This document shows, one piece after another, positions 1 to 64,000 of a stretch of DNA of 64,000 nucleotides (positions are counted from its first letter, which is position 1; every line of letters begins with the position of its first letter). The notes under the pieces were generated by a model that was not told the origin of the DNA, did no database searches, and saw only the letters and a list, made by a program, of their open reading frames with translations. The position numbers were made by a program, and so were the translations under genes. The DNA lies in assembly GCA_017471045.1 (NCBI GenBank), contig JAFUWZ010000051.1, positions 23,798-87,797 on the forward strand. Direction: 5' to 3'. Source of the DNA: Bacteroidales bacterium (GTDB lineage Bacteria > Bacteroidota > Bacteroidia > Bacteroidales > UBA932).

Positions 1-84
1 CTTCTCCAGGAGCAAGCGGATGTATTCACGGGCCAGATTATATGTCTTGCCGGAGCCGGCCGAAGCTTTCAGGATCCTGATCAT
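1..84 (-). CDS. addA: 5' end of UvrD/AddA-like helicase (partial, runs off window start)
   Basis: Translated by hand: MIRILKASAGSGKTYNLAREYIRLLLEK, with the N-terminal ASAGSGKT Walker A typical of AddA/UvrD. ATG at 84 overlaps the TGA of the upstream nuclease gene. Confidence 0.85.
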   Translation of the reverse strand, partial: MIRILKASAGSGKTYNLAREYIRLLLEK

Positions 85-2939
85 CTTCCACAAATCGTTT
101 TGAAATCACAATACGCGCAGGTCTTCACCTCGCCGGTCCGCCGGAAAGGAACCGACGGATCCACCAGCTCGGCGAGCAGGTCTTTGAGCCGTTCCCGGGT
201 CAGCCGGGCGAACTCGGCACTCTGGGGCTGGTCCTTCAAGGGATCGGTGAAAAGGCGCGACACCGAATAGATGGAATTGACGACCGGCCGTCCCCGCAGG
301 TCCTCATAACCCTGGGCCAGCAGCCCGTACAGGAACAACTGGAGGGCGATCTTCGGCCGGCCGGAATTGTTCGGGCCGAACAGCTTCTCCACGATAAGGG
401 CGGCATTATCGTCGGTGATCAGGAGGTCGTCGTCCTCGACCCGGCCGGTCTTGTAATCCACGATCCGCACTTCATCCCCGACATAACGGTCGATACGGTC
501 GGCGAACCCCTTCAGGCGGAAGCCCTCGAAGCGGCATTCCAACTCCCGCTCCAGGCCCAATATCCGGAACCCCGGCGAGCCCGAACGGACAAGCAGGTCC
601 CGGTCATGACGCAAAGTCTGGAACACATATTCCCGGATGACTTCCTCCACGACCAGGTTGCGGCCCGACACGTCAATGGTTTTGAGCTGTTCCATGATGA
701 GCGAGCGGACCAGGTCCTTGATCCCGGCACGCTCTTTCAGCATCCGCTCCAGATCCGCGACCGTCACCGGATTGAGCGGGGCATACAGGCGATGCATCGT
801 CTCGTGGTACACCGTACCCAGGCTGCCCGCGTCCAAAGCCTCCTCCACTTCGTCCTCGGTCTTCAAACCCTCGACGAACTGGTAGTAGAACTTGGCCGGA
901 CAGAACAAATAGTTTTGCAGCGCCGAGGCAGACAACGCATGGCTCCGGATATGCGCGATGTCGCGGGCCGTCTTCAGAATCCGGTCTCCTACAGGCGAGA
1001 GCTGCATTTTCGACGTTGAGACATAGCGTTTCAACGGGACCTGGTAGTAATACTCCAACTGCTTGATATAGCGGCTCTCCTCACCGGTCTTGAGTCCTTC
1101 GGTGCGGCTGTCGCAGATCAGCCAGACCTGCTCGGCGCGCTGGATCATCCGATAGAAATAATAAGCCCACACGCTGTCCTGGAACTCATAGGTCGGGAGG
1201 CCGAAACCCCGGCGGAGCTCCGGCGGCACGAACGAGGCACTGACGCTGCGGCGCGGGAAGGACCCCTCATTGGCCGAGAAAATGACAAGGTGGCGGAAAT
1301 CCAGGGCACGAGTCTCGAGCGGGCCCATGACCTGCAAGCCCTCCAGCGGCTCTCCGCGGAAAGGCACCGACTCAGAGGAAAGCAAGGTCTCCAGCAGATG
1401 CAGCCAGGTCGCGGGAAGGATGGCCAGGTCGATGTCTCCCAAAACCTGCAACGAAGTCAGGTAACGCTTGGCAAAATCCAGTTCGAGCAGCAGGTTTTCC
1501 ACTCCGCGGATCTTCCAGCCTACATAACTGACGATCTCGCCCAGGGCGGCGGCCATCCGCCGGTTCTGGCCGGCCGAACTCTCCTTTGGCTCCTGGATGA
1601 TGGGACGGAAAACCAAATCCAGCAACGGACCGCCCTGCAAGTCAGCGGCGGAGATATAGTAGCGGGAAGCTTTCTTGACCGCATCCACCCGATCCCGCTC
1701 TTCAGGCGTCAGGGCGGTCCGGAAAAGGCTGTTGGCAAACAAAGCGTGCACTTCCCGGTGGTAGAAGAACCATTGCCCGTCTTTCAGACGAAGGCGCTGC
1801 TGCATGGCCGTGACCGTACTCATCATCGCGTAGACGGCGCCGTTCGTGAGCGGACAACCCATCGTCACGTTGATGCTGTCATACGCGGACGGGATGGAAT
1901 TCAGCAGGGGCATCAGGAGATGCTCGTCGGGCAGGACGAAAGCCGTTTCCACAGGATCCCCGTCGCAGCCTGCCAGGATCTTCGAAGCCAGCTTGACCTG
2001 TCCCGCCGAGGAAGGGACGCTTACGACGTGGAAAACCGGCTGGCCCAGGCCCTCAGGGTCCGGCTGGAAGGCGGGAGGAAACTCCAGGACATTCTCACGA
2101 AGGAAAAACGACGACTTGTTGCGGGGATCCCGGATGGCTTCCGAGGCATAATCCCAGCAGAACTCGGCCATGCCGGCGTCCCGCATCCGCCGCAGGACCG
2201 TTTTTTCGCAGTCGTTCAGGGCATTGAGCCCGACGAAGACAAAGGACTCCCGCCCCGGGAAGACTCCGCCCAGGATATCTGCCACCGCGGCACCGTCTTT
2301 CAGCCGGGCGGCCAAGTCGCGGTAAACCATCCCTTCATAGGACATGCCGGCCGTCTTCAGCCGCTGCCGATACTGCCTGTACAAGGGAAGCAGGATATTC
2401 CAGATCTGGAGAAAGCGGGCCTTGACCGTATGGTCGTCCGTATCCAGATGGACGGTCAGCCGCCCGGCCTGGTCCCGGAAATGCGACACGAAGCGCGCCA
2501 CAGCCTCCCGCTGGGTCTCGGACAAGTGGCTGTAATCGTCCTGGATATCCTTGAAATCCGCCACGTTGGCAAACAAGTCCTGCGCATCCACCATATACTT
2601 GTCCACGTCGTCGAAATCGGCCAGGATGATTTCCCCCCAGAAAATGAACTCATCCAGCGGCTCCGCCTTGGGATACACCGTGCAGTACGTGTCATACAAA
2701 GCCAGCAGGAGCCGGATGCGGTCGGTCACGTCTCCGCCATATACCTGGTAAAAGAAATCGTTGATCGTCAGACAGGGCGGCGCCACAAGCGGCCGCGCGC
2801 TCCCGCGTTCCCGGATGGTCTCTCCCAGATACTTCCGGAAAAACACGGCGGAACGACGGTTGGGGAAGATGAAACAGCGCCGGTCGATCGGCCCCGCGTC
2901 ATAGTAATGCGAGGCCACCTGCTTCAAGAAAGGAACCAT
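81..2939 (-). CDS. addB: AddB-like protein: inactive helicase-like N-terminus plus C-terminal PD-(D/E)XK nuclease with Fe-S cysteines
   Basis: SASALQNYLFCPAKFYY, GFADRID...IVDYKTG nuclease motifs and terminal CAYCDFKTIC; coupled to addA. ATG at 2939 preferred over TTG at 2948. Confidence 0.8.
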   Translation of the reverse strand: MVPFLKQVASHYYDAGPIDRRCFIFPNRRSAVFFRKYLGETIRERGSARPLVAPPCLTINDFFYQVYGGDVTDRIRLLLALYDTYCTVYPKAEPLDEFIFWGEIILADFDDVDKYMVDAQDLFANVADFKDIQDDYSHLSETQREAVARFVSHFRDQAGRLTVHLDTDDHTVKARFLQIWNILLPLYRQYRQRLKTAGMSYEGMVYRDLAARLKDGAAVADILGGVFPGRESFVFVGLNALNDCEKTVLRRMRDAGMAEFCWDYASEAIRDPRNKSSFFLRENVLEFPPAFQPDPEGLGQPVFHVVSVPSSAGQVKLASKILAGCDGDPVETAFVLPDEHLLMPLLNSIPSAYDSINVTMGCPLTNGAVYAMMSTVTAMQQRLRLKDGQWFFYHREVHALFANSLFRTALTPEERDRVDAVKKASRYYISAADLQGGPLLDLVFRPIIQEPKESSAGQNRRMAAALGEIVSYVGWKIRGVENLLLELDFAKRYLTSLQVLGDIDLAILPATWLHLLETLLSSESVPFRGEPLEGLQVMGPLETRALDFRHLVIFSANEGSFPRRSVSASFVPPELRRGFGLPTYEFQDSVWAYYFYRMIQRAEQVWLICDSRTEGLKTGEESRYIKQLEYYYQVPLKRYVSTSKMQLSPVGDRILKTARDIAHIRSHALSASALQNYLFCPAKFYYQFVEGLKTEDEVEEALDAGSLGTVYHETMHRLYAPLNPVTVADLERMLKERAGIKDLVRSLIMEQLKTIDVSGRNLVVEEVIREYVFQTLRHDRDLLVRSGSPGFRILGLERELECRFEGFRLKGFADRIDRYVGDEVRIVDYKTGRVEDDDLLITDDNAALIVEKLFGPNNSGRPKIALQLFLYGLLAQGYEDLRGRPVVNSIYSVSRLFTDPLKDQPQSAEFARLTRERLKDLLAELVDPSVPFRRTGEVKTCAYCDFKTICGR

Positions 2940-2944
2940 ATCCG

Positions 2945-4576
2945 TCAAAAAGAAAGCTGGGCATCGGCATAGCGGGAAACCGCTTCCCGATGCGAAATAA
3001 ACAGGATTGTCTTCTCACCTTTGCATGCGGATGCGAGCCGGTCGAGCAGGATCTGCTCCGTCGCTGCATCCAGCGAAGAACTGGCCTCGTCCAGGATCAG
3101 GATACGGCCCGGCCGGAGCAAGGCACGGGCGATCGCTACACGCTGGGCCTGTCCTTCACTCAATCCGGCACCGACCTCGCTGCACAACGTGTCGAGACCG
3201 GCCGGAAGATCCTGCACGAAATCCGCTGCCGCGATATGCAGCGCTTCCCGCATCTGCTCGTCCGTGGCGGCAGCGTCCGCCAGCAGGAGATTCTCCCGGA
3301 TCGTACCGCTCATCAGGCTGTTGCCTTGCGGCACATAGGTGAAATTGCAGCGGGTCGCCACCGAAGACGGGACGCTCCGGCTGCTGTCATACAACTCGAT
3401 CCGCCCCTTCACCGGTGTAAGCAGAGCCATGACCAGGCGCACCAGCGTACTCTTGCCGGCCCCCGTATGACCGGTGATGACCGTAGTGGTGCCCGGCTTG
3501 AAATCGAAATCCAGACCGTCGATCACCGTTTTCCCGTCATCCGGATAGGCAAAGGAGAGCGAGTCCACCCGGACGCCAGGCGCCTCCGGGAAAGCATCGT
3601 CCGCCACCTCAGGCTCCAGCGGGAGCTCCTGCAGTTCCATCAGACGCTCGACCGAGGTCAGGGAATTGATGAATGCGGGGATATGCCGGCTCAGGTCGGC
3701 GATCGGCCGCTGGATCTGGCCGACCAGCTGGAGAAAAGCTGTCATCATGCCGAAAGTCACCGTGCCGCTCTTGATACCGAAAACGCCCCAGAGGAAAGCA
3801 GCGGCATAGCCGGACATGAAGCCCATGCTCATGAATGTACGTGCGACAGCATTGTAGTTCAAGCGTTTGACGGCATTGTTGCGGATATCATCCTGCAAAT
3901 GCTCCATCCGGTCTGTGACCCGGTCCACGCCGAAAAGCGTGAGAACGAGCACCCGGCGCTGCAGATTTTCCTGGATATGCCCCTGGACTTCGCTGTCCTT
4001 CTTCCGGATTTTCTCGGTCAGCTCCCGCAGCAGGCGAAAAAACATCTTGCTGCCCAGGACTGCGACCACCATCAGGAGCAGCAGCAGCCAGACCAGCTTC
4101 GGGGCAAGGTGCAGCAGGAAGATCGAAGCGGCAATCAGCTGGCACAGCGTCACGACCGCATCCGGCAAACGCGAACAGATCAGATCGACCACGACCCGCA
4201 GGTCCTCCTGCATACGGTTGATCGCATCGGCGCTGTGGAAAGTCTCCCGTCCGTTCCAGGAGCTGCGGATGATATGGGCGAACAGGTCCCGACGCATCTG
4301 CAGACGGGTTTTCACCTCCGTCAGTCCCTGCCAATAGTTGAATGCGACATTGGACGCCAGTTGAAGCGCCATCACACCGATCATCGTCCAGACATAAGGC
4401 CCGATGGGTACGGCATCGACACCGCTGGCGATATCGATCAGTTTCTTGCAGATCCATACGAACAACAGGGAGGCACCGATCCGGACCAGGCCGATCAGCA
4501 CAGTGACGATGATCCGTCCCGACAAGGGGCGGACCATCGCACCTAATCCCTTCATGCACGTACGGAAATCTTTCAT
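2945..4576 (-). CDS. ABC exporter, fused permease plus ATPase, no C39 peptidase domain
   Basis: N-terminal hydrophobic helices; Walker A GHTGAGKST, Q-loop VPQG, signature LSEGQAQR, Walker B ILILDE, ISHR. Start reassigned to MKDFRTC at 4576, 5 nt after the PqqD stop. Confidence 0.92.
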   Translation of the reverse strand: MKDFRTCMKGLGAMVRPLSGRIIVTVLIGLVRIGASLLFVWICKKLIDIASGVDAVPIGPYVWTMIGVMALQLASNVAFNYWQGLTEVKTRLQMRRDLFAHIIRSSWNGRETFHSADAINRMQEDLRVVVDLICSRLPDAVVTLCQLIAASIFLLHLAPKLVWLLLLLMVVAVLGSKMFFRLLRELTEKIRKKDSEVQGHIQENLQRRVLVLTLFGVDRVTDRMEHLQDDIRNNAVKRLNYNAVARTFMSMGFMSGYAAAFLWGVFGIKSGTVTFGMMTAFLQLVGQIQRPIADLSRHIPAFINSLTSVERLMELQELPLEPEVADDAFPEAPGVRVDSLSFAYPDDGKTVIDGLDFDFKPGTTTVITGHTGAGKSTLVRLVMALLTPVKGRIELYDSSRSVPSSVATRCNFTYVPQGNSLMSGTIRENLLLADAAATDEQMREALHIAAADFVQDLPAGLDTLCSEVGAGLSEGQAQRVAIARALLRPGRILILDEASSSLDAATEQILLDRLASACKGEKTILFISHREAVSRYADAQLSF

Positions 4577-4581
4577 AAGGG

Positions 4582-4851
4582 CTATTCGGCGACAACGCCC
4601 GCTTCCACCCACGCCTGGGCCAGCGAGGCCGCATCATGGGCAGCGACTTCTTCCGTCACCTCGTAGCGGTCCAGCAGCAGTTCCGTCAAGGTCTCAACCG
4701 TAAAATCTTTGCCCTCGACAGCCTCCCACAGGTAGGCGGCGCTGTCATTGAGCGACACCATCTTGTTGAAATTGACCTGGGCGAGCCCTTCGCCAACGAC
4801 GATGTGCTCCTTGCCCAATTTACGCAATCTGAAACCTTCAATAATCTTCAT
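4582..4851 (-). CDS. PqqD family protein / RiPP recognition element (RRE), 89 aa
   Basis: MKIIEGFRLRKLGKEHIVV...SLNDSAAYLWEAVEGKDFTVETLTELLLDRYEVTEEVAAHDAASLAQAW fits the PqqD pattern (LNxxxxxxW, YxV, Dxxxxxxxx). ATG at 4851. Confidence 0.88.
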   Translation of the reverse strand: MKIIEGFRLRKLGKEHIVVGEGLAQVNFNKMVSLNDSAAYLWEAVEGKDFTVETLTELLLDRYEVTEEVAAHDAASLAQAWVEAGVVAE

Positions 4852-4855
4852 ATCC

Positions 4856-5281
4856 TTAAGCAATTTTTCTGTAAACCCATAAAACATACTTGCGAACCGG
4901 CAGAAGTTTTCTCCAGAAAGTGCCTTTCGTCACCTTCTTGACGGAGCCGTTGGGCCGGATGATCTCCTGGACAGTACCCAGGATGTCGGACAGCGAGCAG
5001 GACTCCGTCCCGACCAGATTGCCATCTCCCATCAGCGTGACCCTGCCCCCTTCGATGATGATGATGCGATGGAGCACATACCGTTTGGGAGCGATCCGCG
5101 CCAGGACGATATCGCCGACCTCCACCGCGTCGAACTTCTTCAAGTTGACACTGTCTTTCTCGCCCCGGATGAAAGGGAGCATGCTGTTTCCCTTGGTCAT
5201 CAGGACGACTTCGATCCCCCGTGAGAGCAGATCATGGGCCTCTTCCAAAAGGATTTCGTTGGGTACTACCATCTTGTTCAT
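4856..5281 (-). CDS. S24/S26 family (signal-peptidase-like) serine peptidase
   Basis: KGNSMLPF catalytic Ser box, GDIVL, YVLHRII (His at the general-base position), GDGN. Confidence 0.85.
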   Translation of the reverse strand: MNKMVVPNEILLEEAHDLLSRGIEVVLMTKGNSMLPFIRGEKDSVNLKKFDAVEVGDIVLARIAPKRYVLHRIIIIEGGRVTLMGDGNLVGTESCSLSDILGTVQEIIRPNGSVKKVTKGTFWRKLLPVRKYVLWVYRKIA

Positions 5282-6156
5282 CTTACTGCTTCATGACATA
5301 CTTCAGCCGCTTCGTGATCCGGACGGCAGTCCAGGACGAAACACGGCACGTCCAGAACCACCTTTTCCAACGTGGCGTGCAGGCCGTCCGCGATCTTCCG
5401 GTCGGATTTCAGCCCCGAACAGGATGAATACACGGAAGCATAAGCCTCTACGACCGACAGGCGGGTCGCATGGTTCTCCGGGGCCTGGCGGATCCGCACG
5501 ATTGCGCCCACGGGAGCGTCCAAGTTGCGGTAACAGGGTGTTTTACCGCTCCAGGGAGTCCCGTAAACGCGCGCCGAACCGTCAGGGTCCAGGCGGATGA
5601 CCGGATTGTCGTCGTTGAGCAGTTCCGTGCCCGGGAAGGTCTCCAGCCACTGGCGGCTGTGCGTGCTCTTCCCCGTACCGCTCTTGCCCAGGAACATATA
5701 GCCTTTCCCGTCCTTAAGCACCACCGAGGAATGCATCTCGAGCGTGTCCATCCCGGAGGTGCGGAATGCGTAGAGGATCATCAGCGCATTGTTGAGGGCA
5801 AACAAGGCATTCCGGCGCTCGGGTACGATGCAGAAAACAGCCCGGGAGAAATCCGCCAAGGACTCCATCACGCAGCAGACCGGAGCCTTGGCCAACGGCG
5901 CCATCTCGAAACGCCATCCCTCCCCGACCCGGTACAATTCGATCCGGGACTGTCCTTCTTCGTGCGGAGCTTCGGTATAGACCGGCTCTTTTTCGCGCGC
6001 AGGCAGATCCTGCACAAGCGTCAGGGAAAACACCCCGTCCTCCTCTGAAATCGGGACCTCGAACGGGTCATACTGCCCCATCATGTTCCACAGAGGGCAA
6101 CCCTCGGGCATCTCCACACTGAACCGGTGTCCGGCTACGACGAACGACTTTTTCAT
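5278..6156 (-). CDS. HPr-kinase-related P-loop kinase
   Basis: MHSSVVLKDGKGYMFLGKSGTGKSTH and LLNDD motifs match the HprK/PEPCK-like kinase fold. ATG at 6156; the TTG at 6165 lies inside the promoter motif. Confidence 0.78.
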   Translation of the reverse strand: MKKSFVVAGHRFSVEMPEGCPLWNMMGQYDPFEVPISEEDGVFSLTLVQDLPAREKEPVYTEAPHEEGQSRIELYRVGEGWRFEMAPLAKAPVCCVMESLADFSRAVFCIVPERRNALFALNNALMILYAFRTSGMDTLEMHSSVVLKDGKGYMFLGKSGTGKSTHSRQWLETFPGTELLNDDNPVIRLDPDGSARVYGTPWSGKTPCYRNLDAPVGAIVRIRQAPENHATRLSVVEAYASVYSSCSGLKSDRKIADGLHATLEKVVLDVPCFVLDCRPDHEAAEVCHEAVR

Positions 6157-6162
6157 AGACAA

Positions 6163-6170
6163 CAAATATA
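6163..6170 (-). promoter_or_regulatory. Bacteroidota -7 promoter element TATATTTG for the kinase-peptidase-PqqD-ABC-addBA operon
   Basis: Matches TAnnTTTG and lies 6 nt upstream of ATG 6156. Confidence 0.7.
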
Positions 6171-6194
6171 ACTATTATTAGTGAATTCGCGAAC

Positions 6195-6342
6195 GAAAAA
6201 AAAGAAAGATGGGATGCTCTGCACCGGCACGTTGAACACCAGGCCGTCGCCCAGCCAGGCAGCCGACACGGTTCATCGTTTTCTTGTCACTGGCGCCGAA
6301 AGCCGGAGAGACCGGCAAAAAATACAAACCCCATCCCTTTCT
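6195..6342 (-). ncRNA. Candidate structured ncRNA, 6S-like
   Basis: GC-rich segment between two outward-facing promoters. Ends pair (GGGATG/CATCCC, then TTTGTAT/GTGCAGA with G-U pairs only on the minus strand), contains TGAACC...GTTCAA and is followed by a U-rich tract. Not verified with a covariance model. Confidence 0.3.
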
Positions 6343-6366
6343 GCTTCAGAATTGAAAGAAAGTTTG

Positions 6367-6374
6367 TAGATTTG
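6367..6374 (+). promoter_or_regulatory. -7 promoter element TAGATTTG for alr
   Basis: TAnnTTTG match 6 nt upstream of ATG 6381. Confidence 0.65.
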
Positions 6375-6380
6375 TACGAT

Positions 6381-7517
6381 ATGCCGAATCATGACAACGA
6401 TTTCACGCGTCTGGAGCTGAGTCTCCCGAACTGCCTGGACAATTTCAGGTATTTCCGCTCCCGCATCGAGCCCGCTACCCGGCTCCTCGTCCTGGTCAAG
6501 GCCAACGCCTACGGCCATGGCGCGGTGGAGATGTCCGCGATGCTCCAGCAGGCCGGCGCCGACTATCTCGCCGTCGCCCTCCCCGTGGAAGGCATCGAAC
6601 TGCGCCGGGAGGGCATCACCCTTCCCATCCTGGTGCTCACCGCCGGCACGGATTTCTTCGACGAGATGATCGAGAAGCGCCTGGAGCCCGGCATCCCCAA
6701 CCTGTACACCCTGGCCGCATTCCGGGACCGGCTCCGGCAAAGCGGCATCCGGGACTACCCCGTCCACCTCAAGCTGGACACCGGCATGCACCGGCTCGGT
6801 TTCGTTCCCGAAGAGATCCCCGCCCTCACCGCCTTCCTGCAAGACTGTCCTGAGGTCCGGGTCCAATCCGTTTATTCCCATCTCGCCGCCGCCGACGATC
6901 CGGCGGAAGACGCCTACACGATGCGGCAGGTCCGCCTGTTCACCGAAGGGGCCTCGGCGATCGACCGGGCCGTGGGATTCCACCCGATCTGGCACATCCT
7001 CAATTCGGCCGGGATCGAACGCTTCCCGCAGTACCAGTTCGACATGGTGCGGCTCGGGATCGGCATCTACGGGATCGACCCGGTCGAATATCCGGAAGGC
7101 CAGGTGGTGAGACGGGGTTTGAAGCCGATTGCCTCGCTAAAAGTCAAGATATTACAAATAAAGGAGTTACAGTCAGACGGAAGCACTATCGGATACGGAC
7201 GTCACGGGATCATCGCCCCGGAAGGCACCGTGATCGCGACCATTCCCGCCGGTTATGCCGACGGACTGGACCGCCACTTGGGGCAAGGGAACGCTACGTT
7301 CCTTCTCAACGGACATCGTGTCCCCACGATCGGCAACATCTGCATGGACATGTGCATGCTGGATATCACCGGCGTCGAGGCCAAGGTCGGAGATACCGTC
7401 ACGATTTTCGGCGAAGATCCCACGGCAACGGAAATGGCGTCCATCCTGGACACCATTCCCTATGAGATATTGACTTCGGTACCTCGCCGTATCAAGCGCG
7501 TCATCATTCGCAAATAA
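6381..7517 (+). CDS. alr: Alanine racemase
   Basis: VKANAYGHG (PLP lysine), KLDTGMHRLG, SHLA, GYADG, ICMD. Confidence 0.96.
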   Translation: MPNHDNDFTRLELSLPNCLDNFRYFRSRIEPATRLLVLVKANAYGHGAVEMSAMLQQAGADYLAVALPVEGIELRREGITLPILVLTAGTDFFDEMIEKRLEPGIPNLYTLAAFRDRLRQSGIRDYPVHLKLDTGMHRLGFVPEEIPALTAFLQDCPEVRVQSVYSHLAAADDPAEDAYTMRQVRLFTEGASAIDRAVGFHPIWHILNSAGIERFPQYQFDMVRLGIGIYGIDPVEYPEGQVVRRGLKPIASLKVKILQIKELQSDGSTIGYGRHGIIAPEGTVIATIPAGYADGLDRHLGQGNATFLLNGHRVPTIGNICMDMCMLDITGVEAKVGDTVTIFGEDPTATEMASILDTIPYEILTSVPRRIKRVIIRK

Positions 7518-8079
7518 GGTCCAGTCCGTACTGCACTTCGGCAGCGACGGCCTCTCCCTTGACCTTCTTGACGATTTCGAGCGCGAAAGCTTCCGTGTGT
7601 CCGGGCCCGCGTCCGGTGATGATGCGGCCGCAGGTGACGGCCGGCTGCGGCGAGAAGTGCGCACCTTTCGAGACCATCGGATCCTCGAAGCCGTCATAGC
7701 AAGTGAAATCAATCCCCCACAGGTCCTCCAGCTGGGAAAGCACCAGACCCGGCGCCGCACAGATGGCTGCCAGGGTACCGCCCTCGCCGTAGTGGTCTTT
7801 CATCCGCTCGATCAGCCGCTTGCAGCTGCCCAGATGCCGGGCGCCCGGCATCCCGCCGGGGAAAATCAGCACGTCGCGCTCCGATGCGCCGTCACTTCCC
7901 TCCAGGTCATCCAGATGGCAGTCGATGCCGACCATCAGGCCGTGGGACGAGACCACGAAAGGGTCGTCGGAGATGCCAACCAGTTGTACGTCGATACCCG
8001 CCCGTTTCAGGATGTCGCGGGTACCCAGGGCCTCGATATCTTCGAAGCCGTCAGCGAGGAAAAGAAAAACGCCTTTCAT
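7504..8079 (-). CDS. DJ-1/PfpI/ThiJ (YajL-like) family protein
   Basis: LADGFEDIE, IFPGGMPG, AAICAAP, IITGRGPG. Confidence 0.92.
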   Translation of the reverse strand: MKGVFLFLADGFEDIEALGTRDILKRAGIDVQLVGISDDPFVVSSHGLMVGIDCHLDDLEGSDGASERDVLIFPGGMPGARHLGSCKRLIERMKDHYGEGGTLAAICAAPGLVLSQLEDLWGIDFTCYDGFEDPMVSKGAHFSPQPAVTCGRIITGRGPGHTEAFALEIVKKVKGEAVAAEVQYGLDLICE

Positions 8080-8092
8080 GCGGAAAAGATAA

Positions 8093-8758
8093 TTAACGGT
8101 TGCGGGCGATGCCGATATAATAAAGCAGGGTCGCGATCGAGCCGATCGCCGCGATGATATAGGTATAGGCCGCCCATTTCAGGGCATCCACGGCCATCGG
8201 CTTGGTCTCGTAGTTGACGATCCCCGTCTGGTCCAGCCACTGGACCGCCCGGCTGCTGGCGTTGATCTCCACCGGGAGCGTCACGATGCTGAAAAGGGTC
8301 GAGGCCGCAAACAGGGTGATGCCCAGCCAGAGGAAAGAGGGCGTCAGGTTGATCATCAGTACCCCGAGCAGCAGCACCCAGGAGACATATTTGTTGGAGA
8401 AAGACACCACCTTGACCAGTGAGCTGCGCAGCTGGAGCGGTGCGTAGCCCGTCGCATGCTGGATGGCGTGCCCGCATTCATGGGCCGCCACCGCAGCCGC
8501 GGCGACATTGCGCTGGGAATACACGCTCTCGCTGAGGTTGAGCGTCTTGTTGGTCGGATCATAGTGGTCGGTCAGCTCTCCGGAGATGCTCATGACCTTG
8601 ACATCGGTGATCCCGTTGTCGCGAAGCATCTTGGCGGCGACTTCGGCGCCGGAGAGCGGAATCCCCACCTCACTGTACTTGTGGAACCTGCGCTGCAGCA
8701 CCTGCTGGACGATGGCGCTGGCCACCATCACGGCAATCAAAACAAACCAGATATTCAT
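8093..8758 (-). CDS. Membrane neutral zinc metallopeptidase (YugP-like)
   Basis: LTDHYDP, AAVAAHECGHAIQ, TLPVEINASSRA, AAYTY. Confidence 0.92.
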   Translation of the reverse strand: MNIWFVLIAVMVASAIVQQVLQRRFHKYSEVGIPLSGAEVAAKMLRDNGITDVKVMSISGELTDHYDPTNKTLNLSESVYSQRNVAAAAVAAHECGHAIQHATGYAPLQLRSSLVKVVSFSNKYVSWVLLLGVLMINLTPSFLWLGITLFAASTLFSIVTLPVEINASSRAVQWLDQTGIVNYETKPMAVDALKWAAYTYIIAAIGSIATLLYYIGIARNR

Positions 8759-8770
8759 CTTTCTTCCGAT

Positions 8771-9178
8771 TTAATCTTCCTCTGAAAAATCTCCCGGGTC
8801 AAACCCGTCCCACAGAGCCTCGATGTCCCGGCGCTCCTTCTTGGTCGGGCGTCCGGCCCCGCGCTCGCGCCGCACGAAGAAAGTCTCCACGGGGGCGTGC
8901 AGCTTGTCCAGCTCGGACTGGGGGGTCGTGTTTTCCGCGTATGCCGGCACCAGTTTGGCGCCCTGGCGGTTTTCCGTCAACTGCAAGACCTTGTAAGTGA
9001 GCTGTGCGGAACCCTTCCGCACCGCGATCCGGTCGCCGACCTTGACAGCCTTGGAAGGCTTGGCCGGTGCACCGTTGAGCTGCACCTTGTTGCCGTTGCA
9101 GGCGTCCGTGGCCTCACTCCGCGTCTTGTAGCAGCGGATAGCCCACACGTATTTGTCCAATCTTACCGAATCTGACAT
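8771..9178 (-). CDS. hslR: S4-domain ribosome-associated heat shock protein Hsp15
   Basis: RLDKYVWAIRCYKTRSEA and RERGAGRPTKKERR. Confidence 0.9.
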   Translation of the reverse strand: MSDSVRLDKYVWAIRCYKTRSEATDACNGNKVQLNGAPAKPSKAVKVGDRIAVRKGSAQLTYKVLQLTENRQGAKLVPAYAENTTPQSELDKLHAPVETFFVRRERGAGRPTKKERRDIEALWDGFDPGDFSEED

Positions 9179-9184
9179 GGCACA

Positions 9185-10198
9185 TCAATTCAATAAACGG
9201 TCCCCGCTCCGGCCGGGAAAATCTTCAGGCACTTCGTGCCGCTCCACGACGGCTTCCAGGAGCAGCGTCCCTTCAGCACGGGGGACCAGGTAGAAATCCG
9301 GCACTTCGGCCGGCACGAGCAGGGCCTCTCCCGCTCCGATCCCATAGTTGTCCATCGACGCCTCCCCGCCAGGCATCCCGGCAGGCACCTGCACCGAAGC
9401 CTCACCGGCCAGGCAGAGGTAAGCGACAAAACTACCGAACTGCTCACAGAAGATGTGCAGGGGCTCGGTCAGGCGGATCCGCGTGGCGATAAACTCAGGA
9501 TTGTCCGTCAGCCGCACCGTCCCCTGGCTCCCCTCCGGACGGGGCGCCTGAGGCTGCCAGGCCCGGTAATCGATGAAGTCGAAAGCCGCCTCCAGGGTCA
9601 GCTCCGCATCGAAGGGATCAACCTCTCCCGCTTTGCGGCCCCAGTCGTAGAGGCGGAAATCCAGGGGAGAGGACTCGGCCACCTCCGCGATCGAGACGCC
9701 CTCCCCCGCCGCATGGACGGTACCGGGCGCGATGAAGAAGGAGTCACCGGCCTTGGGCTCCACCACGTGGAGCAGATCCTCGACGGAACCGTCCTGGCAG
9801 GCCCGGTAGAATTCCTCGGAACTGACATCCCGGCGGAAACCCAGGAACAGTTTTGACCCGGGCCGGGCACTCACCACATACCAGAGCTTGGCCTTGCCCA
9901 GGAAATCGAAGCGCTGCGCAGCGATCTCATCGTCAGGATGGACCAGCAGCGGAGTGCGGCGCGTGCCTTTCAAAGACTTCATAAGCACGGGGAACTGCCG
10001 CCCGTAGGCGGCGAACACGCCCTCGCCGACCACCCGGTCCATATACATTTCCATGATCTCGGAAAGGGTGTTGGACGCAAGCCAGCCGTTCCTGACCATC
10101 GAATCCGGGAATCCGAGATCGGCCAGATGCCAGATCTCGTCAGACATATCCTCGACAGGAACCAGTTTGAAGGGATACAGTTTCTTTTCTTCTTCCAT
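9185..10198 (-). CDS. Class I mannose-6-phosphate isomerase-like cupin
   Basis: QFPVLMK, LLVHPDD, KAKLWYV, GTVHAAG, EVAESS, FRLYDWGR. Several canonical residues are altered. Confidence 0.8.
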   Translation of the reverse strand: MEEEKKLYPFKLVPVEDMSDEIWHLADLGFPDSMVRNGWLASNTLSEIMEMYMDRVVGEGVFAAYGRQFPVLMKSLKGTRRTPLLVHPDDEIAAQRFDFLGKAKLWYVVSARPGSKLFLGFRRDVSSEEFYRACQDGSVEDLLHVVEPKAGDSFFIAPGTVHAAGEGVSIAEVAESSPLDFRLYDWGRKAGEVDPFDAELTLEAAFDFIDYRAWQPQAPRPEGSQGTVRLTDNPEFIATRIRLTEPLHIFCEQFGSFVAYLCLAGEASVQVPAGMPGGEASMDNYGIGAGEALLVPAEVPDFYLVPRAEGTLLLEAVVERHEVPEDFPGRSGDRLLN

Positions 10199-10207
10199 AT
10201 CAACGTC

Positions 10208-10444
10208 TCAGAAAAGCGTGGGATGGTTCTCGTCCAGATCCGACAGCACCCGCTCGATGATCGCCTGGCGCAGCATGGAGGAGCGGGACCGGACCTTGAA
10301 GCGGCGGCAATACTCCTCGATGGCATTCATCTCTTTCTCATTGAAATAGAGGACCTGCCGATGGGTGCGTACCAAGGCGGCTTTCTGCTTTTCCAGGAAG
10401 TCGGGATCCACGTTGGGGAGGATTTGCTTTTTCCGCGCGCTCAT
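10208..10444 (-). CDS. Small conserved hypothetical protein (78 aa), possibly ribbon-helix-helix
   Basis: MSARKK...RTHRQVLYFNEKEMNAIEEYCRRFKVRSRSSMLRQAIIERVL...PTLF. ATG 10444 follows a TACATTTG promoter motif. Confidence 0.75.
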   Translation of the reverse strand: MSARKKQILPNVDPDFLEKQKAALVRTHRQVLYFNEKEMNAIEEYCRRFKVRSRSSMLRQAIIERVLSDLDENHPTLF

Positions 10445-10449
10445 AAAAA

Positions 10450-10457
10450 CAAATGTA
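10450..10457 (-). promoter_or_regulatory. -7 promoter element TACATTTG
   Basis: TAnnTTTG match 5 nt upstream of ATG 10444. Confidence 0.65.
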
Positions 10458-10461
10458 GCAA

Positions 10462-11631
10462 TTATTTCCCGAAAGCGCAATAGCGATCCGTGATGCGGCC
10501 TCGCGCATCCACGGCGAGGATGTGCGGCAGCAGGCTCAGGTCGAAAGCATCGAACAGCTGCCGGGCGAGTTCCGGCCGCTCGGCCAGCGTCTCATCCACG
10601 TTGACCAGGAAAGCCTTTCCACCGCGTTTCAGGCCGGCTTTGAGGGCAGGTATCTCCTCCTGGCAGCGGCTGCAGCTCTCGGAATAGAATACCAGATAAG
10701 CCGGGCGGCCCCGCAAACGGCTCAAATCACGCGAACGGACGGCGGAGGCCCCGCAAGCCTTGTACAAGACGCCCTCGACCTTGATGGCGGGCAAACGGGC
10801 CCCGACCGGATTGCGGTTTAGCAGCGCTTCATCCATTGAGCCCATCTCGACCAGTTGCATCAGCGCATCGACCGTCAGACGCCGGCCTATGATGACGCCG
10901 GTCCGGTCCAGTAGGAAAAGGCGCGGTGTCTGGAGGATGCCGTACAGGCGCTGGAAGTCGCTCGACACTTCGGGATCCCAGGCATGACGGACCCGGATGT
11001 GCCCCGCACTGAACTGCAAGCGCTCCGCGACATACGCGCGCCAGGCGTCCCGATCCGAGCCGACATAGACGGCATAGAGGTCCAGGTCGGCCTCCTGCTC
11101 CTCCAGCCAGCTGCGCAGCAGGACCGCCTCCAACTTGCACTTGGCACAATCGGTATCATAAAAGTACAGGACGCTCCGGCGCTTCCCGTCCGGAGCCGGT
11201 ACGGTGACCGGCTCATCCTCCAGGCCCTGCATCTCGAGTACCGGCGCCGGCAGGCCGAGGAGCGAAGAGCGGTTGAATTCGGCAAAAAACCTGGCCTGGA
11301 TGCGCTCTGCCTCCGTCGGGAAGACCACCGTCCCGTCGCTGAACCAACGGTCATACAGATGGATGGCGACCGCCTCCTCCCCCATCAGCTTCGAATCCGC
11401 ATAATGGGCGTACAACTTTGCAGCGACCGACTGGCGCAGCAGCGAATCATGGCAGGTCGAGACCAAAAAATCGCATTCGGCGACTTTCGTATCAAGGTCC
11501 TCCGGTTCCAAGGCGGCAAGATAGTCGTCCACCATCGCCAGGGTCCGGGCCACGGCGGACGAATCGACCTGCGCGAACGCCGGGAACACGGCGAGCAGGA
11601 GCGTCAGCCCTATGAGCGGGAGCCTACGCAT
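10462..11631 (-). CDS. Exported protein with two thioredoxin-like domains (DUF5106-like N-terminus)
   Basis: Signal peptide MRRLPLIGLTLLLAVFPAFA; CxxC motifs YDTDCAKC and YSESCSRC. ATG 11631 overlaps the coaD stop. Confidence 0.8.
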   Translation of the reverse strand: MRRLPLIGLTLLLAVFPAFAQVDSSAVARTLAMVDDYLAALEPEDLDTKVAECDFLVSTCHDSLLRQSVAAKLYAHYADSKLMGEEAVAIHLYDRWFSDGTVVFPTEAERIQARFFAEFNRSSLLGLPAPVLEMQGLEDEPVTVPAPDGKRRSVLYFYDTDCAKCKLEAVLLRSWLEEQEADLDLYAVYVGSDRDAWRAYVAERLQFSAGHIRVRHAWDPEVSSDFQRLYGILQTPRLFLLDRTGVIIGRRLTVDALMQLVEMGSMDEALLNRNPVGARLPAIKVEGVLYKACGASAVRSRDLSRLRGRPAYLVFYSESCSRCQEEIPALKAGLKRGGKAFLVNVDETLAERPELARQLFDAFDLSLLPHILAVDARGRITDRYCAFGK

Positions 11632-12097
11632 GAGAGTCCGGCAAGGTGACGCCTTCCGGCAGGAAGAGACTCGTGTCCCCGTCATGCCGCAGGATGTCGC
11701 GGACAGCGGAAGACGAGATGTGCGCGAACTCCTGTGCGGTCGGGATGATCAGGGTCTCGATCTCGGGCGCGAGCCGGCGGTTGGCATCCGCGATCGAGCG
11801 TTCGGTCTCGAAATCCAGCATGTTGCGCACGCCGCGCACGATGTGGACGATCCCCAGCTGGCGGCACACGTCGACGGTCAGGCCGTCGTACTTGATGCAG
11901 GAGACGCCCTCCATCCCGGCCGTGGCCTGACGGATGATGTCCAGGCGCTGGTCCATGTCGAAGAAGCCGCGCTTGTCCTGGTTGATGCCCGCCGCCACGA
12001 CGACTTCGTCGAACATGGTCAGGGCACGTCTTAAAATATTCAGATGCCCGGCGGTGAAAGGATCGAAGGATCCGGGGAAAAGAGCGATACGTTTCAT
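11624..12097 (-). CDS. coaD: Pantetheine-phosphate adenylyltransferase
   Basis: ALFPGSFDPFTAGH, IVRGVRNMLDFETE, ISSSAVR. Confidence 0.97.
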   Translation of the reverse strand: MKRIALFPGSFDPFTAGHLNILRRALTMFDEVVVAAGINQDKRGFFDMDQRLDIIRQATAGMEGVSCIKYDGLTVDVCRQLGIVHIVRGVRNMLDFETERSIADANRRLAPEIETLIIPTAQEFAHISSSAVRDILRHDGDTSLFLPEGVTLPDSHA

Positions 12098-12100
12098 ACA

Positions 12101-12769
12101 CTATAACTGCCAGTTGATGGGAGTCTTGCCTTGGGCGGCAAGGAGTTGGTTGGCCTGCGAGAAATGGCGGCAGCCGAAAAAGGCGCCGCGGGCCAGGGGC
12201 GAAGGATGAGGGGCCTCCAGCACGTAGTGCCGGCTCGTATCGATCAGCGCCCGCTTGGAGCGCGCGAAATTGCCCCAGAGCAGGAACACGACCCCCTCGC
12301 ACCGGTCTGAGATGCAGCGGATCACCGCATCGGTGAAAGGCTGCCAGCCGATGCCGCTGTGGGAAGCCGCCTCACCGCTGCGTACCGTCAGGATCGCATT
12401 GAGCAGCAGCACGCCCTGGCGGGCCCAGGGTTGCAGGTCCGGACTGCCGGACATGCGGATGCCCAGGTCGTCTTCGATTTCCTTGAAGATATTCTTGAGC
12501 GAAGGAGGCGCCGGGACGCCCTGCGGGACGGAGAAAGACAACCCCATCGCCTGGCCGTACCCGTGATAGGGATCCTGGCCCAGGATCACGACCTTCACCT
12601 GGTCCAGGGGGGTCAGTTCGAAGGCTTTGAAAATCTGCCCGCCGGGGGGAAAAATCACCCGCCCGGCCTGTTTCTCCTGGTGCAGGAAGCGGACAAGCTC
12701 CGCAAAGTAGGGTTGCCCGAACTCACTTTGCAGAGCCTGTTTCCAGCTGGATTCGATCTTGACGTCCAT
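12101..12769 (-). CDS. ung: Uracil-DNA glycosylase
   Basis: GQDPYH, GLSFS, GVLLLN, HPSPL. Confidence 0.97.
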   Translation of the reverse strand: MDVKIESSWKQALQSEFGQPYFAELVRFLHQEKQAGRVIFPPGGQIFKAFELTPLDQVKVVILGQDPYHGYGQAMGLSFSVPQGVPAPPSLKNIFKEIEDDLGIRMSGSPDLQPWARQGVLLLNAILTVRSGEAASHSGIGWQPFTDAVIRCISDRCEGVVFLLWGNFARSKRALIDTSRHYVLEAPHPSPLARGAFFGCRHFSQANQLLAAQGKTPINWQL

Positions 12770-15181
<2,412 letters not shown>

Positions 15182-15188
15182 TTCTTAC

Positions 15189-15252
15189 TGACATTTTGGC
15201 AGGATTCCGCCTGTTGACATAGTGTTCCGTAATATGGTCAATCATCGTGCCA
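15189..15252 (-). promoter_or_regulatory. Putative sigma54-type -24/-12 element (15238-15252) and palindromic operator-like site (15189-15201) upstream of lon
   Basis: Minus strand reads TGGCACG-ATGA-TTGA and, nearer the ATG, TGCCA-AAA-TGTCA. Confidence 0.45.
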
Positions 15253-15281
15253 GCAAAACATCGCAAGATAACAAAAATGAT

Positions 15282-15312
15282 TTTGATAATTCTGAAAAAT
15301 ACTCTATTTTTG
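15282..15312 (+). promoter_or_regulatory. Canonical -33/-7 promoter for the HU-bS22-RNase G operon
   Basis: TTTG (15282-15285), N19, TATTTTTG (15305-15312). Confidence 0.75.
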
Positions 15313-15362
15313 CGTCCCAAAATCGTTTAGGAACAAACGTTAACAAGTAAATATTTAACCGT

Positions 15363-15644
15363 ATGACTAAAGCAGAGATCGTTAGCGAAGTGGCAAAGGC
15401 CACTGGCGTTGAGAAGACGACTGTCCAAACCGTCGTCGAAGCATTTATGGAGAGCGTGAAAGGTTCTGTCGTGAAGGGCAACCCGGTCTATCTCCGTGGA
15501 TTCGGCAGCTTCATCATCAAGCACCGCGCCCAGAAGGCCGCCCGGAACATCACCAAGAAGACCACCATCACCATCCCCGAGCACAACATTCCGGCTTTCA
15601 AGCCCGCAAAGGTCTTTGTCGCAGCGGTCAAGGACGGAGAGTAA
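15363..15644 (+). CDS. hup: HU/IHF family DNA-binding protein
   Basis: MTKAEIV..., VYLRGFGSF, ARNITK, PAFKP. Confidence 0.95.
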   Translation: MTKAEIVSEVAKATGVEKTTVQTVVEAFMESVKGSVVKGNPVYLRGFGSFIIKHRAQKAARNITKKTTITIPEHNIPAFKPAKVFVAAVKDGE

Positions 15645-15662
15645 TCTTTAATCATTCAAGCT

Positions 15663-15752
15663 ATGCCTAGCGGTAAAAAGAGAAAGAGACATAAAATGTC
15701 GACGCACAAACGCAAGAAGCGTTTGCGCATGAACCGGCATAAGAAGAAGTAA
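15663..15752 (+). CDS. 29-aa basic ribosomal protein, bS22/mS38 (AURKAIP1/COX24) family
   Basis: Translated by hand (absent from the ORF track): MPSGKKRKRHKMSTHKRKKRLRMNRHKKK*. Confidence 0.9.
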   Translation: MPSGKKRKRHKMSTHKRKKRLRMNRHKKK

Positions 15753-15761
15753 TCCTGGCAA

Positions 15762-17327
15762 ATGGAGACTGAGATTTCCGCGAAAGATCTGATCGTCGAC
15801 GTATCGGCGTCAGAAGTTCAGATCGCCTTGATGGAAAACCATCGGCTGATCGAATTGAACAAGGAGTCCAGTCAGGGTCACAGCTACAGCGTGGGGGATG
15901 TTTTTCTCGGAAGAGTCAAAAAGATCCTCCCCGCTTTAAATGCTGCGTTTGTCGATATCGGCGACAAGAAAGAAGCCTTCGTCCACTATCTGGACCTCGG
16001 GCTCTATTTTTCTTCTTTTGACAGTTTCGTCAAGAAGAGCAATCCCAACACGGATCTCAAGCAACTCTACGAGAGCACTCCGATCGGGCCGGCCCTGGAG
16101 AAGGACGGACACATCGAGAACGTACTCAAGCAAGGGCAGATGATCGTGGGACAGATCGTCAAGGAGCCGATTTCGACCAAAGGATCCCGGCTGACAGCTG
16201 AAATCTCGTTGGCAGGACGCAACATTGTACTGCTCCCCTTCGCAGAGAAGGTGAGCGTTTCCCAGAAAATCTCCTCCAAGGAGGAGAAAAAGCGGCTCCT
16301 GACCCTGGTCACGAGCATTCTCCCTAAAAACTACGGAGCGATTATCCGCACGGCCGCAGAAGGCAAGAACGCCGCGGTCCTTGTCGGAGAGTGTCGCTCG
16401 CTGATCGCGAAGTGGGAAGGTTCCTGGAAGAAAATCGCGAAAAACAAGAGCGTCAGCCTGCTTTTCACCGAGTACTCCAAAACCACGACCACCCTCCGAG
16501 ACCTGTTCGACAGCGGATTTACCAACATCTACGTCAATGATGAGAGAATCTACGAAGAGACCCGGCAGTACGTTTCCCTGATCTCCCCCGAACAGGAAAA
16601 AATCGTCAAACTCTACGAAGGCAAGGAGCCGATCTTCGACCATTTCGAAGTCACCCGCCAAATCAAGAGTTCGTTCGGGAAGGTGGTGCCGATCAAGCAG
16701 GGCGCTTATCTCGTCATCGAGACGACCGAGGCCCTCAACGTCATTGACGTCAACAGCGGCATCCGGTCCAAGACCAACGACCAGGAGGAAAACACCTATG
16801 AGGTCAACCGCCTCGCGGCAGAAGAAATTGTACGGCAACTGCGGCTGCGCGATATGGGAGGCATCGTCATCGTCGATTTCATCGACATGGAGACCCAGGA
16901 ACACCGGAACGCGCTCTACAAGTACATGACGGAACTGATGGCCGGCGACCGGGCCAAGCACAACGTGCTGCCCCTGACCAAGTTCGGGCTCATGCAGATT
17001 ACGCGCCAGCGGATCCGCCCCGTCACGGAAATCGACACCACGGAAGTGTGTCCCGTCTGCCACGGCACCGGAAAGATCGCTTCGAGCGTCGTCATCGACG
17101 AGCAGATCGAGCGCAAGATCGCCGATCTGGCCGTTGCCAAGGGCCTGAATAGCATCACCCTCAAGGTGAGTCCGATGCTGGGCGCCTACCTGACCCGGGG
17201 CTATTTCGATTCCTACCTCAGGAAGTGGAAACGCAAGTACAAGATCAAGATCGGACTCGAAGAAGTCACCAAGTTCTCGGTCCTGCAAAACGAGATCTAT
17301 AATGAGAAAGGAGAGAAGCTCGACTAG
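15762..17327 (+). CDS. rng: Ribonuclease Rne/Rng family (RNase G/E)
   Basis: S1 domain (AAFVDIG, QIVKEPISTKGSRL), VIDVNSG, RLRDMGGIVIVDFIDM, CPVCHGTG. Confidence 0.93.
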   Translation: METEISAKDLIVDVSASEVQIALMENHRLIELNKESSQGHSYSVGDVFLGRVKKILPALNAAFVDIGDKKEAFVHYLDLGLYFSSFDSFVKKSNPNTDLKQLYESTPIGPALEKDGHIENVLKQGQMIVGQIVKEPISTKGSRLTAEISLAGRNIVLLPFAEKVSVSQKISSKEEKKRLLTLVTSILPKNYGAIIRTAAEGKNAAVLVGECRSLIAKWEGSWKKIAKNKSVSLLFTEYSKTTTTLRDLFDSGFTNIYVNDERIYEETRQYVSLISPEQEKIVKLYEGKEPIFDHFEVTRQIKSSFGKVVPIKQGAYLVIETTEALNVIDVNSGIRSKTNDQEENTYEVNRLAAEEIVRQLRLRDMGGIVIVDFIDMETQEHRNALYKYMTELMAGDRAKHNVLPLTKFGLMQITRQRIRPVTEIDTTEVCPVCHGTGKIASSVVIDEQIERKIADLAVAKGLNSITLKVSPMLGAYLTRGYFDSYLRKWKRKYKIKIGLEEVTKFSVLQNEIYNEKGEKLD

Positions 17328-17358
17328 CGTCGGGCTTCTTTCTTTATGTTTTTATTGT

Positions 17359-17366
17359 TACATTTG
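17359..17366 (+). promoter_or_regulatory. -7 promoter element TACATTTG
   Basis: TAnnTTTG match upstream of the PASTA-rluD pair. Confidence 0.6.
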
Positions 17367-17389
17367 CAGATGTCTAGAACCGGAATCAT

Positions 17390-18187
17390 ATGAAAGTACT
17401 GAATAACTGGATTGTCAAGAACCTGCTCTGGGCCGTCGTGTTCGTCCTGGCCCTCGTGCTGCTCGCCAATTTCGTGCTGGGCGTCATCACCCGTCACGGA
17501 CAGGTCGTTGCCGTGCCGGACCTGACCAACGTGTCCGTCGCCGAGGCCTCCCGGATCGCTTCCGATGCCGGCCTGCGGACGGTGGTGTTTGACTCCGTGT
17601 ATGTGCGGCGGATGCAGAAGGGTGCCGTATTCAGCCAGAACCCCAAGGCCGGCACCTCCGTCAAGCAGGGCCGGAAGATCCGTCTCACGATCAACGCCAC
17701 CATCGCCAAGAAGGTCACGATGCCCAACCTGGTCGGCTACTCCATCCGTCAGGCCAAGGCGGAACTCGCCTCCAAAGGGCTGTATCTGGGCAAGATCATC
17801 TATGTCAGCGACATCGCTACCAACAATGTGCTCAAGCAGCTCTACCGCAACGCCGAGATCCGTCCCGGCCGCATGATCGAGAGCGGGGCGACGGTGGACC
17901 TGGTCGCCGGCTTGAGCGAGACCGAAAGCATGACCAATGTCCCGGACGTGCGCGGGATGAAGTGCCTGCGCGCCATCGATGCGATCCAAAACAATTCGCT
18001 CAATATCGGCAAGCTCAAGTTCGACTCCTCCGTCAAGACCTACTCCGACTCGCTCAACGCCGTCGTGCTCAACCAGTCGCCTTCCGCCTCCCGGATGCCG
18101 ATGCGCATCGGATCCGAGGTGACCCTCGCCCTCAGCATCGATCCCGAAAAAGTCGCCAAGGTCGGCCCAGTCACTTCCGGCAATTGA
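17390..18187 (+). CDS. PASTA domain-containing membrane protein (3 PASTA repeats)
   Basis: N-terminal TM helix; repeats VPDLTN..QNP, MPNLVGYS, VPDVRGM..QSP. Confidence 0.9.
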   Translation: MKVLNNWIVKNLLWAVVFVLALVLLANFVLGVITRHGQVVAVPDLTNVSVAEASRIASDAGLRTVVFDSVYVRRMQKGAVFSQNPKAGTSVKQGRKIRLTINATIAKKVTMPNLVGYSIRQAKAELASKGLYLGKIIYVSDIATNNVLKQLYRNAEIRPGRMIESGATVDLVAGLSETESMTNVPDVRGMKCLRAIDAIQNNSLNIGKLKFDSSVKTYSDSLNAVVLNQSPSASRMPMRIGSEVTLALSIDPEKVAKVGPVTSGN

Positions 18188-19302
18188 TGGAGAAGATTTA
18201 CCCCGACGAGGAGCTGGAGACCGGTGCCGTCGCGTACAACGGAGCCATCGTTGAAGAACCTGCCGGCGATGAAGAGCAGGGGATGTTCGAGCATTTCCGG
18301 CTCACCGTGGATCCCGGCCAGGCGCCGATGCGCGTGGACAAGTATATGGCCACGCATCTCGAAGACACGTCCCGCAACCGCATCCAGTCCTCGATCAAGC
18401 AGGGATACGTGCGCGTGGGCGGCAAGGTCGCCAAGGCCAACCTGGTCATCCGGCCGGGCGATGTGATCCAGTTCGTGATGCCATACCGGCGCCGCGGCTA
18501 TGAGATCCTGCCCGAGGACATCCCCCTGGACATCGTCTATGAAGATGAGGACCTGCTGGTCGTCAACAAGCCGGCCGGCATGGTCGTCCATCCCGGCCAC
18601 GGCAACTATTCCGGTACCTTGATCAATGCCTTGGCCTGGCACCTGGGCCTCTCCCAACGCCCCGAGGCCCAGGACGAACGGATGGGGATCCTCGTCCACC
18701 GTATCGACAAGGACACTTCCGGCCTGCTGGTCGTGGCCAAGACCGACGAGGCCCAGTTCCACCTGGCCGGCCAGTTTTTCCGCCACACGATCGACCGCCG
18801 CTACGAGACCGTGGTCTGGGGCAACCTCGCTGAGGACGAAGGCACGATCGACACGACCATCGGCCGGGATCCGGGCGACCGCCTGCGCTTCCGCGTCTTT
18901 GACGATCCCGAAAAGGGAAAGCACGCCGTCACGCACTACAAGGTGCTGGAGCGCTTCGGCTTCGTGACCCGGGTCGAATGTCAGTTGGAGACCGGCCGGA
19001 CGCACCAGATCCGCGTCCACATGGCCCACATCGGCCACCCCCTGTTCAACGACGAGCGTTATGGCGGCGCCGAGATCCGCAAAGGCACCATCTATTCCAA
19101 ATACAAGCAGTTCATCCGCAACTGCTTCGAACTGTGCCCGCGCCAGGCTCTCCACGCCCGCACCCTGGGCTTCATCCACCCTTCGACGGGACAGTGGATG
19201 CAGTTTGAATCCGCCCTACCCTCCGACCTGACCGCCCTGCTCGGCAAATGGCGCGCCTATACGGCGTCCGGCAACGCCGCAGCCCTGCCTGACGAAGAAT
19301 AA
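18187..19302 (+). CDS. rluD: RluA/RluD family 23S rRNA pseudouridine synthase
   Basis: S4 domain RVDKY, VVNKPAGMVVHP, HRIDKDTSG, LETGRTHQIRVH, RQALHA. ATG 18187 overlaps the PASTA stop. Confidence 0.93.
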   Translation: MEKIYPDEELETGAVAYNGAIVEEPAGDEEQGMFEHFRLTVDPGQAPMRVDKYMATHLEDTSRNRIQSSIKQGYVRVGGKVAKANLVIRPGDVIQFVMPYRRRGYEILPEDIPLDIVYEDEDLLVVNKPAGMVVHPGHGNYSGTLINALAWHLGLSQRPEAQDERMGILVHRIDKDTSGLLVVAKTDEAQFHLAGQFFRHTIDRRYETVVWGNLAEDEGTIDTTIGRDPGDRLRFRVFDDPEKGKHAVTHYKVLERFGFVTRVECQLETGRTHQIRVHMAHIGHPLFNDERYGGAEIRKGTIYSKYKQFIRNCFELCPRQALHARTLGFIHPSTGQWMQFESALPSDLTALLGKWRAYTASGNAAALPDEE

Positions 19303-19336
19303 TCTGACATCTGAACGAAACGAAGGATCTCTTCGC

Positions 19337-19377
19337 CTCCGCCTCCTCGACAGCCTTGAAGGGGAGTGACGCTGGCG
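19337..19377 (-). repeat. Degenerate direct copy of the nagB 3' end (19645-19684)
   Basis: 19337-19360 and 19645-19668 are identical at 20 of 24 nt and both encode FKAVEEAE. Similarity extends about 16 nt further with one indel. Confidence 0.75.
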
Positions 19378-19560
19378 CTATAAGAAAAGGTGTGCTTCCC
19401 AGTTGTCGCGGGGCAAAAACCGATTGATATGCCCCTCCTCGCCCGGTCATCCGGGCTGACGAATATCGGGATTCGGCGGCCTTCCACCGATAGCTGGTGT
19501 CAGTATCCCCAGATAGCTCCCCATCGAAGGCTCTCCGGAGGCTTACTATCTTTGCGGGAC

Positions 19561-19607
19561 ACAAAATGAGACTGACCCAAAAGTCAACATGACTCCGGTC
19601 AGTCTCA
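19561..19607 (-). terminator. Probable intrinsic terminator of nagB
   Basis: Perfect 11-bp stem TGAGACTGACC/GGTCAGTCTCA followed by TTTTGT on the minus strand. Confidence 0.65.
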
Positions 19608-19629
19608 AGCATAATTTTGCTGTATTAGC

Positions 19630-20430
19630 CTAAAAGGCTGAACCCTCTGCCTCTTCCACGGCCTTGAAATAGGCGACGTTGGCGGGATCCAGGTCCTTGG
19701 CGGCGCCGGCGTCGAGGACGACGGTGCCATATTCGACCAGCTGCAAGGCCGAGAGTGTGTTGGTATGCGTGACGGGGCCTTCGATGCCCCCCCGGGCCGC
19801 CCGGGCTTTCTTCTCGCCGAAGCCGAGGATCAGCACCTCGCGCGAGTTGCAGACCGTCGCGACCCCGACGCTCATCGCCTGCGCGGGGACTTTCGTCCAA
19901 TCATTGTCAAAGAAACGGGAATTGACGACACGGGTGTCGTGCGTGAGCGTGACGACGCGCGTGCGGGACTGCAGGGAGGAGAAGGGCTCATTGAAGGCGA
20001 TATGTCCGTCCTCGCCGATGCCGCCGAGGAAAAGATCGATGCCGCCGGCGTCCAGGATGGCCTCTTCATAAGCCTCGCACTCCGCCTCGAGATCCGGAGC
20101 GTTTCCGTTCAGGATATGGATATTCTCCCGGGGGACGTCGATGTGGTCGAAAAGGTTCCGGTGCATGAACGCGTGATAGCTCTCGGGATGCGACTCGGGC
20201 AGGCCGACATACTCGTCCATGTTGAAGGTGATCACGTTCTTGAAAGAGACTTCGCCGGCTTCGTACATGCGGCGCAGTTCCTGGTATGTACCGAGCGGCG
20301 TCGAGCCGGTCGGCAGGCCGAGGACGAAGGGCTCGTCGGTGACGGCAGCCTTGGCTTTGATCTTGGAAACGATGTAATGGGCAGCCCAGAGGGAAGCCTC
20401 CTCAGCGGTGTTGCGAATGATAACTTTCAT
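19630..20430 (-). CDS. nagB: Glucosamine-6-phosphate deaminase
   Basis: LGLPTGSTP, TFNMDEY, HILNG, GGIGEDGHIAFNEP. Start MKVIIRNT at 20430. Confidence 0.96.
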   Translation of the reverse strand: MKVIIRNTAEEASLWAAHYIVSKIKAKAAVTDEPFVLGLPTGSTPLGTYQELRRMYEAGEVSFKNVITFNMDEYVGLPESHPESYHAFMHRNLFDHIDVPRENIHILNGNAPDLEAECEAYEEAILDAGGIDLFLGGIGEDGHIAFNEPFSSLQSRTRVVTLTHDTRVVNSRFFDNDWTKVPAQAMSVGVATVCNSREVLILGFGEKKARAARGGIEGPVTHTNTLSALQLVEYGTVVLDAGAAKDLDPANVAYFKAVEEAEGSAF

Positions 20431-20450
20431 AGTCTTTGACTTTATCCGTC

Positions 20451-20479
20451 CAAATTTACGAAATAAAAGTATATATTTG
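20451..20479. promoter_or_regulatory. Back-to-back -7 elements: TAAATTTG (minus, 20451-20458, nagB) and TATATTTG (plus, 20472-20479, lnt)
   Basis: Two TAnnTTTG matches in the 55-bp divergent gap. Confidence 0.7.
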
Positions 20480-20485
20480 TCTGCC

Positions 20486-22105
20486 ATGCGAAATATTAAG
20501 TTGACTTTGTGGCTGTCCGCCTTTACCTTCGCCGTCCTGATGAGCGTCCCGTTCCTGGTCCCGCACCTGGGCTGGGTCGCGCTTTTCGGCTTTGTGCCGC
20601 TGTTGATGATGGATGCGGTCGCGGATGCCCACAAGGTCCGCCATTTCTTTGGGTACCACTATGTCGCTTTCATCCTCTGGAACGCGTTCACGACCTTCTG
20701 GGTGTGCAACGCGACGGTCGGCGGCGGCATTTTCGCCGTACTGGCCAACGCCCTGCAGATGTCGCTGGTCTGGGGCCTGTTCCGCCTGTCGAAAAAGCGC
20801 TTCAGTGGCTTTCTGCCTTATGTGTTCCTCGCCTTGCTGTGGATCGCGTGGGAGCGCTGGTACCTGACCTATGCGCAGATCTCCTGGCCCTGGCTGGTGC
20901 TGGGCAACGCCTTCGCCCGCACGACCCGCTGCATCCAATGGTACGAGTACACCGGCACGCTGGGCGGCTCGCTCTGGATCTGGGCTTCCAACCTGTGCCT
21001 CTTCGCCCTGACGAAAAAGCTGATGGACGGGTCCTGGTACACGATGACCTTCAGGGCCCGGGTCGTACTGCCCCTGGCGACGATGCTGATCCTGGTGACC
21101 CCCTTTATCCTGTCTTCCAAGATCTACCGGGACTATGAAGAGGTCTCTGAAAGCACGCTGGATGCCGTCATCGCCCAGCCCAATTTCGATCCTTACGAGA
21201 AGTTCGTCTCGATGACGCAGGCGCAGCAGAATGTGATCCTGCTGGATCTGTTCCGGCAGGGGCTGGCCGAGCGTCCGGACTCCACGGCCCCCGTGCTGCT
21301 GCTCGCGCCCGAGACGTTCACGTCTGATATCGTCGCCGGCCGGGAAGCGGTCAGCCCCACCTGGCAGCGTTTCCAGGTCTTCCTGCAGGACCATCCGCAG
21401 GCCGGCCTGCTGTTCGGTGCCTCCACACTGGAACCGCTCGGAGCGGACCGGGGCCGATCCCACACCGCCCGTCAGCTGCGTGACGGCAACTGGTACGAGT
21501 CCCACAATTCGGCCTATCTGACCGATGCCGGCGGGCAGGCCGAAGTGTTCCAGAAGTCCAAACTGGTCGTCGGGGTCGAGCTGATGCCCTATCCGGCCTT
21601 TTTCGAGCGTATCGACAACGCGCTGGGCGGCGTGATGGGCCGCTGCGTCGGACAGGAACGCGTCACCACCCTGCCGTTCCGGCCGGCCGGGGCAGAGACG
21701 GTCCCCCTGGGCAGCATTATCTGCTACGAGTCCGTGTATGGCGAGTACTGCACTGATTATGTGAAGGCCGGCGCCCGGGCGCTCTGCGTGATCACCAACG
21801 ACGCCTGGTGGGGCGATACACCCGGCTACCGGCAGCATCTGAGCTACTCCCGCTTGCGGGCGATCGAGACCCGGCGCGACATCGCGCGCTGCGCCAATAC
21901 GGGCATCTCCGGCTTCATCGACCAGCGGGGTGAAATCCGCTCACAGTCCGGCTGGTGGGTCCCGCAGCACATGGAAGGCCAGCTCCATCTCAACAGCCGG
22001 GAGACGTTCTTTGTCCGCCACGGCGACATCACCGGCCGCATCTGCACCTTCGCCGCCCTGCTGCTGTTGCTCTCCTTGGTCGTCCGGCTGATTATCCGTC
22101 GCTGA
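20486..22105 (+). CDS. lnt: Apolipoprotein N-acyltransferase
   Basis: Multiple TM helices plus nitrilase domain with E-K-C triad (APETF, QKSKLV, ICYES); FPW-like SWPWLVLG, ITNDAWW, RRDIARCANTGIS. Confidence 0.93.
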   Translation: MRNIKLTLWLSAFTFAVLMSVPFLVPHLGWVALFGFVPLLMMDAVADAHKVRHFFGYHYVAFILWNAFTTFWVCNATVGGGIFAVLANALQMSLVWGLFRLSKKRFSGFLPYVFLALLWIAWERWYLTYAQISWPWLVLGNAFARTTRCIQWYEYTGTLGGSLWIWASNLCLFALTKKLMDGSWYTMTFRARVVLPLATMLILVTPFILSSKIYRDYEEVSESTLDAVIAQPNFDPYEKFVSMTQAQQNVILLDLFRQGLAERPDSTAPVLLLAPETFTSDIVAGREAVSPTWQRFQVFLQDHPQAGLLFGASTLEPLGADRGRSHTARQLRDGNWYESHNSAYLTDAGGQAEVFQKSKLVVGVELMPYPAFFERIDNALGGVMGRCVGQERVTTLPFRPAGAETVPLGSIICYESVYGEYCTDYVKAGARALCVITNDAWWGDTPGYRQHLSYSRLRAIETRRDIARCANTGISGFIDQRGEIRSQSGWWVPQHMEGQLHLNSRETFFVRHGDITGRICTFAALLLLLSLVVRLIIRR

Positions 22106-22387
22106 CGGAAAAGCGCGTGTCGCTGAGCAGACGTTACTGCAGGTTGGATGATACCCGACAGTCCGTGAACCCCGACATCGCAAGGCCGGCAAAAAAGGCC
22201 CCGGCAGCAAACCAGTCCGAATAAAGATCGCCGTTCGTGACATCCGTCCCACTCAGCGTATTGAATGCATGATTATGGTTGTCGATCCTGATATTGACCC
22301 ACTCGCCAGGGCTCAGGATGTGCGAGACAGCCCAACCGGAAATTCCGACGCCGGCCTTTCCCAGGCCCGCCCACTGCACACGACGGA

Positions 22388-25375
22388 CTACCTCCGTGGA
22401 CCGCCGGGGCCGGGGCCACCGAAGCCGCCGCGGGGACCTCCCGGCCCGCCGGGGCCGCCGAAACCGCGGCCCATGTCCTTGTTCATCGTGCCGAAACGCC
22501 AAGTCAGGGAGAGGATGATGTAACGGCCGAGGGTGTTGTTGATCACCTCCGAGTGGTAGTTGGCGCTGTCAGTGACCATCAGGTTCTTGGACTGTCCGAG
22601 GATGTCGTAGGCCTTGAGGGCGAGGGTAAATTTCTTCTTGAAGAGCAGTTTCTGGATTTCGGCATTCCAAATGTACTCCGAGGGCTGCTCAGTCGTATAG
22701 CCCCGATACCAGTTGTAGTTGAAGTCGGTCTTGAGCGTCAGGCCGGTCAGGTCCCAGGTCCAATTGACGGCGGCGTTGACCTGATTGTTCCAGGTTGTCG
22801 TCTGATCGGCACCGGTCAGGATGGTGTACCACGAGCGATTGGCCCGGGTCCGGCCGGAAGCGGACAGTTCCAGATTGTCGTTGCGATAGGTCAGGCGCAG
22901 GCGTTCGACGACATTGAGGCTGTTGATGGTATTGCGGCCGAAGTCAGCCGCATTTTCGATATCCCCGTATTTCGTGAGGAACTGCTCCATGAAGTCGTAA
23001 TAAGCGATGGTCGGGTCGGGCATGCCGCTCATATCCACATTGGATCCCACGTAGTTGGAGGAGTGGGACCAGCTGGAACGGACGAAATTCATCACCGTGA
23101 GGCCGGTCTGGCCGAGCGGGACGTTGAGGAACCCGTTGATCCCGGCATTGCCGGAAGTCGGGCCGTTGAACGGCATCGAGTACTGGGTACCGGTCGTGCT
23201 GCTCCAGGTCGCATTGACGATGGAGTTCTGGACGAAACCGCCCTCGAAATTGACGTTGGCCGAGAAGAAAGTCTTCTTGTTGTTGTAACGGAAGTCGCCC
23301 CGGATCCAATGCGAGAAATAGGGCGCCAGGTTCGGGTTGCCGAAGGAGATGTTGAGCGGGTTGGTGATGTCCGGGACCGGCATCAGCTGCGAGGTGGAAG
23401 GCTGGCTGGAATTGCCGAAATAGAACATCCGCAAGTTGGCGTTGTCGTTGAATTCCGTGAAGATGCGGGCCCGGGGAGACCAGTTCCAGACATCGCTTTT
23501 ATACTCCTTGGGCTCGTAGATCCGCTTCGTGGCGTCCCACTTGGTCGTGCTGTTGTAGGTATGGGTCGGAATGGCGGCGACACCCACCTGGGCGTTCATC
23601 TTCTCCTTCTGGTAACTCAGGTTGGCCCCGATCTCGTGCCGGCGGGAGAGGTTGATGATGTTGTTGGAATAGGTGTAGTCCACCGCTCCCCCGTTGAGCA
23701 TGTCGAGCGTTTCCTTGTCGGAAGTGGACCGGGCCCAGGTGTACCCGTAATTGACTTCCCCGTAGAAATTGCCGCCGAGCGGCTCCGTATAGGTTGCACG
23801 TCCCATGAGGGAGGCGCTCTTCTGATTGCTGGTATAGCTCTGGTCGATGCGCTCCGTCTGCTGCTCCCCGTCCAGATAGGTATGGGTCAGGGACTGGTTG
23901 ATCCCGAGCAGATCGTTGTTGGAGAAGCTGTAACGGCTCATCACGGTCATCGTCCGGCCGGGTTTCCCGAGGCGCTGGCGGAACAGGAAGAACCCGCTGG
24001 TCGAGACGTTCTTGTTGGAACCGTCGTTGTAGCTGTTGCCGTCGTTGGTGTCGGAGACAAGGCCCGTATCGTTGTAGCGGGTCCGGGTCGTGTAATCGTT
24101 CTTCTCCCAGAAACGGCCCGTCCCGAAATTGAGACGGGGCTCGAAGAGGATCGAGGTGTTATCGCTGAACTTGTGCTCCAGGCGCACGCCGATCCGGTGA
24201 CCGCCGGAAACCGTGTTGCTGGCGCCGTCACTGTCGGAGAGCAGGGTGCGGTTGTCGTAGTAGGACTCCTTGTAGCTGCGCTCGCTGACATCCTTGGAGG
24301 TGTAGTTGTAGAGATAGTTTCCGCCGAGGTCCATCCGGTCGTCGAAGAGGGTCCAGGCACCGTTGCCGCCGATCATATAGGAAGTGGTGATGCCGTTGCC
24401 CATGCCCCAGCCGCCACGGCCGCGCCCCATGCCGCCACCGCCGCCGCGCATGCCCTGCATCATCGCGCCGGACAGGTCGTTGAATCCGCGGTTGTTGGTA
24501 TTGTTGGCGTTGACCACGAGGCTGAGCTGCTGCTTGTCGGTGAAGTTGCCGATGAAGCCGGCGCCCTGGAAACGGTAGTCGTTGGGAACCTCTCCGACCG
24601 CGGTGGAGCCGCCCGTGGCAGGGACGTCGTGGCCTCCGCCGGCCATCAGGTTGCCAAAGAGTCCCTTCATCATGCCGGGCTTGATGTTGAGATCCAGGAT
24701 GGTCTCTTCCTCACCGTCGTCGATGCCGGTGAATTCGGCCTGCTCGGACTTCTTGTTGACGACCTTGACCTTGTTGATGATCTTGGCGGGCAGGTTCTTC
24801 GTCGCCAGCTGGGGATCGTCCAGGAAGAAGGTCTTGCCGTCAATGGTGATCTTCTTGATCTCCTGGCCGTTGACGGTCACGGAGCCGTCCTCGGAGACTT
24901 CCACGCCGGGGAGTTTTTTGAGGAGGTCCTCCAGCACGTCGTTGTCGGTGGTCTTGAAGGAGGTGGCGTTGAACTCCACCGTATCTTTCTTGATCACGAT
25001 CGGGTTGCCAACCGCGGAGACGTTGGCCGCATCGAGGACTTCCTTGTCGTCCGCCATCTTCAGGACGCCGAGATCCGTCTTTTCCTTGACTTCAAAATCC
25101 CGGACAAGCGGCTTGTAGCCCATCAGTTCGGCCTTGAGCGTATAGGCGCCCTTCTTGACGGCGTCGAAGCGGACGGCCCCGTCGTCGCCGCTGAGGACAT
25201 ATTTGTACACCTTCTGGGAACCCTGCAGAGTCAGGGAAACCGTCGCAAAGGGGATGGGATTGCCACTCGTTTCTTCAACGAGGCGGGCTGAAACGGTTTG
25301 GGACTGGGCCAGGGCCGGAATGCCGGAGGTCAGCAGGGCCAGCGCAGCAAGTGCGACGGAAAGATACTTTTTCAT
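22388..25375 (-). CDS. Outer-membrane beta-barrel protein with N-terminal carboxypeptidase-regulatory-like domain (TonB-dependent-receptor-like, OMP beta-barrel family 3)
   Basis: Signal peptide; IPFATVSL...; KKDTVEFNA, LLKKLPGVEV plug-like segment; amphipathic beta-strands; Gly/Arg-rich loop and tail. Confidence 0.85.
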   Translation of the reverse strand: MKKYLSVALAALALLTSGIPALAQSQTVSARLVEETSGNPIPFATVSLTLQGSQKVYKYVLSGDDGAVRFDAVKKGAYTLKAELMGYKPLVRDFEVKEKTDLGVLKMADDKEVLDAANVSAVGNPIVIKKDTVEFNATSFKTTDNDVLEDLLKKLPGVEVSEDGSVTVNGQEIKKITIDGKTFFLDDPQLATKNLPAKIINKVKVVNKKSEQAEFTGIDDGEEETILDLNIKPGMMKGLFGNLMAGGGHDVPATGGSTAVGEVPNDYRFQGAGFIGNFTDKQQLSLVVNANNTNNRGFNDLSGAMMQGMRGGGGGMGRGRGGWGMGNGITTSYMIGGNGAWTLFDDRMDLGGNYLYNYTSKDVSERSYKESYYDNRTLLSDSDGASNTVSGGHRIGVRLEHKFSDNTSILFEPRLNFGTGRFWEKNDYTTRTRYNDTGLVSDTNDGNSYNDGSNKNVSTSGFFLFRQRLGKPGRTMTVMSRYSFSNNDLLGINQSLTHTYLDGEQQTERIDQSYTSNQKSASLMGRATYTEPLGGNFYGEVNYGYTWARSTSDKETLDMLNGGAVDYTYSNNIINLSRRHEIGANLSYQKEKMNAQVGVAAIPTHTYNSTTKWDATKRIYEPKEYKSDVWNWSPRARIFTEFNDNANLRMFYFGNSSQPSTSQLMPVPDITNPLNISFGNPNLAPYFSHWIRGDFRYNNKKTFFSANVNFEGGFVQNSIVNATWSSTTGTQYSMPFNGPTSGNAGINGFLNVPLGQTGLTVMNFVRSSWSHSSNYVGSNVDMSGMPDPTIAYYDFMEQFLTKYGDIENAADFGRNTINSLNVVERLRLTYRNDNLELSASGRTRANRSWYTILTGADQTTTWNNQVNAAVNWTWDLTGLTLKTDFNYNWYRGYTTEQPSEYIWNAEIQKLLFKKKFTLALKAYDILGQSKNLMVTDSANYHSEVINNTLGRYIILSLTWRFGTMNKDMGRGFGGPGGPGGPRGGFGGPGPGGPRR

Positions 25376-25402
25376 CAAAACCAACAATTAATAATACTGA
25401 AC

Positions 25403-25430
25403 TTTGACACGCACGCGCGTGTAAGGTTTA
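25403..25430 (-). promoter_or_regulatory. Candidate ECF-sigma-type promoter TAAACC-N16-GTCAAA
   Basis: Only promoter-like signal seen in the 66-bp gap between ruvC and the OMP gene; no TAnnTTTG match there. Confidence 0.3.
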
Positions 25431-25441
25431 AGCACGAACCC

Positions 25442-26002
25442 TTATTTTTTTATTCTCCCAGGATTGGCTTCCAGAAACTTTTTCCAGTTGGTCGCGGCCT
25501 TCGTGCTGGTCAGCGGGCTGGTGAGCTGGTAGTAGTGGCACATCGCGATGGCAAGCGCGTCGGTCGCATCCAGCCATTTTTCCTCGATGTCAATGCCGAG
25601 CGTGCGCTGCACGATCAGACTGACCTGCTCCTTGGAGGCCGCGCCGTTGCCGCAGATGGCCATCTTGGCCTTGCGGGGCGCGTATTCGAAGACCGGGATG
25701 CCGCGGCTCAGCGCCGCCATCATCGCCGCCCCCTGCGCCCGGCCCAGTTTGAGGATGACCTGTGCATTGTGCCCGTAGAACGGGGATTCGATCGCGAGAT
25801 CGTCCGGATGGTGCAGGTCGCAGAGCGTCCCCACTTTTTCGAAGATACGGTGCAGCTTCGCATAGGCGTCCTTTTCCTTGCGCAGGTCCAGTACGCCCAT
25901 ATCCACGAAGCCGGGACGGCCCTTGGTATCCACACGGACGATCCCGAAACCAAGGAGGTTGGTTCCGGGATCAATGCCGAGTATGGTGCGGGACTCAGTC
26001 AA
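25442..26002 (-). CDS. ruvC: Holliday junction resolvase RuvC
   Basis: ILGIDPG, LAIESPF, KLGRAQG, GNGAASKEQV, DATDALAIA. Probable TTG start overlapping the serS stop. Confidence 0.95.
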   Translation of the reverse strand: MTESRTILGIDPGTNLLGFGIVRVDTKGRPGFVDMGVLDLRKEKDAYAKLHRIFEKVGTLCDLHHPDDLAIESPFYGHNAQVILKLGRAQGAAMMAALSRGIPVFEYAPRKAKMAICGNGAASKEQVSLIVQRTLGIDIEEKWLDATDALAIAMCHYYQLTSPLTSTKAATNWKKFLEANPGRIKK

Positions 26003-27266
26003 TCTTGTCGAATCCGGTATAGGGGCGAAGGACTTCGGGGATGACGATGCCCTCAGGCGTCTGATTGTCCTCAAGCAGGGCGGCTACCACGCGCGGAAGT
26101 GCGAGGGAGCTGCCATTGAGCGTATGGGCGAGCTGGATCTTGCCGTTCTCGTCCCGGTAGCGGAGATGCAGGCGGTTGGCCTGGAAGGACTCGAAGTTGG
26201 AAACCGACGAAATCTCAAGCCAGCGGCCTTGGGCGGCGCTCCACAGTTCGAAGTCATAAGTGATCGCGGAGGTGAAGCTCATGTCCCCGCCGCAGAGGCG
26301 CAGGATGCGGTAGCGCAGGCCGAGCTTGTTCACGATCGACTCGACGTGGGCGACCATACGGTCGAGGGCGGCATAGCTGTCTTCCGGCTTCTCGACGCGG
26401 ACGATCTCGACCTTGTCGAACTGGTGCAGGCGGTTCAGGCCGCGGACGTCCTTGCCGTAGGAGCCCGCCTCGCGGCGGAAACAGGGCGTGTAGGCGGTCA
26501 GCGCCTGGGGCAGCTCATCCTGCTGGAGGATGACGTCCCGGAAGATGTTGGTCACGGGGACTTCTGCGGTCGGGACCATGTAGAAATCGTCCGCCGTGGC
26601 GTGGTACATCTGCCCTTCCTTGTCCGGCAGCTGGCCCGTGCCAAAACCGGAGGCCTGGTTGACCATCACGGGCGGTTCGACTTCCTTGTATCCGTCGGCC
26701 GTATTGCAGTCGAGGAAGAAATTGATCAGCGCGCGCTGGAGCTTGGCCCCCTTGCCCTTATAGACCGGGAAGCCGGCACCGGTGATCTTGACCCCGAGGT
26801 CGAAATCGATGATGTCATACTTCTTGCAGAGCTCCCAGTGGGGCAGGGCGCCTTCCGGCAGCTGCACCTCGGGACCGCCCATCTTGACGACTTCGTTGTC
26901 ATCGGAACCCTTGCCGGTCGCAACCAGGTCGCAGGGAAGGTTGGGCAGCAGGACCAGTTTGGCCTCAAGGGCCCTCGCGGCTTCCTCGCCCCGGGACAGG
27001 AGCGCCGAAGAGCGGGCCTTGACGGATGCGACTTCGGCCTTGGCGGCCTCGGCCTCTTCGCGGCGGCCCTGCTTCATCAGGGAACCGATCTCGGCGGCTT
27101 TCTGCTTCTGGACGGAGAGGAGCGCGTCACTCTCGGTCTGGCAATTCCTGCGCTCGGCATCCAGTGCAAGGACGTCCTTGACTATGTCTGCGGCATCGAA
27201 ATTCTTGATAGCGAGCTTCTTGACCACAAATTCAGGGTCGTCACGAAGCATCTTGAGCGTCAACAT
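25995..27266 (-). CDS. serS: Seryl-tRNA synthetase
   Basis: N-terminal coiled coil, PTAEVP, FRREAGS, GLNRLHQFDKVE, EISSVSN, TLNGS. Confidence 0.98.
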   Translation of the reverse strand: MLTLKMLRDDPEFVVKKLAIKNFDAADIVKDVLALDAERRNCQTESDALLSVQKQKAAEIGSLMKQGRREEAEAAKAEVASVKARSSALLSRGEEAARALEAKLVLLPNLPCDLVATGKGSDDNEVVKMGGPEVQLPEGALPHWELCKKYDIIDFDLGVKITGAGFPVYKGKGAKLQRALINFFLDCNTADGYKEVEPPVMVNQASGFGTGQLPDKEGQMYHATADDFYMVPTAEVPVTNIFRDVILQQDELPQALTAYTPCFRREAGSYGKDVRGLNRLHQFDKVEIVRVEKPEDSYAALDRMVAHVESIVNKLGLRYRILRLCGGDMSFTSAITYDFELWSAAQGRWLEISSVSNFESFQANRLHLRYRDENGKIQLAHTLNGSSLALPRVVAALLEDNQTPEGIVIPEVLRPYTGFDKID

Positions 27267-27283
27267 ACTGATTTACTCTTATT

Positions 27284-27320
27284 AAAAAAGGACCTGCGCT
27301 CCTCGTGAAAGCACAAGTCC
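27284..27320 (-). terminator. Intrinsic terminator after rplU-rpmA
   Basis: Minus strand GGACTTGTGCT-loop-AGCGCAGGTCC (11 bp with G-U pairs) followed by U6. Confidence 0.7.
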
Positions 27321-27346
27321 TCCGTTCAACTTTGCAAATCCCGGGA

Positions 27347-27607
27347 TCAGTTCTCGAAAGGAATGACCGAAACGTAGGATTTGTCTTCTTTCTTGCGCGT
27401 GAACTTCACGGTACCGTCGATGAGCGCATAGAGGGTGTGGTCCTTGCCCATACCGACGTTCTTGTCGGGGTTGTGGACCGTACCGCGCTGACGGACGATG
27501 ATATTGCCGGCCTTTACGGCCTGACCGCCGAATTTCTTGAGTCCGAGACGTTTGCTATGGGACTCACGACCGTTCTTGGAACTGGATTGACCTTTCTTGT
27601 GTGCCAT
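27347..27607 (-). CDS. rpmA: 50S ribosomal protein L27
   Basis: [36 protein letters not shown]. Confidence 0.99.
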
Positions 27608-27627
27608 AATGTTTCTTTCTCAAAAAA

Positions 27628-27942
27628 TTAAGCGATCGCGTTGATCTGGATCTTGGTGAGCTTCTGGCGATGGCCGTTGCATTTCTGGAAGCCCTTGCGG
27701 CGGATCTTCTTGAAGACGAGGACCTTGTCAGCCCTGCACTGGTCGTCGAGGACCGTAGCTTTGACGACTGCGCCGTCAATGTAGGGAGCGCCGACCTTCA
27801 CGACGGCATCATCGCCGGCGATCAGAAGGACCTTGTCGAACTCCACGGAAGCACCTTTGCCAGCCGCGAGACGGTTGACGAAGATTTCGTTGCCAGCTTC
27901 CACCTTGAACTGCTGGCCTGCAATGTCTACGATTGCGTACAT
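27628..27942 (-). CDS. rplU: 50S ribosomal protein L21
   Basis: MYAIVDIAGQQFKV, GHRQKLTKIQI. Confidence 0.99.
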   Translation of the reverse strand: MYAIVDIAGQQFKVEAGNEIFVNRLAAGKGASVEFDKVLLIAGDDAVVKVGAPYIDGAVVKATVLDDQCRADKVLVFKKIRRKGFQKCNGHRQKLTKIQINAIA

Positions 27943-28037
27943 AAAAACAAACTTGTTAAAAGTTCCGGCCGCAAGCGTCTGTACTTAAACAGCTCTTTTT
28001 CAATGGCTTAACGGTCATCTAAATATTTTTCGGACTG

Positions 28038-28096
28038 CAAAGATAGTTTTTTTGCCGCAAATCGCAAAAATATTTCGCAACTATTCCTTATTTTTG
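28038..28096. promoter_or_regulatory. Divergent -7 elements: TATCTTTG (minus, 28038-28045, rplU) and TATTTTTG (plus, 28089-28096, ATPase)
   Basis: TAnnTTTG matches in an AT-rich divergent gap. Confidence 0.7.
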
Positions 28097-28114
28097 TACA
28101 GAAACATTTATGTT

Positions 28115-29278
28115 ATGGATTCGGCCTTCACCTATGGAAGCTTTGTCACCGGGAAGTATTTTCTCGGCCGGAAAAAAGACGTCAACATCCTGTCGAACCT
28201 GATCGCCCAGCGGGAAAACATCGTGCTGCTCGGCGGGCCCAAGAGCGGCAAGACCTCGCTGATCCAGCAGGTCTTCCTGCAGATGCGCCTGGAGAAGAAG
28301 AGCTTCCTCACGGCGGAGATCAACCTGCGGGATGTGCGGGACACCGTCACCTTCCTGCGCCGCCTGGGCGACGCGGTGATCCGTGTCTTCGCCACGACGC
28401 CCGCCGAGTTCAGGGACCTGGTCGCCAGCCAGTTCTCCGGGACCCATTTCGTCTTCGACCCGCGCAGCTTCTCGGAGAGCGGCGGGATCCTCTCGCTCAA
28501 CTGGGATCCCGACGAGAAGGACATCCACGCCCTGCTTACCCTCCCCTGGTCCCTCGCCCGGATCCGGGAAGAGCGCCTCATCCTGGTCCTGCGCGAATTC
28601 CAGAACATCCGCTTCTTCGACGGCTGGGAGAAGATCCTCCGGGCCATGGAGGACGTCGTCAAGGAGCAGCGCTCCTTCCTCGAAAAGCCGGCCTGCTCCT
28701 TCATCCTGAGCGGATCGCAGCTCAACGCGATGAAAGACCTCTTCGTGCACTGGCGCTGGTTTTACCGCCTGGCCGAGGTCCACACGCCCAGCCCCATCGA
28801 CGAGAACGAAATCACCGAGCACGTCGTGCGGGGCTTCCTCGCCGGCGGCAAGGTCGTGGACCGCGAAATGCTGCGGGGCGCGATCTCCCTGCTGCAGGGG
28901 AACCTCCATTACATCAACCATTTCTTCGCGATCTGCGACCACCTCTCGAAGGGGTATATCATGGAGCCTATCCTCATCGAGGCGCTCGCCGACCTCGTCG
29001 CCATCCATGAGCCGCGCTTCAACGCGATGATGTACGACCTGACCAACTACCAGGTCAACCTGCTCCGCGCCCTCGCCGAGGGGCATACGCGGTTCAGCAG
29101 CGCCGAAGTCATCCGCCAGTACGGGCTCAACTCCTCCGCCAACGTCAAGCGGCTCAAGGACGCACTTGCCAAGAAGGAGATCATCACCTTCAGCGACGGA
29201 GAAGAGCCCGTCTTCATCGACCCCCTCTTCGAATATTGGGTGAAAAAATATTTTTTCGGGCAAAAACTTGATTTTTAG
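28115..29278 (+). CDS. AAA-type / archaeal-ATPase-like ATP-binding protein with C-terminal winged-helix region
   Basis: FLGRKKD, GGPKSGKTS Walker A, LVLREFQ Walker B position, GSQLNAM, FIDPLFEYW. Confidence 0.8.
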   Translation: MDSAFTYGSFVTGKYFLGRKKDVNILSNLIAQRENIVLLGGPKSGKTSLIQQVFLQMRLEKKSFLTAEINLRDVRDTVTFLRRLGDAVIRVFATTPAEFRDLVASQFSGTHFVFDPRSFSESGGILSLNWDPDEKDIHALLTLPWSLARIREERLILVLREFQNIRFFDGWEKILRAMEDVVKEQRSFLEKPACSFILSGSQLNAMKDLFVHWRWFYRLAEVHTPSPIDENEITEHVVRGFLAGGKVVDREMLRGAISLLQGNLHYINHFFAICDHLSKGYIMEPILIEALADLVAIHEPRFNAMMYDLTNYQVNLLRALAEGHTRFSSAEVIRQYGLNSSANVKRLKDALAKKEIITFSDGEEPVFIDPLFEYWVKKYFFGQKLDF

Positions 29279-29288
29279 AAAATATTGC

Positions 29289-29323
29289 TACCTTTGCAGC
29301 CGCTAAAAGAAAAAGGAGGTGAT
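29289..29323 (+). promoter_or_regulatory. rpsU promoter (TACCTTTG, 29289-29296) and strong Shine-Dalgarno (AAAGGAGGTGAT, 29312-29323)
   Basis: Read directly; SD ends 6 nt before ATG 29330. Confidence 0.85.
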
Positions 29324-29329
29324 AAAGAA

Positions 29330-29524
29330 ATGATTGTCGTACCGATTAAAGAAGGCGAAAACATCGAGCGCGCTCTGAAAAAGTTCAAGAGGAAGTTCGA
29401 AAAGACAGGTGCGATCCGCGAGCTCCGCTCCCGGAAGAACTTCGAGAAGCCGTCCGAGATCAAGCGGAAGGCGATGCAGAAAGCCATCTACGTGCAGCAC
29501 CTCCGTCTCCAGGACGAGCAGTAA
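29330..29524 (+). CDS. rpsU: 30S ribosomal protein S21 (bS21)
   Basis: MIVVPIKEGENIERALKKFKRKFEKTG...FEKPS. Confidence 0.98.
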   Translation: MIVVPIKEGENIERALKKFKRKFEKTGAIRELRSRKNFEKPSEIKRKAMQKAIYVQHLRLQDEQ

Positions 29525-29543
29525 TCCACGAGTCTGATACATC

Positions 29544-29578
29544 GGCCCGGCAGGAAGTTTTCCTGCCGGGCCTTTTTT
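29544..29578 (+). terminator. Strong intrinsic terminator after rpsU
   Basis: Perfect 13-bp stem GGCCCGGCAGGAA/TTCCTGCCGGGCC, 3-nt loop, then T6. Confidence 0.92.
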
Positions 29579-29623
29579 ATCCCTACACCGGCAAAAACTA
29601 TAGGTTATTCGATTTATTTTCCA

Positions 29624-29631
29624 TATTTTTG
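29624..29631 (+). promoter_or_regulatory. -7 element TATTTTTG for SusCD locus 1
   Basis: TAnnTTTG match 24 nt upstream of ATG 29656. Confidence 0.6.
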
Positions 29632-29655
29632 AAAGATCGAAATACGAACGACCAC

Positions 29656-31935
29656 ATGAAAAAGGGGCTTTTCGCAGCTTTTGCCGCCATCATCCTGCTC
29701 ACGGTTTCCTGCCAGCCTGCGGCGGAAGGGGAAGCCGGCATCCGCGCCCTGTCGGTGGACCCGGCCGAGCTGACCCTCGTCGAGGGGCAGATGGAATCAC
29801 TCTCGGTCGCCGTCGTCCCGGAAGCGGCGCACTACCTGTTCGCCACCTGGTCCTCTTCCGACGAGAGCATCGCCAAGATCAACAAAAAGGGAACGGTGAA
29901 AGCGCTCTCGGAAGGCAGCGTCACCATCACCGCCTCCATCGGAGAAGTCACCGGCACCTGCCGGCTCACCGTGACGCGCAACCTGACGCCGGTCTCCGGT
30001 GTCAGCCTCATCACCCGCGAGCTGACCCTCGGCCGGGGCAACTCCGAGCAGCTCACGGTACGCGTGGAGCCGGAGATGGCCGCCGACAAGCGGGTGACCT
30101 GGTCCTCCACGGATCCGTCCGTCGCGTCAGTGAGCGACGGCTGGGTGTCCGGTGTGGGAGCCGGGACCTGCGAGATCGTCGTCCGGACCGTGGACGGCGG
30201 CTTCGAGGACCGCTGCCGCGTCCTTGTCCAGGACATCGCCGTGGAGGAGATCGCCTTCTCCAACGGCAGCCCGAACGCCATCATCGCGGAAGCGGGCGGC
30301 AGTTTCACCCTTTCCGTCTCCTACACGCCGGTCACCACTTCCGAGCGGGAGGTCAGCTGGCAGAGTTCCGACGAGGCCCTGGCCACCGTCACGCCCGCCG
30401 GGGACGGCCAGGGCGAAATCCGCTTCGCCGAGGGCCGGACCGGCCCCGTCACGATCCGCGCCACGGCGGGCCAGGCGCACGCCAGCGCTTCCCAGGCCTT
30501 CTTCATCAAGGGTCCCGCCGACCCGGTCCTCCTGCCGGAAGGCAGTGTCTATGCCGGCCGCAGGGCCACCTACCGTTTCAACACCGCCGCCTACCCTGAA
30601 GCCCGGGATCTGTCCTGGAGCGCGGACGGACGGACCCTGAGCGGCGAAGAAGTCACCTTTGCCTGGGACAAGGGCGGAGACAACGAATTGATCCTCAACG
30701 CCCTTTTCGGCCTCACGCCGATCCGGCTGGGCGTGCCCGTACCGACTGAGGAATGGCTGTGCGACATCCCCTTGGACGGCGCCAACCCCCGCAACACCTA
30801 TCCCGTTTTCAACCACGCCCAGACGCGGGCCTACTTCGTCACCCGCGGCGCGAGGCGCCTGTACGAGCTCAACCTTGAAACCGGCCGGCTGGGCTGGATG
30901 TTCGACATGAACCAGGGCAAAAACGACAACGGTGGCGACATCTGCGTCAACCCGCACAGCGGCGATATCTATTGTTCCAACCAGACCACGGTCTTCTGCC
31001 TCACCCCGGACGGGACGAAGCGATGGGAGCTTCCGGTCCCGACCGGCGGATCCGCTTCCGCACTCGCCGGCTGCGGACCGGGCCTGAGCAACGATTGCAG
31101 CGTCGTCTTCCTCCCCCTGACGGACAAGCGTTTTGTGGCGGTCGATGCCGCATCCGGAGCGATCCTGGACGGGTTCGATGTCGAAACCACCCACATCCAA
31201 TTCGCCGTTTACGGCGCGGACGACATCGTCCTCCTCAGCACGGTGACGGGCGGCAAGGGAGGTCTCAAGTTCGTCTCCTTCCGGGACGGAAAGTTCGGCC
31301 CCGTCACGGCCGAAGACTCCCCCTCCCCCGACCCGACCGACATCACCGCACCGGCCGTCAGCCGTGACCAGAGGACGGCCTGGTTCCCCTGCAACGACGG
31401 ACTGCTGGTCACCGTGGACCTTGCCGCGCGCAAGGTCACAGGCGCCACCCAGCTCGCAGACGGCTATCTCCAGGGCCTATGCCTTACGCCGGGTGACTGG
31501 ATGTTCTTCGCATCCCAGACCAAGGCGCCCGTCAACCGCATTTCCCTCTCCGGCCCCCTGCAGCCCTCCAGTGTCCTCACCCCCTACACCAACGGCAACT
31601 CCAACTACCTCAACTTTACGACCGTCGCCTGTGATACGGACGGCAACGTCTATTTCTTCATCAAGGAAGACGGCGCCGGCAACTCCGTTTTCTACCGGCT
31701 CGGGGCTGCGGACGGACGCTATCGTCCGGAAGAGATCGCTTCCACGCCGAAGCAGAACAACGACCCCCAGGGCTTCTTCAACTTCGGCGGCGGATGCCTG
31801 ATCGGCGGCGGAGGCACCAATGCCAAGAACCACGTTCTCGTGCGCTGCATCGATGCGGTCCGCGCCCCGCTCTGGTCCGGACCGGGCGGAGACGCCTGCG
31901 CCACCAAAAACGCCAACCTCGTTTACGCAGAATGA
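29656..31935 (+). CDS. Lipoprotein with Ig-like (Big_2) repeats and C-terminal PQQ-like beta-propeller
   Basis: Lipobox LLTVSC; repeats WSSSDESIA..G.V.A...G..TITA and WSSTDPSVASV..G.VSGVGAG; propeller-like GRLGWMFD, DGTKRWEL. Confidence 0.8.
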   Translation: MKKGLFAAFAAIILLTVSCQPAAEGEAGIRALSVDPAELTLVEGQMESLSVAVVPEAAHYLFATWSSSDESIAKINKKGTVKALSEGSVTITASIGEVTGTCRLTVTRNLTPVSGVSLITRELTLGRGNSEQLTVRVEPEMAADKRVTWSSTDPSVASVSDGWVSGVGAGTCEIVVRTVDGGFEDRCRVLVQDIAVEEIAFSNGSPNAIIAEAGGSFTLSVSYTPVTTSEREVSWQSSDEALATVTPAGDGQGEIRFAEGRTGPVTIRATAGQAHASASQAFFIKGPADPVLLPEGSVYAGRRATYRFNTAAYPEARDLSWSADGRTLSGEEVTFAWDKGGDNELILNALFGLTPIRLGVPVPTEEWLCDIPLDGANPRNTYPVFNHAQTRAYFVTRGARRLYELNLETGRLGWMFDMNQGKNDNGGDICVNPHSGDIYCSNQTTVFCLTPDGTKRWELPVPTGGSASALAGCGPGLSNDCSVVFLPLTDKRFVAVDAASGAILDGFDVETTHIQFAVYGADDIVLLSTVTGGKGGLKFVSFRDGKFGPVTAEDSPSPDPTDITAPAVSRDQRTAWFPCNDGLLVTVDLAARKVTGATQLADGYLQGLCLTPGDWMFFASQTKAPVNRISLSGPLQPSSVLTPYTNGNSNYLNFTTVACDTDGNVYFFIKEDGAGNSVFYRLGAADGRYRPEEIASTPKQNNDPQGFFNFGGGCLIGGGGTNAKNHVLVRCIDAVRAPLWSGPGGDACATKNANLVYAE

Positions 31936-33170
31936 ATACCATGAAACATACGCGACTGACCCTTTGCCTCTGCGCTTCCCTGTTGCTGGGGATGCCCGTC
32001 CGCGCCGCCAGTCCCTACGGCTGGGATGCGGCGACCAACAAGGCCCTCTACGAGACCCTCCAGACCTATCTGCGCGCCATGCAGACCGACCTGGTCGGCG
32101 AGCCAGCCTATTACATGACCCAGCAGCTGATGGTCGAACTCGAGACCACTTTCCAGAAAGACCCCTACGCCTGGATGAGCCAGGTCCACAACTTCTGCAA
32201 CACCCTGGAAGCCGTCTACCCGCCTTCGCTGAGCCATCCTTCCGTCATCCGCGGCGCAGAAGACCGCTACGACAAGATCCGGCGCAACCTCCTCCGGCTC
32301 CGGGACTATCCCATGCACCAGATTTCGCTGGACAACGAGCCGGATATCAAACCCACGACCGACCAGAAAGAAGCCTTCACCCGGGCCAACCGGCAGTGGC
32401 TCCAGCACAAACGGGCCGAGTTCTTCGACTTCCTGCGCTCGCCCCGGCCCTCCGGAGACGAACTCCAGGCCGTCAAACTCTACAGCTCCGGCTACGTTTT
32501 CCGGACCCGGGAAGCCTGCATCGGCATCGACATCTGCTACGCGGAAGGGCTGTATGACGGCGAGGGGCGCGAAGAACTCGCCGACCTGCTGGACGCCGTC
32601 TACGTCACGCACGCCCACGGAGACCACTATGACATCCCGCTGCTCAAACTGATGCTGCAGAAAGGGAAAGCCGTCGTCGCCCCCTCCACGATGGCCCGGC
32701 ACCTCACCGCCGAGTCGGGCGAAAAATACCTTTGGGAAGACAGCCATCTGGACCCGGTCCCGGTCCATGGCGTCGCACTCACCCAGGCCTACATGTCCGC
32801 CCAAGGTGACGAGCCCTGCCTGCTGTACCTGATCCAGATCGGGGACTGGCGGCTTGCCCACGTCGGAGACAATTCCAGCCACGCCAACGAGACCCTGATC
32901 TACCCCCTGTACCCGATCGCCGACGTGGTGATGGGTCCTGTCTTCCAAGGCGTCGTCAACCTGCTCAACAATACCAAGCAGGCCCCCAATCCCGGCAACG
33001 TGGAGCAGATCTACTTCAACATTCACGAGAACGAGTGGCACCACACGATCGACGGTCGCGTCTCTTTCCAGTTCCTGTACACCTCCACCGGCGCCCTCAA
33101 CAGTTCCTCCTTCGCCTACCCGAGCTGCGCCATCTTCGACTGCGGCGAGCATCTTACCCTGTACAAATAA
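31932..33170 (+). CDS. Exported MBL-fold metallo-hydrolase
   Basis: Signal peptide; THAHGDHYD (HxHxDH), AHVGDN, IHENEWHH. Confidence 0.85.
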   Translation: MNTMKHTRLTLCLCASLLLGMPVRAASPYGWDAATNKALYETLQTYLRAMQTDLVGEPAYYMTQQLMVELETTFQKDPYAWMSQVHNFCNTLEAVYPPSLSHPSVIRGAEDRYDKIRRNLLRLRDYPMHQISLDNEPDIKPTTDQKEAFTRANRQWLQHKRAEFFDFLRSPRPSGDELQAVKLYSSGYVFRTREACIGIDICYAEGLYDGEGREELADLLDAVYVTHAHGDHYDIPLLKLMLQKGKAVVAPSTMARHLTAESGEKYLWEDSHLDPVPVHGVALTQAYMSAQGDEPCLLYLIQIGDWRLAHVGDNSSHANETLIYPLYPIADVVMGPVFQGVVNLLNNTKQAPNPGNVEQIYFNIHENEWHHTIDGRVSFQFLYTSTGALNSSSFAYPSCAIFDCGEHLTLYK

Positions 33171-33179
33171 GCCCGTGCC

Positions 33180-34067
33180 ATGAAACGTTTCCCCTATATT
33201 CTCCTGCTCCTGTGTTCCCTCCTTGCGGCCGCCTGCGGCGAAAATCCGAGCAAAGGCGGAAAGGACAAACCCGACAACACCTCCCCGGCCGCCTGGAGCC
33301 TGGGCAAGCCCCTTGTCCAGAAGGTCGAAGTCCGCTCGGACGACCGGCTCATCGAGACCTATGAGTACACCTATGACAGTCAGGGCCGGCTGCTGACCTT
33401 GCTCAAGACCGATGCGATCCAGGGTGAGAAGCTCCTGGACCTGCAATACAGCTACCCGGACGACACCGGGATGAAGGCCAGCGGCAAGTTCTTCCCGATC
33501 TCGACCAACCGTTTCGTCTCGGCCGTCAAGGATCCGTCGGAGAAGACCGTCCGATACGACGGCAGTTGGAGCGGTGCGTGGACCTACGTCACGGCCTATG
33601 ACGCCGGTGGCACGGCGACCGCCACGGTCTCGGACATTGATTTCGCCGCCCGGGAGGGCCAGTACTCCGCGCAGACCCGCTACCAGGAGAGCTATACGGT
33701 TTCCGGCGGCTGCATCACCCGTTCGGTCCTCGGGACCGAGACGCAGGCCCGGTCCCAGCGCAAAACCCGCACCGGCTCTTCCTCCGAACTGACGGTCCAG
33801 TACAGTTATTCCGACCAGGAAGACCGGCAGAACTTCGCCGTCTATCTCTTCCCCTGCAACTTTCCCGTCTGGGTGGCGGCAGGACTGCCGGGCTGCCGCA
33901 AACTAATCACGGGCATCTCCTCCGCCCGCGGCAGCGTGGCCTCCCCCGCTACGACCAAGCTCTCCTATTCCCTGACCGCGGAGGGCCTGATCGATACGGC
34001 CACCCGCACCGACTTCAACGACGGACAGGCCGTCCTCGTCCGCACCTACAAATTCTATTACCTATAA
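33180..34067 (+). CDS. Hypothetical beta-rich lipoprotein (DUF4595/YD-like)
   Basis: Lipobox LLAAAC; YEYTYDSQGRLL and YSLTAEGLI strands. Confidence 0.6.
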   Translation: MKRFPYILLLLCSLLAAACGENPSKGGKDKPDNTSPAAWSLGKPLVQKVEVRSDDRLIETYEYTYDSQGRLLTLLKTDAIQGEKLLDLQYSYPDDTGMKASGKFFPISTNRFVSAVKDPSEKTVRYDGSWSGAWTYVTAYDAGGTATATVSDIDFAAREGQYSAQTRYQESYTVSGGCITRSVLGTETQARSQRKTRTGSSSELTVQYSYSDQEDRQNFAVYLFPCNFPVWVAAGLPGCRKLITGISSARGSVASPATTKLSYSLTAEGLIDTATRTDFNDGQAVLVRTYKFYYL

Positions 34068-34078
34068 GCGCCGAAGCG

Positions 34079-35968
34079 ATGAAAACCTGGAAAATGATGC
34101 TCACGGGACTGGCCCTGTTCGCGGCTTTGACTTCCTGCGGACGGGAGTTGCCGGTCACGGTTTTCTGGGGCGGCGTGGACCCGATGGATCTTCCCGATCC
34201 GGACCAGCCCTCCGCCCCGGCCGTCCCTCCTTCCAATGAGGACGCCGTAGCTTATACGGACCTGCACGACCCGGTCCGGGATGCCGGTCAGTTTTTCCTG
34301 CCGGACGATCCGGTCCGGCCCGAAGTCTACTGGTACCTGAAATTCTCCGACTATGCCAACAAAGAGATCCCCAACTCCGACGGCGATGAGAACACGGGAC
34401 TGCAGAATTTCCTGCTGATGCAGTCCGTCGCAGGCCTGGTCAACCGCGCCTGCGCCCAGGGCAAGACCAAGGTAGGCGTCTGGATCGAAGCCGGAGGCAC
34501 GGGCTACGACATGGAGCGCTCGGAGCTCGGGCGGCAGATCACCGGTTCGCAGACTGCCATCGACCTGGTCACCAAGACCTTCGGCCAATGGGAGGGATAC
34601 GACGTCACGGTCCGCGACCTCTTCGACGGCTACGTCCTGACCGACCTGATGCACAACCCCGAGAGCGCCAATGTCGCCGCCGTCGCTTCCCATGTCTATA
34701 ACGCCCTGATCGTGGATGTGCGGGACGAGGACTTCTTCCGGCGCAACGGCTATGAAAAGAAATTCGACTGCACCGCCACCACGCTCTCCCAGGCCTTCGA
34801 CCTCTTCAAGGACCGCTGCCGCAACGACGCCCTCGTCATGATGCCGGTCCAGACCGGCGAACTGCGGGATTATGCGATCCAGCATGAGCTCTTCGTCTTC
34901 AATTACAACAAGCGCTACAACACTACCGGCGGCGGCCGGAACAGCGCGCTGCTGGAGGAAATCCTCGAGTGGCTCCAGCCCTGCTCGCAGGTCATCGGCT
35001 GGGAACAGGGCGTCGGAGAGCACGAATTCGTCGATCCCGTCTCGCGGCACGGCCACTTCATGCTGGCCGCAGATTGGAGCTACAACCTGGGACTGACCTC
35101 CCGCCAGTACAAGAAACGCCAGTCTTCGGCCATAGCCAAAAGCATCAACCCCCGCTCCATCGACTACGACAAACGGGCCAACTACCTGTCTTTCTTCCTC
35201 ACCGACGGCGACAACTATCAGTGGCTGATCACCGACAGTTTCGTCAGCGACTACTATTCCCTCTACTCCGCGCCCGAAGTCAAGATGGCCTTCGAATTGG
35301 GAAGCCAGTCCCTGACCCAGCTCGCTCCCACCCGTTTCCACTATCTGCTCGGGCGCCAGCCGTCGGCCGAGTGTACGCTGATGGAAACCTTCGGCGGAGG
35401 CTACTACTACATCGACGACTGGTGTACCACCGGCAAGAACGCGGCCCGACGCGCCGAACTGCTCAAGACGGTCGCTCAGCGGACGGCCGCCCACATGCGC
35501 CAGCACGGCATCAAGATCCTCCACGTGATGGCCCGCGACTTCGATTCACCCCAGGCGCTGGAGATGCTGCAGGCCTTCGTGGACGCCAACGACCAGCTGG
35601 AAGGCATCACTGCGGTCCAATATGACCCCTACACCGGCGGCCAGGGACGCATCCTGTGGCTGACCAACCGCCAGGGCTACGACATCCCCTGCCTGACGGC
35701 CCGGTACATGCTCTGGTCCGGCCTGTCCGAGCCCGACAACCTGGCTCGGACCCTGCAGAAGGATGAGCAGACCAGTATTTCCTACAACGCCGTCGCCGTC
35801 CATGCCTGGAGCAGTTTCAACGGCCGGCGCAGCTCAGACGCCGCCCAGCACTGCGCCGCGACGCTGCCCGAGGTCTTCCTGTGCGTATCCATGCAGGAAC
35901 TGATCTGGCGCATCCGGATGGCCGAGCGGAAAGAGCAGACCCTGAAGTACCTCGCCACCCTCAAATAG
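34079..35968 (+). CDS. GxGYxYP-family putative glycoside hydrolase lipoprotein
   Basis: Lipobox ALTSC; GWEQGVGEH, AADWSYN, FFLTDGDN, FGGGYYYI, VHAWS. Confidence 0.75.
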   Translation: MKTWKMMLTGLALFAALTSCGRELPVTVFWGGVDPMDLPDPDQPSAPAVPPSNEDAVAYTDLHDPVRDAGQFFLPDDPVRPEVYWYLKFSDYANKEIPNSDGDENTGLQNFLLMQSVAGLVNRACAQGKTKVGVWIEAGGTGYDMERSELGRQITGSQTAIDLVTKTFGQWEGYDVTVRDLFDGYVLTDLMHNPESANVAAVASHVYNALIVDVRDEDFFRRNGYEKKFDCTATTLSQAFDLFKDRCRNDALVMMPVQTGELRDYAIQHELFVFNYNKRYNTTGGGRNSALLEEILEWLQPCSQVIGWEQGVGEHEFVDPVSRHGHFMLAADWSYNLGLTSRQYKKRQSSAIAKSINPRSIDYDKRANYLSFFLTDGDNYQWLITDSFVSDYYSLYSAPEVKMAFELGSQSLTQLAPTRFHYLLGRQPSAECTLMETFGGGYYYIDDWCTTGKNAARRAELLKTVAQRTAAHMRQHGIKILHVMARDFDSPQALEMLQAFVDANDQLEGITAVQYDPYTGGQGRILWLTNRQGYDIPCLTARYMLWSGLSEPDNLARTLQKDEQTSISYNAVAVHAWSSFNGRRSSDAAQHCAATLPEVFLCVSMQELIWRIRMAERKEQTLKYLATLK

Positions 35969-35977
35969 CCCGGAACC

Positions 35978-37828
35978 ATGAGAAACGCTATCTTACGGCA
36001 CAGTGCTTTCATGTCCGTCTTCCTGGGGCTGCTGCTGAGTCTGCCGGCCTGCCGGCAGGAAGTGCAGCCGGGCCGGTGGGACGACGGCAGCGTGGGGACG
36101 GCCACTTTCAGCGGCGTCGTCAAGGACACCTTCGGCGCCCTGCTTGAGGACGTGGACATCTGCTTCCACGGGACCAACCTCCAGCGGGAACTGCGTTACG
36201 TCACCTTTTCCGACTGGGATGGAACTTATCGGATCGAGGGCGTACCCTCCAACGCCCGCTTCGTCACCTTCTCCCTGGAAGGCTATGCCACCATCGCCTA
36301 CACCATCGATCCCCGCCGCTTCACCGAAGGCGCCGAGATCGTCCTCAACCCGGTCATGGAGTTCTCCCGGGCCGCGATCTGCGGCCGGGTCCTGAACGCC
36401 GTGGACGGGCAGCCGCTGCCCGGCGTGCGGGTGGACTGCGGCGCTGCGGCCGTCTCGACCGATGCCGAGGGCCGCTTCACGATCGAAGGCCTGACCCTCA
36501 AGGACTACACCCTCACCTATACCATCGCGGACGGCTCCACCTACGTGCGGGAAGTCACCCTCGACGACTTCCAGGAGGGCACCGCGACCCTGCCCGACGT
36601 GCGCCTGGGCGGCAGTGAGCTCCTCCCCGGCATGAAATGGCAGGACCTTGCCGACGCCCCCGTCTGGTACACCAACGACTACCACGGATCCACCGGATTC
36701 GGCGGCGTCAACCACTGGTCGGCCGGCTACCTGTCCGCCTTCCCCTGGTACGGGGACTACCGCTACGAAGCGGAAGGCTGTGCGCTGGTCAACGTACACG
36801 AAGGCTATGATTCTCCCGACCCGGAGCAGTTCATCGCCTACACCTACGGCCGCAAGCACATCGAAAACGGCAACCGGATCTTCAACGTCCACCTGCGCAC
36901 CCATTATGCGACACCCGCCGATCCGGCCGTCTTCGGGCTCAAGGTGCTCAATCTCAGCGACGGCGCTACCCAGTGTGATGACCTCGGCCGTTTCACCCAC
37001 GGGTCCTCCGAATATGCAACCTTCTCCTTCGACCTGAGCCGCTATGCGGGCAAGGACGTGGTCCTCGCCCTGGGCATCTACTGGACCCCCTATGACTTCC
37101 ACGCCGTCTCCCGCCGCTTCAGCTTCGCACCCGCCGTCGTCCGGGGAGACGATCCACTGTCGGGCACGCCCGTTACCGGCGCTCCCTGGCCGGGTTTCAC
37201 CCGGGAAAACCTTGCCTCACTGGGCGTCAATCCCGGTACCGTATTCTCCGGGTCCAACTTCGGCCTCAACGCCTCGGACGGCGACCGCGGCGCCCGGCGG
37301 GTCCACAATCCCGGCGGGCAGCAGGGATTCAGCCTCTGGGCCGGGACGAATCACCTGGCGATGAGCTGGGCGTTCCAGTATGTCAACAAGGAAGTCGAGC
37401 CGGTCAACGACGAGGGTTTCACCCTCAAGACCCGCTCCGACGCCAATGCCGACTATCAGGAGCCCGAGTCCTACCTCTACAGCCGTTTCCGCATCTCGGA
37501 CGCCAACGACCGCCTGCACCTGTACCTGCGGACCTTCTCCAGCGCCAGCCCCACGGTCTTCCGCGTGACGGTGGTCCCGCTGGAGAGCGGCATCGCGCTC
37601 CCGATCACCCCTGTCTCCAACTCCGCCCGGGCGGCCAGTCCCGTCACCAACGGATGCTGGAGCTTCCTCCACGAGTGGGGCAACGGCAATCCGGACGACT
37701 ATGCCGAGTTCGTCTATGACCTCTCCGACTACCGGGGCAAGGACATCGTCCTCGCCCTCGGCATCCACAAGGGACCCACCCGGGCCGGGGAGCAGAAACT
37801 CTGCATCTGTAAAATCGTAATGGACTAG
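35978..37828 (+). CDS. Lipoprotein: two carboxypeptidase-regulatory-like domains plus two tandem adhesin-like (choice-of-anchor J / cleaved-adhesin-like) domains
   Basis: Lipobox SLPAC; G.V.D..G..L.GV.V repeats; duplicated FDLSRYAGKDVVLALGI / YDLSDYRGKDIVLALGI. Confidence 0.65.
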   Translation: MRNAILRHSAFMSVFLGLLLSLPACRQEVQPGRWDDGSVGTATFSGVVKDTFGALLEDVDICFHGTNLQRELRYVTFSDWDGTYRIEGVPSNARFVTFSLEGYATIAYTIDPRRFTEGAEIVLNPVMEFSRAAICGRVLNAVDGQPLPGVRVDCGAAAVSTDAEGRFTIEGLTLKDYTLTYTIADGSTYVREVTLDDFQEGTATLPDVRLGGSELLPGMKWQDLADAPVWYTNDYHGSTGFGGVNHWSAGYLSAFPWYGDYRYEAEGCALVNVHEGYDSPDPEQFIAYTYGRKHIENGNRIFNVHLRTHYATPADPAVFGLKVLNLSDGATQCDDLGRFTHGSSEYATFSFDLSRYAGKDVVLALGIYWTPYDFHAVSRRFSFAPAVVRGDDPLSGTPVTGAPWPGFTRENLASLGVNPGTVFSGSNFGLNASDGDRGARRVHNPGGQQGFSLWAGTNHLAMSWAFQYVNKEVEPVNDEGFTLKTRSDANADYQEPESYLYSRFRISDANDRLHLYLRTFSSASPTVFRVTVVPLESGIALPITPVSNSARAASPVTNGCWSFLHEWGNGNPDDYAEFVYDLSDYRGKDIVLALGIHKGPTRAGEQKLCICKIVMD

Positions 37829-37832
37829 GCCT

Positions 37833-40800
37833 ATGAAACGCATCCTGCTCTGCACATGGCTGATCCTGCTCGGGGCCATCCTGTCCCTTGCGCAATCCCA
37901 CCTCACCGTCAGCGGCACCGTGACCGACGGACACGGCGATCCCGTCATCGGAGCCGGCATCCTGGTGCCCGGGACCTCCAACGGCACGGTCACCGACCTG
38001 GACGGTCACTATTCCCTGTCGGTTCCGTCCGACGCCGTCCTGGAGTTCTCCTGCCTCGGCATGGCTACCCAGCGCGTCCGCGTCGGCGGCCGCAGTACCC
38101 TCAACGTCACGCTTGTGCCTGACCAGACCTACCTTGAAGACGCCGTCGTCGTCGGATACGGCAGCCAGAAGAAAGGGTCCCTGACCGGCGCCGTCGTCGC
38201 CGTGGGCGGTGAAGAGATGGTCCGGACCAAGACCGAGAACCCCCAGAACATGCTCACGGGGCGGGTGCCGGGCGTGCGCGTCTGGCAGCGGACAGCTGAA
38301 CCGGGCCAATATTCCGCCTCCATGGACATCCGCGGCCTGGGCAGCCCGCTGGTCGTCATCGACGGGGTTCCGCGCGACATGAGCGACTTCCAGCGCCTCT
38401 CACCCGCCGACATCGAGAACGTCTCGGTCCTCAAGGACGCGGCGGCGGCCATCTACGGCCTGCGCGGCGGCAACGGAGTCATCCTCGTCACGACCAAGTC
38501 CGGCCAGGCCGGCAAGACCCGGGTCCGGTACGACGGCAACTACACCTTCCAGACGCCCGCCAGCCTGCCCCGCCAGATGGACGCCGTCACCTCCATGCTG
38601 CTGGTCAACGAAGCTGCACGGGGCGGCATCGAAGGCGGTTCCCCGGAGTTCCCGGACGAGAAGATCGAGCTCTACCGCAACGGCACCCTCCAGGGCACCG
38701 ACTGGAACAGCCTCATCATCCAGGAGATCGCCCCGCAGTCACGCCACGACCTGAGCATCAGCGGCGGCACCGACAAGATGCAGTTCTATGTCGGGATGGG
38801 CTGGTTCTACCAGGAAGGCTTCTGGAAGAGCGGCGATACCCACTACAACAAGTACAACCTCCGCTCCAACCTCTCCGCCGAAATCGCGGAGGGCCTGCGG
38901 TTCAGCCTCAACCTCTCCGGCTATGCGGAAGACCTCCACAACCCGCTGGACGACCCGGAGCTGATCATCCGTTACTGGTGGAAGCAGAGCACCCTCTGGC
39001 AGGCCTACGCCGACCCCGCGCAGACCATGCTCAATTACCAGGACCTCGAACTCGACTGGAACTCCGTCGCGCGCATCTACTCCGATATCTCGGGCCACCG
39101 GATCACGCAGCGCAAGAACCTCAACGCCAACCTATCCCTCCAGTACGACTTCGGCACCCTCACCGACGTCCTCGAGGGCCTGAGCGCCAAGGGCATGTTC
39201 AGCTACGACTACCGCGTCGCCGAGAACGAAACCTACCGCAAGGAGTACTACCAGTATGCGTTCAACAGCCTGACCGGCGAATACGAGCAGAAACTCTACG
39301 CCGCCTCCTCCCCCAGCCAGCTCACCAAGGCCGATACCCACAACCGCGCCTGGGTCGCCCAGGCCCTGTTGCAGTACGACCGCGGTTTCGGACGGCACCA
39401 CGTCGGCGGGACCCTGGGCTGGGAAGTCCAGAAGAAGTTCGGCAACGGCTTCCGCGCCTTCGGCAACCTGGCCTTCTCCTCGCCCTATTTCACCGCCCTC
39501 AGCATGGAAGACCACCAGGTCAGCCAGGGCGACCTCTACGAGTACGCCTACGAGTCCCTGATCGGACGCGTCAACTACAACTTCGACGAGCGCTATCTGC
39601 TGGAAGGCCAGTTCCGCTATGACGGGTCCTCCCGCTTCTATCCCGGCCACCAGTGGGGCTTCTTCCCCTCTGTTTCCGCAGGCTGGCGGGTCAGCCAGGA
39701 GCCGTGGTTCCGGCGCAGCGCCCTGCACTTCATCAACCAGCTCAAACTGCGCGTCAGTTACGGTATCCTGGGCACCGATGGTTCCGACTACGAATGGGCC
39801 ACTGGCTACACTTACCCCGCCGCCCGCCTGACAGACAACGGTTACTACTCCTCCAACGCGCCCGTCTATTATCTCGGCTCCTGGGTCATGCGCGCCGACC
39901 CGAAGGCCCTCCCCAACGAGGAAATCACCTGGTACACCAACCGCACCTTCGACGCGGGCATCGATTTCGAAGCCTGGAACGGCCTGATGGGCGTCTCCTT
40001 CGACTGGTTCCACCGTCACCGCAGCGGCCTGATGGCCCGCAATTCGTCCGAGTTCCCGACCATCGTCGGCGCCACGCCCCCGCTCGAGAACGTCAACAGC
40101 GACAGCCACTTCGGTTTCGAGCTTGAGCTGAGCCACCGGCACCGGGCCGGGGACTTCCGCTACCTGGTCAAGACGATGATGTCCATCACCCGTAACAAGT
40201 ACCTCACCTACGCCCAGAGCACCAAATACGGCAACTCCTACGACAACTGGCGCAACAACAGCATGAACAACCGCTACCAGGGGATCAAGTTCGGTTACGA
40301 GGTCGTGGGGCGCTACCAGGACTGGGAGGACATCTGGACCTATGACCTCAACAAAGGCAACGGGGTGCGGCCCGGAGATTTCAAGTACCTGGACTGGAAC
40401 GGCGACGGCCAGATCAACAGCCTCGACGTCCATCCCTTCACCTATTCCGGGACACCCTGGCTCAACTATTCCCTCTCCTTCGAGGGAGACTGGAAACGCC
40501 TGGATTTCAGCCTTCTGCTGCAAGGTTCCGCCCTGGGATCGGTCAAATTCGGCGAGCCCCAGCTCAAGATCTGGGGCCAGCACGGCGGCGGCATGCTGGA
40601 GCAGTTTGCCGACCGCTGGCATCCGAGCGTGGTGACCAATGACATCTACGACCAGACGCTGACCTGGATCCCCGGCACGTATGCCTATGCCGGCGCCTCC
40701 GCCGACGAGAACAGCGACTTCAACGTCCAGCCCGTCGACTACCTCCGCGTCAAGGCCGTCGAGCTGGGCTGGACCCTCCCCAAGACCCGTTTCCTGCGCG

Positions 40801-40949
40801 ACCTGGAACTGCGCATCTATGCCAACGCCTACAATCCCTTCACCTTGACCAAGGTCAGGTACATCGATCCGGAGCATCCGGCCGACGACTACGGGCGCCT
40901 GTATCCGCTCAACAGATCCTACACCCTCGGGGTGAGCCTGTCCTTCTAA
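37833..40949 (+). CDS. susC: SusC/RagA TonB-dependent transporter
   Basis: VSGTVTD..G.PVIGA, VVVGYG.QKK, PLVVIDG, SVLKDAAAAIYG.RG.NGVILVTTK, terminal LSF. Confidence 0.97.
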   Translation: MKRILLCTWLILLGAILSLAQSHLTVSGTVTDGHGDPVIGAGILVPGTSNGTVTDLDGHYSLSVPSDAVLEFSCLGMATQRVRVGGRSTLNVTLVPDQTYLEDAVVVGYGSQKKGSLTGAVVAVGGEEMVRTKTENPQNMLTGRVPGVRVWQRTAEPGQYSASMDIRGLGSPLVVIDGVPRDMSDFQRLSPADIENVSVLKDAAAAIYGLRGGNGVILVTTKSGQAGKTRVRYDGNYTFQTPASLPRQMDAVTSMLLVNEAARGGIEGGSPEFPDEKIELYRNGTLQGTDWNSLIIQEIAPQSRHDLSISGGTDKMQFYVGMGWFYQEGFWKSGDTHYNKYNLRSNLSAEIAEGLRFSLNLSGYAEDLHNPLDDPELIIRYWWKQSTLWQAYADPAQTMLNYQDLELDWNSVARIYSDISGHRITQRKNLNANLSLQYDFGTLTDVLEGLSAKGMFSYDYRVAENETYRKEYYQYAFNSLTGEYEQKLYAASSPSQLTKADTHNRAWVAQALLQYDRGFGRHHVGGTLGWEVQKKFGNGFRAFGNLAFSSPYFTALSMEDHQVSQGDLYEYAYESLIGRVNYNFDERYLLEGQFRYDGSSRFYPGHQWGFFPSVSAGWRVSQEPWFRRSALHFINQLKLRVSYGILGTDGSDYEWATGYTYPAARLTDNGYYSSNAPVYYLGSWVMRADPKALPNEEITWYTNRTFDAGIDFEAWNGLMGVSFDWFHRHRSGLMARNSSEFPTIVGATPPLENVNSDSHFGFELELSHRHRAGDFRYLVKTMMSITRNKYLTYAQSTKYGNSYDNWRNNSMNNRYQGIKFGYEVVGRYQDWEDIWTYDLNKGNGVRPGDFKYLDWNGDGQINSLDVHPFTYSGTPWLNYSLSFEGDWKRLDFSLLLQGSALGSVKFGEPQLKIWGQHGGGMLEQFADRWHPSVVTNDIYDQTLTWIPGTYAYAGASADENSDFNVQPVDYLRVKAVELGWTLPKTRFLRDLELRIYANAYNPFTLTKVRYIDPEHPADDYGRLYPLNRSYTLGVSLSF

Positions 40950-40961
40950 GCCTCGTCCGAT

Positions 40962-43028
40962 ATGAAAAAGATCTTCTTTCCCCTGCTGATAACGGCCTGG
41001 ACGGTCCTGTCCTGTGTTTCGCTGGACATCCCGCCCAAGAACATCGTCTCGGACGACGACCTGATGGGCTCGCAATCCGGCATGAGCGTCTATCTGACCC
41101 GGCTCTACACGCAGATGCCCTGGGAGGACTTCAAGTACATCGCTTCCCGCGGCTTCGACGGCAACTCCTGGCTCGGCTGCCTCGGCGTCGAGGGCACCGG
41201 CGAAGCCGTGACCCGCGACGACATCTGCGTCTCCTTCACCTCCGAGAGCGCCTCCTGGTGGGGCCGCGCCTTTACCCTGATCCATGATGCCAACCACCTG
41301 ATCGAGACCCTGCCCAAATACCGCGACCGCTACCCGGAAGTGACCTACAACGAGTTCCTCGGCCAGGGCTATTTCATCCGCGCCTACGCCTACACGCAGA
41401 TGGCGCGCCGGTTCGGCGGCGTCCCGATCGTCAAGAACGAGATTTCCTATCCGTTCGAGGGCGAGATCGAGGTGCCCCGCTCCAGCGAGCGGCAGACCTG
41501 GGATGCCATCCTCGAAGACTGGGACCTGGCAGCCAGCCTGCTGCCTACCGTCCCGACCTTCGAAGACACGCCCAACCGCTATGCCGCCCTCGCCTTCAAG
41601 GCCGAAGCCATGCTCTACGCCGGCTCGGTCGCCAAGTACAACGAACAGGTGGCGGGCCGCCTGACCGGCCTGGGCGAAAAGACCAAGGTCCGCGTGATCG
41701 GGTTCGCCGAGGCCGAGTGGCAGGAGTGCTCCAACCGCTATTTCGCAGAGGCCTACAAGGCCGCCGCGGAAGTCATCGCCTCGGGCCGCTACTCCCTCTA
41801 CCGGAAGTCCTGGGCCGCCGGCGACAAGGAGGCCCAGTACAAGAACATGAACGACATGTGGCGGGATCTCACTTCGCCCGAGAACATCCTCGTCCGCGAG
41901 TATTCCTACCCCATCCTCTCCCACGGACTGGACGCCTACTCCTCGCCCTGGATCTACCGGATGCCGCTCTCGGCGGGGACCTGCCCGACCGAGGACCTGC
42001 TCGAGCTTTTCGACGGCTTCGACCGCTATCCCGACGGCACGATCCGGGTCACGGACGGTGCCAGCCACACGCTGGGCACCTACCTGCTCTTCGACGAGCC
42101 GATGGACTTCTTCCGCAATGCCGAACCGCGCCTGCGCGCCTATGTCATCTTCCCCGGCGACGTATTCAAGAAGACCCCGATCGAGGTGCGCACCGGCATC
42201 TACACCGGTCCGCTGCCCATCGCCCCGCTCCGCGACAACTATGACTTCTCGCAGCGCGGGCGCTTCTACCAGCACATGGCCCAATACACCGACGAGTCCA
42301 ACCGCACGCTCTTCCTCAGCCCGAACGTCAACACCGGCGAAGTCACCTACGTAGACGGCAAGACCGGCGAGACGGTCACGACCTGGGCCGCCGGGCAGAA
42401 CGGTCCGTTCTTCTCCAACGCCGAGGCCACGATGACGGGACTGTACCTGCGCAAATACCTGGATCCGGACCGCCCGCTCGAGGAGATCGGCGAAGGCAAG
42501 TCCGACCAGCCTTTCATCCTGATGCGCTACGCGGAGGTCCTCCTGGCGGCGGCAGAGGCCGCGGTGGAGCTCTCACTCGCGGGACAGCCCTCCCCCATAG
42601 GGGACGACATGCTCCTGGTCGCGACCGACGCCATCCGTGACATCCAGAACCGCGCCGGCGCCACCGAGCTCAGCACAAAGCTCAGCGCCAGCCTCGAGAG
42701 CCGGGACCTCGTGCGCAAGGAGCGCCGCAAGGAACTGGCCTTCGAGCAGAAGTCCAAGTGGGACATCCGACGCTGGCGTGTGATCGACGAGCGCAACCGC
42801 GACGGCTTCTGGGGCGTCCAGACGGACCACCGCAGCTGGAGCGACGGCAACCGTTTCGCCTTCAAGGGTCTCTATCCCTTCTACTCCACGCAGGCGGGGA
42901 AATGGTTCTTCGACATCTGCTTCGAGAACCGCAAGACTTTCTCCTATGCACCGGCCAACTACTACTTCGCCATCCCTTCGGGCGAAGTGACCAAGAGCCT
43001 GTATATCGACCAGCAGCCCAACCGTTAA
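40962..43028 (+). CDS. susD: SusD/RagB nutrient-binding lipoprotein
   Basis: Lipobox VLSC; FIRAYAY..MARRFGGVP, MRYAEVLL, ERRKELAFE..KWDIRRW. Confidence 0.95.
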   Translation: MKKIFFPLLITAWTVLSCVSLDIPPKNIVSDDDLMGSQSGMSVYLTRLYTQMPWEDFKYIASRGFDGNSWLGCLGVEGTGEAVTRDDICVSFTSESASWWGRAFTLIHDANHLIETLPKYRDRYPEVTYNEFLGQGYFIRAYAYTQMARRFGGVPIVKNEISYPFEGEIEVPRSSERQTWDAILEDWDLAASLLPTVPTFEDTPNRYAALAFKAEAMLYAGSVAKYNEQVAGRLTGLGEKTKVRVIGFAEAEWQECSNRYFAEAYKAAAEVIASGRYSLYRKSWAAGDKEAQYKNMNDMWRDLTSPENILVREYSYPILSHGLDAYSSPWIYRMPLSAGTCPTEDLLELFDGFDRYPDGTIRVTDGASHTLGTYLLFDEPMDFFRNAEPRLRAYVIFPGDVFKKTPIEVRTGIYTGPLPIAPLRDNYDFSQRGRFYQHMAQYTDESNRTLFLSPNVNTGEVTYVDGKTGETVTTWAAGQNGPFFSNAEATMTGLYLRKYLDPDRPLEEIGEGKSDQPFILMRYAEVLLAAAEAAVELSLAGQPSPIGDDMLLVATDAIRDIQNRAGATELSTKLSASLESRDLVRKERRKELAFEQKSKWDIRRWRVIDERNRDGFWGVQTDHRSWSDGNRFAFKGLYPFYSTQAGKWFFDICFENRKTFSYAPANYYFAIPSGEVTKSLYIDQQPNR

Positions 43029-43029
43029 G

Positions 43030-43842
43030 ATGATGAAAACCAGATTCTTCCCCATAATTCTCGCCACGGCCCTCCTCAGCGCCTGCAGCCTCTTCGAGAT
43101 CGACAACTTCCCAGCGCCCGAAGAGACGATCCGGGGCCAGATCCTGGACGCCTACACCGGGCAGCCGGTACTGACCGAACAGAACTCCCGCGGTATCCGC
43201 GTGCGCATGACCGAGCTGAGCTACGGCGAGAACGTGACCCACAATCCCGACTTCTATGTCCGGGACAACGGCTTCTACCAGAACACCAAGATCTTCAAGG
43301 GCCGCTACAACGTCCGCGTGGACGGGCCTTTCGTCCCCATCGTCCGGGAATCTCCCGAGGGCGACCTGCTCTTTGACGGCTCCGTCGAGTGCGACATCCA
43401 GGGCATCACGGAGGTGCATTTCCGGGTCCAGCCATTCCTGCGGGTGGAGTTTGTCGGCGAGCCGGAAGTCAGCGGCGGCAAGATCACCGCACAGGTCCGG
43501 GTAACCAGAGGTGTACCCGAGAAAGACTTCCGGGAGGCCGTGGAGCCCATGGGCGGCTACACGGATGCCTTCCTCAACGTGACGGACCTGCGCCTGTACG
43601 TGGGCTACTCCTCGACCTGCAACGGCGACAACAAATACGAAGCCTGGTCCAACGTGATCGAATACGAAGGATCCTCGTTCGAGCCCTACTTCGGCAAACC
43701 CGTCACCATCTCCTCCCGCGGCACCGTCAAAGGCGCCCGCAAGGTTTTCATCCGCGCCGCGGCGCGCATCAACTACGCCACTCCCGTCGGCGGCGAACGG
43801 CGCTACAATTTCTCGGAAGTCAAGGAAGTGAATATGCCCTGA
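43030..43842 (+). CDS. DUF3823-like lipoprotein
   Basis: Lipobox LLSAC; DNFPAP, G.ILD..TG, YQNTKIFKGRY, GPFVP, V.PFL; follows susD. Confidence 0.75.
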   Translation: MMKTRFFPIILATALLSACSLFEIDNFPAPEETIRGQILDAYTGQPVLTEQNSRGIRVRMTELSYGENVTHNPDFYVRDNGFYQNTKIFKGRYNVRVDGPFVPIVRESPEGDLLFDGSVECDIQGITEVHFRVQPFLRVEFVGEPEVSGGKITAQVRVTRGVPEKDFREAVEPMGGYTDAFLNVTDLRLYVGYSSTCNGDNKYEAWSNVIEYEGSSFEPYFGKPVTISSRGTVKGARKVFIRAAARINYATPVGGERRYNFSEVKEVNMP

Positions 43843-43914
43843 GCGGCCGTCTGAATATACAATCGGCCGTCTGTCCCTGTCATAGGTCCTTTGGTTGAAA
43901 AACGTGCTCCGGCA

Positions 43915-43945
43915 TTTGAATTTTTCGAAAGGATTAGTAAATTTG
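43915..43945 (+). promoter_or_regulatory. Canonical -33/-7 promoter for the second operon
   Basis: TTTG (43915-43918), N19, TAAATTTG (43938-43945), followed by an AT-rich leader. Confidence 0.75.
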
Positions 43946-44022
43946 TTCCCCCAAGGAATGAATATTTATGTGTATATACAGAATAATTATTCTAATCCTC
44001 TTACAATCAAAAATTTAAAACT

Positions 44023-44202
44023 ATGCAGAAAACTACGGTCTCAAAACGGTCTTATTCCCGTCCCCTTTGTGAGAGTCTGGCTTTCACAACCGAAACTGCC
44101 CTTCTTTCGACCAGCGCCGGTGTAGGCGACATGCCCGTCCACCCGGCTTCCATTGGAGACAGCCAGAATGATTTATTTTCCAGCAGTGAGTTTATTTTTT
44201 AA
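44023..44202 (+). CDS. 59-aa peptide with YxxP leader-like motif (candidate RRE-dependent precursor)
   Basis: Translated by hand: MQKTTVSKRSYSRPLCESLAFTTETALLSTSAGVGDMPVHPASIGDSQNDLFSSSEFIF*. A-rich initiation context (AAATTTAAAACT-ATG); 11 nt before the next gene. Confidence 0.8.
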   Translation: MQKTTVSKRSYSRPLCESLAFTTETALLSTSAGVGDMPVHPASIGDSQNDLFSSSEFIF

Positions 44203-44213
44203 CAAAGGTTGCT

Positions 44214-47200
44214 ATGAAAAAAACTTCTTCACTTTCCGCCCTTGCGGCCGCGATCCTGTTCTGCGCGACTGGATGTATCAACGAACCTTTGACCCTGGAG
44301 CAGCCTGCCAGCCTCCAAGAAACTGCTGAAGAAGGGGGAGACTGGATCCTGATCAACGCCAAATTCCCGGACCAAGGCCCCGAGACCCGTCTTTCATACA
44401 GTTACAACGAAGAGGGAACCGTCCTCCATTCCACCTGGTCCTCCGGTGACGTACTGTACCGGGACGGTGCCAGCAGCAGCAAGTTCACCTATGTCGAGCC
44501 GACGGGCGAGAACACGGCTACTTTCGCGACGACCGCCGCCCTGGCCGCCAACACCAAGTATTATTTCACCGTCAACTACGCCAATTCTTCAAACGGCTTC
44601 AAGGCCAACCGCAACAGTTATTACCAATATGCCATCCAGACCGGCAACATCAACGATATCACCTGGTTCGACTACCTGTTTGCAACGGCCCAGACCAACG
44701 CCGACAAACAGCTCCCCGATGTGATCGAGTTCAAGCGCATGAACTCATTCGTCGAGGTCAATGGCATCAACTTCGGAGAAGGCGTCAACCTGGAAATCTG
44801 GAAAGTCCAGCTGGTCGGGCCCTGCTTCGGTACGCAGTGCCAGATCGGATTGACCAAGACCCGCAACGACTTCGGAGAAGCGAATGACGTCTATATCAAC
44901 AACGGACTCTCCGCCCAGCCGGGGTACTATTCGGAAGAGCCGTTCAACCATCCCAACTTCAAGGTCGAAAACGGCGTCCTGAAAGACACCGTCCTCATCT
45001 CTTTCTTCCCGACCCTGACCGCCCAGTCCGGCCAGCCCTGCAAACTCGCCTTCTACGACACGGAAAACAACATCTACACCCTCGAATGGGAGTCCTCGAG
45101 CGCCTATACGAGCGGTAATGTCTACCGCGTCTCCGGCCGGGCCGAGAAACCCATCGTCACCAATATCGTGTTTGAAGATCCCGTCGTGAAGTCTCTCTGC
45201 ACCAATTCGTATTATGGAGACTGGGACCTCAACAAGGACGGAGAGCTCTCTGATTTGGAAGCATCCCTGGTCTCTACCATCGAGTACAAATTCGGCGGCT
45301 ACAACGGCTCCGAAGGATCAAACATCACCAAGTTCAATGAACTCGAATACTTCACCGGCCTCAAGGAGATCCCTGCCCAGGCCTTCCTGAATTGCCGCAG
45401 CCTGGAAGAGATCACGATCCCCGAAAGTGTAGACCGGATCCGGGCAGACGCATTCAACGGATGCTCCAGCTTGAAATCCATCGTCGTTCCCGAAAATGTG
45501 AAAGAAATCTGGGGCGGAGCCTTCAAGTCCTGCACATCCCTGACCAGCGTCACCCTTCCGGACAATGCTGATATCGCCCCCGTCAACGCCAGCGGAACCC
45601 AGGCCGGCCAGACTTTCCAAGGTTGCACGGCCCTGGAGAGCATCACCCTGCCCAGTAACCTGACCGCCATCGGCGCCCAGACGTTCCAGGAGTCCGGTCT
45701 CTTCGCGATCCACCTGCCCAGCGGGTTGAAAACCATAGGAGCCAATGCCTTCTACAAGTGCTCCCACCTGAACATCATCACGTTGCCCGCTTCGCTGGAG
45801 ACCGTCAGCGCCGGTGCATTCGGAGAGTGTTCCAACATCATTTATGCCGAGATCGAACCCGGATCTACCTTCTCGATCTCAGACGACTATTCGATGCTCA
45901 TCCAGAACGGCAATACCGCCGTCGCCAGCTTCGGCAACAAGACGGTCCTCCGCTTCCCCGAACAGATCACGGCGATCGCCGCTTCCTTCGCCAACGGTTC
46001 TTCCAAACTGGAAGAAGTCCATATCCCCGGCATCAAGTCCATCGGAACTCAGGCTTTCGCCAACTGCCTCAATCTGAAGAAAGCCGTATATGCCGATGAC
46101 GCCGTGACCGGAGCCAGCACCTTCCTCAATGACGTAAGTCTGACGGAAGTCATCCTTCCCAAGAACGCAACCGAACTGCAAGCCAGCCTCTTCCAGGGCT
46201 GCTCCGCCCTCGAAAGCATCACCCTGCCCGCCGGAGTGACCAAGTTCAACACCAATGTCTTCCGCGACTGCAAGTCGCTTAAGACTGTCATCCTGCCCGA
46301 AGGGATCACGGAAGTAGCCGGAAATCTGTTCTATGGCTGTTCCTCGCTCGAGCACATTGACATCCCTTCCACCGTCGTGACCCTCAAGGGCAACTGCTTC
46401 CAGAAATGCACCGGCCTCAAGGAGATTGTGCTCCCCGCAGGCCTGACCCGCATCGAGGGAAGCGTTTTTGACGGCTGCAGCGGTATCCAGGAAATTAAGA
46501 TCCCCGACGGTGTGACCTTTATCGGGCAATACGCATTCCGGGGCATGACCGGCTTGAGCGAAATCCACATCCCGGATGGCGTCACCAACCTCCAGGCCGG
46601 ATTGATTGCCAACTGCACCGGGATCACCGAATTCACGTTCCCCGCCAAGGTTACGACCCTCGGAGCCGGCGTCTTCTCCGGGACGGGCATCACTTCCCTG
46701 ACCTTGCCCGCCGGGATCAAGACCCTGCCCAACAATGCTTTCCAAAACACGAAAATCCAGACCGTCGCACTGCCGGCGAATCTGACGCAGATCCCGGGCA
46801 ACTGCTTCGACGGCTGCACCAACCTCAAGGAGCTGTCCATCCCCGCAACCGTTACGACGATCGGCATGAATGCCTTCCAGAACTGCACGGCCCTGACTTC
46901 CCTGACCCTCCCGGCCGGCGTCAAGACACTCAACAACAACTCCTTCAAGGGATCCGGCCTGACTTCCATCACGCTGCCGGACGCCATAGCGCAGATTCCG
47001 AACAACTGCTTCCAGGGCTGCGCCGCACTCAAGATCGTCGTCTTCCCGGCCAACCTGACGACCATCGCCATGTACGCCTTCCAGAACTGCACGGCCCTTG
47101 AGTCCGTATCGCTTCCGGAGAAACTTACGACGATCAACATGTATGCCTTTGACGGCTGCTCCGGCTTGAAGGATGTCTCCATCTCCACCGGAATCACGAT

Positions 47201-47423
47201 GATCAACATGTACGCTTTCTCCAAGTGCCCGTCCCTGGATTGGGTCCAAATCGAGCGCACGACGCCCCCGACCGTCATGAGCAACAGTTTCCAACTGAAT
47301 GCGGACCAGGATCCCTATCCGATCTATGTCCCGGACAGCGCCGTCGAAGCCTACAAGAGCACCGGAAACTGGGCAAGCGCCTACGCTTCCCGCATCTATT
47401 CAATCAGCAGCAAAGGCGAATAG
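44214..47423 (+). CDS. Surface lipoprotein: fimbrillin-like N-terminus plus about 26 BspA-type leucine-rich repeats (LRR_5)
   Basis: Lipobox ATGC; ETRLSY, WSSGD, GNVY; N-cap FEDPVVK..WDLNKDGELS..NELEYFTGL; repeated AF.GC..L..I.LP; C-cap TTPP..IYVPDSAVEAYK. Confidence 0.9.
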   Translation: MKKTSSLSALAAAILFCATGCINEPLTLEQPASLQETAEEGGDWILINAKFPDQGPETRLSYSYNEEGTVLHSTWSSGDVLYRDGASSSKFTYVEPTGENTATFATTAALAANTKYYFTVNYANSSNGFKANRNSYYQYAIQTGNINDITWFDYLFATAQTNADKQLPDVIEFKRMNSFVEVNGINFGEGVNLEIWKVQLVGPCFGTQCQIGLTKTRNDFGEANDVYINNGLSAQPGYYSEEPFNHPNFKVENGVLKDTVLISFFPTLTAQSGQPCKLAFYDTENNIYTLEWESSSAYTSGNVYRVSGRAEKPIVTNIVFEDPVVKSLCTNSYYGDWDLNKDGELSDLEASLVSTIEYKFGGYNGSEGSNITKFNELEYFTGLKEIPAQAFLNCRSLEEITIPESVDRIRADAFNGCSSLKSIVVPENVKEIWGGAFKSCTSLTSVTLPDNADIAPVNASGTQAGQTFQGCTALESITLPSNLTAIGAQTFQESGLFAIHLPSGLKTIGANAFYKCSHLNIITLPASLETVSAGAFGECSNIIYAEIEPGSTFSISDDYSMLIQNGNTAVASFGNKTVLRFPEQITAIAASFANGSSKLEEVHIPGIKSIGTQAFANCLNLKKAVYADDAVTGASTFLNDVSLTEVILPKNATELQASLFQGCSALESITLPAGVTKFNTNVFRDCKSLKTVILPEGITEVAGNLFYGCSSLEHIDIPSTVVTLKGNCFQKCTGLKEIVLPAGLTRIEGSVFDGCSGIQEIKIPDGVTFIGQYAFRGMTGLSEIHIPDGVTNLQAGLIANCTGITEFTFPAKVTTLGAGVFSGTGITSLTLPAGIKTLPNNAFQNTKIQTVALPANLTQIPGNCFDGCTNLKELSIPATVTTIGMNAFQNCTALTSLTLPAGVKTLNNNSFKGSGLTSITLPDAIAQIPNNCFQGCAALKIVVFPANLTTIAMYAFQNCTALESVSLPEKLTTINMYAFDGCSGLKDVSISTGITMINMYAFSKCPSLDWVQIERTTPPTVMSNSFQLNADQDPYPIYVPDSAVEAYKSTGNWASAYASRIYSISSKGE

Positions 47424-47429
47424 TTGAAA

Positions 47430-50400
47430 ATGGACAGATTGCAACCCGTCAAACGGTCATTTGTCTTTCGCCTCCTGCTCATCTTCTCCCTGGTTCTGCC
47501 AGGCCTGACCCTGTCAGCCCAATCTGTCCGCAAGGTGACCGGAAAGGTCACCTATGCGGAGGACGGGCAGCCCATCATCGGAGCGGCTGTATTGGTAGAT
47601 GGGCATGAGCAGCTCGTGACAGTGACGGACTTGGACGGGAACTTCACCCTGGAAGGCGTTCCCGAGCAGGCAAAGACACTGACCATAAGCTACCTGGGTG
47701 TCAAGGACAAGACCCTCCCCATCTCCGATAAGCCGATGGACATCCGGATGGAGAGCGAAGCGCAGCAACTGGAAGGAGTCATCGTGACCGGCATGCAGAA
47801 AGTAGACCGGAGACTCTTCACCGGCGCAGCCACGAAAGTGGAGGCTTCGGAAGCGAAACTGGACGGCATGGCAGACGTCAGCCGCTCCCTGGAGGGGCGG
47901 GTCGCCGGTGTCTCCGTCCAGAACGTTTCCGGCACTTTCGGAACGGCTCCTAAAATCCGTGTCCGCGGTGCCACCTCCATCTATGGATCCTCCAAGCCGC
48001 TCTGGGTCGTGGACGGCGTCATCATGGAAGACGTCGTGGAAGTCAGCGCGGACCAGCTCTCATCGGGCGATGCCAACACGCTGATTTCCTCAGCCATTGC
48101 AGGGCTCAACTCCGATGATATCGAGTCTTTCGACATCCTCAAGGACGGATCCGCCACCTCGATCTACGGTGCCCGGGCCATGGCCGGCGTCATTGTCGTC
48201 ACCACCAAGCGGGGCAAGGCCGGATCGGCCCAAGTCGGCTACACAGGAGAATACTCCGTACGCCTGAAACCCTCCTACCGCACATTCAACATCCTTTCTT
48301 CCCAGGACCAGATCGCCATCTACCAGGAATTGGATCAGAAAGGCTATCTGAACTACGCGGAGACATCCAATGCCGCCGATTCCGGTGTCTATGGCAAAAT
48401 GTACCAGCTGCTGACCCAATACGATCCGGCCAACAAGACTTTTGCCCTGGACAATACCCCGCAGGCCAAAGCGGCGTATCTGCGCGCGGCCGAATACCGC
48501 AACACCGACTGGTTCGACCGCCTCTTCCGCCACTCCCTGCAGCACAATCATTCCGTCAGCGTATCCGGCGGTACCGAGAAGGCGACCTACTACACCTCCC
48601 TGTCCGTGATGGACGACCCGGGGTGGACCTTGCAAAGCCGGGTCAACCGCTATACGGCCAACATGAACACGTCCGTCAAGATCTCCCCCGCGCTGACCCT
48701 CACCGTGATCAGCAATGCCGCCTACCGGCGCCAACGGGCACCCGGTACACTTTCGGGCAACATCGATGCCGTATCCGGCGAGGTCACCCGCTCGTTCGAC
48801 ATTAACCCCTACTCCTTTGCCCTCAACACGTCCCGAACCTTGGATCCTGACGAGTTCTACACCCGTAATTTCGCTCCATTCAATATCTTCCATGAACTGG
48901 ACAACAACTACATAGACCTCAGCGTCGTTGATCTCAGGTTCCAGGGAGAATTGAAGTATAAACCGACCGCTCACCTAGAACTGAGCGGCCTGGGAGCCAT
49001 CAAACACTCCTCCACCTCGCAGGCGCATCACATCCTGGACGATTCCAACCAGGCGCAGGCGTACCGGGCCATGGGGACGTCCACGATCCGCAGCATCAAC
49101 AGCTACTTGTATACGGACCCGGACAATCCGTATGCCCTGCCGGTATCGGTCCTGCCCAACGGCGGTATCTATGAGCGGACCAACAACGCGATGTACGGTT
49201 ACGACTTGCGCGCTACGGCCACCTACAGCAACACCTTCCACCGGGACCATATCATCAATCTTTATGGCGGTTCTGAAGTCAACCTGGTAGACCGGACCAG
49301 CGACTGGTTCCGGGGATGGGGTCTCCAATACTCAATGGGCGAAGTGGCCAACTATGCATATCAGGTCTTCAAGAAGAGTTCGGAGCAGAATACGCAATAT
49401 TTCACGCTAAACAACCGCTACGACCGCATCGTCGCCTTCTTCGCCAACGCGACCTACTCCTATCAAGGCCGCTACACCCTCAACGGGACCACCCGCTACG
49501 AAGGGACGAACCGCCTGGGAAAGGCCCGTTCCGCCCGGTGGCTTCCGACCTGGAATGTCGCAGCCTCCTGGAACATCCACGAAGAAGAATTCATGCGGGG
49601 TCTCTATCCTACCCTGTCCCACCTCAGCCTGAAGAGTTCCTATTCCCTGACGGCGGACCGGGGTCCGGCCAACGTGACCAATTCGTACGTCGTCATCTCC
49701 AGCGACACGCCCTGGCGTCCCTACGCCGTTGACCGGGAGAGCGAACTCTACATCGCCGATGTCGCCAACAACGACCTGACCTACGAGAAAAAGCACGAAC
49801 TGAACATCGGGCTGGAGGCCGGCCTGCTGGATAACCGGATCAACCTGGCCCTCGACTGGTACAAGCGCGACAACTTCGACCTGATCGGCATTGTCCACAC
49901 CAAAGGCCTCGGCGGACAGATTGCCAAATTCGGCAACATTGCCGCCATGCGTTCCGACGGATTTGAGGTCAGCCTTTCGACCAACAACCTCCGCAGCGAA
50001 CGGTTCAGCTGGACGACAAATCTGATCTACTCCCACTCCCACAACGTCGTGACCCGGCTCAACACGACCAAACGGGTCATTGACCTGGTCCAAGGCGGCG
50101 GTTTCGCCCAGGAAGGATACCCGGTCCGAAGCGTATTCTCCATCCCGTTCATGGGACTCAACCAGGAAGGGCTCCCCACGTTCAAAGACCAGGACGGGAA
50201 TGTTTCCGTCACCGGCGTATATTTCCAGGAGAGCGATCCGGAAGCGTTGAAGTTCCTCGAATACTCGGGTAGCGCCGATCCTACGGACGTGGGATCCCTC
50301 GGCAACATTTTTACATGGAACGGGCTCCGGCTCAACGTCTTCATCACTTATTCCCTGGGCAATGTCATCCGGCTGGACCCGGTCTTCCGGAGTAGCTACA

Positions 50401-50795
50401 ACGATTTGGACGCCATGCCCAAGGAGTTCCTGGACCGTTGGGTCCAGGCCGGAGACGAGGAAAAGACTGATGTTCCGGCCATCGCTTCGCGCATCCAGAA
50501 CAGGCGGAACACCAACCTTTCCATCGCATACAACGCCTACAACTACTCGACCGCCCGTATCGCCAGCGGCAACTTCGTGCGGATGAAGGAGTTGTCCCTC
50601 TCGTATGATCTCCCGAAGGACTGGGTCCATACAATCGGCCTGTCCACCGCTTCCCTCAAGTTGCAAGGGACCAACCTCTTCCTGATCTATGCCGATCCCA
50701 AACTGAACGGCCAGGATCCCGAGTTCTTCAATACCGGCGGTGTCGCCGTACCCGTCCCGAAACAATTCACATTGACCCTCAGGCTTGGATTGTGA
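47430..50795 (+). CDS. susC: SusC/RagA TonB-dependent transporter
   Basis: VTGKVT, VIVTGMQ, PLWVVDG, ILKDGSATSIYGARAMAGVIVVTTK, terminal LGL. Start at ATG 47430 or TTG 47424. Confidence 0.97.
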   Translation: MDRLQPVKRSFVFRLLLIFSLVLPGLTLSAQSVRKVTGKVTYAEDGQPIIGAAVLVDGHEQLVTVTDLDGNFTLEGVPEQAKTLTISYLGVKDKTLPISDKPMDIRMESEAQQLEGVIVTGMQKVDRRLFTGAATKVEASEAKLDGMADVSRSLEGRVAGVSVQNVSGTFGTAPKIRVRGATSIYGSSKPLWVVDGVIMEDVVEVSADQLSSGDANTLISSAIAGLNSDDIESFDILKDGSATSIYGARAMAGVIVVTTKRGKAGSAQVGYTGEYSVRLKPSYRTFNILSSQDQIAIYQELDQKGYLNYAETSNAADSGVYGKMYQLLTQYDPANKTFALDNTPQAKAAYLRAAEYRNTDWFDRLFRHSLQHNHSVSVSGGTEKATYYTSLSVMDDPGWTLQSRVNRYTANMNTSVKISPALTLTVISNAAYRRQRAPGTLSGNIDAVSGEVTRSFDINPYSFALNTSRTLDPDEFYTRNFAPFNIFHELDNNYIDLSVVDLRFQGELKYKPTAHLELSGLGAIKHSSTSQAHHILDDSNQAQAYRAMGTSTIRSINSYLYTDPDNPYALPVSVLPNGGIYERTNNAMYGYDLRATATYSNTFHRDHIINLYGGSEVNLVDRTSDWFRGWGLQYSMGEVANYAYQVFKKSSEQNTQYFTLNNRYDRIVAFFANATYSYQGRYTLNGTTRYEGTNRLGKARSARWLPTWNVAASWNIHEEEFMRGLYPTLSHLSLKSSYSLTADRGPANVTNSYVVISSDTPWRPYAVDRESELYIADVANNDLTYEKKHELNIGLEAGLLDNRINLALDWYKRDNFDLIGIVHTKGLGGQIAKFGNIAAMRSDGFEVSLSTNNLRSERFSWTTNLIYSHSHNVVTRLNTTKRVIDLVQGGGFAQEGYPVRSVFSIPFMGLNQEGLPTFKDQDGNVSVTGVYFQESDPEALKFLEYSGSADPTDVGSLGNIFTWNGLRLNVFITYSLGNVIRLDPVFRSSYNDLDAMPKEFLDRWVQAGDEEKTDVPAIASRIQNRRNTNLSIAYNAYNYSTARIASGNFVRMKELSLSYDLPKDWVHTIGLSTASLKLQGTNLFLIYADPKLNGQDPEFFNTGGVAVPVPKQFTLTLRLGL

Positions 50796-50796
50796 T

Positions 50797-52365
50797 ATGA
50801 AGAAACAACTGTTATCAGTTCTTACCCTCTCTGCGATCTTGTCCCTGGCGGTCTCGTGCGACCGTTTCCTGGACAAGATCCCGGACAACCGTACCGAGAT
50901 CGATACGGCGGAAAAGATGCAGAACCTGCTGGTGTCTGCCTACCCCGCGACGGACTATATGCTGCTCTGCGAGTTCATGTCAGACAATGTCGACGACTAC
51001 GGCCCGAACAACCCCTACACGGACCGGTTCATCGACCAGGTCGTCTATTGGGACGATGTGACGGAGAGCGACAACGAGGGGCCGGAGAATCTCTGGGGCA
51101 ACTCGTACGCCGCCATCGCCGCTGCCAACGAAGTGCTCGCCGGGCTGGAAAACATCGGCGGCGCCTCCACCCGGACCCTGGAACAAATCCGCGCAGAGGC
51201 CCTGCTCTGCCGGGCCTACAGCCATTTTGTCCTGGTCAACGTTTTCTGCAAGGCCTACAATCCCGAGACATCCTCTACGGACCTGGGCATCCCTTACATC
51301 GAAGTCCCCGAAACGACCCTGGATACAGATGCCGGACGCGAGACGGTCGCACAGGTTTATGACAAAATCGACCGCGACATCCAGGAAGCCCTGCCGCTCC
51401 AAGGTGATAGCTACTACTCCATCCCGAAATTCCATTTCAACCAGAAGGCCGCCTACGCCTTTGCCGCGCGCTTCTACCTGTACTGGCAGAAATGGGACAA
51501 AGCCTTGCTCTATGCGGACCGCTGCCTGGGCACGGCCCCTGAGACCCTGCTCCGGGACTGGGCGGAGATGAAAGAGATGACGCAGACCTATGCGCCCATC
51601 GTACAGCATTTTATCCAGTCTTCGCTCAACTGCAACTTGCTGCTGATGACGGCCTATTCCAAGATGGGCCTGGCCTTCGGTCCCTACTTCGCCTACTCCC
51701 GTTACGCCCATGGCAATTATCTGGCAACGACGGAAGACGGGATGGCGACCCAGATCTGGGGCAACGCCAGTTTCTATCAGGGGATGAAAGTCTATCGGGC
51801 GACCAACCTGGACAAGACGGTGTTCTGGAAACTCCCCTACCTCTTCGAGTATACGGATGCGGTGGCCGGGATCGGTTATTACAGAACGGTCTATCCGGCA
51901 TTCTGGGCGGATGAGACCCTGCTCGTCCGGGCGGAAGCCCGGGCGATGCTGGATGATTTCGACGGGTGCTGCGCCGACCTGACCCTCTGGATGCAGAACA
52001 TTGTGGATACCGACCTGGTACTGCGCCCGATGGCCGTCCGCAATTTCTTCAACACTTCCTACTGGAGCTGGGACGCTCCCACGCTCAAAAAGCATCTGCA
52101 CCCCACTTTTGACATCGGGACGGAAAACTCCCAGAAGGAAGCGCTCATCCAGTGCGTCCTCCTGTTCCGGCGGATCGAGACGCTCGGCCAGGGCCTGCGC
52201 TGGTTCGACATCAAGCGCTACGGGATCGATCTCGAGCGCCGGGTCATGAATGCCAAGGGAGAACCGGACCACGTAGCCCGGAGCCTGAACCACGACGACG
52301 AACGGACCGCTGTCCAGATCCCCCTGAAGGTCCGTGCCGCCGGCCTGAAGCCCAACCCCAGATAA
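50797..52365 (+). CDS. susD: SusD/RagB lipoprotein
   Basis: Lipobox AVSCD..LD..PDNR; RAYSHFVLVNVF, LGIPY, RIETLGQGLRWFDIKR. Confidence 0.95.
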   Translation: MKKQLLSVLTLSAILSLAVSCDRFLDKIPDNRTEIDTAEKMQNLLVSAYPATDYMLLCEFMSDNVDDYGPNNPYTDRFIDQVVYWDDVTESDNEGPENLWGNSYAAIAAANEVLAGLENIGGASTRTLEQIRAEALLCRAYSHFVLVNVFCKAYNPETSSTDLGIPYIEVPETTLDTDAGRETVAQVYDKIDRDIQEALPLQGDSYYSIPKFHFNQKAAYAFAARFYLYWQKWDKALLYADRCLGTAPETLLRDWAEMKEMTQTYAPIVQHFIQSSLNCNLLLMTAYSKMGLAFGPYFAYSRYAHGNYLATTEDGMATQIWGNASFYQGMKVYRATNLDKTVFWKLPYLFEYTDAVAGIGYYRTVYPAFWADETLLVRAEARAMLDDFDGCCADLTLWMQNIVDTDLVLRPMAVRNFFNTSYWSWDAPTLKKHLHPTFDIGTENSQKEALIQCVLLFRRIETLGQGLRWFDIKRYGIDLERRVMNAKGEPDHVARSLNHDDERTAVQIPLKVRAAGLKPNPR

Positions 52366-52379
52366 AAGATGAGTCGCAT

Positions 52380-53276
52380 ATGAGAAGAAAATATTTGATA
52401 CTGAGTCTTCTTTCATTGATCCTGGCCGCCGTGACCGCCTGCCAGGATGAGCCCCTTTCTCCGGAAAGCGTGATCACGCTGGACCGGGTTTACGAAAACG
52501 ACTTTGACAAGTGGCTCCGTGCCAACTATGTCGACCCCTACAATATCGAGTTCTGCTACAAGTACAACCTCAATGAGTCGGACATGAACTACTTCACGGT
52601 TCCTTCCGACCTGAACAGTTCCATCATGATGGCCCACCTGGTGAAGTATCTGTGCATCGAATCCTACGATGAAGTTGCCGGGGTCGATTTCACCCGGGCC
52701 TATTTCCCGAAACTGTTCTTCCTGATCGGAGAATTCGAGTACCGCAACAACGGAACGATGATCCTCGGCACGGCGGAAGGCGGCAAGAAAATCATGCTGT
52801 CCGGGATCAACTATCTCCCGCGTTTCATCCGGGATGCCGAGTACCTGAACATCCTGTACCTCCAGACCATCCACCATGAATTCACCCATATCCTGAACCA
52901 GACCAAAGATTACCCGGCGGACTACAAACAGATCACCGGCAACGGGTATGTCGCCGACCAGTGGAGCACGGCCCCCTTCGACACGACCTATCTGAAGAAT
53001 GGTTTCATTTCATCTTACGCCCAATATGCCGACTACGAAGACTTTGCCGAGATGCTGTCTTCGTTCGTCGTCCACGATGCCTCGTGGTGGGACGCCCAAC
53101 TGCAAGCGGCCGGGGCCGAAGGAGCCAAGCGGATCGGAGCCAAACTCGACATGGTCCGGACTTACATGTCCGAATCGTGGGGGATCGATATCTACGCCTT
53201 GCGGGAGACCATCCAGCGAAGGCAGCAGGATGTGACCGGCGGCCGGCTGGATTTGTTGAATCTCAGCCTAAATTGA
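52380..53276 (+). CDS. Substrate-import-associated zinc metallopeptidase lipoprotein (HExxH)
   Basis: Lipobox VTACQ; YNIEFCYK, FPKLFFLIG, GTAEGG, HHEFTHILNQ, GFISSYA, EDFAE. Confidence 0.88.
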   Translation: MRRKYLILSLLSLILAAVTACQDEPLSPESVITLDRVYENDFDKWLRANYVDPYNIEFCYKYNLNESDMNYFTVPSDLNSSIMMAHLVKYLCIESYDEVAGVDFTRAYFPKLFFLIGEFEYRNNGTMILGTAEGGKKIMLSGINYLPRFIRDAEYLNILYLQTIHHEFTHILNQTKDYPADYKQITGNGYVADQWSTAPFDTTYLKNGFISSYAQYADYEDFAEMLSSFVVHDASWWDAQLQAAGAEGAKRIGAKLDMVRTYMSESWGIDIYALRETIQRRQQDVTGGRLDLLNLSLN

Positions 53277-53283
53277 TGAACAG

Positions 53284-54570
53284 ATGAGAAAAACGATACA
53301 ACACTGCCTGCTGGTCCTCCTTTCCCTGGCACTTCTTGCATCCTGCCGGAAAGAATCCGGAAGAGTCTTCCCGGAAAGTGCCTCAAAGCGGATCAGCAAC
53401 ACACTCGCCGAAGCGGAAGAGCTGCTGACGACAGCCTCCCATGGCTGGCATCTGGTCGAGTTCGCCGGAACTTCCGAGAAAGACTACGGCGGGATGAACT
53501 TCGCCGTTTCTTTCACGAAGACCGAGGTCACCGCTTATTATGAGCGGGACACGCTCAACGCCTATACCAGCCACTACAGCCTGGTCGCCGGAGACTGCGC
53601 CATGCTGTCTTTCGACAGCTACAACCCGCACCTCCACTTGTATTCCACTCCGTCCACCACAGCCTACGAAGCCAAAGGCGGAGACTTCCAGTTCGCCATC
53701 GTCAGCCTCTCCCCCCAAGAGATCATCCTGCGGGGGATCCGGACCGGCAAGATGGCCAGGATGTTCCCGCTGGACGAACCCTGCGGGTCCTTTATCCGCC
53801 GGATTGCCCAGGCCTCCGACAGTTTTATCGTAGCATTTATCGAGGGCACGCTGGGCGGGCGACCCATCTCGGGCTCATTCGACCTGAACAACCGCCAGCT
53901 GCACCTGACGGAAGAGGGCGCCGTCCGGGATATCCCCTATGTCACGACCTTGAGCGGCATCCGTTTCTACGAACCCCTCAAGATCGGACAGAGCGAGTTC
54001 GAGACCCTGGACTTCGATCCGGCTACCTTCTCTTTCTCCTCCAACGGAGAGATCCTCCCCGTCGTCGGGAGCCTCCCGGATGACTATGTGCCCTATGACG
54101 CCTACGAAGGAAACTACGTTTTCAACTACTGGAACGACTCCGCCCTCGCGCACGTCACCCTGACGCCGGGCATCCCCAACGAGACCTATATCCTCTCGGG
54201 CATCAGCCGGAAGTATTCCCTGACCCTGACTTATGACAAGGCCAGCGGAAGCCTGTCCCTGAACTCCCAAAAGATCGGAGACGACGGGACGCGGGCCATC
54301 TGGCTCTGCGCATGGGATGCCAATGCCGGCTACCTGTCCTGGAGCAAAGACGCCGGAATGCACACGGTCTGGAACCAGGACAGTGAGCACCCGGTCTACT
54401 CTTTCGTGTCCAACGAATATGACTTCTTGCCCAATGCCAACTCCTTCATCCTGTGGCTGATCGACGAGAACAATGCTTCCGCCGGCCAGTTTGAAGGGAA
54501 CGGCTGGGATCCGTACAACCGAAGCGTGCTCCCGTTCCTGGGCAATCTTACCCGAAAGGAAAATCCATGA
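53284..54570 (+). CDS. DUF4302-like lipoprotein
   Basis: Lipobox LASC; FPESASKR, HGW, YGG.NF, LSFDSYN..LH.YSTP, GDFQF. Confidence 0.8.
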   Translation: MRKTIQHCLLVLLSLALLASCRKESGRVFPESASKRISNTLAEAEELLTTASHGWHLVEFAGTSEKDYGGMNFAVSFTKTEVTAYYERDTLNAYTSHYSLVAGDCAMLSFDSYNPHLHLYSTPSTTAYEAKGGDFQFAIVSLSPQEIILRGIRTGKMARMFPLDEPCGSFIRRIAQASDSFIVAFIEGTLGGRPISGSFDLNNRQLHLTEEGAVRDIPYVTTLSGIRFYEPLKIGQSEFETLDFDPATFSFSSNGEILPVVGSLPDDYVPYDAYEGNYVFNYWNDSALAHVTLTPGIPNETYILSGISRKYSLTLTYDKASGSLSLNSQKIGDDGTRAIWLCAWDANAGYLSWSKDAGMHTVWNQDSEHPVYSFVSNEYDFLPNANSFILWLIDENNASAGQFEGNGWDPYNRSVLPFLGNLTRKENP

Positions 54571-55637
54571 TGAAACACCCGATTCTTGATCGTGCGGCCC
54601 GTATCCTGCTGATGACAGGACTCCTCCTTGCCGCCTGCACAAACCCCGTCCCGGAAAAAGAAGCGGACCCGCTTCTGATCCGTTCCTCCCAGTTAGAGTT
54701 CTCCGCATCCGGAGGATCCGGACATGTCACGCTGGAGACCGACGAAGCCCTGGCGGCAGAATCGGACAGGGAGTGGTGCAAGACCCGCGTTTCCGGATCC
54801 ACGATCCAGCTGGAAGTCGCTCCCTGCGGAGACCTGGAAAGCCGGAATGCCAATTTGCGGATTTCAACCGACAAGCAGACCCTCAGGGTCACCGTACGCC
54901 AGGCCGGCGCCTTCATCCACATGCCCGATTGCGACACGACCTTCCTGATCGGAGACGAGTCCGTTACCCTCTCGCTCCCGGGCACTTCGGACATCGGCAT
55001 GAGCGTGAGCGGCAATGTGGACTGGATCTCCGGGACCTTTGACGGTGAACTTCTCTCCTTCTCAGCCAGCGAGAATACCTCCGGACACATCCGGGAAGGC
55101 TATGCCATCTTCCAGGCCGGGAAAACCCGGGACTCGGTACGGATCATCCAGGGAGGCATCCGGGATGTCTGCAAGCGTTACATCCTTTCTGGTCAGGACA
55201 ATTCCGGGAAAGCGACACAGGCTCAAGTCGTCCTCAGCGAAGCTTCGGACAGAGACCTGCTCCTGACTTTTCCGGATCAAGGTTGGACCTTTACGGCCAC
55301 CTTCGACCCGGCCGACCTGAGCATCCACATCCCGAACATGCAATACGGGGGTACGACCCCGGTCGGTGCCGGGCGATATCATGTATTCCTCCACCAATAC
55401 CTGTCTGAGCAGCAGCTTTTCAATTCATCCGCAGGGGGGAGCATCAGTGCGAAATTCTCCTATGACGCCGCCCGGGATAGAACCATCGCCGCATTTTATG
55501 ATGACGGTTCCTGGCCCGGTTCGGTCCCGGACGGCATCATCGTGGTTGCCTATTCCCGCAGGGATGCCTCCGGCGCCCCGGCCGGATTGAAGAGATATCC
55601 GCTGATCCTCGGCAAGCTCCGGGCGGAGACCGAATGA
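54567..55637 (+). CDS. BACON domain-containing lipoprotein
   Basis: Lipobox LLAAC; F.ASGGS..V, WCKT, V.PC.D..SR.A, VDWI, NTSGHIR.G. Confidence 0.8.
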   Translation: MMKHPILDRAARILLMTGLLLAACTNPVPEKEADPLLIRSSQLEFSASGGSGHVTLETDEALAAESDREWCKTRVSGSTIQLEVAPCGDLESRNANLRISTDKQTLRVTVRQAGAFIHMPDCDTTFLIGDESVTLSLPGTSDIGMSVSGNVDWISGTFDGELLSFSASENTSGHIREGYAIFQAGKTRDSVRIIQGGIRDVCKRYILSGQDNSGKATQAQVVLSEASDRDLLLTFPDQGWTFTATFDPADLSIHIPNMQYGGTTPVGAGRYHVFLHQYLSEQQLFNSSAGGSISAKFSYDAARDRTIAAFYDDGSWPGSVPDGIIVVAYSRRDASGAPAGLKRYPLILGKLRAETE

Positions 55638-55644
55638 GAAAGGC

Positions 55645-57582
55645 CTAACGCCGTCCCAGCCAGCGGTCGGCGAAATCCAGCATCCGCGCCCAGTCCCAGC
55701 CGGTCAGCGCGTGGGGACCCTGGCGCAGATGATAGCCCACAAGACCTCTCTGCCGGGGCTGCCAGACCGGAGGCATGTCGTCCGGCCCCAGCACCGAACC
55801 GTCCTCCGCCCGCAGACCCGGGAGCCCCAGGAATTCATAGATCCGGGCCGCCTCGGCCGCGCCGATGAATTCACCCCTGGGATCCGACCAGCGGTCCTCG
55901 CTGCCGCTCGTGACATAGACCGGACGCGGCGCCATCAGGGCGATCAGTTCGTGCTGGTCGAAAGGCAGTGCGGTCTCGTCGGCGGCATATTTCGCGAAAT
56001 TGGCGCAGTACCAGTAGTGATAGTGGCGGATCATCGTCTCCAGGCTCTCGCCGTAGCGCCGGCGCGAGATCGCAGCTCCGCAGCAGCCGGAATTGTTGGG
56101 AAAAGCCATCGCAAAGCGCGGATCTGCGACCGCTGCCCAGAGCGCCGTCTTCGCCAGGCGTGAATGGCCGGCCGTAATCACACGCTTCGCATCCACCGCC
56201 GGATCCGTCTCCAGATAGTCCAGCACGCGGCTGTAGCCCCATGCCCAGGCGCCGATGGCCCCCCACTGGTCCGGATCGGGACAAGTCTGCCCATCCCGGT
56301 AGAAAAGCGGCTGCACGCCGTTGGTGAAACCGTCGTCCCATTCCGGATCCAGATCCCCCTTGAAGAAAGTGGCCAGGCCGTACCCCCGGCTGAGCAGCAA
56401 AGCGACGGGCCAGCTCAGGGCCTCCTGTCCGCGGAAAGGCTCCTTGTAGAGCCGGTAACGGGCGATCTGCGCCGAATCGGGCAGCGACACGCCGGTATCG
56501 AAAATAATGGCCGTATTGCCATGGAAATTGGCCCCTACGACAACGGGGACGGGTCCCTCCGCCTGCCGGGGCAGATAGAGCAGCACCGTCATGTAGTGCC
56601 CGCCCGAAGCATCGAAACAAATCCGGATCTCCTTGCGTACCGCCGTGCCGCCCAGCGCGCCATCTTCCTCGGAAACAAGCTGGAAATGAAGCCCTTCCGG
56701 GCGGCCGGGCATGCGGCCGTACATCTCGCGCTCAAAGAGGGCGAGCAGTTCGGGACGCCGCCGGCCGTACCACTGGGCCGCATCCCGGACGGGAGTGCCG
56801 TCCTGCATCGTCAGGGCATCCGGCAGGGTGTAGTCCGGCACGAGGGCCTCGTCATAATTCTTGTCCAGATGGCGGAAACCGTAGTCTGTCACTTCGAAAG
56901 GATGCAGCCAGGCGGCGTGGGCGGCACCCCGCGCCAGCGCAGCCCGCTCGGCCGTCAGGCGGTCCGGTCCGTATCCGCTCCGGGTCACATCCCGACCCGT
57001 CAGGGCCTCGTACCAGGTACAGGCCGCCAGAAAGCATCCGATGCTATGGTTCAGATGGACCCCGTCGCGGGTCAGGTTGTCCCGGTCGAAAGTCGCCCGC
57101 ACATTCTGTACCGCCGTCCCGACCGGCAGCAGTTCCAGGCCGAAACGCGCCGCCGTCTCGCGGGAGCGTGCGACCAGGGCCGCATACATCCGCTGCTGGT
57201 CATAGCCGTATGCGGCGAAAGCCGGCTCGATGCACGGCTCCTTGAAGTAGTCCACGGCCCAGGCCCAGTCCTGGTGCAGCAAGAGCCGCCCGCCCCGAAC
57301 GTGGCGCCGCAGCCGGCGGAGCTGACGCCGGGCATCCGGCTTTTCGAGCAGCGCCTGCCCCAGCACGACGGCATCAAAAGCGCCGCCGGAGACCTCGGAA
57401 AGGGTCTCCGCACAATTCCAGGACAGCACGGTCCCATCCTGCGCCGTCAGTTCTGACAGATGCCGGACCAGCTCCGGATCGTCATTCGGCACGCCGACGG
57501 ACAGCACCCGCAGCGAATTTTGCGCATGGGCTGCACAGAAAAGCAGGCACCACGCCGCCCCGACGGAGAGCAGACGTTTCAT
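55645..57582 (-). CDS. Fusion: degenerate SGNH/DUF4886-like domain plus CE15 (glucuronoyl-esterase-like) alpha/beta hydrolase
   Basis: N-terminal DGVHLN..G.FLAACTWYEAL; C-terminal WGAIGAWAWGYSR..DYL, GHSRLAK, FDQHELIAL.APRP, WSDPRG, GPH. Confidence 0.8.
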   Translation of the reverse strand: MKRLLSVGAAWCLLFCAAHAQNSLRVLSVGVPNDDPELVRHLSELTAQDGTVLSWNCAETLSEVSGGAFDAVVLGQALLEKPDARRQLRRLRRHVRGGRLLLHQDWAWAVDYFKEPCIEPAFAAYGYDQQRMYAALVARSRETAARFGLELLPVGTAVQNVRATFDRDNLTRDGVHLNHSIGCFLAACTWYEALTGRDVTRSGYGPDRLTAERAALARGAAHAAWLHPFEVTDYGFRHLDKNYDEALVPDYTLPDALTMQDGTPVRDAAQWYGRRRPELLALFEREMYGRMPGRPEGLHFQLVSEEDGALGGTAVRKEIRICFDASGGHYMTVLLYLPRQAEGPVPVVVGANFHGNTAIIFDTGVSLPDSAQIARYRLYKEPFRGQEALSWPVALLLSRGYGLATFFKGDLDPEWDDGFTNGVQPLFYRDGQTCPDPDQWGAIGAWAWGYSRVLDYLETDPAVDAKRVITAGHSRLAKTALWAAVADPRFAMAFPNNSGCCGAAISRRRYGESLETMIRHYHYWYCANFAKYAADETALPFDQHELIALMAPRPVYVTSGSEDRWSDPRGEFIGAAEAARIYEFLGLPGLRAEDGSVLGPDDMPPVWQPRQRGLVGYHLRQGPHALTGWDWARMLDFADRWLGRR

Positions 57583-57585
57583 CCC

Positions 57586-58740
57586 TTACTCCCGGTTGAA
57601 TTTGAGCGGCCAGGCCGTCACATCCACACAGACGCCGAAATTGACCGACCAAACCGGGCCGATCCCTTTGAAACTGGTCCGTGCTCCGTAGATCCGGAAA
57701 GCCAGGGAATGCTCTCCATATTCGCTATTATAGGAGAGGGCGGTCAGATGCCGCAGATACTTCGCCTGCAGCAGAACGCCTCCTTGCAGGCGCAGTCCGC
57801 CGCATGTGCTGGTAACCGTCTTTCCGTCCATGTCCTTCCAGCCGGTATCCTGCTCGATAAAGCTGCCACCGGCGCCCGCGAAAGGGATCAACGCCACCCG
57901 CGGCTGGTCGACGACCCGGTAACCCAGGCGGAAATTGAAGTTCCCGCCCGTATACTTTTCACTCTTCCTCCAGTCATAATCATTCTCCACATCGTGGATG
58001 AAAGCATCCTTCTTGACGGGAGATCCGAAGGCGACGCCGAAGTCGACAGCCGTATAAAACTGCTTGACCGGGACAACCCAGCCGAATTGAAGCTGATGCC
58101 GCATCCCGAGCACATCGGAGAGGGGCGAGAGGAAGGCCTCTCCTTCGTATCCCGCGTACATCCCGATACCCACGGCCGTATGCCGGATCGCCGGTTCCTC
58201 CAGCGGAGCCTCTTCCCAGGCATCCAGTTCCTCCCGCGCCTGCACCTGGTAGCGGGTCACGGCGGCGGCATCGTTACCCCGGTCCGTCTCCATCTTATAG
58301 GTCTCGTCCAGACTGCGGAGCGAGCGGCTGTAGTACTCCCGGATCTGCTCGTGGTCCTGCGGATTGGCATTCAGATCCGCCTGCATCTTCCGCCGGTTGA
58401 TCTCGACCATGTCGAACATCGTCTGGAAATAATCCATGGACCACGGCTGCCGGTATTCGGGGCATTGCCAGGAGCCCAGTTTATCCATATAAGTGACGGA
58501 GTTCATATGCCGGAACCGGAGATTGCCGATCTTGTCCTTCACCGGGACGAACTTGATGCCCCAGTTCAGATCACCGGCAACGTTGTCCAAGGTACTGGCC
58601 AGGTGCCGGACCGAAAAATCAGCCTCTGTCAGCGGGCCGTCCGACCATTCCTTGGCCGCATCTTTATAGCCAGCGGTGTTCTGGGCCATAGCCGGCAGTG
58701 CAAGGGTCGAAAGGGCCATCATCAAAAAGAATCGTTTCAT
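57586..58740 (-). CDS. Exported hypothetical protein: DUF922-like N-terminus plus probable C-terminal beta-barrel
   Basis: Signal peptide; WSDGPLTEADF and ETDRGND segments; alternating aromatic/Gly strands in the C-terminal half. Confidence 0.55.
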   Translation of the reverse strand: MKRFFLMMALSTLALPAMAQNTAGYKDAAKEWSDGPLTEADFSVRHLASTLDNVAGDLNWGIKFVPVKDKIGNLRFRHMNSVTYMDKLGSWQCPEYRQPWSMDYFQTMFDMVEINRRKMQADLNANPQDHEQIREYYSRSLRSLDETYKMETDRGNDAAAVTRYQVQAREELDAWEEAPLEEPAIRHTAVGIGMYAGYEGEAFLSPLSDVLGMRHQLQFGWVVPVKQFYTAVDFGVAFGSPVKKDAFIHDVENDYDWRKSEKYTGGNFNFRLGYRVVDQPRVALIPFAGAGGSFIEQDTGWKDMDGKTVTSTCGGLRLQGGVLLQAKYLRHLTALSYNSEYGEHSLAFRIYGARTSFKGIGPVWSVNFGVCVDVTAWPLKFNRE

Positions 58741-58746
58741 ATCGCA

Positions 58747-59481
58747 TCAGTGATTAATTTCAAACCGCGCACAGACAGCGTGGTAGCTCTCGAGCGTACC
58801 GATATCGTAGCGGGGACCGGGCATCTCCATCGCGTGGACCGGCGTGACGGAAGAAAGCCAGGCGACGAGGCTGCCGGGGGCATCGACACCGCAACCGGCT
58901 TCCAAGGCCTCGTCCAGACGGGCCAGGTCCTCCTGCCGGTAGAAATAGAAGGGCGGACAGCACCAGTGCGCTTTCGGGACAGCAGGTTTTTCCTCCATCG
59001 AGAGGATACGGCCATCCGCATCCACCTCCAGCACGCCGGATCTGCGCAGCTGCACCTCGGAAGGCTCGTAGTAGCGCATCACGCAGGAAGTCCCCTTTTC
59101 CCGGGCATAATCGAGGAACGAAGCGAGGCTGAAAGACAGCAGGTTGTCTCCTGCCAGGACCAGCCAGTCGTCCTCCGCACCGGCCGCTTCCAGGGCGAAA
59201 CGGATGTCGCGCACGGCCCCGAGCCGGGTCTCGTTGGACGAGGTGCCGTCATCGACGACCTGCACCCGGCCCCCGTATCCCGCCGCCCAGTCGCGGAAAT
59301 GACCGGCGAACTTGTGGTTAGTCACGACGACATAGCCGTCAATCCGCCCCGTCCCATCCAGATCATCGATCAGGCGGTCCAGGATGCTGCGTCCCGCCAC
59401 GTCCAGCAGCGGCTTGGGGAATTTTTCCGTCAGGGGATACAGGCGCGTGGCATAACCCGCGGCCAGGAAAAGGCATCTCAT
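58747..59481 (-). CDS. Sugar-phosphate nucleotidyltransferase (NTP_transferase family)
   Basis: LAAGYATRLYPLT..PKPLL, LAGDN, EEKP, YDIGT. Confidence 0.9.
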   Translation of the reverse strand: MRCLFLAAGYATRLYPLTEKFPKPLLDVAGRSILDRLIDDLDGTGRIDGYVVVTNHKFAGHFRDWAAGYGGRVQVVDDGTSSNETRLGAVRDIRFALEAAGAEDDWLVLAGDNLLSFSLASFLDYAREKGTSCVMRYYEPSEVQLRRSGVLEVDADGRILSMEEKPAVPKAHWCCPPFYFYRQEDLARLDEALEAGCGVDAPGSLVAWLSSVTPVHAMEMPGPRYDIGTLESYHAVCARFEINH

Positions 59482-59484
59482 ACG

Positions 59485-60555
59485 CTATAGATAAAAATCC
59501 TTGTACCAACGGGCGAAACGGCGCAGTCCTTCCCGAAGGGGGGTGGAAGGCCGGAAACCGAATTCGCGCTCCAGCGCGGACGTGTCGGCATAGGTCACCG
59601 GCACGTCGCCCGCCTGCATCGGGACCAGCTCCTTGTGCGCTTCGAAATCATAATCAGCCGGCAGGACCCCTGCAGCGACCAGTTCCTGCTGCAGGATATC
59701 GACAAACTCCAGGAGATTCTCAGGATGGCTGTTCCCGATGTTGTACACGGCATACGGAGGGACCGGGAGCCCGTCCGGTCCGGTCCGGCGCTCCGGCGCA
59801 CGGGCCATGACCCGGACCAGGCCTTCGACGATGTCGTCCACGTAGGTGAAATCACGCAGGCACTGGCCGTAGTTGAAGATCTTGATGGGCTCCCCCGCCC
59901 GGAGCTTGTCGGTAAAGCTGAAATAGGCCATGTCCGGACGTCCGGCCGGACCGTACACGGTGAAGAAACGTAGCCCCGTCGACGGGATATCGTAGAGCTT
60001 GGAATAGGCGTGCGCCATCAGTTCGTTGCTCTTCTTAGTCGCCGCATAGAGGCTGACGGGGTTGTCCACCTTGTCTTCCGTCGAGTAGGGGACCTTGGCA
60101 TTGGACCCGTAAACGGACGAACTGGATGCGTAAACGAGGTGCTCCACCCCGGATGCACCCCCGTCATAGGAACGCCGGCAGGCTTCCAGGATGTTGAAAA
60201 AGCCGACCAGGTTGCTCTCGATGTAGGCATCCGGATGGGAGATGCTGTAGCGCACCCCGGCCTGGGCGGCCAGGTTGACCACGACGGCGGGACGGTATTG
60301 CACAAAAAGGGACATCACCAGATCCTTGTCCGCGATGTTGCCCCGGACGAAAACCCATTCCGTATCCGGGTGTCCGGCGGCTTCGGAGGCGATCCGGTCC
60401 AGGCGGTACGCCTTGATCCTGACATCGTAGTAGTCATTGAGCGAATCTACGCCGATGATCCGGTCCCATCCGCCGTCTTTCAGCAGACGCAGTACCAGGT
60501 TCGCTCCGATAAAACCGGCCGCACCGGTGACAAGTACAGTCCTTTTCTGCTCCAT
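59485..60555 (-). CDS. NAD-dependent epimerase, UDP-glucuronate 4-epimerase-like
   Basis: TGAAGFIG, LAAQAGVRYS, YASSSSVYG, YAATK, RFFTVYGP.GRPDMA. Confidence 0.92.
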   Translation of the reverse strand: MEQKRTVLVTGAAGFIGANLVLRLLKDGGWDRIIGVDSLNDYYDVRIKAYRLDRIASEAAGHPDTEWVFVRGNIADKDLVMSLFVQYRPAVVVNLAAQAGVRYSISHPDAYIESNLVGFFNILEACRRSYDGGASGVEHLVYASSSSVYGSNAKVPYSTEDKVDNPVSLYAATKKSNELMAHAYSKLYDIPSTGLRFFTVYGPAGRPDMAYFSFTDKLRAGEPIKIFNYGQCLRDFTYVDDIVEGLVRVMARAPERRTGPDGLPVPPYAVYNIGNSHPENLLEFVDILQQELVAAGVLPADYDFEAHKELVPMQAGDVPVTYADTSALEREFGFRPSTPLREGLRRFARWYKDFYL

Positions 60556-60572
60556 AAGATCTTGATCGCTTA

Positions 60573-60580
60573 CAAAGTTA
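60573..60580 (-). promoter_or_regulatory. -7 element TAACTTTG for the epimerase-nucleotidyltransferase-OMP-esterase operon
   Basis: TAnnTTTG match 17 nt upstream of ATG 60555. Confidence 0.6.
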
Positions 60581-60613
60581 TGAAAAAAAACAGTAACTTA
60601 GCGATTCAATATC

Positions 60614-63064
60614 ATGATGAACATGGACATCAAACCTTTCTTCCGGAAATACGGGGCCTATCTGGTCGCTGCCGTCGTTTTCATTGCCGCTGCCGTCATT
60701 TATTGTTTTCCCGAGACCCAAGGGAAAGTCGTATATGCCGGAGACGGGACTTCCGCCGAGGCAGCTGTCCACGAGTCCGTCGAGTACACCCGGGAAACCG
60801 GCGATTACAGTTGGTGGAACGCGGCCATGTTCAGCGGTATGCCGAACTACCAGATCGGAGGCGGTCGTTACCAGTCTTCCCGCTGGCTGCGTCCCCTGAA
60901 GCTGATACTCCACCGGGGACATTCGCATACCATCTGGATCTTCATTATCTACCTCTTCTGTTTCTTCATCCTGCTCCGCTCGTTCGACATCGACAAATGG
61001 CTGTCGATCGTCGGTGCATTCGCCATAGCCCTGTCCTCCTATTTCATCGTCATCATAGCGGCCGGACACAACTCCAAGACTTCCACCATTGCCCTGATGA
61101 GTGTCGTGCTGGCCGGATTCCATCTCATCTTCCGCAAGAAGTATGGCCTGGGAGTCATCCTGGCGATGGTTTTCACCGCCTGCGGATTCAGCACGCACCC
61201 CCAGATGTCCTACTATATCTTCATGCTGATCGGCTTGCTCTGGCTGATGGAACTGTGGATCCACATCCGCGAGAAACGGATGCGGGACTTCCTTGTCGCA
61301 AGCCTGCTGTTTTTCTGCGCCGTCGGGATCGGCATCGGCACGAACATGTCCAACGTCTTCGCCAATGCCGAATATGCCCAGGAAACCATGCGCGGCGGCC
61401 ACAGCGACCTCCAGCAGGAGAACGGGCAGGCTGAGTCGAAGGGGCTGGACATAGCGTATGCCACCCAATGGAGCTACGGTGCCGACGAAGCCTTTTCTTT
61501 CCTGATTCCGGGCTTTATGGGCGGCACTTCTGCCGGTTCGCTCGACAAGGACTCCCACCTCTATAAGGCCCTGATCGCCCACGGGACCGGTGTCCGCAAT
61601 GCACGGGATCTTTGCTCGGCGCTCCCTCTTTACTGGGGTGAGCAGCCTTTCACGGCCGGGAACGTCTATATGGGCGCGATCGTATGCTTCCTCTTCCTGC
61701 TCGGCCTGCTGATCGTGGAAGGTCCTTATAAATGGGGCCTGCTGGCCGCGACCCTGTTCTCGGTGGCCCTGGCACTGGGACACAACTGCATGTGGCTGAC
61801 GGAGCTGTTCTTCCGGTATTTCCCGCTTTACAATAAGTTCCGCGCCGTGTCGTCGATCCTCATTGTCGCGGAAATCGCGATGCCGCTGCTGGGCTTCCTG
61901 GCCATCAAGGCCCTGATGGACGGCAGCGTTTCCCGCGATAAAGCCGCCAGGAGCATCCTGATCTCCGGGGGTATCACCGGTAGTCTCTGCCTGCTGCTCT
62001 TCCTGCTGGGAGGCTCGCTTTTCTCTTTCACTTCCACCCAGGACGCCCAACTGGTCCAGCAAGTTCCGGACTGGTTCTACCAGGCGCTGCTGGACGACCG
62101 GGCCAAGCTGCAACGAAGCGACAGCCTGCGCTCGCTTCTCTTCATCCTGGGCGCCGCTGCCCTACTTTGGCTGTATGCCAAGGACAAGCTGAAGGCGGGC
62201 TGGATGATCGCCGCCCTCGGCGTGCTGGTCGTCCTTGACATGTGGCCTGTCGACAAACGCTATTTCAACGACGGCAATTTCGTGCCCGAGAAAACGAGCA
62301 ACGCCGCATTCGAGATACAGCCATACGAGCAAGCCCTGCTCCAGCAGCCCGGCTATTTCCGGGTTTTCAACTTGACTTCCAATCCTTTCAACGATGCCCG
62401 CACCTCCTATCGGCTCAAGTCGGTCGGCGGATATCACGCCGCCAAACTACGCCGCTACCAGGACCTGATCGACAAGCATCTGGCCGAACTGCACATGCCG
62501 GTCATCGGCATGCTCAATGCGCGCTATCTCATCTCCAACGGCAAGGACGGGAAGCCCTCCATCTCTGAGAATCCTTACGCCCTGGGGAACGCCTGGTTTG
62601 TCTCCGACCTCATCGAGGTCGAGGATGCCAACGGAGAAATCGATTCGCTGATGAGCATCGACCTGCGCACGCAGGCCGTCATCGACAAGTCATTTGTACC
62701 CATGGCCGCCAACCTGCATCCAGGTATTCCCGAAGGCTCCTACGTCACGCTGATGGATCATACGCCGAAGTCCCTGGACTACGAGGTATTCGCCTCCGCA
62801 CCCGGCACGGTCGTCTTCTCGGAAATCTATTATCCCCATGGATGGAAAGCGACGCTGGACGGCCAAAATGTGGACCACTATCGGGTCAACTACATGCTCC
62901 GGGCCATGGATGTCCCGGCCGGTTCGCATCATATCCACTTTGTCTTCGATCCGGACAGCGTCCGCAAGGGAGACACGATCGCCGTCATCTTCTGCGCCCT
63001 GATGTACCTGCTGGTGCTCGGTATCATCGCCGCGGCCGTGTGGAGGCGATTCAAAAAAGCCTGA
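60614..63064 (+). CDS. YfhO-family polytopic membrane protein (GT-C-like)
   Basis: Many TM helices; WWNAAMFSGMP.YQ, H.QM.YY, GGYHAAKL.RYQDLI, VVFSEIYYP.GW, NYMLRA. Confidence 0.88.
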   Translation: MMNMDIKPFFRKYGAYLVAAVVFIAAAVIYCFPETQGKVVYAGDGTSAEAAVHESVEYTRETGDYSWWNAAMFSGMPNYQIGGGRYQSSRWLRPLKLILHRGHSHTIWIFIIYLFCFFILLRSFDIDKWLSIVGAFAIALSSYFIVIIAAGHNSKTSTIALMSVVLAGFHLIFRKKYGLGVILAMVFTACGFSTHPQMSYYIFMLIGLLWLMELWIHIREKRMRDFLVASLLFFCAVGIGIGTNMSNVFANAEYAQETMRGGHSDLQQENGQAESKGLDIAYATQWSYGADEAFSFLIPGFMGGTSAGSLDKDSHLYKALIAHGTGVRNARDLCSALPLYWGEQPFTAGNVYMGAIVCFLFLLGLLIVEGPYKWGLLAATLFSVALALGHNCMWLTELFFRYFPLYNKFRAVSSILIVAEIAMPLLGFLAIKALMDGSVSRDKAARSILISGGITGSLCLLLFLLGGSLFSFTSTQDAQLVQQVPDWFYQALLDDRAKLQRSDSLRSLLFILGAAALLWLYAKDKLKAGWMIAALGVLVVLDMWPVDKRYFNDGNFVPEKTSNAAFEIQPYEQALLQQPGYFRVFNLTSNPFNDARTSYRLKSVGGYHAAKLRRYQDLIDKHLAELHMPVIGMLNARYLISNGKDGKPSISENPYALGNAWFVSDLIEVEDANGEIDSLMSIDLRTQAVIDKSFVPMAANLHPGIPEGSYVTLMDHTPKSLDYEVFASAPGTVVFSEIYYPHGWKATLDGQNVDHYRVNYMLRAMDVPAGSHHIHFVFDPDSVRKGDTIAVIFCALMYLLVLGIIAAAVWRRFKKA

Positions 63065-63073
63065 CAAGCGCCG

Positions 63074-64000
63074 CTATACGAAACGCTTTTTCGCCTCACG
63101 CCGCAGGACCCACAAAGCCAGGCGGGGGCGGCGGGCGATCCATTTCACCATCTTCCGGACCTTGAAGCTCTTTCTGACATATTTGTTGGCTGCAGGGGCG
63201 GGAACATGCTGCAGGAGTGCCGGATACAGTTCATCCCTCAAAACAGCGGGATCCGGCCTGGCAGCGTTTGCGACATAGGTCAGCGCAGCCATCAGGAAAG
63301 CCTTTTTCACATAGATAAAGTCCATCTCGTCCTTGTACGGCTCGTACAGGTCGTGCCGACGGGCATAAGCGAGCAGATCTTCAAAAGAACGCAGTTTCTG
63401 CCTGTACTTGCCGGGATCCACCTTGGTCGAGAGAGAACGGCTCCGGAGGACGTAATGATACAGCGGCTTCTCCACCGTGGCGATCCGTCGCGCGGCGAGA
63501 ATGCAGCAGGTCAGGAAACAAGTGTCTTCGCTGCTTGACGTGCCGGGAAAACGCAAGGCATGCCGGACCAGAAACTCACGACGATACAAAAAAGTCCAGA
63601 AATAGGAAACGAACTGGGTCAGGAAGGCCTTGTGCTTCTTTTCATTGAAATCACCGGAAGAGATACGGGGATGGGTCAATTCCCGGGAAGACCCGTCCCT
63701 GAGGTTATCCTGACGGAGATCGCACCAGGACAGGTCGGCGTTTTTCCTCGCCGCCGCCTTATAGAGCGATTCACAGAAATCCCGTTCGATCCAGTCATCG
63801 CTGTCCACAAAGGCGATATACTCCCCCGTCGCAGCCTCAATACCGATATTGCGCGCCACCCCCGGGCCTGAATTGGAGGGGGTCTCCAGAAAGCGGAACT
63901 GTTTCTTGCCGGAATACCCTTCCGCATAGCGACGGACCGCATCCATGCTGTCGTCCGATCCATGGTCATCGACAAACAGCAGTTCGATGTCCTCCAGGCT
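63074..64000 (-). CDS. Glycosyltransferase family 2 (5' end outside the window)
   Basis: Frame is open to the window edge: ..IELLFVDDHGSDDS.., ARNIG, YIAFVDSDD (DxD), SEDTCF. Confidence 0.92.
   Translation of the reverse strand, partial: SLEDIELLFVDDHGSDDSMDAVRRYAEGYSGKKQFRFLETPSNSGPGVARNIGIEAATGEYIAFVDSDDWIERDFCESLYKAAARKNADLSWCDLRQDNLRDGSSRELTHPRISSGDFNEKKHKAFLTQFVSYFWTFLYRREFLVRHALRFPGTSSSEDTCFLTCCILAARRIATVEKPLYHYVLRSRSLSTKVDPGKYRQKLRSFEDLLAYARRHDLYEPYKDEMDFIYVKKAFLMAALTYVANAARPDPAVLRDELYPALLQHVPAPAANKYVRKSFKVRKMVKWIARRPRLALWVLRREAKKRFV

Follow-up and report, generated by a model that had tools for sequence, protein, structure and literature searches.

The window analysed, a stretch of 64,000 nucleotides from the genome of a gut or rumen Bacteroidales bacterium, carries at positions 2945-6156 four coupled genes on the minus strand. 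They encode a ScmC-family kinase-like protein (K; 5278-6156, 292 amino acids counted from the ATG at 6156), a peptidase (S; 4856-5281, 141 amino acids, overlapping the kinase stop by 4 nt), a PqqD protein (B; 4582-4851, 89 amino acids, starting 4 nt past the peptidase stop) and an ABC exporter (D; 2945 to about 4576, with an uncertain start between 4555 and 4612). Just 6 nt before the ATG of the kinase gene, the minus-strand sequence TATATTTG (6163-6170) matches TAnnTTTG, the Bacteroides-type -7 promoter motif, and is a candidate promoter element. All four genes of the tight operon reported in a preliminary description of this DNA, which had called them an HPr-kinase-like gene, an S24/S26 peptidase, a PqqD gene and an exporter, were thus recovered with domain support. 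Genes for a cyclase, a B2 peptidase, a radical SAM enzyme or a precursor are all missing from the flanks, as had also been described, and a genome-wide search with a peptide HMM gave no match between positions 1 and 12000 of the window. The four-gene set is no chance neighbourhood, since many genomes repeat the order K-S-B-D between other flanking genes. At least 594 species representatives matched two peptide patterns, more than 7,600 protein clusters matched the kinase-like protein, and the cassette was present in approximately 40% of the sampled genomes of the same family (31 cassette-positive of 80).

The preliminary description knew of no characterised product for this architecture; a characterised counterpart does exist in Bacillota. 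Experiments in Paenibacillus established the linear polyphosphorylated peptide (LPP) system (Popov et al., Nat Commun, May 2026; PMC13381572), an example being lppA-K-B-S-D-N of Paenibacillus alginolyticus. Polyphosphorylation at Ser3 of the core is the work of LppK, the leader is cleaved off by LppS acting with LppB, and the MsbA-like pump is LppD (PMC13381572). Residues N33 and D70 of LppB bind the YxxP leader, YxxP being the motif bound by such recognition elements, and the leader consensus is YxxPxVLxHQxIxFETxxS; the authors called LPPs restricted to Bacillota (PMC13381572). The LPP clusters and the present cassette have in common a kinase-type enzyme with an HprK-like fold (a putative kinase here), a stand-alone PqqD recognition element, a Ser/His leader peptidase (SipW-type in LPP clusters), an MsbA-like pump and the absence of a cyclase. 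They differ in host, which is a diderm member of the Bacteroidota here, and in setting, the present cassette not lying inside a capsule locus. The LppN-type nucleotidyltransferase (NTP_transf_5, N), part of the LPP cluster, is absent from the cassette in the window and is encoded by one unlinked genomic copy (contig C10, 19407-20438). The pathway had been described as minimal, which is only partly correct in view of this copy and of the relatives: in 23 of 80, NTP_transf_5 belonged to the cassette or adjoined it, at no more than 7 kb from the kinase gene.

The 89-amino acid protein matched Pfam PqqD (E 1.5e-14) and is the sole PqqD protein of the genome. Its residues N35 and D73 are invariant in the homologues and were aligned by hhalign with N33 and D70 of LppB, the overall match to LppB being weak (33% probability) and membership of the LppB clade not being detectable. 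In a profile search of the PDB the best solved relative was the lasso recognition element TfuB1 (6JX3, E 2.7e-5), followed by PbaB1 with E 0.9, and LppB was not among the matches. Based on these sequence relationships the protein is a stand-alone PqqD-type RiPP recognition element (RRE), as previously proposed, with predicted leader binding.

The peptidase gave a match to Pfam Peptidase_S24 slightly below the Pfam cut-off (E 8.7e-5), an assignment which is confirmed both by the fold and by the LppS profile match. Its AlphaFold model (pLDDT 88.9) has a helix at the N-terminus (residues 8-20) and the clan-SF fold, Foldseek returning LexA, UmuD, SpsB and SipA. Alignment A6 of the family matched LppS in hhalign with a probability of 97.2% (E 3.4e-11); S33, H71, D86 and E93, which are invariant or nearly so among 75 homologues, align with S29, H68, D87 and D93 of LppS. 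The Ser/His and acidic residues and the GDxN box are shared with Bacillus subtilis SipW and with the ER/archaeal-type signal peptidases (S26B). Unlike those enzymes the peptidase has no N-terminal membrane segment to anchor it; it is predicted to be cytoplasmic and to act on a substrate presented by the RRE, and its scores stay below the thresholds set for S24 and for archaeal signal peptidase I. Judged by sequence, it is a soluble clan-SF Ser/His enzyme and a clear homologue of LppS, an experimentally proven leader peptidase, in keeping with the S24/S26 assignment made earlier.

In the exporter only two domains were found, ABC_membrane (E 2.7e-31) and ABC_tran (E 1.9e-25). The former begins at residue 35, therefore there is no C39 domain, in agreement with the first description. 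Among NCBIfam models the nearest are exporters of the type I secretion, MsbA and CydC kinds, each scoring under its cut-off, and the protein is classed by sequence as an MsbA-like exporter composed of transmembrane and nucleotide-binding domains. It adjoins the PqqD gene in 39 of 80 relatives.

The substrates had been supposed to be encoded elsewhere, and eleven plausible candidate precursors of 41-59 amino acids with a YxxP leader were identified, dispersed over the genome in unannotated intergenic gaps; no Pfam or NCBIfam model matched them. They start with a basic stretch, followed by the leader YxxP-x6-(F/L)-x2-(E/D)-x2-L-(C/L)-x-(T/S)-S, a Ser/Thr being conserved where leader and core meet. 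The core itself is short, variable and acidic, rich in Gly, Asp and Thr, and mostly ends near a Trp. As in LPP precursors, a conserved Ser stands 18-20 residues past the Tyr of YxxP, but outside YxxP the leaders are unlike the LPP consensus. One of the eleven, already singled out in the preliminary description, lies in the window (44023-44202, plus strand, 59 amino acids) and reads MQKTTVSKRS-YSRP-LCESLAFTTETALLSTS before its variable core, with the Ser 18 residues past the Tyr, the same as in LppA. It scored E 1.4e-6 with the family HMM and, when left out of the model, was still recovered at E 0.0026, the best ORF outside the family reaching 0.12. The gene that starts 11 nt past it (44214-47423, plus strand) encodes a lipoprotein of 1069 amino acids with BspA-type LRR repeats (LRR_5, E 4e-166) and a signal ending in FCATGC, and is probably its co-transcribed partner.

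In ten of the eleven cases the peptide gene is followed, after 10-25 nt, by a gene for a large surface lipoprotein, an arrangement for which the binomial probability is 8e-11 against a background of about 8% lipoprotein-like ORFs. Among the eight partner lipoproteins scanned, three have a match to the fimbrillin-like domain Mfa_like_1 or are close paralogues of one that does, and six contain Big_2, BspA-LRR or DUF285 domains. One pair of peptide and lipoprotein genes occurs twice as a duplicated unit, the two cores being identical. LPP clusters, by comparison, have the consensus precursor adjacent to the enzymes, whereas here eleven precursors are unlinked to them. The family was initially chosen by a regular expression and by eye; its members gave E-values of 1e-8 to 1e-11 with the resulting HMM, while the best match in the reversed genome was E 1.1.

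Relatives provide a physical link between the peptides and the enzymes. The order K-S-B-N-peptide-lipoprotein was found at ten loci, which probably represent one clade and therefore few independent events. Elsewhere the order is K-S-B-D-peptide-lipoprotein (locus L075), the peptide gene is divergent from the kinase gene (locus L040), or peptide-lipoprotein-K-S-B-N-D forms a single contiguous block (genome G460). Among 80 genomes of the same family, matches to the peptide HMM (E ≤ 0.01) came from 6 of the 31 genomes with the cassette and from 0 of the 49 without it (Fisher p = 0.0025, phylogeny ignored). The test is small, and the sensitivity of the HMM is greater for close relatives. Five of these matches were inspected; four were YxxP peptides followed immediately by such a lipoprotein gene, and the fifth (genome G503) was at a contig end, with its downstream gene out of view.

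These data bear on an alternative in which the cassette carries out real leader-dependent peptide processing on other substrates, the YxxP ORFs either having a regulatory or leader role at the upstream end of adhesin operons or not being translated. Such a reading is consistent with the lack of an adjoining peptide in 39 of 80 relatives and in the genome studied, with leave-one-out tests in which four of eight peptides were recovered (E 1e-4 to 3e-3) and four were missed, and with an order-level co-occurrence search that was uninformative. It is nevertheless unlikely, though it is the most serious of the competing explanations: YxxP is the motif bound by this class of RRE (PMC13381572), at least four arrangements place peptides within the cassette or adjoining it, their matches are confined to cassette-positive genomes of the family, and a conserved leader followed by a hypervariable core is the pattern of RiPP precursors.

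The kinase-like protein has a Walker A motif (FLGKSGTGKST) and the motifs NDDNP and PWSGKTPCY, all invariant among 14 homologues; homologues of the protein carry Pfam PF27840 (ScmC). With NCBIfam models only weak matches to ScmC, HprK_rel_A and PEPCK were obtained, the best being ScmC (TIGR04249, 26 bits against a cut-off of 125). The protein has an additional N-terminal domain of approximately 130 residues, which, like the ScmC family membership, distinguishes it from its LPP counterpart. For its AlphaFold model (pLDDT 90.7), Foldseek was topped by PEPCK (E 1e-6), with HprK/P at TMt 0.5-0.55, and the HprK/PEPCK fold assumed at the outset is supported; the Pfam domain search gave no match to Hpr_kinase_C (PF07475). 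From fold and P-loop motifs, the protein is a putative peptide Ser/Thr kinase and LppK analogue.

It might instead perform another phosphotransfer, or serve as a scaffold or ATPase as in the SynChlorMet (SCM) and GeoRSP cassettes (NCBIfam/TIGRFAMs), where a ScmC-family protein likewise stands beside a PqqD-family protein; the product would then be no phosphopeptide. The Pfam family itself is named after ScmC of the SCM cassettes. We know of no product of SCM cassettes, and the ScmC entry describes a protein from radical SAM cassettes that has no assigned function. This explanation would accommodate the ScmC match, the missing Hpr_kinase_C domain, a fold search led by PEPCK and not HprK, the N-terminal addition and the three radical SAM/SPASM proteins encoded elsewhere in the genome. 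However, those three reach only 52-88 bits on ScmE/ScmF (cut-off 400), none of the radical SAM genes is near the cassette or the candidate peptides, and a radical SAM/SPASM partner of the SCM/GeoRSP kind is lacking here. An S26-type peptidase, an RRE, NTP_transf_5 and an MsbA-like pump also accompany the proven kinase LppK, and the candidate peptides offer a conserved Ser/Thr at the leader-core boundary. We regard a non-kinase role as improbable, slightly more so than the existence of other substrates.

An ordinary lasso-peptide cluster with its genes scattered over the genome was considered as well. The RRE is nearest by profile to a lasso RRE, and HprK-like kinases decorate paeninodin-type lasso peptides (PMC13381572). 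The paeninodin-type clusters (PadeK, ThcoK, Pba) resemble the cassette in a YxxP/WxxP leader recognised by a separate PqqD RRE, an HprK-like kinase (putative here, acting on Ser in their case), an ABC exporter and an optional NTP_transf_5. They differ in possessing an asparagine synthetase-like cyclase and a transglutaminase-like B2 peptidase, while the leader peptidase here is a clan-SF serine enzyme. In the present genome, which is 96% complete, Transglut_core3 (B2, PF13471) had no match, and the best match to Asn_synthase (PF00733), at 20.7 bits, was under the cut-off, covered 70 residues only and contained a stop codon. The split lasso cluster, which the preliminary description had named as an alternative, is rejected because both genes are absent, unless the missing 4% holds both, and its probability is very small. 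Least probable is a metabolic HPr kinase/phosphorylase adjoining unrelated genes by chance, the possible action on HPr that had also been raised: HprK/P chains are among the fold matches, but the genome has no PTS-HPr gene, so that the protein cannot act on HPr, Hpr_kinase_C is unmatched, and the four-gene order is kept while the flanks vary.

We therefore return to the LPP-type reading, to which we assign a probability of roughly 55%: the four genes would be a Bacteroidales version of the LPP-type machinery for peptide maturation and export, working in trans on dispersed small precursors. By homology with that system, we infer phosphorylation, cleavage and export, their sites and the fate of the product. 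Eleven genes would give YxxP peptides of 41-59 amino acids, ten of them co-transcribed with the following surface lipoprotein gene. The PqqD protein would bind the YxxP leader via the conserved Asn35 and Asp73, and the ScmC-family P-loop enzyme would use ATP to phosphorylate the Ser/Thr at the leader-core boundary, possibly several times. With the leader presented by the RRE, the Ser33/His71 peptidase would cut it off in the cytoplasm. Further extension of the phosphate may follow through the NTP_transf_5 enzyme encoded elsewhere, and the ABC exporter would carry the linear product across the inner membrane. The overall proposal of the preliminary description for the cassette is supported to this extent.

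As analysed here by comparison, the cassette is a widespread, previously unstudied Bacteroidales variant of the LPP-type system, its chemistry being that predicted from LPP. LPP-related machinery is common in gut and rumen Bacteroidales, beyond its published range in Bacillota, and the organisation here is unlike the published one: one enzyme set for many dispersed precursors, ten of eleven paired with an adhesin-like lipoprotein. The analysis also brings out a group of small genes in unannotated gaps, outside the Pfam and NCBIfam models. The peptide-lipoprotein pairing offers a concrete lead to the purpose of the peptides. Tentatively, each adhesin or fimbrillin-like lipoprotein may have its own peptide, tied to that adhesin, and one shared LPP-type machine acting in trans may mature them all into exported, acidic, Trp-ended phosphopeptides, perhaps extended by the nucleotidyltransferase; the evidence makes this a possibility well short of the LPP-type reading itself. 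Were the tie real, the peptide might function, for example, in assembly, masking or anchoring of the adhesin, or in signalling which adhesin variant is expressed. It would then represent a new biological role for this RiPP class and a new component of the surface biology of the Bacteroidales.

Four translationally coupled genes were found on the minus strand at window positions 2945-6156. The first (5278-6156, -) encodes a P-loop kinase-like protein of 292 aa; the second (4856-5281, -), which overlaps the stop of the first by 4 nt, a peptidase of 141 aa; the third (4582-4851, -), starting 4 nt past the peptidase stop, a PqqD protein of 89 aa; and the fourth (2945 to about 4576, -) an ABC exporter. 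A putative promoter, TATATTTG, matching the Bacteroides-type -7 motif, lies 6 nt 5' of the first ATG, that of the kinase-like gene. Based on Pfam searches, the PqqD protein (E 1.5e-14) and the exporter (ABC_membrane and ABC_tran only) were recognized, the peptidase scored slightly under the cut-off for S24, and matches of the first protein to ScmC, HprK_rel_A and PEPCK were weak, with none stronger among the Pfam and NCBIfam models; the coordinates and gene calls of the preliminary description are therefore right, and its four-gene cassette is confirmed. The cassette is flanked upstream by a divergent alanine racemase gene and downstream by an ORF for an AddB-like PD-(D/E)XK nuclease (955 aa; 81-2948, -), which overlaps the exporter stop codon by 4 nt if its TTG start is real. 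This adjacency is not kept, the homologue in one relative (locus L002) lying 7 kb off on the opposite strand, and the nuclease is probably unrelated to the cassette.

The pathway proposed from this gene content, in which an RRE binds a leader, a kinase phosphorylates the core, an S26 peptidase clips the leader and an exporter releases the peptide, is exactly that published for the linear polyphosphorylated peptide (LPP) system of Paenibacillus (Popov et al., Nat Commun 2026, PMC13381572). The interpretation is supported, and the system has a precedent. In B. subtilis, the precursor made by the Paenibacillus lpp cluster bore between one and four phosphates on Ser3 of the core, and the leader was removed by the peptidase LppS with the aid of the RRE protein LppB, the S29A, H68A and D93A mutants being inactive (PMC13381572). 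LPPs are called restricted to Bacillota in that paper, the main text of which never names Bacteroidota. Its supplementary table holds, in a minor network cluster and without follow-up by the authors, two Bacteroidota peptidase-ABC fusions beside an RRE (Paludibacter propionicigenes WP_013444635.1 and a Porphyromonadaceae protein), each of about 745 aa and combining an SpI-like peptidase with an ABC exporter (PMC13381572); these show a variant of the system in Bacteroidota with peptidase and exporter fused, undiscussed in the paper. Literature searches on SynChlorMet, on PqqD in Bacteroides and on RRE plus signal peptidase in Bacteroidota returned no paper on the cassette, which is also not covered by a 2023 Bacteroidales RiPP mining paper. 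The system belongs to the LPP kind, as a Bacteroidales variant that is divergent, widespread and so far unstudied.

In the peptidase, residues S33 and H71-R72, a G-D86-G-N box and E93 are invariant across 75 homologues. Its AlphaFold model (pLDDT 88.9) shows a clan-SF fold like that of LexA, UmuD, SpsB and SipA, to which a helix at the N-terminus and an amphipathic, basic one at the C-terminus are added; the protein has no N-terminal membrane anchor. Among PDB sequences the peptidase profile gave weak LexA matches and nothing stronger. LppS, taken like LppB from the Supplementary Data of PMC13381572, matched the same profile with 97.2% probability (E 3.4e-11), its S29, H68, D87 and D93 aligning with S33, H71, D86 and E93.

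The PqqD protein is the single one in its own genome (2.62 Mb, 73 contigs, 96% complete). Its residues N35 and D73 are invariant and were placed on N33 and D70 of LppB, in a weak match of 33% probability; these LppB residues hold the Pro and Tyr of the leader motif YxxP (PMC13381572). Searched against the PDB as a single sequence, the PqqD protein gave nothing useful; a profile search was needed, by which the nearest solved RRE was the lasso protein TfuB1. Relatives of the kinase-like protein number more than 7,600 and fall in a new Pfam family, PF27840 'ScmC'; the motifs FLGKSGTGKST, NDDNP and PWSGKTPCY do not vary among its homologues. Its AlphaFold model (pLDDT 90.7) matched PEPCK (E 1e-6) and the HprK/P catalytic domain (TMt 0.5-0.55) in a fold search.

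An SCM cassette, brought to mind by the ScmC family, was rejected because the three radical SAM/SPASM proteins of the genome (C39:123393-124520, -; C49:9215-10318, +; C54:601-1611, +; C numbers denote its contigs) are neither ScmE nor ScmF and are all encoded away from both the cassette and the candidate peptides. Two of them are members of TIGR04133 ('rSAM_w_lipo'); the third, a generic SPASM enzyme, has its best but weak match to GeoRSP; they may act on Cys-containing leaders, and a search of the genome for a link of radical SAM proteins to the cassette or peptides found none. A lasso cluster, to which the TfuB1 match would point, was rejected since in this 96%-complete genome nothing matched Transglut_core3 and nothing reached the cut-off for Asn_synthase. 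The genome (2.62 Mb, 96% complete) has no HPr, so the kinase-like protein, despite its HprK/P-like fold, is not an HPr kinase.

Candidate substrates of the LPP-like cassette were sought by scanning small ORFs of the whole genome for a YxxP leader and refining the set with HMMs and controls. Eleven were identified: the peptide at window 44023-44202, already singled out in the preliminary description, and those at C31:9666-9815, C64:187431-187595, C66:38820-38975, C49:170249-170374, C46:18975-19121, C69:15370-15504, C58:11808-11939, C23:42456-42593, C10:64019-64153 and C10:58102-58236. A basic N-terminus is common to them, as is the leader YxxP-x6-(F/L)-x2-(E/D)-x2-L-(C/L)-x-(T/S)-S; the cores that follow are variable and acidic, and most close with a motif like DWDEL, NWGTL, DYWE or NWGN. 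The window peptide has a Ser 18 residues past the Tyr, like the precursor LppA; the invariant Ser of the family is at +20. No Pfam or NCBIfam family matched the candidates. Against the reversed genome the best E of the peptide HMM was 1.1, and leave-one-out searches recovered 4/8 peptides (E 1e-4 to 3e-3), the remaining four being too divergent for a 27-column model. A peptide at C50:39365-39508 was rejected, as it precedes a conserved cytoplasmic gene (presumably sufB, judged by eye) without lipoprotein signal and failed leave-one-out recovery, at rank 1767; a match on C28 from an iterated HMM looks spurious.

Ten of the eleven candidates sit 10-25 nt 5' of a large lipoprotein gene, while the eleventh (on C23) overlaps the end of one. 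About 8% of ORFs are lipoprotein-like, which makes the binomial probability of this pairing 8e-11, a rough figure since the lipoprotein test was a regular expression. The eight upstream lipoproteins outside C10 were scanned: two matched Mfa_like_1 and a third is a close paralogue of these, six had Big_2, BspA-LRR or DUF285 domains, and two had no Pfam match. A common N-terminal motif of the type TRTA...W..GD.I.V was read by eye. C10:58102-61053 (+) and C10:61157-64153 (-) are convergent copies of the peptide and lipoprotein unit with identical peptide cores (TVGLEDYNKPDGGWNWGN), near-identical lipoprotein N-termini and diverged leaders, which suggests that the pair duplicates as a single module. 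The best TM-score in the peptidase fold search (0.55, rmsd 1.7 A) was with SipA of Streptococcus pyogenes (4n31), which is homologous to signal peptidases and required for pilus polymerisation; the likeness is curious given candidate substrates adjoining large surface lipoprotein genes, some fimbrillin-like, and may be coincidence.

Eighty species-level relatives, all gut or rumen Bacteroidales assemblies, were fetched from at least 594 matching. The gene order of the window (kinase, peptidase, RRE, exporter; K-S-B-D) was found in 39 loci, K-S-B-N-a (N, NTP_transf_5 gene; a, candidate YxxP peptide) in 10, K-S-B-N-D and N-K-S-B-D in three each, and smaller variants in the rest. The peptides of the ten K-S-B-N-a loci, probably one clade, read MKKMNKxYEAPxAExIxM... 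and are followed by a lipoprotein gene. Elsewhere the peptide lies past the exporter (L075), or 120 nt 5' of the kinase gene and divergent from it (L040), or at the head of an unbroken peptide-lipoprotein-K-S-B-N-D block (genome G460); that of L072, 8.6 kb downstream of the cassette (about 8 kb beyond the PqqD gene), was left out of the linked set. In L059 (14468-17304) and L060 (9114-11936), of the K-S-B-N-peptide-lipoprotein type, the lipoprotein gene precedes genes for an outer-membrane protein of FadL/TodX type and for a TPR protein, both of which might belong to this system as its outer-membrane part. The sole NTP_transf_5 (LppN-type) gene of the window's own genome is at C10:19407-20438 (-), the 5' part of a gene pair spanning C10:17927-20438; 10 nt 3' of it a 489-aa protein is encoded, with no Pfam match in the 421 residues scanned, which could be the partner enzyme postulated for LppN by the LPP authors. 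In a control search, B. thetaiotaomicron proved to have PqqD as well as NTP_transf_5.

The cassette is accessory and patchy, being present in 13/301 genomes sampled across the phylum, 21/151 genus representatives of the order and 32/81 genomes of the family. Among the 80 other genomes of the family, 31 have it, and the peptide HMM (E <= 0.01) matched in six of these and in none of the 49 cassette-negative genomes (Fisher p = 0.0025; small sample, kinship uncorrected). Of five inspected matches, four were YxxP peptides immediately 5' of a lipoprotein gene of this type, and one (G503, L100) stands at a contig end, which hides whatever gene follows it. An order-level co-occurrence test was underpowered, the HMM being too weak to inform because leaders diverge too fast for its 26 columns.

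By homology with LPP, the YxxP leader would be bound by the RRE, the Ser/Thr conserved where leader meets core would be phosphorylated by the ScmC-family enzyme, the leader would be taken off by the Ser/His peptidase, the phosphate would possibly be decorated by the unlinked NTP_transf_5 enzyme, and the product would be exported to the periplasm by the ABC pump. Every chemical step is drawn from that homology. We rate this full mechanism a little above even odds; the narrower reading, an LPP-like, leader-dependent peptide-processing and export module, has a probability of about 0.8. In contrast to Paenibacillus LPP, the Bacteroidales system has a kinase-type enzyme of the ScmC family, multiple precursors encoded in trans and, paired with 10/11 precursors, the gene of a large surface lipoprotein, which in several cases is fimbrillin-like. 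This pairing with adhesin-like lipoproteins suggests a role at the cell surface.

Follow-up and report, generated by a model that had tools for sequence, protein, structure and literature searches.

We found that a 59-codon small open reading frame (sORF) on the plus strand of the window (the whole stretch of 64,000 nucleotides analyzed here) is, as judged by comparison with its relatives, a real and conserved gene. By the same comparison, it is one of the many members of an unnamed family, found in gut Bacteroidota, of very small acidic peptides encoded just ahead of surface-lipoprotein genes. Comparative genomics points to the family members as scattered substrates of a cassette encoding a kinase, an S26-type peptidase, a PqqD-type protein and an ABC exporter. 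We consider it rather likely that the sORF product is a precursor-type micro-protein, which the cassette would phosphorylate, trim and export in a manner similar to that of the linear polyphosphorylated peptides (LPP) of Bacillota. The sequence-only reading of this DNA had proposed an undescribed peptide system. The enzyme class, however, is already described: such an enzyme set, together with a YxxP...S precursor, was reported in 2026 under the name LPP (PMC13381572). New here are the scattering of the precursor genes and their pairing with lipoprotein genes.

The 59-codon frame and its locus

The sORF translates to MQKTTVSKRSYSRPLCESLAFTTETALLSTSAGVGDMPVHPASIGDSQNDLFSSSEFIF followed by a stop (59 aa, 44023-44202, +). 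The same residues, a promoter upstream and an 11-nt gap to the gene of a leucine-rich repeat (LRR) lipoprotein had been read from the sequence beforehand, and all three were confirmed. The locus is composed as follows.

43915..43945 (+), Bacteroidota-type promoter: -33 TTTG, 19-nt spacer (N19), -7 TAAATTTG
44023..44202 (+), sORF: 59 codons then stop; YxxP micro-protein gene, probable LppA-like precursor peptide
44023..44115 (+), leader-like conserved half of the sORF, residues 1-31: basic N-terminus, Y11-S-R-P14, C16-E17, F21, E24, L27-L28-S-T-S31
44116..44199 (+), core-like tail of the sORF, residues 32-59, AGVGDMPVHPASIGDSQNDLFSSSEFIF: net charge -4, Ser-rich, aromatic residues at the end
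44203..44213 (+), spacer from the sORF stop to the lipoprotein start: 11 nt, CAAAGGTTGCT, with a weak Shine-Dalgarno-like AAAGG inside
44214..47423 (+), 1069-aa surface lipoprotein, gene coupled to the sORF: non-LRR N-terminal part of ~350 aa, then BspA-type leucine-rich repeats
47430-50795 (+), SusC-like TonB receptor, operon member; start at 47430 set by the gene caller
50785-52365 (+), SusD-like protein, operon member
within 52152-53276 (+), Peptidase_Mx1 protein, operon member
53284-54570 (+), DUF4302/DUF4987 protein, operon member
54567-55637 (+), BACON protein, operon member; the operon remainder after the lipoprotein spans 47430..55637

Three full matches to the Bacteroidota promoter occur in the 64-kb window, compared with 0.16 expected from shuffles, and the transcript is predicted to start near 43950, ~70 nt 5' of the sORF. 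In the leader upstream of the sORF, the sigma-70 and terminator scan found no terminator-like site, the Rfam search gave no match, and the fold of the RNA was not significant (z = -0.75). The start codon of the sORF lies in an A-rich context (A at -3, -6, -12 and -13) at the 94th percentile among real starts; 6% of AT-rich control ATGs reach this score. The TAA stop occupies 44200-44202 and the following ATG lies at 44214; the corresponding spacer is 12-13 nt long in two orthologues of the sORF. The 1069-aa protein, whose gene heads the SusC/SusD operon downstream of the sORF, contains seven LRR_5 (BspA-type) stretches (E 4e-166) and the lipoprotein signal MKKTSSLSALAAAILFCATGC, and a Pfam search of its N-terminal 330 aa returned no domain.

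The length and composition of the open frame imply that the sORF by itself is not beyond chance. An ATG frame of at least 59 aa arises in 2-8% of dinucleotide shuffles, the GC1/2/3 of the sORF is 0.47/0.50/0.50 compared with 0.63/0.42/0.76 for genes, and its codon score of -0.13 lies below that of 99% of real in-frame windows. A second frame of 55 aa overlaps the sORF. A word-indexed search of 5.8 billion proteins returned only same-strain copies of the sORF, and exact peptide patterns gave only spurious matches in 185,579 species genomes and the JGI metagenomes. Single-sequence searches of its own genome and 60 relatives found nothing useful; the DNA search of 120 genomes of the genus had the same outcome. 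The sORF was initially judged not to be conserved, and this verdict was wrong, because phmmer and profile searches later found relatives.

Exhaustive phmmer searching recovered two 58-aa orthologues, P0003 (E 1e-9) and P0004 (E 2e-9), which are 49-54% identical to the sORF product and occupy the same position, ahead of orthologous LRR and SusC genes. Their partner LRR proteins are 62-67% identical to the 1069-aa lipoprotein (67% for the partner of P0004), and the N-terminus of SusC on the orthologous contig is 80% identical. Substitutions between the orthologues amount to 36/58 at the third codon position versus 17-22/58 at the other two, one count by codon position being 22/18/36 of 58; dN/dS is ~0.2 (0.18-0.22) and the gaps are of 3 nt. 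Since orthologues at the same position are under purifying selection and the family is multi-copy, we concluded that the sORF is a real gene. Codon statistics and ORF-length shuffles mislead for this family, because its mean GC3 is only 0.61, compared with 0.76 for genes.

The orthologue group itself is rare, with three clusters among the 5.8 billion proteins, and no further members came from 400 genomes of the genus searched with a profile. Several candidates were rejected: P0005-P0007 from the phmmer search are long repetitive proteins with low-complexity matches, and the best match in G031 is spurious, lying inside a 302-aa ORF on the opposite strand. The closest LRR homologues in the sampled genomes of the genus (G099 and G025) are without the sORF and divergent from SusCD.

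The YxxP family and its neighboring genes

The pattern K..Y..P..E...E..LL..S and the acidic, Ser-rich tail that had been noticed in the peptide are present in its sequence. The lasso-type leader motif that had been assigned to it held in part: YxxP is there, and the strict form YxxPxL is not, the sORF having Y-S-R-P-L-C. The core of the pattern that can be generalized is Y-x-x-P ... h-[L/C]-x-x-S. Scanning with the literal expression YxxPxxE-x(5,7)-ExxLLxxS, which had been suggested for finding relatives, proved too specific, since of 18,169 small frames it picked out none but the sORF, while plain YxxP has no discriminating value by itself, 5% of random small frames containing it.

The family profile, A4, identified ~16 members of 41-59 aa each in the genome of the sORF, and within the genus it matched 99 of 121 genomes, as many as 11 times in a single genome and nearly always in an open frame of 40-80 aa. 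The recurrence of such sORFs before fimbrillin and LRR lipoprotein genes, which the sequence-only reading had mentioned, is real. The sORF scored E 1.2e-19 with A4 (hmmsearch), a value that is not independent, as the profile was built from 15 sequences including the sORF. An independent check is provided by the 15 other members in the same genome, which lie outside the profile and have every family feature. These features (a length of 40-60 aa, Y-x-x-P, then h-[L/C]-x-x-S with its Ser 19-21 residues after the Tyr, and an acidic tail) are all present in the sORF; a basic N-terminus is a further trait of the family.

Only Y11 and P14 are invariant in the 15-sequence family alignment, and both occur in 16/16 members of the genome. 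The Tyr-to-Ser spacing is likewise 19-21 in 16/16 paralogues, the tails are acidic in all 16 (-2 to -8), and an aromatic residue lies within the last six positions in 13 of the 16. In the family consensus, YxxPxCExhxhxxExxh[L/C]xxS, the Ser falls at Tyr+19 to +21; in the sORF peptide, which has no signal sequence, the conserved Ser is at Tyr+20. Within the tail, GVGDMPV-[K/H]-PAS is invariant across the three orthologues. The PDB sequence search with the family profile was uninformative.

The neighborhood of the family members is also constant. In 15 of the 16 members of the genome, the next gene starts no more than 25 nt from the stop or overlaps it (junctions of 10-25 nt), and in at least 13 of the 16 it encodes a protein of 508-1069 aa with a lipoprotein signal. 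The close arrangement of peptide followed by lipoprotein, with both genes on one strand, was also observed in G133, G344, G100 and G503. Each family member appears to share a transcript, and probably to be co-translated, with the adjoining downstream lipoprotein gene.

Short regulatory leader peptides, such as those of SecM-secA and TnaC-tnaA, are translated from leader cistrons of this kind, and the sORF resembles them as a short ORF directly upstream, on the same transcript, with a short spacer of conserved length. The family could consist of translationally coupled leader cistrons or of cytoplasmic partners of the nascent lipoprotein, on which the cassette would never act and in which YxxP would have another role. 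The close junctions with large lipoprotein genes, the 12-13-nt spacer kept in the orthologues, the lack of a signal sequence, and the position of the sORF away from any cassette gene in its own genome all suit this explanation, as do the AGGAGG or AAAGG sequences that some paralogue junctions carry and that are unusual for the phylum. However, the peptide is under purifying selection throughout, and a dN/dS near 0.2 over the whole length is rare for pure regulatory leader peptides. With a constant YxxP-to-Ser distance and variable acidic tails, the peptides have a leader-plus-core layout that a leader cistron does not explain; nor does such a cistron explain a multi-copy family that tracks a maturation cassette, with a phyletic link to S26 and PqqD and colinear clusters in G503 and G100 (see below). 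No stalling motif or attenuator structure was identified. We regard a leader-cistron role without maturation as possible and on the unlikely side; leader-cistron and precursor roles can coexist.

The cassette and its co-occurrence with the peptides

The cassette lies 38 kb from the sORF. A kinase-S26-PqqD-ABC set lacking its own precursor had been described there, and its composition was as described.

5278..6165 (-), putative HprK-like P-loop kinase, first cassette gene, LppK counterpart; likely start ATG 6156
4856..5281 (-), soluble S24/S26-type peptidase, 141 aa, putative LppS counterpart
4582..4887 (-), stand-alone PqqD-type RiPP recognition element (RRE), LppB counterpart; PF05402 1.5e-14, above the cut-off
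2945..4612 (-), MsbA-like ABC exporter, half-transporter of 555 aa without a C39 peptidase domain, LppD counterpart

The matches of the kinase are weak and below curated cut-offs (ScmC 5e-6, HprK_rel_A 0.005, and PEPCK_ATP in the P-loop region 0.005); the kinase of the G503 cluster gives the same match pattern. Those of the peptidase also fall below curated cut-offs (Peptidase_S24 8.7e-5; TIGR02228, archaeal-type signal peptidase I, 2e-4), and with family matches this weak, it is the position and size of the 141-aa protein that fit an SpI-like leader peptidase beside an RRE. The exporter scored 2.7e-31 with ABC_membrane, 1.9e-25 with ABC_tran and 8e-64 with MsbA.

The PqqD protein probably starts at the Met at residue 13, because its homologues are 88-93 aa long; an Asn and an Asp are invariant in six homologues. 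Its AlphaFold model (pLDDT 78) had TbiB1 (5v1v, TM 0.70/0.79) and FusB1 (6jx3) as best PDB matches in a fold library with a release cut-off of 8 April 2026, from which LppB (9X8Z) is absent and so stands outside the ranking. Both structures were solved with YxxP leaders, and the TM range of the model against leader-bound TbiB1 and FusB1 was 0.68-0.79. By this model, the fold of the recognition protein is of the lasso/LPP type. The PDB sequence search with the PqqD protein was uninformative.

There is no precursor candidate between or beside the cassette genes, and no room for one. The closest relative, G141, likewise has none next to its cassette, a rubrerythrin gene being inserted there instead. 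The NTP-transferase (PF14907) is absent from the cassette (2945-6165), and no lasso cyclase (Asn-synthetase-like C) or B2 protease was found in or beside it. The genome carries a PF14907/NTP_transf_5-like gene at another locus (C10:19407-20438, tblastn 6.5e-16), divergent from another family member and ~70 nt apart from it. The genome contains one PqqD, one S26 peptidase and one kinase of the cassette type.

Across the genus, the peptide family and PqqD occurred together in 87 genomes, PqqD only in 9, the peptide only in 12 and neither in 13 (Fisher OR 10.5, P 1e-5), and restriction to high-quality genomes gave 46/6/2/8 (OR 31, P 3e-5); these statistics ignore shared ancestry within the genus. 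Ten of the 12 genomes positive for the peptide and negative for PqqD are <90% complete. The finding that had been named in advance as speaking against dispersed substrates, namely peptides common in genomes lacking the cassette, was not made. At the level of the order, all five peptide-positive genomes, from five families, were S26-positive, compared with a base rate of 11/150 (7%; P 8e-7).

In G503, two pairs of peptide and Mfa-like lipoprotein genes are followed by kinase, S26, PqqD, NTP_transf_5 and ABC genes on one strand, the precursors sitting 0.2-4.9 kb upstream of the kinase. In G100, the order is peptide, LRR lipoprotein, PqqD and NTP_transf_5, and neither a kinase nor a peptidase adjoins them. 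Co-occurrence at genus and order level and the colinearity in G503 support the proposal, already contained in the sequence-only reading, that such peptides may be dispersed substrates of the cassette.

The G100 pair, followed solely by PqqD and NTP_transf_5, and the NTP_transf_5-like gene beside another family member in the genome of the sORF are also what would be seen if the peptides were RiPP-type precursors of another or an additional pathway, or were unphosphorylated; for example, PqqD and NTP_transf_5 might carry out nucleotidylation or glycosylation while the kinase cassette acts on other substrates. The role of LppN is unsettled even in the published LPP system (PMC13381572). Against such a pathway, the genome has a single PqqD, S26 peptidase and kinase of the cassette type, the G503 cluster unites all five enzymes with the peptides, and at order level it is the S26 peptidase itself with which the peptides are associated. 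We hold this alternative to be quite improbable. That the sORF is an accidental frame within the 5' untranslated leader of the LRR-SusCD operon is scarcely credible: the shuffle frequency, composition, overlapping 55-aa frame and lack of word-based protein or single-sequence genus-level matches are all compatible with it, and it is overturned by orthologues that keep frame, length and position under purifying selection and by 15 same-genome paralogues with the same architecture.

Proposed maturation and its relation to known systems

In the reading that we favor, that of a cassette-matured precursor, a single cassette would serve all ~16 precursors scattered over the genome. The PqqD-type protein (4582-4887) would bind the Y11-x-x-P14 leader and present the peptide for phosphorylation by the HprK-like kinase, at Ser31 or a neighboring Ser/Thr of L-L-S-T-S. 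Presented by PqqD in the same way, the peptide would lose its ~28-residue leader to the soluble S26-type peptidase. Finally, the MsbA-like exporter would move the ~30-residue acidic core (...GVGDMPVHPAS...SSSEFIF) out of the cytoplasm. We infer leader binding, the point at which the peptide is cut, its phosphorylation and its export by analogy with LPP; a role shared with the lipoprotein is hypothetical.

The closest known system is LPP of Bacillota (Popov et al., Nat Commun 2026, PMC13381572), which comprises the SpI-like peptidase LppS, the discrete RRE LppB, the HprK-like kinase LppK, the NTP-transferase LppN and the MsbA-like pump LppD. Its precursor, LppA, has 35-200 aa and a YxxP...FET|xxS leader, with Ser+3 polyphosphorylated; the motif is YxxPxVLxHQxIxFETxxS, with a Tyr-to-Ser spacing of 18 (PMC13381572). 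The present system likewise has a stand-alone PqqD-type RRE and a C39-less MsbA-like exporter, along with a putative HprK-like kinase and a putative soluble S26/SpI-like peptidase, and no cyclase in or beside the cassette; its precursors are short, with an N-terminal YxxP leader, a Ser ~18-20 after the Tyr and a variable C-terminus. However, the full LppA consensus is not found: the sORF has YSRPLCESLAFTTETALLSTS, without VLxHQ or FET and with a spacing of 20 rather than 18, and the correspondence of the family leader is limited to YxxPx[V/C] and the distal Ser. The phylum here is Bacteroidota, which is unmentioned in PMC13381572. Moreover, ~16 precursors are scattered here, compared with 1-3 inside the LPP cluster, and they are coupled to surface lipoprotein genes. 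The NTP-transferase is outside the cassette here and inside the clusters in G503 and G100, and precursor genes lie within the cluster in G503 and not here.

Lasso clusters of the paeninodin/pseudomycoidin type encode precursor A, a B1 RRE, a B2 protease, a C cyclase, an HprK-like kinase, an NTP-transferase and an ABC pump. They share with the present system a YxxP/WxxP leader read by a discrete PqqD-like RRE, the RRE here being structurally nearest, as modeled, to lasso B1. Their HprK-like kinase, which phosphorylates a Ser of the peptide, their NTP_transf_5 partner and their ABC exporter are further likenesses, the HprK-like kinase here being putative. In contrast, no cyclase or B2 cysteine protease lies beside the cassette, a putative serine peptidase standing in place of B2; the motif is YSRPLC and not YxxPxL, and the tail is without a recognizable macrolactam-forming layout.

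The PqqA-PqqD pair is similar in combining a small peptide with a PqqD-fold chaperone, and the PqqD solution structure 5sxy ranked sixth among the fold matches. It differs in that there is no PqqE radical-SAM enzyme, no PqqB/C and no Glu...Tyr crosslink motif in the peptide here, and scores with the NCBIfam PqqD equivalog are far below the cut-offs.

A RiPP pathway as such gives no explanation for the tight one-to-one pairing with lipoproteins. One could postulate that the processed, phosphorylated peptide, rather than acting on its own as an antibiotic or signal, is a dedicated partner of the next-encoded lipoprotein, needed for its folding, surface export, assembly or ligand binding. Each of the ~16 lipoproteins (BspA-type LRR, Mfa/fimbrillin-like and others) would then be supplied with a separate exported peptide, and synthesis of both from one mRNA would keep them in a constant ratio. 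The aromatic C-terminal strand may, as one possibility, fill a groove of a pilin-like N-terminal domain of the lipoprotein. We consider this dedicated-partner idea unlikely and offer it tentatively.

Genes of the YxxP family escape gene callers and word-based searches, and codon statistics make them appear non-coding; an entire gene family is consequently missing from genome annotations of the phylum. If the precursor reading is true, a RiPP class described in 2026 in Bacillota extends to a second phylum, and the family provides an example of a pathway with many precursors, all of which are encoded in trans. Gut and rumen Bacteroidota rely on surface lipoproteins (adhesins, pilus-like proteins and SusCD partners), the assembly and regulation of which are partly known, and the precursor reading would raise the testable question of what part phosphorylated peptides play in surface-protein display. 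If the dedicated-partner idea is also true, RiPP machinery would belong to the apparatus by which gut Bacteroidota produce their surface proteins.

The small gene and its operon

The 59-aa YxxP peptide gene (sORF) heads an operon for surface proteins, in which the following features were located.

43915-43945, +, complete match to the Bacteroidota promoter, TTTG-N19-TAAATTTG
43958-44125 (ATG, 55 aa) or 43895-44125 (TTG, 76 aa), +, second open frame in another reading frame, overlapping the sORF start
44023-44202, +, sORF, 59 residues by translation
44200-44202, +, sORF stop codon TAA, 11 nt upstream of the ATG at 44214
Downstream of the LRR lipoprotein gene, +, SusC-like, SusD-like, Peptidase_Mx1, DUF4302/DUF4987 and BACON genes

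Translation of 44023-44202 (+) was identical to the peptide written out in the sequence-only reading. The ATG at 44214 is the start of a 1069-aa protein that carries a lipoprotein signal and has seven LRR_5 stretches of the BspA type (E 4e-166). Three complete promoter matches, that at 43915-43945 among them, were found in the window against 0.16 expected. The overlapping 55/76-aa frame, which starts a few nt past the predicted transcript start and has no family features, is probably due to chance.

The window has only two other full TTTG-N(17-23)-TAnnTTTG matches, at 15282-15312 (+) and 28038-28068 (-). Several hundred nt separate each from the following long ORF (15762, + and 27266, -), and these intervals may thus hold long leaders or small genes that were not called. 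The SusC-like ORF opens at TTG 47424; ATG 47430, the start called in a metagenome record, is more likely. As the Peptidase_Mx1 ORF, read from GTG 52152, overlaps SusD by ~210 nt, its true start is probably further downstream.

Tests on the single sequence suggested a chance or orphan leader ORF. An ATG frame of at least 59 aa arose in 2-8% of leader shuffles, GC at codon positions 1/2/3 was 0.47/0.50/0.50 versus 0.63/0.42/0.76 in long genes, and the codon score was below that of 99% of real in-frame windows. The sORF sequence gave no convincing match in its own genome or in 60 relatives, a DNA search of 120 genomes from the genus was negative, and a word-indexed search of 5.8 billion proteins returned same-strain copies only. 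The two nearest LRR homologues in the sampled genomes stood without such an sORF.

Orthologues and purifying selection rule out this explanation. Exhaustive phmmer against 1.84 billion representatives detected two proteins of 58 aa with 49% and 54% identity (E 1e-9 and 2e-9). One (P0004) lies, on four metagenome contigs, 13 nt upstream of a 1049-aa LRR_5 protein with the SusC gene next, in an upstream context unlike that of the window (after rpsU); the other (P0003) stands 12 nt ahead of the start of a lipoprotein of this kind. Their LRR proteins share 67% and 62% identity with that of the window, and the SusC N-terminus 80%; by sequence, the partner genes are orthologous. The nucleotide alignment was barely possible upstream of the ATG, gaps within the frame were 3 nt, and differences fell at 22, 18 and 36 of 58 first, second and third codon positions, with dN/dS of 0.18-0.22 (Nei-Gojobori; synonymous sites near saturation), indicating that the sORF is a conserved protein-coding gene under purifying selection.

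Among the sampled genomes, the two whose SusD orthologues are nearest (63-66% identical) carry the LRR gene beside SusCD, in the opposite direction and with no sORF, whereas in the window and the metagenome orthologues sORF, LRR and SusC are co-directional. Therefore, the sORF-LRR pair appears to move as a unit.

The YxxP peptide family

Searched against 401 genomes of the genus, a profile built on the three orthologues gave ~30 weak matches, of which nearly all lay in the N-terminal half and in open frames of 40-80 aa. Twelve were inspected individually and had the same layout: the start is basic, Y-x-x-P-x-C-E is next, and a stretch of acidic or hydrophobic residues leads to h-L-x-x-S and a Gly/Pro/Asp/Glu-rich tail, often with Trp or Phe at the end. 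A lipoprotein gene came directly next in those whose neighbouring gene was read. The resulting 15-sequence family profile (A4) found members in 99 of 121 genomes from the genus; the highest copy number was 11.

The genome bearing the window holds 16 members of 41-59 aa (hmmsearch, 45,936 open frames), all with a Tyr-to-Ser spacing of 19-21 and an acidic tail (net charge -2 to -8). The next gene was overlapping or within 25 nt of the stop in 15 of them, and in at least 13 its product was a protein of 508-1069 aa bearing a lipoprotein signal. Therefore, the recurrence of such sORFs ahead of fimbrillin/LRR genes, stated in the sequence-only reading, was borne out; the literal regex proposed with it was too narrow and matched this member only.

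Mean GC3 of the 16 members was 0.61 (0.50 for that of the window), compared with 0.76 for the genes of the genome; because of this difference, composition-based gene finders and the codon test under-score the family. Shine-Dalgarno sequences are generally rare in Bacteroidota. Two peptide-lipoprotein junctions in this genome have a strong AGGAGG (C73:58676 and C69:15370), that of the window has AAAGG, and most others have none. Two members, at C10:58102-58236 (+) and C10:64019-64153 (-), have identical tails (TVGLEDYNKPDGGWNWGN) and diverged leaders. The lipoproteins encoded after them have near-identical N-termini; as the two pairs lie ~6 kb apart and face opposite ways, an inverted duplication of the peptide-lipoprotein unit seems to have taken place recently.

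The enzyme cassette and its association with the peptides

2945-4612, -, MsbA-like ABC exporter
4582-4887, -, PqqD
4856-5281, -, S24/S26 peptidase
5278-6165, -, HprK-like kinase
C10:19407-20438, -, NTP_transf_5-like gene (LppN-type, absent from the cassette), outside the window, one in the genome

Kinase, peptidase and PqqD are each present in a single copy in this genome. The best NCBIfam matches were archaeal signal peptidase I for the peptidase (2e-4, below the curated cut-off) and MsbA for the exporter (8e-64); those of the kinase were below curated cut-offs. The PqqD model (AlphaFold, pLDDT 78) most resembled two lasso RREs, TbiB1 and FusB1 (TM 0.68-0.79), whose structures were solved with bound YxxP leaders. 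The NTP_transf_5-like gene is divergent from, and ~70 nt from, a family member (C10:20511-20645, +) and its ~800-aa lipoprotein.

A -7-like TATATTTG element (6156-6175, -) ends ~9 nt before the kinase ATG at 6156, so the cassette mRNA may be leaderless or nearly so. In the closest relative (L073, G141:C17, 6075-6623), the kinase and an alanine racemase gene are separated by an inserted rubrerythrin gene; the upstream boundary of the cassette is thus variable.

The presence of PqqD and of the peptide family was compared in the same 121 genomes. Both occurred in 87, PqqD only in 9, peptides only in 12 and neither in 13 (odds ratio 10.5, Fisher P 1e-5); in the 62 genomes at least 90% complete, the counts were 46, 6, 2 and 8 (odds ratio 31, Fisher P 3e-5), both statistics ignoring shared ancestry. 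PqqD scores in the six high-quality PqqD-only genomes were all weak (E 1e-17 or worse), and these genomes may carry another RRE type. In an independent test of 150 high-quality genomes of the order (142 genera), the S26 peptidase was present in 11 and the peptide family in 5, from five families; all five were among the 11 (hypergeometric P 8e-7). Co-occurrence of the peptide family with cassette genes, proposed as a check in the sequence-only reading, was found at both levels.

Gene neighbourhoods agree. A genome of another family of the order (G503) has a 47-aa YxxP peptide and a 674-aa Mfa-like lipoprotein, twice, upstream of the full enzyme set on the same strand (HprK-like kinase, S26-like peptidase, PqqD, NTP_transf_5, ABC exporter), and in one of the same genus (G100), PqqD and NTP_transf_5 follow a 52-aa member with its LRR lipoprotein of 738 aa. 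Because of this co-occurrence and these neighbourhoods, the best reading is that the sORF peptide would be a substrate of the cassette in trans, as first proposed from sequence; comparative genomics supports this, and we infer the chemistry.

Proposed mechanism and comparison with LPP

We propose that the RRE would bind Y11-x-x-P14, the kinase would phosphorylate the conserved Ser (Ser31 in the family register, with Ser29 and Thr30 adjacent), the S26 peptidase would cut about three residues before it, near L28/S29, and the exporter would remove the acidic core. In this core, GVGDMPV-[K/H]-PAS is invariant in the orthologues and SSSEFIF is C-terminal.

These putative steps follow the linear polyphosphorylated peptides (LPP) described in Bacillota in 2026 (PMC13381572). 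LPP precursors are 35-200 aa with an N-terminal YxxPxVLxHQxIxFETxxS and variable C-termini; RRE binding needs Tyr-16 and Pro-13, the leader is cut after Thr-1, and Ser+3 takes several phosphates (PMC13381572). The cassette has counterparts of four of the five LPP genes in one overlapping operon, those of kinase and peptidase being candidates. One Asn and one Asp are invariant in six PqqD homologues, at positions that may correspond to the leader-binding Asn33 and Asp70 of the LPP RRE (PMC13381572). The leader departs from the LppA consensus, with a Tyr-to-Ser spacing of 20 instead of 18 and no FET; therefore, we file the system as a variant that probably works like LPP rather than as a strict member.

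A second PqqD and NTP_transf_5 pair in G100 (L101, G100:C2:80000-88000) stands beside a NusG/UpxY-like gene and a Bac_transf sugar transferase and is thus inside a capsule-type locus, recalling the capsule-locus setting of Bacillota LPP clusters (PMC13381572).

The pathway itself does not explain the one-to-one coupling to lipoprotein genes. This coupling keeps alive the explanation that the cassette plays no part and the peptide acts on its lipoprotein or together with it, which we consider rather unlikely given the co-occurrence and neighbourhoods. It also supports a role of the exported peptide as a dedicated partner of its lipoprotein, which we regard as still more doubtful.

Under the in-trans reading, the claim of an undescribed peptide system holds in part: the enzyme class was published in 2026 from Bacillota, in a paper with no mention of Bacteroidota, lipoproteins or in-trans precursors (PMC13381572). 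Relative to the literature searched, what is new is a variant in Bacteroidota whose many precursors are dispersed, each standing ahead of a gene for a surface lipoprotein.
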